A stretch of 64,000 nt of DNA from Eledone cirrhosa (lineage: Eukaryota). A model generated the notes under the pieces. It did no database searches and was not told where the DNA came from. It saw only the letters and a list, made by a program, of their open reading frames with translations. The stretch's first letter is position 1. Each line of letters starts with the position of its first letter. Position numbers and translations under genes: made by a program. The DNA lies in assembly GCA_964016885.1 (NCBI GenBank), contig OZ024740.1, positions 68,758,001 through 68,822,000 of the forward strand. Direction: 5' to 3'. Of the stretch, positions 1-64,000 are shown one piece after another.

Positions 1-1760
1 AGCAAAGACAAATAAGGTAATTTTGTAGAGACGACACTACATATATTGCTAATTCTTTTATGTAAAACTGGAATATATTTTGAGTTGAATTAAGTTTGTT
101 GATGTGCATAACACGTCTAAACAATAGATAAATCGTAACCAACTCTGAATAAGAATGGCTGGTCCCTCGATTGATTGACCACAATTTCATCTGTCTTGTG
201 CTTTTGTTCACGATATTAAAACTCACTCTTAAACATTATATCTACTTAAAGCAATGGCTGAGAGTTTATAACATATTTCCTCCATGTATCTCAGTTATTT
301 ATCGTTGCATTTAATTCTCTTAATAATTGATATAGCGACCGTATTAGGATCCGTTCTCTCCATATACGATTTGGCTTCCCTGTCCAAATATCATACCAAC
401 TACACACATTTTTGATAGACCAGATGTTGAACGTTTAATGAGTTGTTCATAAAATGATTAAAAATGTGTTATTTGCTGGTCATTTTCATAGATGTGTTAT
501 TTTAACTCTGTCAGTAAATTGTTTTCCAGTAATAAATCTCATTACAAAGTTACTGAAAAAATACGATCAAATTTTGAAACTATATTTACAGAGCAAGTGA
601 TACCATATTTTGTAAGCAAACTTTTGAAGTTCATCTTAAAATGGTAACTCTCGGGAAAATGAATTTTAACTTAGTTTACAAACTAACGGAACACATACTA
701 TTTTATACTGATCTTGTTGTTTACTACATTAATATTAAAATGTACCTTACAGATGTCGAACTTATATCCCCCGAGATATTTGGGAGTAAAGTCGTTTGGT
801 AATGCAAGCAATATATTGGAATATGTGAGGTATGGAATGTGAACAATTCGTTTATAACCAGACACTATATTCTTCTTCCTGCATTTATTTTACAGGAAAC
901 ATGTATTCAGTGTAATACATGAACTACTTTGCTTTCATCTAAAATGTTTGTTATCTGCCGATCTTCACTGTGCGCTTAGTATTGTATCGATTTAGGAGGC
1001 GGATATCCTCCCCAGACGGTTGATATGATCTCATCTCAGGGATAATAAACATTTCTTTTTGTAATAATTCAAATTGAAGCGAAGTTTCCATAGAAACCTT
1101 CAAAAATCATAACGTAAGATTTTTCTTGTATGTTTACTAATATTTAACATAGAATACAATGCGGTTAATGTATGCTAGAAAATATTTAGCAGTATATCAG
1201 CTCCTATGAAGAAATGTCGTTTGATGTCCTGTGACTCTAATCGGAAAATACTTTCTTTCCACAGAGTGAACTTTCAAAGTATTGTTGTAGACACTAAGAT
1301 ATATTTTCTTTTCATTTATCTTATGTATAATAAATACATAATTTATAGATATATACATATATACATTCACATACATGTATATATGCATACAAATACATAC
1401 AAATAAATATACGTACAACACACATGTATATATATATATATATTTTCGAATTGGTGCTCTGAAATAGCGATCTATATATATGTGAATGTATATATAGTGT
1501 ATTTTGCAATACACTGAATGCTTAATTAAAAGCATTTTGAAGACCTTATGCTATTGTTTTAAAGTAGTGACTATGTCACTTACTTCTTTTTTAACAAGGA
1601 AAGGGAAATAAGCTGATAGATCTCTGTTTCATACTGTTGGTATTCCCCAGAGCTTTGCATTCCAGTTGTTTGTTGAAAATTATGAATGTTTGAAACACAG
1701 ATCTGTCCGCTTATCTCCCTTTGTTTGTTGAAAATCAGAAGTGACATAGTGTTATATATA

Positions 1761-1988
1761 TAGAAGTAGTTCCACAACAGTTAGTTCACCATAACGAGAA
1801 CAAATGTATCACCTTATGCGGAGCTTCAGCTCGGTCTGAATGAGGTTATTTTTCAGACCGAGCTGAATATCCGCATAAGGTGAAACATTTGTTCTCGGTA
1901 TGGTGAATTAACTGTTGTGGAACTACTTCTACCAAACTCGTCCCATCGACTGATTGCTATCCTACTACAGATATACACTCCAGTGTTA
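1761..1988 (+). mobile_element. Palindromic pLTR-like relic with degenerate hammerhead motif in each arm
   Basis: Inverted repeat 1761-1931. The + arm reads CCGAG-CTGAATA-tccgcataaggt-GAAAC-ATTT-GTT-CTCGG (1858-1898). TA repeats flank both sides. Homologous to 9712-9897 and 57955-58030. Confidence 0.75.
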
Positions 1989-2094
1989 TATATATATATA
2001 TATACTGTTATATTTGGGGAGGGTCATATTGTTACAATATTGCCAGAAATAATAACAGAACAGACTCACTGTTTGTTTTGGGTTTGTTTTTGCT

Positions 2095-2128
<34 letters not shown>

Positions 2129-2810
2129 GCGTGTATGTGTGTGTGAGCGTATGTATATATATATTAATATAGATAGGCAGGAATAAATATCAATTGAGTA
2201 TCTTATACATTTTTCTTCACCCCTGGTGCCCTTTCTGCTGTCGATCAGCTCGAAGTTATAATTGCTCACGATCGGGCCTAGCTCTATAATTAATAGCTCA
2301 TTAGACTTTGAACATTGAAATATGGAGAGAAATCATTGTCATAGCATTATATATACGTGAAAAGCCCTCTCAGTACAAAGTCAGTTGTAGTATCAGATGC
2401 AGTGTTTAGTTTTGATAGATTGTGGTTCGATGGTGTTAATAATTATGTGCGACTGCAGCTACTACAATAACATAAACAAACACTTTACTAATAGAGATGT
2501 AAATGGATAAATGACAGTAATAATGAAATAATCGTAAATTGTGAAGAAAGAAAATTGTACATGATAAATAACGAGAATTTATAAAATATGAGAAAAAAGA
2601 TAAAGTCTGCAATTATTGTTCTTTATTAGTCTAATAATAGTATGATAAACAAATGTGTTTCTATATTTTATATGTGAATATTCTGAGGTCAGAGGAGTTG
2701 TATATTTATGTTAAATTCAAGAAATCTAGGTCGTTTTCGAGTTACCAACACCGTCCAGCACTAGAGTACTGGTGGCACCAACAACAACAATAACATCATT
2801 AACATTAATA

Positions 2811-3000
2811 ATTGTTTCTACTTTTGGAACAAGGCCAGCAATTATCCCAGTGTATTACTGGTACTTTATTTTTTCAAGCCCATAATGATGAAAGGCCAAG
2901 TTGACCTAGGCGGGATTTGAACATAGAACATAAAGGGCCGTAACTCTTTGCTGCAAAGCATGGCGTCCGACCCTCTACCGATATTGCCAATCCACCGCCC
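2811..3000 (-). mobile_element. tRNA-derived SINE (dispersed family)
   Basis: Minus strand has a tRNA-like head (GGCGGTGGATTGGCAATATCGGTAGAG...GTTCAAATCCCG), a central CCTTTCATC...AATAAAGTACCAG block and an (ATT)n-like tail. Copies at ~19795, 21779, 22893, 40248 and 50197-50910. Confidence 0.8.
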
Positions 3001-3171
3001 TTCATTAGCATTAATAATGATAATAACAACAAAATACATTCACAGCTGTGACAACCGGCGATGACACAATGAAGTGTATTACATCGATATCCTTATCTAC
3101 TATACGACATTGAGTGTGTAAGCTGAATGTTACACAACAAGGATATATATATATATATATATTTATATATA

Positions 3172-3266
<95 letters not shown>

Positions 3267-3269
<3 letters not shown>

Positions 3270-4083
3270 GAAGGATTTGAATGGATACAGTTCAGTAAAG
3301 GGAATTTATTGACACGTGTTTCAATAACAGTTAATAACCCGAAAACAGCTGCTATCTACAAAGTATTAATTATGCAGACATTCAATATGTCAATGTTATT
3401 TTCAACTACCATTTCATCAGAATAATATCATTGAGAACTTGTTTGGTTTTTATAGAGAATATTAAGAGGGAGGAGTGAAGTTGTTAGAAGAATAGTTAAG
3501 GGAGTTGATAGAAATGTTTGATAGCATTGGGTAATTAAATTCCCATCTGTTATTTTGTTAGTTGAGTTTGACATTTGTATAGAATATTCATTAATTGGCG
3601 TTGGTTGTATTGGTTATTTTTCTAAATCTATAGAAGGATCAGAGATAGTAAAGATATGCATGGTTGGTTTTGTGATTGCACTTAATTGACATACAGACTT
3701 AATTTTTCTTCCAAGTGTACGTATCCATTCGCCCACACATAAATATATGCGTATATATACTTATTTTTTTAAAAAACATACACATTCACACACATACATA
3801 TATGTACACCTCTACAAATACATACACTCACATACACATACTTACATGCTCACACTTACATACATATATACCTGTACATATATGTATATATATATATATA
3901 TATATACATATATATATGCACATACATACGCATTCATATATATACACTTTCATACTCTACTTATCTTCATATACACACAGATAGACACACACATATATAC
4001 ATACATACTCTTGTCCATGTGTATATATATATATATATAAATACACATATACATAACATACATACATTTAATTATACACATCA

Positions 4084-4118
<35 letters not shown>

Positions 4119-4605
4119 TCATCCACTTATTTACTTATTTATATACATTTTCATATATATACATACATATGGTCGCTTTTAGACACATTCATTATAGCAT
4201 ATTCGCACCTATTCTCACCAGCATATTTATCCATTATTAGTGTGATAATTTAAGGTTATTAATAGTACATATATATGTTGAGAAGAGATTGCTTTTATAT
4301 TTTTCTAACTAGATTGAGGATTTGTATAGTTGGGAGCATGTCCCTCGTTTATGTAATATTCAGCTTGTAGTGGGGAAAAAAGGGTTTTAGTTCGGTGACG
4401 GCAGAATAATGTTCGTTCAATTCTGTTATTAAGCAATTTCTTCTTTTGTGTGATTATCTAATAAATCTCAAGATTACATAATTTGCAGAAATGTTGGCTC
4501 CTGGGTTTTCACTAATTTCTCCCATTTTAGGGTAAACTTTTGATTGCTATCCCTGAGCGTCCAAGCTTTTTCTGCTAAAGTTGTTACATTTACAGTAAGA
4601 ATGCC
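3267..4605 (-). mobile_element. Inverted 5'-truncated copy of the Penelope-like element 3' region
   Basis: Reverse complement aligns by eye with ~6997-8375 (end of GIY-YIG ORF, 3'UTR, pLTR). Bounded on the left by (TA)n. Confidence 0.9.
3306..3425 (-). ncRNA. Type I hammerhead ribozyme (inverted pLTR copy)
   Basis: TTATT-CTGATGA-long stem II-GAAAC-ACGT-GTC-AATAA on the minus strand. Confidence 0.8.
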
Positions 4606-4624
4606 AAACAAGTTCTCAATGATA

Positions 4625-4746
4625 TTATTCTGATGAAATTGTAGTTGAAAGTAACATTGAAATATTGAATGTCTGCATAATTAATACATAATTAGATAGC
4701 AGCTGTTTTCAGGTTATTTAACTGTTATTGAAACACGTGTCAATAA
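4625..4746 (+). ncRNA. Type I hammerhead ribozyme in 5' pLTR
   Basis: Stem I TTATT/AATAA, core CTGATGA (4630-4636), stem II of ~93 nt, GAAAC-ACGT-GTC (4730-4741). Confidence 0.82.
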
Positions 4747-4948
4747 ATTCCTTTTACTGAACTGTATCCATTTAAATCCTTCTATTTTCTCCGGATTACT
4801 TTTGAAACTACAACTGGAACCGTCGATCAAACCCTACGTGAGCTGTCCATCTACTGTGTATAATATTCATATTACAACACTACGGATAATACTATATATT
4901 TACCTCCTGTAAAGTTGAGCCACCCACTCAGCAAACGTAACCACAACA

Positions 4949-7272
4949 ATGGAAAAGCACTACCTGGATATGTCACTTAAAAACATACCAACCCAAGGTA
5001 AAAAGGAATACTTATTGAGTATGATACAAAAAACAAACGAATTCATTCGACGTGTCAGGTGGAAAACGCTCCACTATGATAGAAGCCGTATGAACTCACC
5101 ATCAGAAAGTGGTGTAAACAACAAATTTGGTTTTAGAACGTGTAAAAACCCACCCACTAACCCACTATTAGATGCATTTGAGCAGGACCTTATGGACTTA
5201 ATCCTTAAAATTAAATTCAAAGGACGTAACACCAACAACAAACTGCAGATAGATATTAAAAAAACTACTGGACGACCTTAAAAACACCAAAGGAATTGTA
5301 GTAAAAGCGGACAAAACATCTAACCTGTACACTATGGACTGCACTACATATAAAAACTTCATTCGAAAAGAATTACATAAAAAATATAGAAAAACGAGTG
5401 AAGTAACCCTTAAGCACACCAATGATGAGGCATGTGAAATAGTGAAAAATCTCGGAATCGAAGATAGGACAGGACAACTCTTACCGGCGGTACGCACCTT
5501 CAATCTTAAGGACCATAAGGTAAACTTTGATAATGACCCTAAAATTAGACTAATCTGCACCTCTAAATCAGATATAGGTAAAATAAGCAAATATATCTTA
5601 GATAGAATGATCCCCCAAATTAAGGCTAAGGTTAACATTAAACTCTGGGGAAAGAGCCAAGAAGCAATAAGATGGTTTAATAGCATTAGCAATAAGAATA
5701 AATCTAAGTTTATCCAGTTCGATAGCGATCAATATTACTCATCGATATCACCTGAAACTCTGAATGGAGCCTTTGAGTTTGCTAAGGATAACTCTGACCT
5801 TACAAACCAAGAAATTAAGATTATATTAGAAGCTAGGAAAACTATAGTCAAATTTGAGAACAGTTATTGGGTTCGTAAAGATAGACCCTCCAACTTTGCC
5901 ATAACAATGGGCTCCAACGATTCGGCGGAAATAACCGATATTGTGGGGTTATTTATCGCCTTTAGACTCCAGGAAAAATTCAGTAATCTCCACGGTGGAA
6001 TCTACCGCGATGATGCTCTCCTCCTAGTTAAAAACCTAAGTAACCAAAAACTAGAAAAACTACGCAAATATATAAGAAAACTACTACTTGAAATAGGACT
6101 AACTATAATATATGAACACAACCTTAAAGTAGTTAACTTCCTGGATGTCACACTCAATTTAAACTCTGGTCTAATTAAACCGTTTCATGAATTGAATGAA
6201 AATCTCAAGTACGTGAATGTTGGGTCTAACCACCCCATTTTTATAATTAAATCTATCCCTAAAAATATTTCCCTCAGAATCTCGGGTCTATCTTCTAACA
6301 TACACGTACTTAAGGAACACGCCGAGTACTACGATAACGCCCTTAGTAAAGCAGGCTACCTCAACAAAATAGAATATATAGATTAAAACAATAAAAACAC
6401 CCAAAATAAATCCCACATAGGTAGAAATAATAACACAACACCAAACCAGACTTACTACCATAGTGTACACACCAATAAACCAAAAAACAAAACTAATAGA
6501 AAGCGATGCAAAGAGTACTTATGGTATAACCCAGAATACAATAGTTCCATTAGTACAAATTTTTCAGTACTCTTCTTTAAAATAGTTAAGAAACATTTTC
6601 CTACATCACACAAATACCACACAATCCTAAACCCTACCACTATAAGACTGTCATACTCTACAGCGTTAAACCTTGAACAACACATAAAAAAGATTAATAC
6701 TAGAAGGTTAAACGAAAACACTAAAAACTTAAGTACAAAGAGCACAAAAAAATCAGTAGACAATACACTACAGAACATAAATAAACCACACCTAAGTTCG
6801 TCCGCAATACTACTCCAGAATGAACCTAACTACAAAACCAACGTACACAACTGTAACTGCACCTATCCTGACAATTGCCCCCTTGGCAATAACTGCCTTG
6901 AAAAAAATATCATCTATAAGTGTACCATTGAATCCGGAGGCAACGAGTGGTATTACGTAGGATCAACGGCAACATCGTTTAAATCTCGATTATATAGGCA
7001 TTCTTACTCAATAAAACACCAGAGCCAAAGAAATGTAACAATTTTAGCAGAAAAAGCTTGGACGCTCAGGGATAGCAATCAAAAGTTTACCCTAAAATGG
7101 GAGAAATTAGCAAAATCCCTATGCTTTTCCAGGAGCCAAAAATTTCTGCAAATTATGTAATCTTGAGATTTATTACATAATCATACACAAGAAGAAATTG
7201 CTTAATAACAGAATTGAACGAACATTATTCTGCCGTCACCGAACTAAAACTCTTTTTCCCACTACAAGCTGA
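4949..7272 (+). pseudogene. Penelope-like RT + GIY-YIG endonuclease ORF, disrupted
   Basis: Motifs in order: SLKNIP..FIRRVRWK, KADK (after a frameshift at the A-run ~5260), MGS, YRDD, FLDVTL, SNHP. An in-frame TAA at 6384 is followed by WYNPEY, CNC..CPL..CL..NIIY..YYVG (GIY-YIG). A second frameshift near 7120 precedes CKLC..CRH. Confidence 0.92.
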
Positions 7273-7585
7273 ATATTACATAAACGAGGGACATCCTCCC
7301 AACTAGACAAATCCTCAATCTAGTTAGAAAAATATAAAAACAATCTCTTCTCAACATATATATGTACTATTAATAACCTTAAATTATCACACTAATAATG
7401 GATAAATATGCTGGTGAGAATAGGTGCGAATATGCTATAATGAATGTGTCTAAAAGCGACCATATGTCTGTATATATGTGAAAATGTATATAAATAAGTA
7501 AATAAGTGGGTGAGTGTATATATGTATATATATATATATATGTTTGATGTGTATAATTAAATGTATGTGTGTTCATGTATATGTG

Positions 7586-7630
<45 letters not shown>

Positions 7631-8217
7631 ACACACATGGACAAGAGTATGTATGTATATATGTGTGTGTCTATATGTGTGTATATGAAGATAAGTAGAG
7701 TATGAAAGTGTATATAGATGAATGCGTATGTATGTACATATATATATGTATATATATATATATATGTACAGGTATATATGTATGTAAGTATGAGCATGTA
7801 AGGATGTGTATGTGAGTGTATGTATTTGTAGAGGTGTACATATATGTATGTTTGTGAATGTGTATGTTTTTAAAAAAATAAGTATATATACGCATATATT
7901 TATGTGTGGGCGAACGGATACGTACACTTGAAAGAAAAATTTAAGTCTGTATTTGAATTAAGTGCAAACACAACACCAACCATGCATATCTTTACTATCT
8001 CTAATCCTTCTATAGATTTAGAAAAATAACCAATACAACCAACGCCAAATAATGATTATTCTATAAAAATGTCAAACTCAACTAACAAAATAACAGATGT
8101 GAATCTAATTACCCACTGCTATCAAAAATTTATATCCACTCCCTTAACTATTCTTCTAACAACTTCTCTCCTCCCTCTTAATATTCTCTATAAAAACCTA
8201 ACAAGTTCTCAATGATA

Positions 8218-8338
8218 TTATTCTGATGAAATGGTAGTTGAAAATAACATTGAAATATTGAATGCCTGCATAATTAATACTTTGTAGATAGCAGCTGTTT
8301 TCAGGTCATTTAACTGTTATTGAAACACGTGTCAATGA
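8218..8338 (+). ncRNA. Type I hammerhead ribozyme in 3' pLTR
   Basis: TTATT-CTGATGA...GAAAC-ACGT-GTC-AATGA. Confidence 0.8.
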
Positions 8339-8481
8339 ATTCTTTTTACTAAACTGCATCCATCTAAATATTTTTATTTTCTCCGGATTACTTTTGAAAC
8401 TACAACTGGAACCGTCGAGCAAACCCTACGTGAGCTGTCCATCTACTGTGTATAATATTCATATTACAACACTACGGATAA

Positions 8482-8519
<38 letters not shown>

Positions 8520-8520
8520 T

Positions 8521-8581
<61 letters not shown>

Positions 8582-8590
8582 ATATGTGTT

Positions 8591-8631
<41 letters not shown>

Positions 8632-9149
8632 GTAAAGTCGAACATCTTTTTCGGTAATTGCACATTGACAATGTACTAGTGAAAGCGACTGAGTCGTATA
8701 GTGTATAAGTTTCAGTTAATATTACCTTGAGAAGCATACCTAACAGCATGGTTACGGATATAGATGTAAAAATTCATACGAAAGAGAGGATGGGAAGGAA
8801 TGAACTTGTCGCAAGGTGTTAAATACCAATTCTTAAAGTCAATACAGTTTTTTTGCGAACCTGAAAGAAACAATGCAATATTACCATTATTAGTTAAAAG
8901 CATCATTAAGACGAAAGTTTCTCTTCAGTATCAGCATCTTAGTATTTGCCCGTTCCTCCAGTCGTCAGCAACGCAGTCATAGTTCCATATGTGAAAGCAT
9001 GTACGCTATAACAACTAAGTGAATAGATAAATCAGCTCACAGGAATGTTTAAAATAACTCCATGTTTGGCCTATAAGCCAGCTCAAATAAAGTTATAAAT
9101 ATTAGGAGCAGAGGATCAGGAATAATTTCAATCAACACACAATAATGTA

Positions 9150-9435
<286 letters not shown>

Positions 9436-9643
9436 TTGCGAGGTTTTTTATATGAAATCGCGTGTCGAAACAGATATTGTTATATTTGGGGAGGGTCAGT
9501 CAATGGCAACATTGAGGACCGAGTAAGTTAGATCGCAGATATATATATATAAAAGACAGCGAGAAGCGAAAACCAACCAAACAGTGAGTGTGTTCTGTTA
9601 TTAATTCTGGCAATATTACGCAAATATGACCCTCCCCAAATAT

Positions 9644-9711
<68 letters not shown>

Positions 9712-9714
<3 letters not shown>

Positions 9715-9893
9715 GTGGTAGAACACTGGAACGTAATATCCGTAGTGGTAGAGCACTTAGTCCATTGGACGAGTTAGGTAGAAGTGGTTACACAACAGTT
9801 AGTTCAGCATACCGAGAACAATAGCGGATCCTCAGCTCGTAATCGGATTACGAGCTGAGGATCCGCTAAGGTAACACGATTGTTCTCGGTATA

Positions 9894-9897
<4 letters not shown>
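9712..9897 (-). mobile_element. Palindromic pLTR-like relic (same family as 1761)
   Basis: Fold-back centred near 9845 with CGAG-CTGAGGA-TCCG in both arms. TA flanks. Confidence 0.7.
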
Positions 9898-9938
<41 letters not shown>

Positions 9939-9994
9939 ATATTATAATGAAATGACAGGAGGCTGGACTTGTGTAAATCCTTGAAAGGTTTATT

Positions 9995-10052
9995 ATACTA
10001 TGATCATTTCCATGACCGGGTTCCGTATGAATTCGGTGATATCATCAGGTAT
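9995..10052 (-). ncRNA. Type I hammerhead ribozyme
   Basis: ATAC-CTGATGA-stem II-GAAA-TGATCA-TA-GTAT, followed by AATAAA. Confidence 0.7.
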
Positions 10053-11825
10053 TCGAAATATAATAAATGAATGTAATAGATTAAATCCATGGGGCTGAAA
10101 ATCAAAGACCGGAGGACGACCGCCATCCAGCATCTTCCACCTTTGCCGGTCGCCCTCGAGTGACGTGGCTAAAGCTTATAGTGTGCTACTACCGGCCAAA
10201 TAGAGGAAAACAGAAAGGGAGAGGAAGATAAGTCAGCGTTAATATCACGCCACAAGAAAAAAGAAGGGGGAAGGAAGAAAAGGAAGAAGAAAAAAGTCAG
10301 GGTTAATGTCCAGCTACAAGAAGAAAGACAGAAAGAAAGAGAAAGAAAGGTCGGTACTAAAGTCAGACTACAGTCAGGCCAGGAATGGCGCGAAAAAACA
10401 TTTTTCTAAGGGACCCGTATCTTAGCAGAGGTAAATATAGTGGGGGTCTGTATGTTATAATGTGTGAGCAGAAGATTGGAACGTTACATTTTTGTTTAGA
10501 CTTATAGGATGAAGTTAAAATATTAATATTTAATATTAACATTATAAAATTAAAGAAATTAGAAAATTGAAAGTTAAACAGTTTAACATTTTTAAGGTTG
10601 CGAGGTTTAAGCAAAGAAAGAGTATTTTATGAAGACACTTAAATTTTATTATAGAGTAAAGATTATGTCTTTGTTTAGCCGTCAAACAGCATGCGGCGAC
10701 TACAGGCTTGCGCAGCCCATCCACTCCGAGTGATATCGCCTAGCGAAAGATATGGAAATCAATTTTTCCGAGCACTCTAGGAATGTATAACAGGCTTCAG
10801 GACCCAGGGGCCCGGCGCGCAGCCGGTTTTTTGACCACCATATAGTACCTTTAAATTACAGATCTAATCATAACTATTAGATGTATCACGCCTCCCTAGA
10901 TGTATCAAGGCCTTCTATCCAACGTTCTAACAAATCTGCGAATTCGCTGCTTTATTGACCACATAACCTGCTGTAGATAATAAATTAATTGAACTCCTAC
11001 ATCTTCTTCTACCCATTGAATTATAGAAACATTCTCTGTTATCTACAAATGCAGATTCTTAATTTGAAAGTGTGTGGTTTTATTGTAAATAACTAGGGAA
11101 CAAAAATACTTCAATTAATTAAATCTTTTCAAAATCAAATTCTTCATTTTAGCAAATTTTTTTTTTTTTTGTTATATATTTACGTCCACTAAAATTATGT
11201 TATAGACGGATTGATTAAAACATAACATACAAAAGAAAATATTTCAGTCTGCATATTTACCGCATTCAACAGAGGACCGGATATCCGGAATATAGTGTGA
11301 ATCAACTCTCAGTGGGAGCTGCTCATTCACACTTTTAGAAATCGCATCCTGAAAATCTGATAATTCGAATAAACATAATGAACTACGGCAACATTAGGCA
11401 AATTCTGACATTCCTGTCATATCATTAAATGCAATATATATTTCTGCACTGAGTTAGTTCAATCATCTAAATCTGTATCCTCCCTCTGTTAGTTTGCTAT
11501 TATCATGCAGCAAATTAAGCGTCTATCATATGTAAATACTAACATTTTTGGCACGTTTTCAATATCGATTGTGTTACTATAGAACAAAAGGGTAAAACAT
11601 TTTAAAAGTGTGGTGTCACTTCAATTGTTATAATTTTGCGTTCTGAACATACTGACATATCACATGTTTTAGATAAGGTACACATTTATGTATGCATTTT
11701 TGTATGTATGTATGTATGTATGCATGTATGTATGTACGTATGTATGTGTGTTTCTGATGAGATGAGATGATGTATGTATGTAGGTGGGTATGTATGTATG
11801 TATGTTGGTGGGTATATATGTATGT

Positions 11826-13400
11826 CAGCCCATCGGCAGTGAAATACCACTAGCTCTTGTTAGAACATCATTCGACGCCTCATATGTTTGGATAACTGTC
11901 GAGAGAGTGGTATTGGTCTAGTGCAAGGCCTTTCATCATTTTAAAAACCTATGTTCAGAGAGTAGTATTTATCCAGTGCAAGGCTTTTCTTTACTTCGAA
12001 AAGCTTCAAAAACTGGCATCACTTTACCTAAAAGAACTTGCACGTGTGTTGCCGGAGCATGACCTTATATTTCTTTCGCTTCGGTATATGGATAAAGAAA
12101 TCTAATGCCTTGACAGAGCTGAAAATCATGTTCGTGGCACCTATATCTGAAAAAAAAAACTCAAGGGATAGCAATTCTCGAAGCTGAGATACAGCTATTG
12201 TATTTATATATTACATGTATATGTAATTTCAAAATACATATGGAGGCTTTAATTTAAAAGGTCCAATTTCAGGTAGAAAACATTCTAAGGATTGAGGGTT
12301 TGTTTCACACTTAAGTTGAAACGCAGCACATTATGGATCGATTTGCGTACAGCGTTTGGTTTTTAAATCAGCCTTCAGGTAACAGTTATGCTCCCACCTG
12401 CTCCAGACGAACTCTCTGTCAGAAAATAATTTTGGTATATGGTATTTGAATAGATGTAGTTGAGGCATTTTACTGAATGATGGTTTTCAAGGGGCAGAAA
12501 TACATCTACGCATTCAGAAAGAATATGTAGCCTTTTTGAACCACGTAAATAAGTTATGGAAGAATCGTGGCAGCTCTAGGAATGTCGGTATTTATGTTTA
12601 TATGAGTTGCTTAATAAATACTATTTTGTACGCTTCCGAAATGTGGAGGATACTCCATAGACAATATATGTGGCTGGAACGCGTTAATAAAAGGTGTTTG
12701 AGACGTATACTCAACATTAATTGGCAATATCAAATGCCCGTCACACAATACTTAGATATGTTGGGTGTACAAGCATTGAATCTGTCAACTTATCTTTACA
12801 AATGTGTTGGGAAGACCATGATCTATGCATAAAGCATGATAGACTCCCACAATCACTACTAAAGAGACTTCAGCACAACTCCCGCCCCCATCACCACCCG
12901 AAAGACACAAACTCTGCATAAAATAAACAAACATACAGGTATATAAATAGATATTTGCAACTGGGAAGTGCTAGATTTCGACAGGTTTAAATGGAAGAGT
13001 CATCTTAGGGAGTAGGCTGCCAAATTTCTAAAGAGACTGTGAAGCAGTTGTTCGACTATTCCTCACTAAATCTGGATATGTCACTTATTTAAGATGAAAG
13101 ACTAACTATATATATAATACTATCACTCCAGTGAAGATTATTTGGGTCATGTGCAGAAAATTAGCAAACAAATTTGTGGTTTTAAAATCATATATAACTG
13201 GCTACCAACAAATTGACACAATCAACCAATGGTGGAGGGACCACATATTTTGCCTGACTTTGTTGTTGCTGTTCATACAGGTCTGCAGCTGGAGAGAAAA
13301 GCAATCTGTAAAGTCATAGCCGAATGGTTTGTGGTGATAATCGTAATGGGCGTGCACAAAGCGACGGCAGTCGTCAGTGAAGTTAAAATAGTCCGAAGGT
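11826..13400 (+). mobile_element. Degenerate, internally deleted RTE-type LINE
   Basis: 12340-13020 encodes RTE C-terminal motifs (LYASEMW..CLRRILNINWQ, DRLPQSLL). (TATG)n on both sides. Confidence 0.55.
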
Positions 13401-13509
13401 TTTATGTGTATGTATGTATGTATGTATATATGTATGTATGTATGTTTTTATGTATGTATGTTTTTGTTATTGTTGTTTTTTAGTTTTTTAAATCTTTAAA
13501 TCTTTCATC

Positions 13510-16500
13510 GTTTATATATCCTCGGATCCTCGGATGTATAAGTGTGAGGTTTTGTATATACATGTTAATTGTTTTTTTTTGTAAATACTGTGTACACGTG
13601 TGCGCGGGTACAGGAAATTACTGGGGTGGCGTCCAGGCGCGCAGATAACCCACTGGGAGTGAGTTGCTCCCTTAACTGTTGTCACAATACTTCTGTAGGA
13701 GAGGGGAACTCCGAATAAATACCTGCGATGTTGATGGCACCTGGTTATGCTGACCAGTTCTTCTTTTCGGTACATGCCCTCCATGCTCAGAGAGTGGAAT
13801 TAGTTCTGTGCAAAAAGTTGCTTCAAGCACAAGCATGACCTGATTGATTTGAACAAATACTGTGTTGCATTGTGGCAGGCCATAGCAAAAAAAGGCATAA
13901 ATATTCAATGATGAACCATGGTAATGTACGAATTAATGGCAATATGGGCTCTAGAACAGATGGTAAAAGGGTCTGGTCCGGCAGGTGCTCTATGGCACCG
14001 CAGCGTGAGCCGGGTCGTTATCTTGCCACTGCGAAGAAGTTAAAACCTATGAATATCGGTTGCTGGAACATCCAGACCTAATTAGATATGATGTCTTCAG
14101 AATCACGACCAGAAAGATGATCAGCTCTTATAGTCAAATATCTGGGACGATAACATATGGACATTGTTGCCTTATCTGAAACAAGGCTACTCGAGATGTC
14201 ACTGAGATATCACTGAGATGTCTAGTGGCTACACGTTTTACTGGAATGGCAGAGCAGCAGGACGCAAAAGCGAAGCAGGTGTGGCTTTTCCAGTGAAAAT
14301 GTCCTTGGTGTCGATACCTGGCCAGTTTCCAAGTGGCATCAGTGATTACCTCATGTCAATGAGAATTCATCTGGTGTTCAATCGTTACCTTATTATTGTC
14401 AGTGTATAAGCCCCGATGATGAATTCCAATGGAGACAAGAAACTTGCCTTTTACAGGTCTCTGAAGGAACTTGTCAAATAGATTCCTTCAGCAGACAAAA
14501 TTGTCGTACATGGTGATTTCGACGCACGCGTTGGCAGGTATTATAAAACTTGGGATGTGATCGGCAGACATGGCATAAGGAAATGTAACAGCAATTGTCT
14601 CCTCGTAGTACAGATGTGTGGAGAGTTAGATGTGTTCATTGCAAGCAGCATGTTCCAAAAGGATAAGTTCAAGACAACATGGATGCACCCTCTGTCAAAA
14701 GTGTGGCATCTAATCGACTATGTTATTGTGAAGAAACGTGACATGAAGGATATCAAGCATATGCGTGTTCTGCGTGGCGCAGAGTGCTGGACAGACCATC
14801 GTCTGGTCCGCGCCAAGCCAAACTACGTTATCAAACAAGAGCAAATGGTGTGAAGACCGTATGAAAGATAAGGGTCTCAATGAAGATCTGCGTCACAGCC
14901 TTGAAAGCAATGATTATGCGAACAACTGGAATGACTTCAGGAGCTCGGTCTATGATGTTTCAGCAGAGGTCCTTGCCTTTGTCACAAGAAAACACGAGGA
15001 CGGCTTTGATGAGAATGACCAGTTCAAGGCTCTGCTGGATACAAATCAAAGGCACTTAATGCAGTTCTTAAAGGTGGTATCTCTGTTGTTGATAATAAGA
15101 GTGTTACAGACAGGTAAAGAAGGAGATGCAGGTAAAACGCAGTGCCATGCAAAATACCTGGTGGAGCAACAAAGCAGATGAAGTGCAAGGAGCATCTAAT
15201 GGCAACAATGTGAACTGCTGCACACTCTACCCAGAGAAATGTATGACACTTTCAGCTCACCAGTGGCATCTTTGAGATCGAAAGATGAGAAGTAGTTACT
15301 GTGCGATCCACAAGACATCCTCGACAGATGGAAAGATCACTTTGATGAGCTCTTGATCCAGCCATTCCAGGATGATGATGATTTCATTTGTTGCATTCCT
15401 TTTGAACCAGTGAAGCTTAAGAGTGCAGAAGTTTTGAACTGCAGTGGCAAAAATTGCGCCTGACTGATCTCATGAAAAAGTTGTGGGAAGATGAGGGTCC
15501 CACAAGATTGAAAGGATGATCTCATGGTAATTCTCCATAAAAGAAAGGGTAGGAAAGTTGGTAAAGTCATGTGTCGAATGTTGATGGATAGTTTGATCTC
15601 AAAGGCTGCTCTGAAAATGTCTCAGTGTGGGTTGAGAAACGAAAAAGGAACAGTGGATATGATCTGTTCTTCTCGGCAGCTGCAAGTAAATGTATCGAAG
15701 AATGTATGGACCATTACCAGGTATTTATTGTCTTGACAAAGGAATTTGACACCGTCAATCGAGCTGCGTTGTGGACATTTTAGAAGGATCGTCTACCCTC
15801 CAAAGTCTGTCGAAATTTTGCGTCTTTTTCATGATGACATGAAAGCTTGGGTTAGTATTTGTGGTAGCATCTCTGAACCAATATCAGTTGAAAATGAAGT
15901 GAAGCAGGGGGACAGTCCGGTGCCAACTCTGTTTTCCTTATATTTTACGGCATTGTTTCTCATGGCATTTAGGAAAAATTGTTCGCATGGAGTTTACATC
16001 AGGTATCGCACTTTAGAAAGGTTGTTCAACATCAGGCGCTTTGTTGCAAGAAGCACAAATATATTAACATCTATAATCTGAGAGTTTTTGTATGCAGATG
16101 ACTGCGATCGTCTTGCACACTCACAAATTGACATGCACTATTACATGAACTCTTTTTTCTGACACTTGCAACGCTTTGGGCCTCACAGTAAGCTCGGAAA
16201 AGACTGTGATGATTTTGGACGGCTGAATGAACGTTTATGGTTCAGACGAGATATCACCATTGAAATCAAGGTAAACATGTATCTGACATGTGTCGTCTCG
16301 TTGCGTTATGTTTGTGAAACGTTTGTCACATAGAGAAAGAACCTCAAGGAACTGGAGAGGTTCACCAACAATCTCCTCGTAAGATATTTGGGGTGCGGTG
16401 GAAAATGTTCGTCAGTGATTTGTAAGTTATCGAACGGAGCAGGTGCATGAGCATAGAGAGCATGATCTTTCGGTATCGGTTGAGATGGTGCAGTCACGTG

Positions 16501-17125
16501 GCCCGGATTTCTGATGATCATATTCTAAAACAACATATCTACGGTGAACTGTTCGAAGGAAGGCAACCATCACAAAACCAAAATGCGGTACCGGGACTGT
16601 GTCAGGGGCACGTTGGCTTTCACTGGAATTTCATCTGACGAATTTGAGAAAATGGCTGAGGAGCGTGTGAAGTGGAGACGTTTGATCAAGTCAAGAAAGG
16701 AACACTTTGAAACTCGTTGAAGAGAACATCTAACACTGAAAAGGAAGGTGAGTAAAAGGGACTGTTCTGAAGTGCCTGCTGTTGAGCAACGTCTGGTTTG
16801 CCAGCACTATGGTCGAGTCTCCCTGAGCAAATCTGGTTTGATTAGACATGAACAAAATCATATCAGTAAACCTCATGTAGATTATGATCCTAAAAGGTGA
16901 AAGGAATGTGGCAAGAAATGTGCAAGCATGGGAGGTCTTAAAAGACGCGTGAGAATACACAATCAGAACCATGCAAAGGAAAGTCCAAGAAGGGCCTACA
17001 GTTGCCATATGTGTGCCAGGGGGTGCAAGTCTTTGGCTGGTCTAGAGAGCCACATTCGTGACTCACATATTTTAGCATTTTACTAGGCGATGACACTGGT
17101 CGAACGCGAGTTTGAAGCCAACATG
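13510..17125 (+). mobile_element. Decayed RTE-clade (BovB-like) LINE, APE + RT
   Basis: NIGCWNIQT, DIVALSETRL, GYTFYWNG, GDFDARVG, TWMHP..WHLIDYVIV, TDHRLV, KQGD..PTLF, YADD (16091-16102), RLRWCSHVARI. Many stops and frameshifts. (TATG)n tail. Confidence 0.9.
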
Positions 17126-18898
17126 TATGTATCTCTATGTATGCATGTATGTATGTATGCATGTATGTCTGTGTGTCTACGTATGTATGTAGCAATATAT
17201 ATGTGTGTATATATATATAATATTAATGTCATAGGTTACCTTATGATCTATTTTCAAACGTTATTTCAAATCCTGTGAAAAGCATCCCATCATTCATAGT
17301 ATTACACATCTAAATCTCCAATCTGAAATATTAGGGTAAATATTAAATTAAATACTTTTCAAATGTTAATTCGTCCTAATTCTATCTACATGCTTCTATT
17401 CTCTGTGGTTACCTATTAAGATTCAGTGATCCAATCAGCAATTACAAAATTAAGTACTTCTTATACTTACAACATCTTCCGCAGAGAATCGCATATTCAA
17501 AGTAAAATCTGTTATTTTGGCCGTCTTCGTTTAAAATCAAGGAATTAGCACCTCAGTTGAAGCATATATTTCATCATTAACATTTGATATCCGTTGCAGC
17601 GCTTCTTAGGTAAAATTGTTACACAGAACAATAGCAGCCCCGATACCCATCTGTGGAATTAGGATTTAGTTACACTCTAAATTTGTAGCGTCAAGTCTTG
17701 TAGCGTAGGATTTTCGTCTCACGCTCGTAAGGATCTTAGTTCAATTCCAAGTGCTGTGATGTCTCCTTGGTCAAGACTATATTTTATGTATCTCTAAGCT
17801 TCTCAACTAAGAAGAATGAGTCGTGTCAATAATTGAGAGGGCAACTGTTCTCGGACGTTATATTATGCTGAATCTCACTGAGAACTAGGTTAACGATACA
17901 TGTGACAATCAAACGGTTAGCAGCTTAAAATGTATTCTCCAAACTGGCTGTGCACTTGCTCAAACAAGGACCGAGAGAGTTCCAACAAGCACATGAAGTT
18001 ACATTTGCAAAGTGAAAGTAGTTCTTCTTGATGTATCAACCTGCTCACGTTGTCATGTTTTCAATAGTGCGAAAATAACTTTTTACCCTATAGCAATATT
18101 CTGGGGCGTATATTAGATACACATACTTGTATCAATTCAATCGTCATTCAAATCTTCTTCCATTGATTAATTAATTTCTTTGAATTATTCTCATATTTTC
18201 TGAAATACATCATACCAATTTGAAATCATTTATTATCATTATTATTTTTATTTTTTAAATTGATATTATCATTGTTGATTTTGTTGTATGAACTATTTGG
18301 CACTCAGATACTTATCGACTGAATGGAATATTATCTTTGAACAGAAATACTTCTATTGATCGGTGTTCCTTTTTACAAGACAAACTCGATTAGCTTTCCT
18401 TTATACACAAATCATTTTTTTTCTTCTGCGACTAAATTATTTCATTATATCTAGAATGAAATATCAAATCACCCAAGAAATTTAAGAATAGAAAATCATC
18501 TAATTCTACTCCACTTATCCAGAATAGGCAAATCGATGATTTACAAGATGATTTACTTGAAACATCTAAAATTTATAAACTTTTTCTCTACTAAACTTTG
18601 CTATGTATAATATGGCGCCTGATATTTTTTGTCACTTTTTTCCCATTCATTATATTGATGGCTATATTATCTCTTTTCTTCAATTATCTATACTCATTTA
18701 TTGATCTGACTACCATCAGAACCATTCACGTATATAAAAGGAAAGCAAATTGAGTCCATTTCAAGTTGAATTTCTGGCTTTATTTTCTTTGCTTTCGTTT
18801 TTTTAAAATCAAAGTATGCAATCTTATATTGTTGAGAGTTGATCTAAAATGAGAACTCTTGCTTCCCTAACACACACTCTCTCCCTCTCTACACTCTC

Positions 18899-19049
<151 letters not shown>

Positions 19050-20851
19050 CGTGTGTGCGTGTATGAAAATGTTTATATATACATATATAATTCTATAATA
19101 ATGATAAAACCTAACCTATATTGCCTACCGTTTCGACTCTTACCTAAACTCTTCAACGTATATGTATATAACTCTATCTAGATTTACCATATTTAAAATG
19201 GACGTAGATTAATCAAAATCCTGTCCTTAGATGGTTGGGATATAGAATAGCAGACTGGAATATATTTGGCCTTTGGCTTGCCTTTGTATTCTGTGTAATT
19301 CTAGTCTGTACTGTTTCTTGTTGATTTTTTTTTTTTCGTAAATACAATTACAGTTTTAAATATAGCATGATATATTCATAGTCTTGACTATCGTTTGAAA
19401 AATATGATTGTCATTGTTTTTACACAAAAATAGAAACCACATATTGTGTGACTGTGCAGTCAAGTGTTTCGACTGTGCAATCAAGTGTTTCGCTTCACAG
19501 CCACGTAGTTTAGAATTCAGTCACAATGCCTGACACCAAGCTTTCAGTCACTCTAAGCTTTGTGAATGCAATTGGGTAGACGAAAAACACTTTGGAAGCC
19601 CATATCTTAACCCTAACCCTGTAATTTAAAGTACCAAACTTGTCATTACTTGAGCCGCGTTAAATCCATTGAATATCAATTTAATGTTACTCGTTGATTC
19701 ATGAGCATGCGATTCCATTCATCGAAAAATAAGAATTCTTTTCGTCGAAACCGTCTGATGTCCATTCCCTTTAATGGGAATGGTCATCAGACGGTTTTTG
19801 AACTCAGATCGTTAAAGGACGTAACTATGCTGGAAAGCATGGCGTCCGACCTTCTACCGATACTGCCAATCCACCGCCCTTGTTTATGAATATAACGTTT
19901 AACAATCGGCGATGCTTATTGCACGAAAATTAGAGGTTCAATAAAACGAGATCAATAAAATAAATAGCAAAGTTTTGAAACCGGTTCAAATGAACATTGA
20001 AAGCACTATTCGTCGCAGTCTAAAACAAGAAAATAGTAAAATAGTAAAATTTTAGAAGAGCGATACTTCACATATAGGTCGATGGATGAGTCAAAAGAAA
20101 AATGAGAAATGTCCACTAATCTAAATTCACAATGAGGTTTGACTTCCATTTATCAAGCCAGTAACATTAAGAATGATCCTATGATAATTATGCAAGTGCA
20201 TGCCAATCATGCATATATCCCGAATGTAAACAAGTAGACCCCTTCCTAACAAGACATATATTTGTTTACACTTGTTCAGTGATGCATTAAACTCATGAGA
20301 CGCTTCTTCCACACGAATACCCTTGAGAAACATAACAACTGCCTATTTCCGGCATCTTGAAATACACTCCATTGTACATTGTCAGACTAAAAGAAAAAAG
20401 TTCAAAATATTGAAATTTAAGAGGAATCAACCAATACAGATGTCTTGAGGCATGAGTAAAGTCATTTCACATCACTTTAAAAAAATGGTATACTTAAAAA
20501 CACATTAACATGATATCTGATCACTCTTCATTAAATGCCTATGGCATTGTATCTAATGACAAATAATAATTCAGATCATTTAAATACAAGTGTTTTGGGA
20601 TTTTGAAATAAATACGTAAAGAAGAAATATATATATATATATAGGTGTGTGTGTGTGTGTATGTGTGTGTGGGGGACAAGATTCAGGACCCCGATGGCTG
20701 AGATCCGGCCTTTTCGACAGTTAGAAGCTTTTCATATTACCCACTATACTACACCAAATATTGAGTACTCTAGTGGGTTATGGTCCACCTGGTACTTTAC
20801 CACACCCATTATGACACACACACACACACACACACATATATATGCATATAT

Positions 20852-21290
20852 ATATTCAATGATATTAAATAAATGGAAACGATATTTATAAAACCATGTT
20901 TATTTATTATATATATTTCTAGGGTACCAAAACTTTGGTATGCTCTCATCAGATAAAATACAAATTTTGTTTTATAAATATTGACATAACCAGGAAAAAA
21001 TACCTTAACGGTTCAAGTGTTTCCTGGATAAACTTGAACCGTTACGGTATTTTTTCCTGGTTATGTCAATGTTTAAAAAACAGACTTTGTATTTTGTCTG
21101 ATCAGACCGTACCAAAGTGTTGTTACCCTTGAAATATATATAATATAATAAATATGGTTTTATAAATATACTTTCTATTTATTTAATATCATTGAATATT
21201 ATACTCCAGAAAACATGTCGAGTGCTTTGAATCAGTTATAAACATTTATATTTGTTGAATTACCAACAAATTGAATAGCCCTTTTTCTTA
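20852..21290 (+). mobile_element. Fold-back pLTR-like unit with two opposed hammerheads
   Basis: Palindrome 20852-21198. Minus arm TTTAT-CTGATGA...GAAA-TATATA-TA-ATAAA (20903-20957). The plus arm core is CTGATCA. Confidence 0.8.
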
Positions 21291-21317
21291 TATATATATA
21301 TATACATATATATAGGG

Positions 21318-21354
<37 letters not shown>

Positions 21355-21525
21355 CATATATATATATATATATATAGGGTCATATATATATATATAGGGT
21401 CAATAAGAAACACATGCACCAGAGGTGGTGTGTTTCTTATTGGCAACATGACCCCTCCAAAGTATAACAATATCGGTTTCAACACTCATTTTCAGATAAA
21501 GAATCTTGCTAAACAAATTCAGAAA

Positions 21526-21563
<38 letters not shown>

Positions 21564-21778
21564 TCGGACATTAATCTTAATTATCACTATATGTTATCAG
21601 CTTTCTGATAAACAATTCAGATACGTTTTACATTGTGTATAAAGCTGAATATTTATTTGCTGTTAATGTTCACACCTAATTTTCCACCAGTACTAAAACT
21701 GTTTCATTTATTTGAAATCTTACTTTAAAAGATTGAAGCATCTCAAGCCTTCTAGAACTTATTTTAAAATAAAATATA

Positions 21779-21960
21779 ATTGTTTTTACTTTTGGCACTA
21801 GGCCATCAATTATCCGAGTGTATTACTGGTACTTTATTTTATCGACCCCTTAATGATAAAAGGCAAATTAATCTCGGCGGGATTTGAACTCACTCTGTAA
21901 AGGGACGTAACTCCACGCTTGAACGCATGATGTCCGACCCTCTACCGATACTGCCAACCA
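21779..21960 (-). mobile_element. tRNA-derived SINE
   Basis: Homologous to 2811-3000. Confidence 0.8.
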
Positions 21961-22071
21961 TGCTTTCCTTCCATTCTTCTGCGGTTAATCATTCTTAATT
22001 ATACATATATACACACAAACACGCTCGCGCCCACACACACACACACACACACACATACACACACACGCGCT

Positions 22072-22128
<57 letters not shown>

Positions 22129-22892
22129 CTACATATCTAAATATATCGAAGTAATGTTTACATATTCATTTATTCTTGTCTGATGACCCTGTGGTAAACA
22201 GGAGAAACTCTGGAGTTACAAAACTCAATAGTTAGTCTTAATAAAATGAGTATATAATTATATATATATATAATGTGTGCGAATGTATGTGCGTATGGGT
22301 TGATATGTTTGTTTGTTTGTAGGATAAAACTCAATATCAAAAACACGTGGAACAAGAAAACTTGTCCCCAGTACTAGACTGTTATTTATTGACCCCGAAA
22401 GGATAAAAGACAAATTTGAGCTCCACACGATATAAACACGGATATCTGAGAGGCGGAATAATTACCGCAGAGACTCTAACGCCTTACCAATTTGATGTCT
22501 AAAATAGTATAATAGATTAAATAAATTGCGAAAGTGATTTGAAGGGGAGTAAAACATACTACAATTGTGAAATTTAAAAATATTTTATATTTATTTAAAA
22601 AATTCAGATTTAAATAGGACGTGTTGCCACATTTTATGTTATTCTCTGCGTTCTAAGTCTAGTGTTTATTTGCATATGTATATACCGTATATTATTTACT
22701 CATGTCTTTAATATTATACTAAATGATATATTATAAATTCTTTATTTTTAGTATAATTATTATGCACTTTTGATATGTTGATATATATTTATCTATTCTT
22801 CGATATTAAAAAATAAATATATTATAATGATTATTATAATCACCATTACAAACTTCATCATCATCACCACCACTACCATCACAATAATAATA

Positions 22893-23100
22893 ATTGTTTC
22901 TGATTTAGGCACAAGGTTAGTAAATGTGGGGGATGGGAAAGACGATTAAATCGGCCCCAGTGCATTATTGGTACTTTATTTCATCGACCCCGTAAGGTTG
23001 AAAGGCAAAGGTTACTTAGAGGGGATTTGAACTCAGAACGTAAAAGGCCGTAACTCTAGGCTGCAAAGCATGTTGTCCTACGCTCTGGTGATACTGTCTA
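22893..23100 (-). mobile_element. tRNA-derived SINE
   Basis: Homologous to 2811-3000 and 50520-50725. Confidence 0.75.
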
Positions 23101-23209
23101 TCGAATACGCTCTTTTTCATTATTATTAATATTATCAGTAAAAAACTAGTAATACACTGGGTTATTTCTGGCCTTGTGCCAAAAGTAGAAACAATTATTA
23201 TTAATATTA

Positions 23210-23485
23210 CTGCATCCTCCCATTTCCGTCCGTGTAGGTGGCACGACCAAAAGCACCCAGTCCACACTGTAAAGTGGTCGTGTCGGAGACACGGTAAAAA
23301 GGCTCCCAGTCCAACCTGTCAATGTGGTTGATGTTAAGAAGATCATCCTGCCGTAGAAAGCCTGCCAGAAAAAATTCCGTACGAGCAAGACACGACCAAT
23401 CTCCTTTCAAGTGGCACAAAACCGTCCACCCCATTCTAGCTTGGAAGATGAACGTTAAACGATGGTGATGATGATGATGATGGTG
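23210..23485 (+). mobile_element. SINE/LINE 3' tail ending in (GAT)n
   Basis: GC-richer island ending AACGTTAAACGATGGTGATGATGATGA, with an internal duplication (AAAAG..CCCAGTCCA). Confidence 0.45.
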
Positions 23486-23519
23486 TTTAATGATAATACT
23501 ATTAAGTGAAACTTTTTTG

Positions 23520-24150
23520 AATTCTGCTTCTTCCTATATCATGAAAAATGTCAGTCTGTCACCTTATGCAAAATTGGGTAATATAGGCATACGAAGGAAA
23601 CCATAAGTGCAAAAAGAATAAATGACATTCCAAGTTACAATTGATTATACTCTTCTCAAATGATGGAAAGTGCCAGTTAGCAGTATATTCTGTATATCTT
23701 TCAGGGACGATTTTCCAGGTATCTGATCCAAATATTGTGTTCCATTTTTTATCATTCGGGAACCGGCTGTTGTACAATCTTTAAAATGCCCCATTTCTTC
23801 AATTTCAAATGTCAGTACTCTACATTTACTGCTCATCACTGTCCTTTCTATATATTATTTAGATCATCCATATGAAAAATATGGTTGATTTACCTGTTGT
23901 CAAATTGAATACCCGTAACGTATTCTGTTAAGTTCGATTGAAATGGGTCTTAGAATTATGCAAATTGTTCGATGTAAAATTGAGTCACCTTGGAAAATGC
24001 CACAGTCGATATTAATAATGTTTGAACATAGGACTCCATTGGAACGTTTCAGAAAGTTGAAATTACAGGAGTAATTTTGAAGACGTCCAGCGATTTCAGA
24101 GACCACGAATGTGATATGATGTATACAGCCTTTCTGTAATCAATCTATGC
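23520..24150 (-). mobile_element. R4/Dong-like non-LTR RT fragment
   Basis: IDYRKA..SHSW, CGIFQGDS and FHMDDL motifs in decayed frames. Confidence 0.7.
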
Positions 24151-24377
24151 GGAGTGTTGCTATTACTGCTGGTTGGGGTTTTTCTACTCAAATCCACTTT
24201 TACCACTTTAGATTTTTTATAATCTTTTTAGATTCCACTAATATTATCATATAGGTATTATCAAAAAATTTCAACTTAGTATTTGCATCATTTACTCTAT
24301 TATTTTCTTGTATTTCTATTATTATTTATTTCCAATAGTCCTGACCACTTCTACTACTAGCACTTCAACAACCTATA

Positions 24378-24577
24378 TATATTATAAAGAACGAGGAATC
24401 GGTGTTGCATCATCTCACATTTATTAACATATTTAATAACATATGTAATATGTTAATAAATGTGAGATGATGCAATACTGGTTCCTCGTTCTTTTATATT
24501 ATTATACTCAGCTCTGCGCGACCATCGAGTGCTCAACAGGCATACCGCCTACCGACGCATTTACGTTGCAACTACAA
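24378..24577 (+). mobile_element. Fold-back pLTR-like unit lacking the ribozyme
   Basis: Palindrome ~24378-24500, then TACTCAG...CATCGAGTGCTC, ending in TA repeats. Confidence 0.65.
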
Positions 24578-24585
24578 TATATATA

Positions 24586-24640
<55 letters not shown>

Positions 24641-24836
24641 GGAGAGAGAGAGAAGGGGGCGGGGTAGATTAATTATTTTCTTGAATTGTCGAACATAAGA
24701 TTTAATGCTGAAATTAATGAGTTTGAATATTTTTTACAAATAGTTATTTACTATATTTATCTGAAAGTAAATATTCAATATATGTAAATAACTGTTTACA
24801 TTTTATTTATTTAATTAATTACTTTTTCAATTTCAG

Positions 24837-25458
24837 GAAGAAAATGCCAGCAACCATAGAGGGTCAAATGACGATAGAGAAGACTCCAAGTTATTTCATT
24901 ACAAAAGACGTACCAAGAAGAATATATAACATGTCAAAAAACATGAAAATCCTCATAATAGTTCGTGATCCAGTAACACGGGCTATCTCTGATTACACAC
25001 AATTGGCTTCCAAAGGAATTACTAAGCTACATCGTTTTGAAGACTTAGCATTTCTTAATCTGTCAACTCGCATTGTCGATACGAGTAGAAATATCATTCG
25101 TATAGGTGTTTACGCGAAATATCTAGAACGTTGGCTGCATTACTTTCCCTTGTCACAAATCCATTTTGTGAGTGGGGAACAATTGATATCAGATCCAGCT
25201 CGAGAACTCGGTCGTGTTCAAGATTTTCTAGGTTTAAAACGGATCATTTCGGAAAAGCATTTCTATTTCAATGAAACAAAAGGATTTCCTTGTTTGAAAA
25301 AATCGGAAGGAAGCGGTCACCCTCATTGCTTAGGCAAAACGAAAGGAAGACCACATCCAACAGTTGACATAACAATACTCAAACGACTCAGAGATTTTTA
25401 TCGACCATTTAACGAGAAGTTTTATCGCATGGTAAACAGAGATTTTCGATGGCCGTAA
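24837..25458 (+). CDS. HS3ST: Heparan sulfate glucosamine 3-O-sulfotransferase (HS3ST2/3/4/6-, Hs3st-B-like), terminal coding exon
   Basis: Intact frame with EKTPSYF, 3'-PB motif [44 protein letters not shown] and FYRPFN. Polypyrimidine + TTTCAG acceptor just before 24837. Confidence 0.95.
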
Positions 25459-25871
25459 ATTTAGCCCAGGCATAATCTACATCATCGCCAACCAACATAT
25501 TTTTTTTTGTTATAATCACCATCGTGAACTTCCATTGCCTCCGTTATCGCTGCTGTTGTGAAAGCACAGCTTATGTAGATGAAAAAAGTATTTTTTCTAT
25601 GAAAAAATATAACATGACTCAGTAAAACGAGAGAATTATTGAAATAAATTAAGTGGTAGTGGTTTGGTAACCAAGCCAAGATAAAATCCAATACGTTACC
25701 TCCGATTATTTTCTCAGAGCTTCTTAGATATATTTTTGAGATGTTATATATTTACGTTCACTCATGCAGACACACACACACATATAAACACACACATAAA
25801 CACACATAAGCACACACAAACACTATATATATATATATATATATATACATATATATACACACACACACATA

Positions 25872-25916
<45 letters not shown>

Positions 25917-26002
25917 GTTATTTTAATAAATATATATATATATATATATACATGTATATATATATACATGTATATATATATACACACACACACACACACA
26001 TA

Positions 26003-26062
<60 letters not shown>

Positions 26063-26420
26063 CATACATACATATTTATATACATATACATACATATATA
26101 TATACACATATACATACATACATATATATATATATATACATGTATATAAATTAGTAAAAACAATGAAATAAAAACAAACAACAGGTTCCTTATATTGAAA
26201 AAATCATCATTTTACGATCGTTTCTGGGATATATATGTGTGTGTTGGTTAGTATATCATATTAACGATTTATGTAAAAGAATATTACAAATTATCAGAGG
26301 AGATATACATACCTTCTCTAATATATGCCATCTTCATAGGGATTGGACACTACCGTTTATTTTGGTAGATTTATCTATATATATCTATGTGTATATATAT
26401 ATACACACACACGCACACAT

Positions 26421-26528
<108 letters not shown>

Positions 26529-26852
26529 TTGTGCGTGTGGGCGTGTGTGTGTGATTGTGTGCATCTAAAATATTGGTTTATTCTTCTTCTAACAATTTAG
26601 CTATACTGTTTCAGGATAGATAGTATCGGCAGCGATTTTTCTGAAGAGTTACTCTGAAGTAAAAAGGAAACATTTCTGCTGCAACATCATTGCTATTTTG
26701 TATGAAAATGAATAAATCAACTTATATAATATCTCTCTTATAAATATTGAATTCTCCCTCCTCAACTTCGTACTAAGAAGATCACTTGTTGAGGACCCCG
26801 TATGCTTGTATTAATTTATGAATGTCTCTCTCTCTCTCTCTCTCGCTCGCTA

Positions 26853-26904
<52 letters not shown>

Positions 26905-26924
26905 GCTATCTCTCTATCTCTCTA

Positions 26925-27052
<128 letters not shown>

Positions 27053-27053
27053 A

Positions 27054-27089
<36 letters not shown>

Positions 27090-27406
27090 TCGTGCGTTTA
27101 GTGAACAATGAAAATAAAACAAAAGTCAAAGAGAGGTTATTAATTAGTTCATTGTTTGCGATCGTTTCAGAGGGATGACTGATAATGTCACATCAATACA
27201 TTTTGGCTAACATGTAGTTGTTACAAAGCTACCTATTTCTGGTCTCCCAATCCATGATCAATTCCTCCGTCTTCCTCGGAAATAATGTATATCTATCTTC
27301 TATCTATCTATCTTCATAAGCATTATATTCTAATATACATCATGTATATATATAATTATATATATATATATTTATATATATATATAATTATATATATATA
27401 TATATA

Positions 27407-27497
<91 letters not shown>

Positions 27498-27564
27498 AAC
27501 GTTTAGCAAATAATGAAAAGGTTTCAAAATAAATTTTAAAAAATTGACTTTACCTACTATAGTT

Positions 27565-27647
27565 ACCTTTACCGATCGGTTTCGAATCCCAAAAGTAAAC
27601 GGAGGCCATACGGCCTTCGTTGCAAAGAAAGATTCTCGTCAGAAGGT
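27565..27647 (-). ncRNA. Type I hammerhead ribozyme (intact)
   Basis: ACCTT-CTGACGA-GAATC...GATTC-GAAAC-CGATCG-GTA-AAGGT. All three stems and the core match the consensus. Confidence 0.88.
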
Positions 27648-27984
27648 TCTTTTCATTCGAAGAATATAAAATTCTTGAATTTAAATTACGAACTAGCGCT
27701 ATCCAAAACTGTTCCCGAGATTAGAGTGAATGAAGTGGAATCAATTTTTTCAAGGGCCGAAGTAAAGATAGAGGGAGGTAGGTCAACCGGCTGCAACTAT
27801 CACTAGCAGCAGTCGGAACGACCAAATTTGCTTCCAACAATAGAGGAGTATAGTAATAATAGGATATGTGTTCCTTCACGCACAAGGCGCTAAGGGAGGC
27901 ATGTATTGTCCAAACAAATGCCAATGTGGTTCAATGGCAGGTTAATAAATTAACGAGCCAGAACATATATAAACAAGGTTTAGC

Positions 27985-28020
<36 letters not shown>

Positions 28021-28030
<10 letters not shown>

Positions 28031-28535
28031 ATCAAAAGATGGTTAAAAGAGTTCCATGTATTTTATTATGCGCATTTCAAAAACAAATATCATCATGCAA
28101 TAACATTTGTGTTTTCATCAGATAAAATAGGAAGACATGATATAAAGGTTAAACAACAATTGTGAATAGTGTAGTTTTAAATCAACATATGAAAAGTAGT
28201 TTTAGATTGATGTGTGATATTGGGAAAAAAAAAATGTGTTTCCCAATATCACACATCAATCTAAAACTACTTTTCATATGTTGATTTAAAACTGCACTAT
28301 TCACAAGTGTTTTTTAACCTTCATATCATGTCTTCCTATTTTATCTCATGAAAACACAAATGTTATTGCATGATGATATCTGTTTTTGAAATGCGCATAA
28401 TAAAATACATGGAACTCTTTTAAACATCTTTTGATCTTATATATTATGTATACTCCAGTCCTACAAACTGTAGAGTGCTTCTTATCCGATATCTGCATTG
28501 CTTTACTGTACTACAATAAAACTCACCTCCTACAT
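28021..28535 (+). mobile_element. Fold-back pLTR-like unit with two opposed hammerheads
   Basis: ~420 bp palindrome centred near 28233. Minus arm TATTTTAT-CTGATGA...GAAA-TGCGCA-TA-ATAAAATA (28059-28129). The plus arm core is CTCATGA. Confidence 0.85.
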
Positions 28536-28562
28536 ATATATATATATATATCGAACGTAGAA

Positions 28563-28599
<37 letters not shown>

Positions 28600-29131
28600 A
28601 CGTAGAAAACTATATATATATATATATTGATATATTTTGATATTTATGTTCTTAGCTTGTTGCTCGAGAAGTTTATTGTCCGTCTGTGGGTGAGCGATAA
28701 AACTTATCACTTTTATAATATCGAGCGTTGTATTTTTATTTTATCCTCCACGTGGCCTGAACACTCCAGCCTCGCGTTCTTTGTGAACAAACATTTTTTT
28801 TCAGAATTTCAACATGTCTACTGATGATTGCTAGCCCCTGGCTTCACCACGTACCGATGACAATCAACGGTAAATGGTGATGACTGTTCTTGAAATGGTA
28901 CCATAAGCCAATGTAAAGACTTAGAGACTATGTGAATGTAATACCTACTCTGTCGATACATCTTTGTTTAACCTAATTCGATTATTTTCTGCAAAATATT
29001 AGGTATGTGGTTTACTATGATATCGATAGCGTGTAACGCTCTGAGATCTTGGATGTTTAGCTTCAATCCTCTCATGGAACGATCGTAGAGACACGTGACC
29101 CTTATACATATCGATTATATCTATCTATCTA

Positions 29132-29173
<42 letters not shown>

Positions 29174-30015
29174 ATTTAGTACAGCATCATCGAAGCTCTA
29201 GTTGCACCCAAGCTAACGAATGCAGTCGGGGTGTTCAGATAAGCACTCAATAAGATATATTACCTTAGAGATATATCATTGCGTTTAGACAGCTTTGCAA
29301 ATTGTAAAGAGCGACCGATAGACGAGCCGCAGTGACCGAAGCGACGAAAAAAACTGAACTCAGGAAAATCTGACAAACCTGGACCATCGCATCCATACCA
29401 TATATAACACGTAACATATAACATATAATATATAATATACATCACATATAACATATAATACCTCCGTTAGGTTTCTGTAAATCGGAAATCGACAAAATCC
29501 ACTGCAAGTTATTGGATTTGGAAGATAAAACAGTGGAATTTACTTCGTCAACAAGTGTTTTGTTCTAGTCCGCCCGTTTCCGATTAGATAGCAGTAAACA
29601 CTGCTGGTAGGCACATGGTTTTCCCGAAGGTAAGTAACCCCCGGTATTGGCGGTCAAATTAAAATTTTGAACAAAGGAATAAATTCCTTTACACAAACCG
29701 AATAAAGCACTCAACTAGAAGCTATTAAACTAACATAAACAATTAACCAATCAATAGAATTCTGTAATTAAATTAATCAATTAATCGTTAATTCTAGGAG
29801 ATAATAATACAATTATATATATATATATATATTTCGTTCCTGAATTTGTATAGCAAGATTCTTTATCTGAAAACGTTTGTTGAAACCGATATTGTTATGT
29901 TTTGGGAGGATCATGTTGCCAATTCCTAAATTTATAAATTTAATTTATAATAAATTGAAGTGAAAGCAATTGTGCGTGTGTTTCTTATTGGCAACATGAC
30001 CCTCCCAAAGCATAA

Positions 30016-30136
<121 letters not shown>

Positions 30137-30155
30137 TATAATTTCTATACTTTTC

Positions 30156-30203
<48 letters not shown>

Positions 30204-30469
30204 GCATACACACACAGATAGAGTGATAAATAAATGGAGAAAAATATTGATAGAGAGAATAAAGTTCGATGCATAGATAAAGTCAACAGCAAAGGATATT
30301 TGGGACATGTTATGAAACGTTATCCCTATTAACTAGATTTTATCTGCTGCTTGCAACACTAAAGATATCAGACTCGATAACAGAGCGTAATTTTCATTAG
30401 ACACATTACAGAAAACAACTCACTCTGTACAACTTCACGCACACATGCAATCGAACCCGCTCAGACACA

Positions 30470-30597
<128 letters not shown>

Positions 30598-30716
30598 GTA
30601 TATATATAAACATATATATATATATGTGTGTAAAAGGTAAACAGAAATAACAACACAATCGGTAGAGTATATAGCAGGGATATATTAGGTTAACTCTGGA
30701 TATAGCAGGAAGAGGA

Positions 30717-30752
30717 TCTTAACGTTTCGGACACTAGCCCTTCATCAGAAGA
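30717..30752 (-). ncRNA. Minimal type I hammerhead
   Basis: TCTT-CTGATGA-agggctagtgtcc-GAAAC-GTT-AAGA. Confidence 0.7.
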
Positions 30753-30913
30753 AAGAATGAGAAATAAAATAGAATATATATATATATTCATATATATATA
30801 TATAAGAAACACACGCACCAGTTGCCTTCATTTCAATGTATTATAAATTAAATTTATAAATTTAGGAATTTATAAATTTCCGGTTGGTTGCACAAGACGA
30901 TTGTTCAAATATT

Positions 30914-30956
30914 GTCAAAGTTCTTTCGTCACACATTCTGTGACCTCTTCAGTGAC
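30914..30956 (-). ncRNA. Minimal type I hammerhead
   Basis: GTCA-CTGAAGA-gGTCACA-gaatg-TGTGAC-GAAA-GAAC-TT-TGAC. Homologue at 54524-54568. Confidence 0.65.
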
Positions 30957-31284
30957 TGGGGACATGACCTTCCCAAAGCATAACAACATCTAAAGTCCAA
31001 AGAGGGCTCGATAGGGATAAATATATATCAAATATATAAGAACCGCAGAGCAAATATTTACTGAAATAACAGATTCAAGTTTAAGCAAAGAATCGCTGCT
31101 TTCACCCTTAATAGGATCTTCTGAAACTAACAAAGTCAATATTTGAACGCAGAAGTGAATATTTCAAAAAACGTTGCAAGCGGGGGAAGAGAGGAATACG
31201 ATACTTTGGTTCGTGGGAACGTTCCCTGGCAAAGAATGGGAAAAAAACGAATATAATACGTCATTATTTAGAGCGGTGTTCAAA

Positions 31285-33670
31285 TCCCGGTTCAGCTTAG
31301 CCCCTGTAAACCTTTCGTACTCCTCCAGGAAGGTGCCGATCGCCCCGATTTCCGAGGTCGTCGACACCATTACTATTACGTCATCGGCGTAGGCTGACAC
31401 CGCTTTCCGCAATCCCGGTTCCAACGGGATGCCCTGCAACAACTCCAACTTCCGCAGCAGTGGCTCTAGAGTCATTACATACAGAAGGGAGGAGAGAGGG
31501 CACCCTTGTCGGATGGACCGCGCGATTTCGAACGATTCCGAGAGGTAGCCGTTCACTTTGACCCTAGAGCAGATGCGGCTGCTGTACATGGCATTGATCC
31601 AGCCCCTGAAAACGGGTCCGAAGCCTGCCGCCGCTAGCACCGCATCCAGGTAACCATGGTCGACCCTATCGAATGCCTTAGATTGATCCATGTTGATCAG
31701 GGCCCCACCAAAGCCGGGTTCGTTCCCAACCCTCTCTATGATGTATCGCATGAGGTGGAGATTGTCGTGGATGGACCTGGACGGGATAGCACATGTCTGC
31801 GCATCTCCCACCAGGTTGCCCACGACAAGCGCCAACCTCTTTGCTAGCACCTTGGCCAAAACCTGTAACTCTGTATTTAGCAGAGTTATGGGCCTGAAAT
31901 TATTTATATCGTCCCCCTTGTTCTCGTCCTTCCTCACTAGCGTGACTACGCCCTTGGTCACAGCACAGGGAATTCTCCCGTTCTGTTGCCAGTTGCAGTA
32001 GACCGCCTCGAGGAGATCGGGGAACAAGTCCGGCATAGCTAGATATAGTTCGTATGGAAGACCATCGAGACCCGGGGATTTGCGTTTGCCGCATTGGCTC
32101 AGCACGTCCTCTATCTCAGCGACTGAAATCGGCTCCTCGCAGGACTTCGCCTCCCTGTCCGAGAGACACGGCAGGCCGTCGAGGTATGGACCGAAGTCCA
32201 CATCCCCAGCCAGCCCCCCGCCCCTTCCGAACAATCCGGCAAAGTGCTTTTGAAAAGCCTCGCACACCTGCTTAGGTTCAAGGATCACCCGTCCATCCTG
32301 GTCTCGCAAAGACCGGATAGTGAATCTGCTCCCTCTTTTGGCTTCTGTCACGCGGGCCCAGCTAACAGCTTTGGTCCCCTCGTTTCCCAGAGCACGTATT
32401 TTGTTTTGGACGATGCAGCCTTCGTGTTTCGCGTCGAAGAACTGGCCCAGGGCCGTTCTCGACGCTAGCACTCTGGCCACGTCGCCGCTTCTAATTGCCT
32501 CTTCTACACTATCTACCGACTCCCTTTCCTTCCTGTTTCTATTAGAGGCTAACTCCTTACTAAATTCTATAGAGACTACTCTAATCTCTCTTTTGAGAGA
32601 TCCCCACCACCTGCTGTTGACGTTGGCGCCCTTCAACCGCTCCTTAACTAAAGTGCTAATCCGGTCCCTGTAAGCCTTACTTGCCGGTAAGGACAAGTTG
32701 AGCTTCCAGTAACCGGGTCCCTGTCTATGAGTTCTGTCAAGGTTGACCATGCAGGTCACTAACTTATGGTCTGAATAGCCAACCATGCGCATTTTTGGAC
32801 AACTTAAAAAGTCCGTATCCTTAATTCTAACTAAGAACCTATCTAGGTACGACCTAGATGATCCGTTACGATTTGCCCAAGTCCAGGTTGGCGCATTCGG
32901 AAAATCTAGTCGATATCTATCGGCCAGGTCAGATCGACCGATTAACCCTTTGAAGCTATTGCACCGCTCTCTATCGAAACAGGCCCCTACGTAGTCCCAG
33001 CGTGCATCTAGGATACCATTCCAGTCCCCAACTAATAGCAAGGAGCGGGACGTCCCTAGAAAAGTCTCCAGACGATGGAAGAAGTCCGGCCGCATTGACC
33101 CGAAAGGGCCGTAGGCGGCTACCAACCTAAACGCTCCGCCTTCACCACTGCCAAGGTCCAGAACCACTAGTCGACCCTCCGGGTCCAAATGTACCATCTA
33201 TGTTGCGAGACCCAGATGTTTTTGCAGCAGAACGACAAACCCACCCCCACTCCGGGCTGACAGAGAGATGCGTGCATCTCAAAGTCATCAAAGGTGGGGG
33301 CCAGCTGTCGCACGTTGCTGATCCGGGCCTCGCAAATAACCATCACATCTATACGTTGTGATCTGAGGTCATTTAGAAGCATTGCTTGCTTCCAAGTTGA
33401 GCCCAGGCCACGCGCATTTAAACAGCCTACTCTTAGCATAGCCATGTTTGTGGTGAAGATAAAAGGCACTTACCTCTCTGCGTCCCGAGTATCGGGCTGC
33501 ACAATTTCCATGAGGGTGGGGGATGTGTTGGTGGGTGGGGTGGTGGTTTCTGGCGGGGTGGGAACGGAGGTGTTTGGTGGGGAAGGGATGTCTGGTGGGG
33601 TGGGGATGACTTGGGTGGGGAAGCCTTTGTAGAGGACGCGGTTGATTTGATAGATAGATGGATAAATATA
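31285..33670 (-). mobile_element. Tx1/L1-clade LINE fragment (ORF1 end + ORF2 APE-RT), 3'-truncated
   Basis: GCLNARGL (ATG ~33445), GDWNG, SYLDRF, SDHK, GYWKLN, KSPGLDGLP, FRPITLLN, DQSKAFDRV, RQGCPLS, YADD. Long ORF 31164-33197, whose last ~40 codons are unrelated sequence. Confidence 0.92.
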
Positions 33671-33700
33671 CACGGGTGTGTAGGATTGTGTATAGAAGAT

Positions 33701-34015
33701 TATATTAATAAGAGGAATTCCAACTTTGTCTGATTTACTCGTTTTATTTACAATCCTTTAAAATTTATAATGGTATTATAATGAAATAGTATGATATAAT
33801 ATGAAATGTTAAGTGTTAATTGAACAAGTACTTTCATGCTTTCGCAATCTTCAGGTTCATAATGTATGGTGACAGTCAAGTTTGCAATTTTCAACTGTCA
33901 AGTTGAAAATTTAATATTATATCATACTATTTCATTATAATACCATTATAAACTTTAAAGGATTGTAAATAAAACGAGTAAATCAGACAAAGTTGGAATT
34001 CCTCTTATTAATATA
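33701..34015. mobile_element. Inverted-repeat pLTR-like unit enclosing a minimal hammerhead
   Basis: Arms 33701-33802 and 33914-34015. Minus strand 33821-33859 reads TGAAC-CTGAAGA-ttgcgaaagcat-GAAA-GTAC-TT-GTTCA. Confidence 0.72.
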
Positions 34016-34133
34016 TATATATATATATATATATAAATATATATAAAATATATACATTTACATATACGTAAACTAGACAGAGCCATAGATATATATAATA
34101 TTTTATCAAAAGATTCTATGAACGTACTTTCTC

Positions 34134-34194
<61 letters not shown>

Positions 34195-34198
34195 TATA

Positions 34199-34274
<76 letters not shown>

Positions 34275-34634
34275 ATATATATATATGTATATATATATAT
34301 AATGTACGTATATTGAGTTGGTTTTTATATGGTGTCTATTGAAAATTACCTTCTGTTATGTAGTGGGGTATATTTAGTGTTGCAAGTTACACATGTAAAT
34401 CGTAATTAATAGGGATAACATTTCCTGAATTGTCCCATATATCCCTCCCTATTGACTCGCCTTGGCAGCAAATTTAGAGCCTGTGTAAAGTTGTGCGCAA
34501 TCACAAATACATAAGTAAACATTCACAAACGCACGAAACGCGCCCAGGCACAGAGCCAGACACACAGACACACACACACGCAAACACAACACCCACACGC
34601 ATACACACACCCACCCACCCACACACATACGCAG

Positions 34635-34666
<32 letters not shown>

Positions 34667-35954
34667 GTATATCCTTATGTATCTACGTATATGTCTTTAT
34701 ATATGTGTGTATCCATGAATACATCTCATTCATTCCCATCATTCGTTTCTCTTGCTGGTATTGTCGGATTATCGGGAAAAAAATGTGCAGCTAGCTACTC
34801 TTCATGACTCCAATGTACTCAGTGTACTGAGTACATATCATTCTGGTATCAGAAGTTGAATTGTTGTCTATACGATTAAAGAGTAATTTTCCTTTGCGTT
34901 GTCTCTGTTCCTTCACCAATCACATTAATGTGTCCATTTGTCACATATTCTGGAGGCACTGACACAAATGGGGGAAATATATCGTTAGCCGCTCTCTCAT
35001 GTAAGCCTACCGAGTTACGATATTTTATGTAATGTAACATGAGTATATGAGGCATAGATATATCTGAAGACTAGGATAGTTAAAGTATGGGTATGAGCTT
35101 GAAACAGAATGATAGAGCCTTTCCCCCTATATGAATGAATAATTGTCTCTAGTTTACGCTCTCTATCTCTTAAATAAAACGTGACTGAATGAATGTATAA
35201 TAAAGAGGGATGTTACAAAACTGTGAAAATTGAGAGAATAGCAGCATGAGTATTTGGATGAAACTGAAGGATAGAAAGCGAGGGTGGAGCGTAATGGAAT
35301 TGATAAAATGTTACAGAGAAAACAACTTGAACAGCATAACAAATAACAATAATTTAGGAAGAAAGATAGATAAAGAGAGAGAGAGAAGACAGAGAGAGAC
35401 AGAGGAAGATGAATATCAAGAGGAAGTTGACAGTGAAAGTTGTTGACGTTGATAATGATTCAAAGGCGGGGGAGAAAATCCTCATTAGCTATTGAGAATT
35501 ATGACAAGACTACTGAGCATAACAGATCCTGGACAATTTCTTCATACATAGTCCCTGTGACAAAAGAGAGATAAACTAATAGAGATATTATCGTGCGAGA
35601 ACAAATGCTCTCTTTCCTTGCACAGGCAGCGTGTTAAGGTAAAATATGATAGATACCACGGCGAAATATAGTGAGAGTTTCCAAACATATTCATTATTCT
35701 TCTACATCTACATCCCAACAACTCTCAGCATTAGCACATATACCGCAAAGTCTGCTTTGCTATGTTTGCGCATTTAGCAAGTAACGGTTTTAAGTGCATG
35801 TCGCCACCAATCACTGTTTATTATCATCTTGAATTTAGTCTTCAACGCTTTGTCCTATGTCTTCCTGAGACTCTCTTATCTACAGATTTCATTCACTTCA
35901 AGAGTATGACACAAGTGACGTTATCCATACACATTAAATGCTGATATATGCACG

Positions 35955-36078
<124 letters not shown>

Positions 36079-36190
36079 TATATATAGTTAGATAAATAGT
36101 TGGAAAAATAAATATATATGTACCTCTCTCTGTCAGTCTGTCTGTCGCCCTCTCTCTCTCTCTATATATATATAAATATATATATGTATA

Positions 36191-36221
<31 letters not shown>

Positions 36222-36224
<3 letters not shown>

Positions 36225-36344
36225 GGAAAAAGTATTGAGCTCTGCCGTGGGGTCATACTTTTTCCTATTTCCCAGTCTACTACCCTAAGTATTGAGTACT
36301 CTGGTGCGATATGATCAATCCGGTTCCTTACCACAATTCCTTTG

Positions 36345-36385
<41 letters not shown>

Positions 36386-36562
36386 AACAAGTAAGAGCCC
36401 GACGGCTGAGCTCAAACCGTTTCGACAGAATTAGCCGTCGAAACGGCTTGAGCTCAGCCGTCGGAGTCTTACTTGTTCCTATTACCCACTCTACTACCCT
36501 AAGTATTGAGTACTTTGGTGCGTTTTGGTCCACCTGGTTCCTTACCACATTTCCTTCGTTAT
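36222..36562 (+). mobile_element. Two short fold-back pLTR-like units in (TA)n
   Basis: Units 36222-36348 and 36381-36562 share a 3' segment. Palindrome 36381-36482 contains a hammerhead 3' half, GAAAC-GGCT..AGCC-GTC. Third family member at ~20672-20810. Confidence 0.7.
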
Positions 36563-36597
36563 ATATATATTTATATATATATGTCTGTGTGTATGTG

Positions 36598-36715
36598 AAG
36601 GCGAGTGGCTGAGTGGTTAGAGAATTGGATTGACAATCATAAGATTGTGAGTTCGATTCCTGAACCGGATGATGTGTTATGTCCTTGGGAAAGACACTTT
36701 ATTTCACGTTGAGCC
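36598..36715 (+). mobile_element. tRNA-headed SINE (second family)
   Basis: A box TGGCTGAGTGG and B box GTTCGATTCC, then TGTCCTTGGGAAAGACACTT. Decayed relatives at ~17695 and ~19435. Confidence 0.7.
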
Positions 36716-39700
36716 TTCTACCTGGATTTGCGACCGATATTAACAATTAGAAAGACAAACCGAAACCTCGTTTCCTCTGTCCGATTTGACGAAAGTCGAT
36801 CGAGTGTCGATATATATATATATATATATCGACTTTCGTCTATATATATATATATATAGTTATATGCGTATTTGTGTGTGTGTCTGTGTTTTTGTGTGTC
36901 TGTGTGAATATCACTAAACGGAATCATCTCTCGAAGCCATGTAAAATTATATGCCTGTAAGCAATAAAGTGTCTGGAATCTTATCTGACTTTCACGATTT
37001 ATTTTAAGTAGTTTTATAATGCAGTTAGTTAAACTCTTATTCATTTCGTAACTGTATCGTTGATGCAGGTGAGTCATTAGTTAATACAATGCTACTTACT
37101 ACATGTATACAAGTGCTATTGTTTTTGCTATACCTGGAAATATGTTAATATGCTCTTTGTAATCCATTTCTTTTCTTGTATCCTTCAGGTGAAAGATAAA
37201 CTGTTCAAAACTATCTGATATGAAAGTAGATATGGTTCTGTTTAAAATATGGGCCAAATCTGTAAAAACATATATTGAAATGAATAAAGTTTTATTGACT
37301 ATATCATTATTTTATTTATATCGTATTAAAGCTTTAATCATTGCACGTTTCCAAGGGTTAACTTATGGATTTTCTGTGTTTGTGTTACTGGGAATGATAG
37401 GCAAACAACTGTACATCATAGATCTAAGAAATAGAACCAGTCAATTTTGTTGGAAACCATTATTCACTGGCTAAACCTCTGGAGAACAATAAAGTACAAT
37501 AGTTATAAATATTAGTTTAACGCTAATAAAGTAAGAAAAAAGATAACAAATTACGGACGTTAGTCATATATCGGAAGATAGAATGAGAATGTGACGAATT
37601 AACTAAATATATTTGTGTAAGAGAAGAAAGACAAAGGAGAAAGTAGTGTCAAAAGGAAAACATGTGAGTAGTGTGTCAGTTATTTTGGGAAAATGTAAGT
37701 AAAAATGAGACTCGAATATTAAAGAAGTTCAAGAGTTAATTTACGAGTGTGTGTTTGTGAATATTTATGAAAATTGCGGAGGTCGTGATAAGCATTAAAC
37801 CCTGACATTGCTATTGTAGCTAAAGTGTTGTTTATTTGTGAGAATGTGTCCGTGCGACTGACCTGACAAGCATAGGGAGTGGCAGTGGATGCTATCTTCG
37901 GTATGTGTGTATGCGTATCTGCACGAACAAACATGTGAACACGGTATACTTTACGCATGTGCGCGTATATATACACGTAAACAGTCACACACACACAAGT
38001 AGAAGCGATCGTTAAATGGTACAGATTGATGAAGGGCCCAGCATCTACTAGCCTTAACGTCCCTTGTCATGCGTGTGGTCCAGGATGCAGTAGAGATGTC
38101 ACCAAACATCTTGAGAGTATAGCTTCCAAACACATAATTCCGTTTGGAATTGAGATAGGTCCAAACGTCAAGAAAGATAAACACAGAATATGGAGGGCTG
38201 TCATAATGAATGTCGTGATTCATTTTAATCTAATGGTGAAACGATCCTCGTAATGGGCTGAACAGAACGCCAAATGCAAGCGCTAAACTCGGGCGAACAC
38301 ACAAAAGCAAGTACACTCACGTAGTGGGTAAAAGTATATACGAGTGTATATACGAATATATATATACGAGTGATTCCTGTGGTAGCCACCTAGCAGCTTG
38401 ATTATAGATACACATACATGTTATAGTGTGAGTAGAGAGCGAAGGTTGAAGGAGTGATATAAGAGGTATGTTGAGTGAACATGGGAAGGAACATATGCAT
38501 CTATGATGCAAGACTGTATGGATGATAGAAGAAAAGTGTGTGAGCATATGCATGTCGTTTTATGCATACAAGACAACTTGATGTAATGTATGAGAGATCA
38601 ATTCATAAGTGGTGCATGTGTTGTATGTTGGTGATGGGTGGCGGATAGGAGTAATAAGTTAGTGAGGAAGTGTATGTGTACAGTTTGCATTTCCTGTTGT
38701 GCTGTGGGGGTGTGCGCAGGATCTAGAAATGTGTTTGTGTGTGTGATGGTGGTTGAAGGAGTGCACGTGAATGTGCTCTAAATAGAAGAACGTTAGAAAA
38801 ATTGTGGTGAAGAAATTAAACATTTTTGAATAGCTGTTTCCGTTGAAATATCAATTTTGCTCGATTCCTTGAAAATAGCAACACATCCAAGCCTTATAGT
38901 GACACGTAATCGCTTATAGAGGAGATTGTGTAACTAACTGTTGTGAGAAAACGTGGTGCCGGAAATATCAAATACTGAGATCTTGATATAAGCTCTAAAC
39001 CAGTAAAATAAATGAAGACAAAAAATAAATACAGATTTGCAAAACAAAATATAAATCGAACTAAATTTAATAAAACAGAGAGACAGATATAGTGAAAGAA
39101 AAAAAGAAACACAGATAAAGAAAAGAAACACAAAGAGAGATAGATTTAACGTTTACATGATCGTCATCATAACGCAACGTTTCTTCATCTCCTTCGGATA
39201 TAAGCTACAGGTATTTTTTCAATTTAAATACTTGTAATTAATCCATCCATAATGTTATAACCTCACGTGTCGATATTTACTGCGTAGATGTTTTATTTCA
39301 TCCATCCATTTAAAGAAGACAAACCATGGTCTACATCTATTAGAAAACTTCTCAGACTTCCTAATATTCTAACGGTCTATACATTTACATTACATTTTAA
39401 ACATATAGCGTAATTTGTCTGGTTTTGTAAGTAGCAAAACTAATTATCACACACATTGTCTTCTTTTCACATCGGAAGACTTTATGCAGTAACTTAAAAG
39501 ATGGAGAAAATGTATATCTTTTCTTTGCTTTTCTTATTCACTTCATTCAATTCAATGTTTGCCAAAACTTTTCATTTTAGCACCTATTTTAGATAATGTA
39601 GACTGTTAGTGACATTAGTACAACGAATGAAATTAACATTCATAAATATCACAGTCAAACCAAAATAGAAATCTATTGATATACGTTAGTTCATATAATC

Positions 39701-40454
39701 ATCTACCAATAGTAATGAAGAAAAGAATTTTTCTTGGAAACATTACAAAATATTTCCAAAATAGTTATTGTATTGAAAAGTAGTTATCCAAGCCAACACC
39801 AACATATAGAAATAATTGTATGCCTTACAATATCTAGTTGAAATAATTTACTGCTATAAGCTTAAACGGTAAAAGATTCCACAGTTACCTAACAAGTTGA
39901 AGACCGTTTGATTTTAAATGTTTATAATGTTCAACAAATTTTGGTAAGAGTACATCTGTGGTAGTGCACACAATGTTTATGTAATTTCAAATACTTCCGA
40001 AATGATCAAGTTAAAAATCAATGCCTTGTTACGTGTTTCATGGATTGAGCCTACAAAACAATAATCATGTATATACTTACAAATCTCAAATCAAATATTG
40101 AAACATAATTTTACGTTAGAATCATTTTTTCTTTGATTTAATATTTTTCAGATAATTATTTAACTCTCTTTGTCCTAAAGACGATATGAGCGTAATTTTC
40201 ATCGATATTGCCAACTCTGAAGGAAGTTTCACCTGTAATAATAATAATGGTTTCTGATTCAGGCATAAGGCTAGCAATTGTTTTTCTTTCTTTTACTGGT
40301 GGTGGTGGTGGTAGTCGACAAAATGAACAGTCAAAGAGTAAAGTCAAAGACAATCAAGGTTGCATTTGACCTCAAAAGGTAAAAGGATGTAAATAAATGA
40401 GGCAGAGAATGTTTTATGATTCGCTAGCGACGCTGGTAAACCACCGCTCCGGAA

Positions 40455-43400
40455 TATAATGATAATAATAGTAATAATAATAATAAGAAGAAGAAGAAGA
40501 ATGATAATAATGATTTCTTTATTGGCCACAAGGGCTGACACGAAGAAAAACATTAAAGACGGCACAGAACAGTACGATACAAAGTGGGTTTTGGTCGTGT
40601 GAACAGGTTATAACAAAATCGGGCAAGATATCCAAAAACATTCAAACAACAAAATTCACCAAGAAGGGGGAAACACTCCATGGGTCACTCGTGGTGAAAA
40701 CCACACAAAAGACCACGGCCACCCTGACCACCAGGGCATGTGCCCTCTCTCACTTTTCCCACTCTTCAGTCTACAGGCGTATACTCAGAGCTGCCCCGTC
40801 ACTCGGACCAGACTCGCCACTTTCAACCACCTTTCAACAAACTTACTAGAAGACAGCACTTAACTTTCCACCCTGATTTTCCTCTTCAAGTGAAACAGGG
40901 ATTGGCCCGAGAGGAAAGTGTCCGTCTTCAACCCTTTCAATCTTGTCCACCACACAATCTCTTTCGCACTGGCCACCAGTTAGATGAAAACTCCCCTGCC
41001 CTTCCTCCTCTTGAAAGGAGGATGGCGAGGCTATCTGCACAATGGACTCAGTCGATAACCGGATCCGTCCTACACGCGAAAGCAGCTCTTCGACATAGCT
41101 CCACAAGTCAGCAATCCTCGGGCACTGAACGAGTGCGTGCAGGACGGTTTCGTCGCCCTCGCGCATCTCGGACAGGCTCGGCTGACAGCAGCTCCGTGTC
41201 TGTAGAGCTTATCCCGAACCGGCAACGCTCCCCAGTAGCACTGCCAGGCCAGGGATTTCTGGAAGTTGTCTATAGGCCCCGGTACGAAAGTTCTCTTGAA
41301 GAGAGCGAACAGCTGATCTTCTTCGACGCCCAGGGTCTCCCTGAGAACGTCGTCGCTCATTCCCTCCACTAGCACTCTATAGAACGCCGAGGTGGATGTT
41401 CCATCGATACTAGTGCCCAGCCGGCAGAGGGCGGTGAGTGTTTGGAGACATTCCAGCTTCCAAGCACTATCCCTCAGTCTTTTCCTGATCCAGGACAGCA
41501 GCTCCGTCAAGGAGAACAGCTGGGGAAAAGCGCGTTTGGAAAACGGCGACCACACCTGTTCACCGTCAAGGAAGCACCAGAGATGTTGCATCCTCAGCGC
41601 ATGTTTGCGCATCGTCAGCCACGGCATGCCTTGTCCTCCACGCAACGGGTGTTGCAGCAAATGGATCGTCTGACCATGGGAGCGCGTCCCTTCCACAAAG
41701 AGCGGAAGAGAAGCCACTCCATTTTGATCAGAGTTGGGCGGGGGCAAGGTACGACGGTCAGGCGGTAGCAGATGACGGACTCTATGTACGCATTCGCCAC
41801 CTCCGCCCGACCTTTCAGAGACAGCCTCTTCTCGGTCCATTTCTGGGTGAGAGAGGCCACCCTGCTCGTCATCTCGCTCCAGTTTTTCTCCCCCTCGAGG
41901 TCCGGACCGAACCAGACCCCGAGCAATTTAACTGGTCCTTCCGTCCAGTGCCCCGCGACGCTGTCGGAGGGTATGGACTTGCCTCTCCAGGTACTGAGTT
42001 GCAAGCCCACCGACTTTTCCTGGGTTATCTTCGCTCTTGACACCGATTCGTATTCCTTGAGAGCGGTGCCCAGCATCTGGACGTGTTTGATGCTCGACAC
42101 CACCACGGTGACGTCGTCGGCGTAAGCTGACACAGATTTCCCGCATCCCATTTCGCGTTGAACCGCTCTCATCGTCTCCAATTTATGTAGTAAAGGCTCT
42201 AGGGCCAGTACGTACAAGAGGGACGAGAGGAGTCAACCCTGGCGTACGGAGCGCATGATGCTGAAAGGCTGTGACAGGTGACCATTCACCCTCACAATCG
42301 AGCAGATGTCGCTGTGCATCGCAACGATCGAGCCAAAAAAAACGTGCCCGAAGCCGGCCGCCTCGAGGACTGCATCTAGGTACCGATGGTCGACCCTATC
42401 AAATGATTTAGATTGATCCAAGTTGATCAGGGCCCCACCCGTACCAGGTTCCTTAACCACCCTCTCTATGATGTATCACATGAGATGGAGGTTGTCGTGG
42501 ATGGATCTGTCCGGGGTGAGCATGTCTGCGCCTCTCCCACCAGATCACCGACGACACGCGCTAATCTCTTTGCTAACATCTTGGTCAAAATCTTAAACTC
42601 TGAGTTTAGCAGAGTTGGGGCCTGAAGTTGTCTATAAGGTCCCCCTTGTTCGGGTCTTTTCTCAGCAGCGCCCCCGTTCTCCGGCTCACAAAACTGGGAA
42701 TGCTCTCGTTCTGCTGCCAGTTGCAGTAGACATCGGCCAAGAGGTCGCCGAACAAGTCTGGCATATACGCAAAAAGTTCGTAGGGCAGACCATTCGAACC
42801 TAGCGATTTACACCTCATGCAGTCAGACATCGCGCCCCGTATTTCACCTGCTGTTATCGGCTTTTCGCAGGACTGCACTGCGGTCGTCGAGGGCCGCGGC
42901 AGTCCGTCGAGGTATACACCGAAGTCCATACCCCGATCCGGCCCGCCGCTGCTCCCGAACAATTGGTCAAAGTGCTGTTGAAAAGCCGCAAACATCTGCT
43001 CGGGTTCAAGCAACATGCGCCCGTTTTGACCAGGCAAAGACCGAATTGTGGACTTGTTGCCACGTCGTGCCCTCACCACCCGGGCCTATTCAACGGCTTT
43101 CGTCCTCTCGTGTCTTAGAGCACGCGTTCTAGCTCTGACAGCGCAGCCTTCATGCTTTGCGTTGAAGAATTAGTCGAGTGCCAATCTCGCCGCAAGCACG
43201 TCGGTTGCGATTCCTGTCCTAAACGCCTCTTCTAGCCTTCTAACTAACTCTACCTCTACTCTATTTTCCTCTATCACTACTCTTTTGCTAAACATTATCG
43301 ATTATACTCTAATAGCCCTTTCCAGGGTAAACCGCCATCTGTTGTTGACGATCGCACCCGTCAACGTACGCTTAACTAATTCGCTAACCCGGTCTCTGTA

Positions 43401-46050
43401 AGCTTTGCGCACCGGGAAATACGCGTTCAGCTTCCAGTAGCCGGGCCCTTGCCTATGGAGTCTATCTAAGTCAACTTCACAGATCATAATTTTGTGGTTC
43501 CTGTAGTCGACTACTTTAAATTGTGGACAACCTACACCAGCCTTATCTGTTTCCCTACAGAATACCCTATCTAAATACGATCTGGAGTACCCGATGCTGT
43601 TTGCCCATGTCCACTTTGGCACATTCGGATAAACCAGTCTATACCTGTCCGACAGTTCAAAACGTCTGAGCAGGTTGTTTGGGCTTTTACACTCTCCTCC
43701 CCTGTCTACTAGCCCCACATAATCCCAGCGCACATCTGAAATACCATTCCAGTCACCCACTAACACTAAAGAGCGGGACGTTCCAAGAGAGGTCTCTAGA
43801 CGTTTGAAAAAATTCGGCCATCCTGCCTCTGTTGGAACGTTGACGGCTACTAACCTGAAAGCATTGCCTTCGCTGCCAGCCACGTCCAACACTACCAACT
43901 TACCTTCTGGCTCCAGGAAGATGGCCCGTATGGCGAGATCCAAGCCTCTCCGAAAAGACACGGCAACTCACCCACCCCGATCCTGGACGGCTGGGAGATG
44001 CGTATACATCGTAGCCGCCGAAGATCGGTGCGAGGGCTCGTGCTTCGGAGATTCTGGTCTCGCTGATGGCCACCACATCTATGTTTAGTGACCTGAGGTC
44101 GTTGAGCAGGTGACCCTGCTTCCAAGATGACCCCAGGCCACGTACATTTATACTGCCTATTCTAAGTAAGGTCATGTTTGATGTGAAATGGGCTAAGTGA
44201 GAAAGGATCACTTACCTTGTTCGTGTGGTGAAGGGAAAGTAGAACCGTCCCTTTGGCTGGTCATGGGTGTTTTCAAGAGGATGTCGGTGTATATCCTTTT
44301 GGTAACCCACCCTCTGAAGTCTCCAACTGCGTTTCTAATATTCTATTTTGATTTCAATGATGTTTATGTTTGTCGGGAGAGTTCTTGGTGTTGGTGGTGT
44401 GTAGTAATTTTGTTCTGTGATGTTTGTATGCTGCTTTATATGTTGTAAGAGTCCTTTATTTTCCATGTTTATGGCTGTGTACTTTTTGAAGGAGGGGGTG
44501 ATTTTGTTGCTGTTTTCTTGTTGATGCTGTTGGGTGTGTGTTTTTTAATACGTTTGCGATGTTGGTGTATTTGGTGATGTTGGTGGTGGCGTGGTTGTTG
44601 TTGGTAGTGATGGTTGTGGTGGTAATGGTGATGGTTGTGGTGTTCCTGCAAGTCTCCTTGCAGCCTTTACCCCGTTTTGTTTCCCTTCGCTTTTGGAGGG
44701 TGAAGCGAAGGGTTTTTTCCTTTGTTGATTTTTTGTGGCAGACCGTTTCCCAATTCCCTCCCGCCTCATACTCCATGTCGGATTTCCTGCCGTCTGGCAG
44801 AGTATGAGCTACAATGCTGTTGATGGTGGTAGTGGAGCCCGCTCCGGGGATTTTGCCGCCGGTGTAGCTACTGCGACTGTTGGTGTTTCCGCCACTACTG
44901 CCGCTGTTTTAGTTGTCCGTGGTCTTGGTATGGGTGCCACGGACGTTGTCCTCCTACTCACCATGGAAGGGTATTCTGCCTCTGTTGCCTGCCCTGCTCT
45001 CGGTAGCAGCGGATCAGGCGTCGGAAGAAGGTGCGGGCTCTTCTTGGCTGTCTTCTGCGGGCAGAACCCTGAGGTGACATTTCTGCCCACATATATAACA
45101 CTTTGGGCGCCATCCTTCCACGCTTATAGGGAGTTGGAGTCCTTCTTCGAGGTCTATGATATCTGGGATGGCCTCGATGCACTCCTGGTCAGTCTGTACT
45201 AGCATGTGCATGCCTATTCCTGACCAGTTCTCTCTTCCCATTCTCCGTATTTGCAGTATGGTGGTGTTCTCCTCGATTCCAGCCAGTACAGAAGACGCGA
45301 CCAGCCAAGGTATGGGTACGTCGGGCGGGACCTGGGTCACTTTGACCCTCACAATTTTCTACTCGCATTACGAGGGCACCAAGACTATCTCCTCACTCAT
45401 TAGGGTTTCCAAAGAGTGAGACTTCGCCTCTTGGGGGGTGGCGAAAAGTACGTCTAATGTGGCGTACTTTTTGTCACTGAGCGCAGCTGCTGGTCATTGA
45501 AGAAATCCGGTGGAGGTTTCAGGGAAACTATTTTTATTCCTTGTCACCATGGCTCGTGCGACTGCCATCTCCTCTTCCGTGACTAGCACTGTCTCTATAT
45601 TTCGGGCCACACCTGCGAAAGAAATGGTCCCTTTTTCAGCGGCACTATTATTGCTGCCGCTACTGCTGCTACTGGTCTTGTTGTTGGTGCTGTTGCTGTT
45701 GCTATTGTTACAAACGGTGTTGTTGGTATTGTTGATGTTATCACTGGTGTAGTTGGTTGTGTTTTTGGTGCTATTTGTATTGTTGCTGTTGGTGTTGTCG
45801 TTGATTATTTTCTTGTTAGTTGTGTTAATATCGTTGTTGCATTTGTTCTCATTTTTTTCTGTTGCCTGTAATTTTGTTGACGCCGCTATTGTTGTAGTTG
45901 GTGTGGTAATTTTTCCTAAATTAGTGTTCTCATTTTGTCTTTTTTCACGTTGTTTGTGGTGGTGTTTGTTGTATGAATTTCACTAACCCACTTCTCAACT
46001 TTTACGGCGTTGTCACACGACAGCAGACATATTGCTAGGGGGCATGGCTC
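40455..46050 (-). mobile_element. Near-full-length Tx1/L1-clade LINE, disrupted
   Basis: ORF1 remnants include zinc knuckle CYICGQKCH (~45075-45100). ORF2 from ~44175: GSINVRGL, GDWNG, GYWKLN, NLDQSKSFDRV, YADD, CPRC..ETVLHALVQC. The 3' end is GGCCAATAAAGAAAT + (TTA)n-like tail. Confidence 0.92.
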
Positions 46051-46299
46051 AGCGATGTTTTTTTGTTTTTTTTTTAATTTTCAAAGTAAAATAAAAAAAA
46101 CAAAAAAAAACATGGCTGAGCAATTTTCAAAGTAAGATGTTCTAATATTGTTCAAATATTATACTTTCCCCTTCACAGGGCAGAGTCCAAGGGCACGACA
46201 AGAAACATTAAACAACAAGAAACATTAAAAAACAAATAATTATAACAGGTAAATAAAGCGACTTACTGGGAGCGAGCAAAAAGACGTCCGAACAGACCA

Positions 46300-49200
46300 A
46301 TAATAATAATAATAATAATTTCTATATTGGCCACAAGGGCCTACATGTAATGGAAAACACAGGTAAAGTGGAATGTTTAAAATCAAATTGAGTAAAAATA
46401 CACAATAACAAAAACAATTAACCATATAAAAATATAAAAAATATATAAAATATGACAAAATACATTCCGCAATAGGGGGTGAATCAGCCGGGGGCGAAAC
46501 AGGTACCCCACCATAAAATCTCTTTCGCTACTTATACCAAATAGAGGAAAACTTCCTGTACTTCCCAGTCAAAAGAAAGCGGGAGGTGGTGGCATCTTCA
46601 TTCTGGACTCGGTCAATATCCGGATCCTGGCAGCAGGTGAACGGCCTCACCAATGGAACATGTTCCCTCCACAAGAAGTTGAAGAGGAGCCGTTCCAATT
46701 TAGCGAGGCATGAACTGGGGCTAGCCATGACGATCAGGGGGTAGTAGATGATGGATGCAATGTAAGAGTTTGCCACCTCCACACGAACTTTCAGAGACAG
46801 CTTCCTCTCGGCCCATTTCTGGGTGAGATTGGCTACACTGTTCGTAAATTTTCCCAATTTTTATGCACCTGAAAGATTGAGCGGAACCAGACACCGAGCT
46901 ACTTTACTGCTCTGTCCCTCCAGCACATGACGACGCTGTTGGACGGCATGGTTTTGCCTCTCCATGTGTCGAGCTGCAAGCCCACTGGTATTTCCGGGTT
47001 TAGTTTGGCTCCAGTCGACGTTTCATATTCCCCCAAGAAGGTGCCGACTAATTCGTTTTCAGAGGTGTTCGACACTATCACGATCAGGTTGTCTGCATTT
47101 GTTGACACAGCATTTCCGCGTCCCGGTTTAAGTGGGATGCACTGCAACAGCTCCAACATCCGCATTAAAATCTCTAGCGTCAATGCATACAGAGGGTAGG
47201 AGAGAGAGCACCCTAGACGGGAGAGCTGAAACGGTTTCTAACGATGGCCATTACCTTTCACCACCGAACCTGATGTCGATGTGCATTGCAGCGATCCAGC
47301 CTCTTGAGACGAGCCTGAAGCCGGCTGCCTTGAGAACAGCCTCCAGGTAAAGCTTTCGATTGATCTAAATTGATCAGAGCCCTACCGAAGCCAGGTTTAC
47401 AGCCAACCCTCTCTATGATGTATCGCATGAGGTGGAAGTTGTCGTGCAGGGACCTGCATGCAATAGCGCAAGTTTGCACCTCCCCTAGAAAAACATTTGA
47501 CAAGCGCCAACCTCTTCAGTAGCACTTTGGCCGAAATCTTAAACTCTGTATCTACCAGAATTATGGGCCTGAAGTCGTCTAAATTATCCCTCTTGTTCTC
47601 GTCTTTCCTTATCAGCGTCACTACGCCCCGGCTCACTGAACTGGAATACTCACGCTCTGCTGCTAGTTACAGTAGACTGATTTGAGGAGATCAAAAAACA
47701 TGTACGGCATATCTACGTAAGTTCGTAGTGAAGACCATATAATGCGTGTGACGTGTACCTCCTGCAGCTGTCTACGGCATTTCGATTTTCGGATTAAGTT
47801 ATCGGCCTTTCACAGTAATCACTCTCGGCTTGCGTGAGATGCGGTAAGCCGTCGCTATAGAGACTAAAATCCTTCTTGAATCGTTCAGCTCGCGTCCGTC
47901 TCGATCCGACAAAGATCAGATTGTGGTTTTGTTACTATGCTGCACCTCTGTCAGAGTCGATAATGCTGTGTATAGCAGGGGATCCATCGGCTGGGAACGG
48001 GCCAAAGGCAACTGCTTTGATGAACGCTCCCAGGTACTAATGGTCAACGCTACTGTATGCTTTCGATTGATCTAAGTTCATCAGCACCTCCCCTGTTCCC
48101 AGTTCCTTCGTCACCCTCTTTATGCTGTATCGTATAATTGGGAACTGATGTGGATTCTTCTTTTCATGTCTGCGCCTCCCCTACCAAACCATCTAAAACA
48201 AGCGCCAACGTTTTCAATTCAGCATTTAGTATAGACCTAAAATTATTAATCCTCGTTGTTCGTGTCCTTTCTCATCAGTGTCACCACTTCCAGGCTCGGA
48301 GAACTGGGAATTCTCCCCTTCTGCTGTCAGTTGTAAGAGACGTCTGCCAAGAAATCACCGCAGGAGTTGTGCTTATAAGTCTGACAATCCAAATCAGGTA
48401 GTTTGCCCCTCTTCCTGCTAGTCATTGCCTCTCATATTTCAGCGGCTGTTACGGGCTTTTTGCGACACTTGGTTTCCATTACCGAGGGCCAGGGCAGGCT
48501 GACGCGGTAGGCATTAATGTTCTTCCAGCGATCCGGTAGCATCTCCTCCCAAATAGAGTGAAGTGCCGCTGAAAATCCACAAAATTCTGTTTTGTATCGA
48601 TAACATGTGCCAGTATTGGTGAGTCAAATATTCGATTGCGGCTTTGTTGCCCCGCTACCCACCCGCTACCCGGGCATATTAAACACAAGTCGTCCCCTCG
48701 TTTTTAAAAGCACGCACCGGAGCTCTGAAAAAGCATCCTTTGACGTAGCATTGAGGAATAGGTCCAGAGCCAATCTCACCGCAAGCAAGTTGGCTGCTAT
48801 GTCTTTGATACTAGCCTCTCCTAGGTGTTTAACGATTTCTTACTCTACGCTAGTTTTTTTTTCTATTCCTACGGCTTTATTAAAACTTATTGATTCTACT
48901 TCAACCACGCTTTTTAAGGCGAGCCGCCATTCGTTGTTGACGATTAGTGCGTTATCATGCTCTTAACTAATTCACTCATCCGACTGTTCCAGGAACGACA
49001 CATTCAGCTTCCAGTGCCCAGGTTTCTTGTCTATGGAGCCTATCTAGATCCACCCCAGAGATCACAAATTTGTGGTCTTTGTAGTCGACAAATTTAAATT
49101 GTGGACGACATAGGCTATCTGTGTCTACTTCCCTACATAATAAATCTAGATACGATCCGGATGACCCGATGCATTTAGTCCATGTTCACATTGATATACT

Positions 49201-49600
49201 CGGGAAATACAGTCTGTACCTGTCACACATTTGGAAGCGTCGGATCAGGTTTGCGAGGATTTTACCCCCACATGCCGTATCACCTAGCAGACACAGCTCC
49301 AGCGGGATCAACGAGACCTTTCCAGTCGCCCACTAACAGTAAAGAGAGTGACTTCCCTAGAAATGTCTACTGGCATTTGAAGAAATTAGTTTGTCCCATA
49401 GACTTCGACTAGCTAAAAGGCCTACCCTTTGTTGGTGGCTGCGTCCAGCTCAATGGCTTACATTCTGGGTCAAGGAAGATCCATGCCTTTTCAGAACACC
49501 ACAGCATCTCCTCCTCCAGGTCCCGGGCGGCTTGTTGTTGCGAACACCTCGTAGCCGAAGAAAAATGACTGGTTTGCCGGCTGGCTAGCACGTGTATTTG
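46300..49600 (-). mobile_element. Two decayed Tx1/L1-clade LINE fragments in tandem
   Basis: Same 3' terminus (CCTTGTGGCCAAT + TTA repeat) at ~46300-46340. The RT segment around NLDQSK occurs twice (~47350 and ~48060). APE remnants at 49000-49500. Confidence 0.8.
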
Positions 49601-50196
49601 TTTTTGTTGTTATTGATGTTTTTTTCATCGTCATTTCTATCGGTATAGTTGTGTTTTCCATTTTATAGCTGTGGTTTTCGCTGCTTTTGTTTTGGTTATC
49701 ATTGCTGTTTTCAGTGTTGTTTTTGATTTTATTTTAATTGTTGTTTTATTCATGTTATTCATATTATTGCTATTTTCATTTAAGTAATTCTCGTTATTTT
49801 AAAACACATTACTTTGAATATGGTTTTACTCTGTTTTAATTTGATTTAGTTTGATGGCTGACAGATGCTGTCACCAACAAACATTTTCTCTTTGACAGGG
49901 AAAGGTCGGCCCGCTCTTTATGTGAAGTACTTCTGTTCTTTCATTTTCCGCATATTGTTTCCATATTAACATCTTTGACTGATAAAAATTAATGTTTAAA
50001 ATTTCGATATCATGGCGCCCTTAATGTGTGTCGAGCTAGATGAGATTATATCACCTGCAAAGGACAGGGTGGCTCTTCCAATCGTTTGTCAAGTTTTAAA
50101 AGTTTAGGACGGATGAAAAATAGAATTTCAGAAAATTTTTCAAGAGCCGAAATGAAGCGTTCTTCTAACTGAGTTGTCAATAATAATGATACGAAT

Positions 50197-50910
50197 GGTT
50201 TCTGAATTAGGCTCGAGGCCAACAATTTGAGGGGAGTGGAAAGTCGATTAAATCAACCCCAGTGCATTACTGGTGCTTTATACATCGACCCCGTAGGGAT
50301 AATAATAATTGGTTCTACTTTTAGCACAGGGCCAGCAATTATCCCAATGCATTACTGGTATTTTTATTTTATCGGCCCGGTAAAGATGAAAGGCAAAGTT
50401 AACTTCGGCGGAATTTGAACCCAAACAGTAAAGAGGGCGTAATTCTATGCTGCAAAGCATGGCGTCCGACCTATTACCAATACTCCCAATCCACCACCCT
50501 TATCCTTAAGAATAATAATGATTTCTTAATTAGGTACAAGGCCAGCATTTATGGGAGAGGGGAAAGTCGATTAAATCGAATCCAGTGCGTGACTGGTACT
50601 TTATTTTATCGACCCCATAAGGATGAAAGGCAAAGTTAACCTCGGCGCGATTTGAACTCAGAATGGCAAGGGCCGTAACTCTATGCGTCGAAGCATGGCG
50701 TCCGACCCTCTACCGATACTGCCATAATAATAATAATTGTTTCTACTTTTGGCACAAGGCCAGCAATTACCCAGTACATTACTGGTACTTTATTTTATCG
50801 ACCCCCTATAATGAAAGGCAAAGTTAACCTCGGCGGAATTTGAACTCAGATCGTAAAGGGACGTAACTACGCTGGAAAGCATGTCTGACCCTCTACCAAT
50901 ACTGCCAAAT
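50197..50910 (-). mobile_element. Tandem cluster of tRNA-derived SINE copies
   Basis: Three near-complete units and one partial unit of the 2811-type SINE, separated by (TAA)n. Confidence 0.85.
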
Positions 50911-52629
50911 AATAATGTTATGTTAGTATATTGCAATATATGCATTTGTGTACATACATTTCAATATAAATATATGTGTATATGCGTGTGTGTGTGTTTC
51001 TATGCGTGTGTGTCATGACTGTAGGGTTAAAATTCTAGAATAAATAAAGTAAACTCTGTGGTATGTTTGACAACATTTCCCAACAACAGTTCGAACTCAT
51101 CAAAACCTTGAATATGCTGAGAGAAAAACATCCGTCTATTTATAGACAAGTGCGATTCATTATGTCAATATTCAAATATGTATCATGTGATTAATACAAC
51201 TAACAAAACCTGAAAACGAGAATATTGTATCCCGTGATTTTAGAGGAAATCAAATATTCTAACAGTTATGGAAAATTGATGTAAATATACATCACTGTGG
51301 CGATATCTTCAATATTGTTCCAACAGCGCAATCAGTTATAACACTCGTAAATATATTCCGTTTAGATATGAATTAATGTAATTATAATTTCATATATAAC
51401 AATAAATTCAGGAATAACAATGGAGATAAAATGAAAGAGACTCCAACTATTGATTGATGAAGAATTGTAAAGAAGACTCCGAAAGTAAAGCGAGAAAACT
51501 GGAAGCAGGAAAAATAGCCTGTTTTTTAAAAAAAAAAAAACATTTTTACTATAAATACAGTTCTCATTCCAGGAATAATTTTTGTATTAAAATCTATATT
51601 TATTTAGATACATTCTTGATATGATGTAAGTGAAAGTCTATTAAAAGTGAAATAGGCAGGTATATTGTCGAATAGAGATGTAAATATATACAGTGTCCTG
51701 TCAAACAAGTAAGAGGGAGAGAGAGAGTGAGAGAGGGAACGAAGATAGTGAGAGAGTGAGAGAGGGAAGGAAGAGAGTGAGAGTGAGAGAGGGAGGAAGA
51801 GAGAGAGAGAAAGTGAGTGAGAGAGGGAAGGATTAAAATGAGAGAGAGAGAGTAGAAAGAGAGTCTAAAATGCAAATACCAGGAATACCATAAATCACTG
51901 TAACAATCGATGCATAATGAAATGCAGAGAGAATACGTATAATGAACAGTTGTAATGATACCAGCTAGCCGAATTGTCTTAGTCTGAGTTCCACAACTTC
52001 TTGCGTTTCTCCGTTGTTTGATCAGCTAAAATATAAATAATGGTGTCAAGCGATGGGGAGACGAATATAATTCGAGATTAAGATAGGCAAACGCAGAGGA
52101 TAATTAGACAAAATGTAGTTTCATGCTTGTGGAAAAACGGAATAGAATATAGCAAGGTACTAGGCATTAGTTCCTAATAAAAAAAGGGGTAATTTAGAAG
52201 AGGAGGATGGAATGTTGAAAAGAAATGAGTTTTATCCGAATGGAGAAATTAATTTTTAATCAATTTTCTAAACTAGTTGTACCATCACATACATACATAC
52301 ACACACACATACATACATACATGTAAAATATTTGAATAATTCTGCATCCAATAACTGCATGTACGTACACATGTACAGATACAAGGCATATGCATATGCA
52401 CACATATAACTAAACAAAATACACATCCACTCATACAATAACATCCTGAGAGTCTTGTGTCTGAGTTAGAAACCGACTTTCTCTCTTTCTTGGTAAAAAG
52501 GTATTAAACTCTAAAACCATTCATGGATACATACATTGATACATACATACATTGATACACACACATACATATATACATAGATACATAGTCATACATACAT
52601 ACATAGCCATACATACATACACACATACA

Positions 52630-53226
52630 TGGTGGCTGCCAACTCGTTTTCGAGTACGGCCACTACTTTATATCCATGTAGGAGAACCCCTACCGATGCG
52701 ATGAACGTTTGTGACTTTTTAGTCTAGCCAGCGACTTGAAAACTCTGGTACAAACACTACACTTGTGACAATTATTGACACATAGTGCTGGGCCCATGGT
52801 ACCATGTAACGACAAGTGCAGAGAGATCTCCAGATAAAAAGCAATGCCTGTGTCGTGAAGCTTTTATAGTGAGCAAAGGCACTGCACAAAACCATTCCCA
52901 CTCTCTTAACCAAGATGATATTTACCAAAAAGAAGAACAAGTCAACATAATTTGATACCATCAGAGTTGCAGGTGTTCTATCAGAGTTTTCCTTCTCCTA
53001 GAATTCTGCCTTGACAAAGGCTAAGGGGTCATCTCTCCCGGTAATTTTGGATCTTAAGAGCTCCTTTGCCCTTTGACAGGTTTTGTTTTTAGTCCTGCAG
53101 GATGTCAAAAGTCACCCTCCTCACCAAGAAACCTTGGTGGGGTTGCAAGCTTAGTAGCCAACGACCCAACCATGAGACAGGTTGTACTGGGATACAGGTT
53201 ACCAGTAGCACCAACTGGTGACCTGA
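52630..53226 (-). mobile_element. Short non-autonomous RTE-derived element
   Basis: Contains an RTE 5'UTR-like TCTAGGAGAAGGAAAACTCTG. Its 3' end CGAGTTGGCAGCCACCATGTATG resembles the RTE end CGAGTTTGAAGCCAACATGTATG (~17107-17129). (TACA)n flanks. Confidence 0.55.
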
Positions 53227-53369
53227 CATATATACATACATACATACAAAACATTCTTGCGATTCAAGGGATGACAATTTCATTTCTTTTACAACCTTGC
53301 CACCAGGAAGGTGGCCGGTCAAAAATATACTCGAAATTAAGAGAAAGAGATAAACATACATAGAAGACG

Positions 53370-54270
53370 TCTGTCTATATGAGGCAGATAACATCAATGA
53401 AATTAGGAAGTAGGTCTTTGAGAAATACTGTCTGCATGATAAACAAAACTCAAATCTAGCGAACGGATATATGAATGAAAAATATATGCTTCACCGCAAA
53501 AATTATTAAGCGTGGATATGTTGCAAGAAAACCTTAAAGAGAGAGTAACATATATAAGCACAGTAGTTCATCTGAGACCAACAAATGGTACATTACCTCT
53601 CACATTGAAAGATATGCTTTCGTATCCAAGAACAAGAATAACAACGAAATACCTAGATGTGAAAACAAATGTACACGACTCTTCGGAATATTCATCGACG
53701 TGGTCACACATATCATAATCGGCTGCCCAAAGATATCCTCACCGTACGCTCTACCTATCTGTCATAATGTAGTATCCAAACATTATACATCGCAGTCCGT
53801 AAAAGGGATACTACTGAGAATAAATAATATTTAAAAGGTTACAGTGTATGGCGAGCATAGGCATACAAAATATCAAAGAGTTCTGGTGGAATGCTATAGT
53901 CAAAACTCAAATAAAATGCAAATATAGTGATATGAGACAGAAGAAAAGGCATGCACAGTAGTGGAAATCAGCTACCAATCAGATGTCACTATAATGCAAA
54001 CAATTAGCGAAAATGAAAATATTTATGCTAAATTAATAAGGAATCTGTAGATAGTTCACCTGAGTATATCATTAGATTTTTACCTGTAGTCACTTGGAGC
54101 TTTTGGATATGTTACTTTCTGTCTCAGTACAAACCTTGAGAAACAGGGATTCACTGAAGTAGGATGACCACGGCTTGTTCCGCTGTTGCACTTATATTTC
54201 ATTAATGGAATTGTAAAAGTATGTCAAACATTTCAGAAATTCAGCAGGTAATAACTGCATACTCATAATT
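53370..54270 (+). mobile_element. R4/Dong-like C-terminal (restriction-like endonuclease) fragment
   Basis: Decayed frames with IQEQE, HII.GCPKI..HNVV, FWWN and VVEIS..D motifs. Confidence 0.55.
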
Positions 54271-54289
54271 ATAATTATAGAAACGTATG

Positions 54290-54718
54290 CAGATATACAT
54301 ATATGACTCAAGACATTCCGACCCACATAGTGCCATCCAAACTTAACCACATACGGGTTCAATCGGGGGTAACCACAGTAAGTAAGGTACAATATATATA
54401 TAAACAAATATATAAGGTACAATATATATATAAACAAATATATATATACAATATATATATATATAAACAAAATGGCGTAGGACAGAAGAAAGGAAAGGCA
54501 CAGAAACAAAGAAAGGAATCCCCAGTCACTGAAGAGGTCACAGAGTGTGTGACGAAAGGACTATGGCTATATATAAACAACTATCTAGTTGTGGAACCAA
54601 CCAACCAACCAGACATTTATAGATTTGTAGATTTGTAAATTTATAAATATATAATAAATTGAAGTGAAAGCATCTGGTGAGTGTGTTTCTTATTGGCAAC
54701 ATGACCCTCCCAAAGTAT

Positions 54719-54724
<6 letters not shown>
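54290..54724 (+). mobile_element. pLTR-like unit with hammerhead and recurrent CATGACCCTCCCAAAGTATAACAA terminus
   Basis: Hammerhead at 54524-54568. The same terminus recurs next to TA tracts at ~2004, 9470, 9625, 21445, 29890, 29995 and 30962. Confidence 0.65.
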
Positions 54725-54759
<35 letters not shown>

Positions 54760-54799
54760 CGAAACATAACTCAATTGCATGAACTCATAATCCTTTATT

Positions 54800-54857
54800 T
54801 ACTGCTATATATATTTCGATGATAGCCTTTGAATGGCTATGACCTCATCAGGCAGTA
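54800..54857 (-). ncRNA. Type I hammerhead ribozyme (intact)
   Basis: TACTGC-CTGATGA-ggtcATAGCC..GGCTATcatc-GAAA-TATATA-TA-GCAGTA, followed by AATAAA. Confidence 0.85.
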
Positions 54858-55155
54858 GTCAGTTCTTAGATATGCCTGCTCTGTGTTTATGGTGTTGATG
54901 GTATCAGAGCCTTGGGACATATGAGCTTGTTAGGGATAATTTAATGTTGTCAGCAGGAATAAACTTAATTCTCATTGGTCAGTTTTTAGATGCTAGTATT
55001 TGACCCCAAAGAGGCAGGTGGTGTTGTAAAGTTCAAACCGTCAGGCAAGATGACAATAGTTCCATATGACTGATTTTCACAAAAAGCATTCCTGGTCAGA
55101 TATATATTCAATTGAGTTTTATAGTATGAAATTAGATACTACAGGTCAATCTTAA

Positions 55156-55450
55156 ATTGAGGAATTTATGTGGGATGGTACTACTGAAAATGATGGTTAC
55201 AGTCGAATACTAGAAAGTTTACATATAAAAAGACTTATGTTGGTTGACTTGCACATACACTCACACCCACCCCCACAGGCACACACACACATCCACATAT
55301 AAAAATTGAGGAATTTATGTGGGGTGGTAATACTGAAAATTATGGTTAGAGTCAAATACTTAGAAAGTTTACAAATAAAAAGACTTATGTAGGTTGACTT
55401 GTACATACACTCACACCTACCCCCAAAGACACACACACACACATCTACAC
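55156..55450. repeat. Tandem duplication of a ~145 bp unit
   Basis: AAATTGAGGAATTTATGTGGG...CACACACAC occurs twice. Confidence 0.85.
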
Positions 55451-58027
55451 ACACAAATCCATACAGGTGTGTATATATATGTATGTACGCACAAGTGCAT
55501 ATATATATACAACAGAGGCCCCCAAATCCAAGTATAGGCAGACATAAAACCAGGTGGGTGTTATTTTTAAAGAAAAGTAAAGTCGGTGTTTGGAAAAGTT
55601 ATTATTTAGACTAGACAAAAGTAGAGTGTGATATATATATCTTCACAGCAATAGCTTGGAGGCTTTGGAGCTTAGGCGAATCCCTTAGTACAGACATATA
55701 TAGGTACACTCACCCACCCACACTTGTATACCTCTGAAAGCGTGTGTATGTTTATATACACATGTACACTCATACAAGAGAGCATATACAAATATACTCT
55801 TAAGCATACACTCGAACATTTTTCAAATGCAACCTGGTGTATTAGTATTTCGTTGCGTTCACATGAGTGTGTACATTCACGTAATCCCATGCGTATAGGG
55901 TTAGTACATTAGGATAATTGCTCTTCCTGTGTGGGCCACTCCCGTAGGAGGGGGTTCCTCAGGTTCAATAAACGTGGTTTTGCTGACTCCTAACCAGTAG
56001 AGGATCCGGTGGACAATCCACCGTAGGGACTACAGACTATGGGGGGTGTTGTTGCCGATTGGTCATTGGTACGGGGTGTAAGGGACCTACAGGGGGGGGG
56101 GGGGCGTTGTGGGAGGCCATAACCGGCGTTTTTCCATATAGCTTGAGGAAAGTTCCAGTCCATAGGGGTGTGCATGCGCTGAATAAGTCTGTTTAATAGC
56201 TTGGTTCCGCCATGAAGTATCTCGAGTGTCTCACTAAGACAGAGGTTGCAAATACCAGACCCAGTCTGTCTGGGGGAACCTTTCTAACCACGGACCAGAC
56301 CAGAGAGTGCGGGCTCTTTTCAAGTTTGAGATTCCAGATCAATTCAGAAAGGGCCGTTCCTCTTTTCTATTCTGTTAGGAATCGTGATGGTTATACCACT
56401 TATCCTTGAAGCTCTCGCCGTGAATCCTATGTAGTGGTGCACCGAGTTAGGGGTTGTGACCTAGCACCTGTAGACTACGTTTTTCGTCATGCATTCATGA
56501 ATAAGGGAGCATAGTGACGGCTCTCTGCAATTGCATGACTTCTTAAGCTCCTGCACATGTACCGCGTGGTTACCATCACTCGGGGTTGGCTGGGTAGCCG
56601 CCGCAATCAGCAGGGTTGTTGGGTTCCGCTGTGCTAGTTGGGCCGGTCCGGGGTCTGGTGCGTCCCGCGTGTTGGTTCCGCTGGGTGGCTCCGGGGTTTA
56701 CGGTGGTATTAGAGGCAGTGAACCTATCCCTATTTATGCCGGCTAGGTTCTGGGCTACGAAGCATATGGTTGAGTAGGAAAGTTACACCGCGTACCTGTT
56801 CAATATGTATGGTACTTGTGGGCCCTAGGGAAACATTTATCCAGTACTCTAAAGTATGTTCTAGCCAGGCTGGTACGTCGACCCACCGAGTACGGTGGGT
56901 TATACCATGTGAACTTCCTGGTCCTATTCTTGCGGGGTTGTTGGGTGTCCACCGTGGTCCATCGCGGGGTTGTGCAGACCTCGGGTCGAGCTCGGTTGGT
57001 GTCACTCATGTGTGCGGAGCTGTCACTATATTATATGTGCCCACCGTGGGGCTATAAACCTGCGCGATGCGGCCTCCCTGCTTAATGAGGGTTCGGCGGG
57101 TGGTGGGGCCGGTGCAGGGGTGCCTATGCTCCGCACTGCAGTGGTCTTCAGCGTTGTAGGTATTAGACCGGTGGGGTACGCGGGCCCTTCTACCGGGGGT
57201 GGTGACGGATAAGAGTCTGGGAGTGTTACTACTGGTCACCGAGGTATTAGGTGGAAGCTCATGCCCCTGAGGGTATTGGCCAGGGGCACCCTTGGGTCAT
57301 CTCGATCATGTACCTTAGGATTATAGCTGATCCTATGGCTGTGGGATGCCTTAGCTAGCGCTGAGTTATAGTAATCAGCACTACTATTGAAGATCTCTTT
57401 ATTGGCAGACAAGTTAGAGATTCTGTCAGAGACACTCTTAACTATGACCTTAACTATAGATCTAGGGTGATTGGACTCAGCGTTGATATACACCAGCTTC
57501 TCATTGGGTTTATAATATGGGTGGTGTAGCTTGGTGTTGAGGTTGAGGGTGGTGTCCAGGAAATATGGTCCCGATGGAACTCAAGTATAGACTACTCGAT
57601 TCAATGAAAAGCCATCACTATGTCCAAGCCATACGCAAGGGGAAATCCGTCGTGCGGACTATGTATTGATGAATGAATAACTATTCTAAAGAAGTTACGC
57701 AATAGCGATTGCCTAAAGAGAAAATGAATTCTTCACACGTTGTCCACACGTCTGGAAACACCTCTTACATAACAACAAATCTCTGGATTGAATTACAGCA
57801 ACATCCTAATTGTCTTATCAACTAGAAACTATCGGACTTCCGCAGTTATCTCCCTTACGCTTCTCCACGCAATTTAGTATTACCCGGGTGAAGTGACCGT
57901 TTCTGCGCATGCGCGATCGTATAGTTGTCCTTCCTGTTCCGTATAACCATGTCCATTACGAGTTGAGGATCCTTTAATGTGAAACAATTGTTCCCGGTAT
58001 GGTAAACTACCCGTTGTGTAACCACTT

Positions 58028-58064
<37 letters not shown>

Positions 58065-58277
58065 TTTACTAATAATAATTAATTTGAAGACTAAACTCCA
58101 AAGAGGGCTCGATAAGTATAAATATATATCAGATTGACTTTGTTCCTTTCAGAAGATCCCGTAAAGGGTGAAAGCTGCGATTCTTTGCTTAAACTTTAAT
58201 CTTTTATTTTAATAAATATATATATATATATAAAATACGTAGTTAAGAAAGTCACAACAATACAGAGGGAAATCTCG

Positions 58278-58321
<44 letters not shown>

Positions 58322-58325
<4 letters not shown>

Positions 58326-59425
58326 TAAAACGTGTCTATAGAATTAATTAGATATTAAAATATATACTATTTCTTCCTCTAATCAGCATAATTAACCATA
58401 TACATAATCAAATCCAGCAAGCTTTAAGGGTAAATTTTCTAACTGGGAAATCTCCGACAAATAATTGATCGCAGCCAGTTCGCGTTAACTCCGTTCCATT
58501 ATTTATCAAACACTTCGGCAGCATGCAGAATCCGATCAAACATATCGTCAACCGCACGTAATTAGTAGTAAAATTAAACTTAGAAGAAATGCGCACATAC
58601 CGTAATTATATCTCGACCATGGTTTCTTCCTTGTTTAGGACATCCAAATAATATGGACTGTCCCGAGTCAGGATTATCATCAGGAGTCAAACTCAGAAAT
58701 AGACATTTAATTTCTCGGACAGAACCTGCCAAATTTAGATTAAAAAATTGCTAAGATCGCTATGTAGCTGTGTACCAGCCAGAGAGAAAGCGTGTGATTG
58801 GTCGCTTACGGCGGGTAGGCATGCTGCTAGAAAGCGCAGCCATATATCGCCAAATTTAATCTCAACCGATAGGGAGATTATTAAATATAGAGGTTATCAC
58901 ATACATAAAATTAGATTAAATTAAATCAATGATACATATATGTGTTGCAACTGTTCACTTTTAAGCTCAATGAAGAATTAATAAGTTAAAATAAAAAAAT
59001 CAGAGCATTATATCATAAAACGTGTCTATAGAATCAATCAGATATTAAATGGTCGAGATATAATTACGGTATGTGCGTATTTCTTCTAAGTTTAATTTTA
59101 CTACTAATTACGTGCGGTTGACGATATGTTTGATCGGATTCTGCATGCTGCCGAAGTGTTTGATGAATAATGGAACGGAGTTAACGCGAACTGGCTGCGA
59201 TCAATTATTTGTCGGAGATTTCCCAGTTAGAAAATTTACTCTTAAAGCTTGCTGGATTTGATTATGTATATGGTTAATTATGCTGATTAGAGGAAGAAAT
59301 AGTATATATTTTAATATCTGATTGATTCTATAGACACGTTTTATGATATAATGCTCTGATTTTTTGATTTTAACTTATTACTTCTTCATTGAGCTTAAAA
59401 GTGAACAGTTGCAACACATATATAC
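58322..59425. mobile_element. Compound inverted-repeat pLTR-like structure with hammerhead
   Basis: 58322-58620 is the reverse complement of 59050-59348, and 58935-59048 of 59308-59420. Minus-strand hammerhead CTC-CTGATGA...GAAAC-CATG-GTC-GAG at 58612-58686. Confidence 0.8.
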
Positions 59426-59435
59426 ATATATATAT

Positions 59436-60483
59436 CCAGTGGGTGTAACTAGGAGTTACTGCAGGTTCACCCGGGTGAGCACTCGATGTTTAGGTTCACT
59501 TCTGTGATGATGTGTAGAGCTATACTGAGTGTAATATATAGAAAGGATAAAAAGGATGTTTGATTATTCCTTCATTGCATTTATTGATAGGTGACACGCG
59601 TTTCGCCACTGATCAGCTCAAGATTCGCTCTATATCGATCCTACCCGACTCAATAATCTGCAGCTCGACGGACCCTCTTAAAATGCTATAAGAAAATGAA
59701 ATACATGTTATGTGGTAAAGTCAGAGTTTCAAGAGTTTGACAAAATGAGATATTTTGATTGGTGAGAAGGATCAAGGCGATGTACTGGCCTGTAGTGTAT
59801 ATGGGGGTGGGTGTGATGGTGAGATGTTGGTGACGGTCTGTGGATGGGGTGGGCTGTGGTGTGGTGGTGGCTGTGGGTTGGCCTTGGCGTGTAGAGTATG
59901 TGGGGGTGGATGTGATGATATGGTGGTGGTTAAGGTTATTTAGTGGGATGGGCTGTGGTATGAGATTAGTGGATTGTCAGTAGACGGGTTGGCGTGTGGG
60001 TGGGGGTGTGGTAGTGGTGACTTTGTCTATGGTAGCGGCGTTTGTGGTGGTGTGGTGGATGTATTGGTGGCGTCAGTTCCTTAAATAGATACATAGTTAG
60101 ACGCTCTTCATCTGACAGATACCTTGTATATACGTATACGTACACACATACCTGTATATATGTGCACATATATAGTAGTATAAACACACACAACATAAAA
60201 CACATACGCACATCCTTGCCCACACATATCGGCATACGCTCACACACAGCCATAGGTATGTGTACACACATGTATGTGCATGCGCGCATGCGGGAACGAA
60301 TATGGAGAGTGGGGTAGTATCGGTGGGGTTGGCAAACGACAGAGATGGGGGAAGGTGAGAGGCGATGTAGAAGGTGTTTTACATATATACATACACATAC
60401 ATACACATGGGCATGGGCACATGGACTCACACTCATGTATGCAAGATATACACATACACACGTATACTCACACACATATATAT

Positions 60484-60537
<54 letters not shown>

Positions 60538-63083
60538 ACACACACATGTACCGTCAACACACACATACACGCACATATACACATACATGCACATATATGA
60601 GCTCACCTACACATACAGTCAGATTTACCCATATACATATATGTAGACGTACACATACACACACATACATATATACACATACATATATATATACACATAC
60701 ATATATATATACACATACATAGACATATGTATACACATGTATTCACATACACACACACATTCAGATACATTTGCGTACACGCACGCACACTTAAAACCCC
60801 CGTATGAGTAAAATACTTACACACAGACACACACACTATTGTTGGTTGGGGAGTAGAGGTATGGTTTGTCGGTGTTGATGAAGTATGGAGTTGTGTTTGT
60901 GGTGGTGGTGGTTGAGTTGTGAGGGACAAAAATATATATACCGGATCGAATACCGGTTAAAAGGTGACATAGGGAACGCGGGGGAAAAGCGTTTATGGAC
61001 GTACGGCGATGTGAGTTGTGGACATGGTGATGGTGGTGGTGCTGGGGTGATATGTTCGGCAAGATGATTACATGATTATAGGTTACGGTGTGTTATATGG
61101 TAGACAGACGGGGTGTGTGGGGTATATAATACAGTCGATTTGGGAGCGAGGGATGATATGTGTTGAGGGTGTAATGATAATGATTGTTGAAATATGTGGA
61201 TATATTTAGTGGTGGCGGTGGTTGTGTGTGCGTGCGACAGTACAGTTACAGGGTCGAATTTAGCGTGGGGTTGCAGGTTAGGATAGATAGGGGGAACATG
61301 GGGGGATGAGGATGTAGGCGTGTATGGTATGCACATGACGATGTGTGGTGTGGTGGTGGTGGCGATAGTGTGATATGATCGACATTGTATCCACAAGGTC
61401 CCTTGTCATTGTGGATTGCAATGTAGAACGTATCATATGGTATCGATTTAACACGATGTTGCAACTATGAGGTGTGTATGTTGATGTAAATTTTGGTGGT
61501 GGTGATATACAAATGGGGGCTTAGAGATGGTAACATGGAGTACAATACAATAAGTTCAAAAAGGTGGGCGAAGTTGAGACGGGGTATAGGTGGTTGTTAA
61601 TATGGTGTGTCATGGTTAGTGTGATTTTTGGTGTGGGTTATGTATGCGGCATTATATACAAAATAAGGGCTTACATATGGTTAAATTCAATGAAATGAAA
61701 TAAGATAAAGTGAAGTTAGATTTGAATTAAAGTTCGTTGAGTTGGGCGATGGTGATACGGGGCAGGTGTGGTTATTATGGTGGGTCATGGTTAGTGCGTG
61801 GTCTTCCCGCGAAAGTTTGTGCAGTAAAGGTGTGCATCCTAGGTTGTCTGCAATTGACAATTATGTCCGACCTATAGTTTATGGCGGAATCAAGTTTAAT
61901 TATTTCCGCCGCCTCAGCTAGGCACAATCTGCAGTGGTTTTTGTCACTGGGGATGTATGCCACACGTCTTTTTACTGACCACGAGATCCGGGGTTCAATA
62001 TTCCTGTCCTTGAGGTCCCAGATCAGATCGGCCAGTTTTGTTTGGGGTCGTTTCGATCTATGTTTGAAGGAGCTGCTGTGGTTATACCAGCGCTCCTTAA
62101 ACGTAGTGGATGTCGCACCTATATATGAGTACTCCTTATTGCCGGCAGTGACATCGCACCGGTAAACAATATTCTTAACGAGGCACTCCCCGTTTAGTGG
62201 GCATTCGTCTCGTTTTTTGCAGTTGCATTTGGGAGTAACCGGTGCGGTGCAACGTTGGCGGTTGGTGTCGTGCGGTGTTGGTGTGGTGTGTGTGTTGTTG
62301 TGTTGTGTTGTGTGTGTGGTTTCGTTCTGGGTTGTGGTGGTGGTTTGTTGGGGGGAAACCATGTGTTTTCGTATTTTTGCCCTATTATTGTGTGCTATTG
62401 TGTGGCCTAGGTTTGGTGCTGTGGAGAAAGAGAATTTTACTGTGTTTATTGAAGAGCTTGTGGTATTTGTGTGTGTGGAAAAGATTGTTCGAGGGCCCTG
62501 AAATTGGTTCCCGGTATGTTAGTGGCGACGTGTATAGAATAGGGGGAGTTATACCACGTGACAAGTCTACTTCGGTTTATGCGTTGTTTAGTGAGTTTGT
62601 GTGTTTTGGTCAGGCGTCTGTTACAAATAGGTTCCAGGTAATCTATTGGCGTTATGTTCCTTGTCTCTATTGGTACGCAAACGTGTGCGATAGTCGGAGT
62701 TGTTATTGGGGCTGGAGAGTATGGCTTTATCTCCTAGACAGTTATGTGTGGTGCTGTCTACGCTGCCGGCTAGGGGGCGTCTAAGGTTATTGTGTGTCCT
62801 ATATGTGGAGGTTTCTTCTAAGTTCGTTTCTAAGTGTCCTGCTATGTTTAGCTGTGTTGCGGTTCTATTAGGGTTGATGTAAGAAATATTCTCAGTATAA
62901 CCAGCGTTTATAAGTGCGGAGTCATAGTATTCCTCGTGCTGCTTGAAGATGTTTTCGTTGGTCGACAGTGTGGACACTCTATTGGAGACACTTTTAACTA
63001 TAGAGTTAATTATGCTCTTAGGGTGATTGGAGTGTCTATTGACGTATCTAAGATTTTCATTAGGTTTGTGGTATGGACGGTAG
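59436..63083 (-). mobile_element. 5'-truncated Penelope-like element (Naiad-like) with ~2.3 kb 3'UTR
   Basis: YRPYHKPNENLRYVNRHSNHP, WYNSPYS and ORF 61775-62362 with CNC..CPLNGECL.KNIVY..YIG..FKERWYNH..CRLCLAE. GAAACGCGTGTC + AATAAA near 59580-59605. Confidence 0.88.
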
Positions 63084-63313
63084 AGAATACACAAACGACT
63101 TAGGTACATCTTTAAGACCCAAGGTTTAGCAGTAGAAATTAAACCCAACAATAGGACAGTTAAATTCTTAGACGTCACCCTAGAATTAGACTCTACCGTC
63201 CATACCACAAATCTAATGAAAATCTTAGATACGTCAATAGACACTCCAACCACCATAAGAGCATAATTAACTCTATAGTTAAAAGTGTCTCCAACAGAGT
63301 GTCCACACTGTCG
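63084..63313 (+). mobile_element. Inverted RT fragment of the same PLE
   Basis: The + strand encodes IFKTQGL..VKFLDVTL. 63192-63313 is the reverse complement of 62962-63083. Confidence 0.8.
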
Positions 63314-63409
63314 GATTGTGTGGATTTGTATATTTCTCTGTATTTTCCTGTGTTTTTGTTTGCTTCTCTGTTTCCTATTCTGACCACAGTTATTGTGTTG
63401 TAGGAGGAG

Positions 63410-63900
63410 GTGACACAATGTCACCCATGTTTTCTATTAATGATTTGTTTAATCTTTATTATGTGTGAGGCCTCCGTAATTTGTCTGAGCGTTGTGTATG
63501 TTCAATGTGATCTATTGAGCTTCTATTTTCAATTGTACCATTTTGTTATGACACTATCGAAATTTTCTTCTTTTTGACTTCTCGCCAGTGTTCATTTATC
63601 CATGCATACTATGCTACGGGTTGTCTCATCTATATATGATGTCATGTTTCTCCCTGTCCCTCTGTACAATTTATCTTATTAGCTGCATTCCAATATATGC
63701 AGTTTGCTTTCGGGTTTACCTTACACACTAAACGATTGCTATCAGTACAGGTGTTTTCTTAAAAAGTGTATGTTATGCTGATCAGAGATTTATGGAGTGG
63801 GTTCAAATCATTATTTTAATGATTGTTCGTCGGCTGATTCCTATCCGCTGGCATATCAGTGTTTCTATGTTATGCACTCATCTAATTCAATGCTTATACT
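63410..63900 (-). mobile_element. Decayed GIY-YIG fragment of a different PLE
   Basis: SYIDETTRS..EHWR..RQITEASHI motifs across broken frames. Confidence 0.5.
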
Positions 63901-64000
63901 TTAATCTCCCTAAATTATTAACTAACAATGTTACTGAATTACGATAATATATTTCGAATGAAAGTTACTACTATTTTAAAATGATTTTGTACATATTCAA

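Follow-up and report, generated by a model that had tools for sequence, protein, structure and literature searches.

Penelope-like elements (PLEs) are the closest mobile relatives of telomerase. RNA stem-loops that recruit a reverse transcriptase (RT) include the 3' stem-loops of L2/CR1-type LINEs and SINEs, hepadnavirus epsilon and the template-flanking elements of telomerase RNA. PLEs of the Hydra clade were described, in the portion of PMC8557442 used here, as encoding an RT followed by a GIY-YIG endonuclease with the motifs RWK, DKT and CxCx5C, and as having a hammerhead in the pLTR, a (TA)n target, an inverted 5'-truncated copy and an optional tail at either end. In the Poseidon element PAc of Anolis carolinensis, both strands are nicked and extended, two internal RT starts bracket the tail, RNA located 3' of the start is needed, and a dimer is predicted (PMC11167929, in part). 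Insertions in Adineta vaga carry head-to-head inverted pLTRs with a tail on one of them, which was explained by self-priming on an antisense template (PMC3846280, in part). How PLEs choose their start sites and how tails and inverted ends are formed was stated to be open in both PMC8557442 and PMC11167929.

PLEs and fold-backs in the window

The window, that is, the whole stretch of 64,000 nucleotides analyzed, comes from a 3.0-Gb, AT-rich genome in which (TA)n is abundant, and (TA)n is the insertion target of the PLE families in it. Two coding PLEs are present, at 4949-7160 (+) and, as a remnant, at 61778-63433 (-). The features are listed below by family (A to I); hairpin 1 and hairpin 2 denote two copies of one motif.

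21203-21225 (+): family A hairpin 1, the finding of this work; basal ACTC/GAGT, upper stem CAG/CTG in most copies with one substitution here, TC bulge
20852-21199: family A fold-back, an inverted tail-less arm plus a direct arm; arm homology stops 4 nt before CTC
21098-21135 (+): hammerhead core-like motif CUGAnnAG...GAAA in the family A pLTR; pattern only, no Rfam hammerhead match
21200-21287 (+): family A tail, with (TA)n at its end
24378-24575 (+): family B fold-back with tail; hairpin 1 at 24506-24532, the family stem TGCTC/GAGCA decayed in this copy
28022-28532 (+): family C fold-back with tail; hairpin 1 at 28452-28478, CAGT/ACTG, TA bulge
36381-36558 (+): family D fold-back with tail; hairpin 1 at 36488-36513, TACT/AGTA, TT bulge
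36274-36299 and 20743-20768: hairpin 1 in other family D copies
1761-1985 (+): family E fold-back with tail; hairpin 1 at 1936-1957, family stem GTCC/GGAC, 1-nt bulge, decayed here
9712-9897 (-): family E relative; hairpin 1 at 9753-9774, inverted arm about 36 nt short
3267-4591 (-): family G inverted tail-less arm, beginning in (TA)n 3 nt before the hairpin position
4604-4892 (+): family G 5' pLTR; hammerhead-like core at 4630-4741, hairpin 1 at 4788-4830, tail
4903-4920 (+): family G hairpin 2, just beyond the TATATAT that joins tailed ends to target and 46 nt before the ATG
4949-7160 (+): family G ORF, RT plus C-terminal GIY-YIG, broken by a frameshift near 5255 and a stop at 6384-6386; RWK, DKT, CxCx5C
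8197-8484 (+): family G 3' pLTR; hairpin 1 at 8380-8422, tail ending in (TA)n
59442-59620 (-): family F 3' end, with hairpin 1 at 59479-59530 (long loop; upper stem TGT/ACA in most copies), the tail and (TA)n
61778-62518 (-): family F endonuclease remnant with Hydra-type linker
58319-59423 (-): family H, tandem unit of about 690 bp lacking any ORF of 150 aa; hairpins 1 and 2 at 58965-59006 and 58860-58877, respectively; one end, at 58319, without a tail, and an inverted tailed arm (hairpin 59353-59394) that stops early at an internal ATATAT
9246-9292 (+), 31004-31051 (-) and near 58105 (-): ends of a further repeat family bearing the motif with a weak upper stem
21424-21527, 29834-30021, 54628-54726, 9433-9498 and 30802-30962: family I

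Domain order and motifs suggest that family G is a Hydra-clade PLE. Its window copy is broken, and an intact counterpart (locus L227) is a single 773-aa ORF with the RT followed by a C-terminal GIY-YIG domain. Family G carries RWK and DKT; among 121 aligned relatives, RW[KR] was found in 106, DK[TS] in 119, the CxCx5-6C linker in 109 and a C-terminal CxLC in 115, and a CCHH finger is absent from the endonuclease as judged by eye. A Pfam match to GIY-YIG was weak for family F (E 0.004) and lacking for family G. An assignment to Naiad/Chlamys PLEs was rejected because the endonuclease is C-terminal, not N-terminal, and a MITE or TIR DNA transposon was rejected because the ends are asymmetric and the centres vary among copies. 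Hydra-type coding sequence lies upstream of families C, E, F and G and of a relative of A, and a parent ORF was sought for families B, D, H and I and not found. The earlier note had placed the hairpin in unrelated families; all those that can be tied to a protein appear to be Hydra-clade PLEs.

Hammerhead-type patterns (CUGAnGA plus GAAAY) occur in families A, E and G and in 51 metagenome 3' ends, as patterns only, Rfam giving no hammerhead match. One named homolog is from Argonauta, and a cephalopod host is likely. Many family G copies have 785-aa open frames, suggesting that the family is young and a candidate for in vitro work. A scan of viral contigs found no relatives. Some Hydra-type PLE loci (L343-L354) sit in contigs filed as bacterial MAGs, most likely through host contamination. 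Within the RT region of family F, a 350-bp palindrome (62963-63313) is an inversion inside coding sequence. The window also contains an ORF with a sulfotransferase domain (24727-25458, +; PF00685, E 7e-27), probably a host exon, and fragments of AP-endonuclease/RT non-LTR retrotransposons (31164-33457, 41070-44187 and 46630-49387, -) that are unrelated to the hairpin.

A bulged hairpin with a covarying upper stem

The hairpins described in the earlier note for families A to F and for the family E relative are all present, that of the family E fold-back in decayed form. Their structure, taken there as a simple hairpin, is a two-part stem: RCTC on the 5' side, a stem-loop of 2-5 bp, a bulge of 1-2 nt on the 3' side whose first base is U, and GAGY. 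The basal CTC/GAG is constant across families. The upper stems are all different and yet paired: CAG/CTG (A), TGCTC/GAGCA (B), CAGT/ACTG (C), TACT/AGTA (D), GTCC/GGAC (E), TGT/ACA (F) and CGG/CCG (G). The family G pLTRs, in an element (4604-8494) where no clear motif had been seen, carry it at both ends. Taken by itself, the pattern ACTC-N(4-20)-GAGT shows no clear enrichment in the window (15 matches against 9.1 expected, with 15 reached in 5 of 100 shuffles), suggesting that the signal lies in position plus structure. In a search of Rfam 15, in which a 25-nt motif could be missed, the hairpins were unmatched at E<=1; the only matches overall were microsatellite-driven, miRNA-like and below gathering scores.

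Pairing was analyzed in an independent set made of 50 database relatives aligned with the family G protein and 89 loci from metagenome and MAG contigs. The hairpin was found in 42 of 58 non-redundant leaders of other organisms (5 on the reverse strand, 3.9 in shuffles) and in 32 of 51 post-hammerhead regions (12 and 6.1, respectively). Among 84 distinct instances picked by sequence-only anchors, the bulge was TT in 53, TC in 17, TA in 10 and other in 4. Watson-Crick pairs occurred at upper-stem positions 1 to 3 in 76/84, 52/84 and 42/70 instances, compared with permuted means of 43.5, 25.0 and 18.2 (maxima 58, 39 and 31), in permutation tests that ignore relatedness among families. Position 4 was marginal (20/41 paired, 10.5 permuted, maximum 21), and position 5 was not above chance. 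In a MAFFT alignment of 61 of the 93 short-loop instances, 95.7% of cells were paired, both sides changed in 5 of 8 pairs, and covariation was 0.109, a value that none of 500 shuffles reached (0.037 in shuffled alignments; slid controls at most 0.060). Since the CTC/GAG pairs never vary, covariation is limited to the upper stem and the outer pair. The covariation proposed earlier as a check on the hairpin was thus found.

A covariance model built only from loci of other organisms was run on the window, where seven PLE tail hairpins topped the 12 matches at E<=10. The family A hairpin was the second-best match (E 0.023) and one of only two under E 1. When longer flanks were included, minimum-energy folding failed to recover the hairpin in most of the single family copies tried. 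In the published Hydra consensi, as far as PMC8557442 was covered, the motif is clear by eye in three of six (Hydra-2_Amil, Hydra-2_Ajap and, twice, Hydra-1_Ajap), occurs as a variant in Hydra-1_Crog and was not seen in Hydra-1_Amil or Hydra-1_Obim. These data support the conclusion that the motif is a conserved, covarying cis-element tied to the end-point of the arm.

Hairpins and the ends of insertions

In the five window palindromes, the distance from the end of the inverted arm to the C of CTC is 4 (A), 12 (B), 8 (C), 6 (D) and 5 (E) nt, and (TA)n begins again 50-104 nt past the hairpin start. The claim that the inverted arm stops just before the hairpin was therefore borne out, as was the exception at 9712-9897. 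The claim that only one arm carries the final stretch held for these palindromes, but in ORF-bearing insertions the tail can lie on either arm.

For each window unit, the first look gave 431-3038 candidate family members, and the best 15-20 copies per family were used. This set of 114 loci from seven families, 60 of them with the inverted arm within the locus, includes the window copies and one duplicated pair (L027/L028) and was found with tail-bearing queries. When arm ends were called automatically, 47 of the 58 tail-less arms ended 3-12 nt ahead of the C of CTC; the remaining 11 were called 14-30 nt early, and two other arms scored as tailed. Several of the 11 scored short because of a substitution near the end, and the true early ends among them were L067 and window 9712. 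Tails on both arms were seen in three insertions, and one insertion tailed on both arms (L024/L029) had been mis-scored as tail-less. By family values judged by eye, the junction typically lies 3-9 nt from the hairpin (SD 2.0) and 38-64 nt from the hammerhead (SD 8.9).

We also screened 80 genome stretches of 10 kb (800 kb), chosen regardless of the motif. The screen gave 172 inverted repeats, of which 66 (61 deduplicated) had one outer end on (TA)n, 3 had both and 103 neither. Of the 61 lopsided fold-backs, 21 had a match to a strict descriptor at 0-15 nt from the arm end, more than expected by chance (shuffles mean 0.4, maximum 2), compared with 2 on the reverse strand, 2, 2 and 0 in later intervals, and 7 of 206 ends off (TA)n. 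With a looser descriptor, 27 of the 61 had a match that began 2-14 nt beyond the short arm (shuffles 0.7, maximum 3), leaving 34 of 61 units without the motif near the arm end; both descriptors were written after the window families were known, and the 61 units include several copies of the same families.

Loci from other organisms gave 19 repeat pairs. Nine diverged 3-9 nt before a hairpin (seven before hairpin 1, two likely before hairpin 2), two diverged elsewhere, four reached contig ends, three showed no divergence and one was uninformative; that is, 9 of 11 usable junctions lay at this distance. In one metagenome locus (L290), the element end before hairpin 1 joins (TTTA)n with an ATATTT-like match at the junction, where target repeat and template tract may co-vary. 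At nine loci (L361, L362, L366, L374, L378, L042, L053, L091 and L250), a (CT)n run that extends the element's CTCT lies between the element end and (TA)n; such runs could reflect reiterative copying at initiation or later slippage.

Fold-back centres vary from copy to copy, suggesting that each insertion was formed anew; copying of a whole palindrome from one master was rejected for the same reason. A single-base difference between arms recurs in family C (-29, 7 of 10 copies) and in family D (-24, 8 of 11 copies). It probably reflects the picking of copies most like the window arm, and two different templates could also be its source.

The motif is duplicated. In the family G window element, the 5' pLTR is followed by the tail, TATATAT, a second motif copy and the ATG, and the order pLTR, hairpin 1, tail, hairpin 2, ORF was found in 31 of 40 ORF-picked family G loci. 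Two copies also occur in families C (leader L064) and H as well as in two further leaders, L191 and L145; in L041 and L176 the motif is present only as hairpin 2. The motif was counted in 43 metagenome leaders that were 170 nt or longer: 25 had two copies, 2 had three, 11 had one and 5 had none, with a spacing between copies of mostly 55-83 nt. By eye, the published Hydra-1_Ajap consensus (PMC8557442, in part) has a pair of such hairpins at its start and terminates immediately ahead of the first of them.

Insertion ends in the 40 family G loci fell at two sites. One precedes hairpin 1 by 3-4 nt, the other precedes hairpin 2 by about 4 nt, and both lie within short TA tracts. Among the 16 insertions with both ends resolved, the tail was on the inverted arm only in eight, on the direct end only in seven, on neither in one and on both in none; three of the 40 loci had been chosen for an already seen tailed inverted arm, which touches the 8:7 split and leaves the coupling of the two ends unaffected. 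The other loci were one tandem without resolved ends, 21 without an inverted arm in view and two with the inverted arm only. Of the 21 copies without a visible inverted arm, 16 were tail-less and 5 tailed. With hairpin 2 just beyond the tailed end, these copies make it too narrow to say, as had been proposed, that the motif only fixes where the second arm is resolved.

Family H, used as a test of this end rule, is a retrozyme-like unit with both hairpins, also found as a four-unit tandem (L370-L372). As the rule predicts, its tailed ends lay 8-12 nt before hairpin 2 in 7 of 8 cases, the miss being the window copy, which ends about 70 nt before hairpin 2; 6 of 25 loci gave no result for the anchor used. 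In the window, the family F end abuts the shortened family H tail at the internal ATATAT. Exactly one tail per insertion with both ends resolved was thus found in 15/16 (G) and 6/6 (H), 21/22 in total (binomial 5e-6 versus 0.5).

The earlier description of the motif as a cross-family element stands in part. The motif occurs in families A to H and in other organisms but is not universal: family I, also in the window, consists of (TA)n fold-backs that have a tail of about 60 nt on one side and lack the RCTC/GAGY hairpin. In 30 family I loci, the inverted partners were tail-less in 11 cases and tailed in 1. This one-tail layout suggests that the motif represents no more than the version, found in the Hydra clade, of a broader two-start design.

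Proposed initiation at twin hairpins and comparison with known systems

We propose, with a probability of about 0.7 and from sequence comparisons, that each hairpin positions RT initiation on one strand of a nicked (TA)n, that the tail equals the hairpin spacing and that the cDNAs are joined head to head. The twin hairpins between the hammerhead motif and the ORF would be putative RNA binding sites that position the element's RT. The endonuclease would nick both strands of (TA)n; of the two 3'-OH ends, one would prime ahead of hairpin 1 and the other ahead of hairpin 2 on a single RNA, frequently with TA pairing over a few bases, and each RT would copy away from its own hairpin, which would explain why the short arm lacks hairpin 1 and why no insertion end contains hairpin 2. 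These cDNAs would then join at their stop points, giving a fold-back with a variable centre and one tail. A two-protomer complex would be the simplest, hypothetical form of this mechanism. Because an RT reads RNA 3' to 5', element sequence 3' of the first copied base would not be copied, which fits the missing hairpins. The template would have to hold both hairpins 3' of the copied sequence and thus might be a read-through tandem transcript or a hammerhead-derived circle. As to the earlier choice between RT recognition and endonuclease nicking, the evidence favors the positioning of RT initiation, short of proving it.

We consider it unlikely that the motif acts in DNA, with the GIY-YIG endonuclease recognizing a cDNA hairpin or duplex site, cutting at a distance of a few bases and so trimming or resolving ends that had already been copied. 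As antisense DNA the stem folds stably, and sense RNA, antisense RNA and antisense DNA stems fold about equally; the tail was ascribed to EN-mediated resolution in PMC8557442, and the endonuclease of D. virilis Penelope needs the tail for recognition according to earlier work related in PMC11167929 (both in part). However, hairpin 2 would then need to be copied and afterwards removed from every tailed end, and the tail lies on either arm of family G about equally (8 vs. 7). Moreover, PAc start sites mapped in vitro agree with its genomic ends (PMC11167929, in part), and internal mismatches in the stem lean weakly toward the sense strand (G-U 9, A-C 4). That the hairpins instead direct RNA cleavage or 3'-end formation just upstream, the two RNA 3' ends being then copied by 3'-end TPRT, seems to us very unlikely. 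It would account for ends that are precise within a family and for the AATAAA that several families have a few tens of bases upstream of their inner junction, in AT-rich sequence, but no poly(A) was seen at junctions in the family loci examined, PAc initiates internally on unprocessed RNA (PMC11167929, in part), and two independent RNA species alone would not yield one tail in 21 of 22 insertions.

The least probable of these alternatives is that the hairpins serve the 5' leader, in transcription or translation, and that ends lie nearby only through annealing of TA tracts to (TA)n. The ATG does lie about 34-70 nt beyond the start of hairpin 2, TA is most frequent at 6 nt ahead of the stem (34 of 80 instances), rare ends lie at other TA tracts (L067 and window 59423), and family I shares the end pattern without the motif. 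Against this, family H has no long ORF and still retains both hairpins with ends before each, and the TA tracts within the family G tail were unused as ends in all 40 loci. Of 38 inner junctions, 25 had a TA overlap of 1-5 nt and 13 had none; these 13 hold the hairpin distance all the same, and the metagenome element that stops before hairpin 1 does so in a (TTTA)n target. Initiation of the RT just before each hairpin remains the reading that we prefer.

It is possible, although we lean slightly against it, that the twin hairpin is a clade-wide RNA code by which two RTs on one template would use telomerase-like short pairing to a doubly nicked (TA)n. Such a code would explain the PLE tail and the head-to-head inverted ends in one mechanism, would provide internal initiation by a telomerase-related RT with a minimal, portable signal, and would account for trans-mobilisation of non-coding derivatives. 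A covarying motif of 20-50 nt that predicts both insertion ends makes the start-site question testable with stem-swap and spacing mutants, and it supplies a rule for the boundaries of Hydra elements in repeat curation.

The clade, the tail, the inverted arms and the two start sites had already been published, and the twin-hairpin motif is new within the literature covered: neither the motif nor its duplication is described there, Repbase entries, subscription journals, the figures of PMC11167929 and preprint supplements lying outside that coverage. The window PLEs share with the Hydra clade of PMC8557442 the domain order, RWK/DKT/CxCx5C, the (TA)n target and the inverted copy, with the hammerhead here a pattern only. 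The tails are non-coding leader of about 55-115 nt, whereas 30-40 nt was given in PMC8557442, which in the portion used describes no stem-loop at the tail. Adineta vaga insertions likewise have inverted pLTRs and one tail, with no tail hairpin named in the covered part of PMC3846280.

The proposed two-start layout bracketing the tail is shared with PAc, whose starts were shown in vitro. PAc belongs to a different clade, and its start, which is said to lack homology to the target, lies within the ORF in an AC-rich stem-loop; the part of PMC11167929 used reports no signal that is repeated, conserved and covarying, whereas here each proposed start has its own motif copy, often with a short TA overlap. 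By eye, the PAc RNA in that source has a 3'-bulged stem-loop that begins a few bases past the mapped +111-118 start, in the required region.

Family H resembles the non-LTR retrozymes (bioRxiv 10.64898/2026.07.22.740005) in being a tandem, hammerhead-motif-bearing, apparently non-coding PLE derivative; the portion of that text covered mentions no hairpin, stem-loop or tail. The retention of both hairpins in family H would explain its mobilisation in trans. The RT-recruiting stem-loops of LINEs and SINEs, hepadnaviruses and telomerase RNA are likewise small structured RNAs that set an RT start, but they are single, whereas here a tandem pair lies 3' of the internal start.
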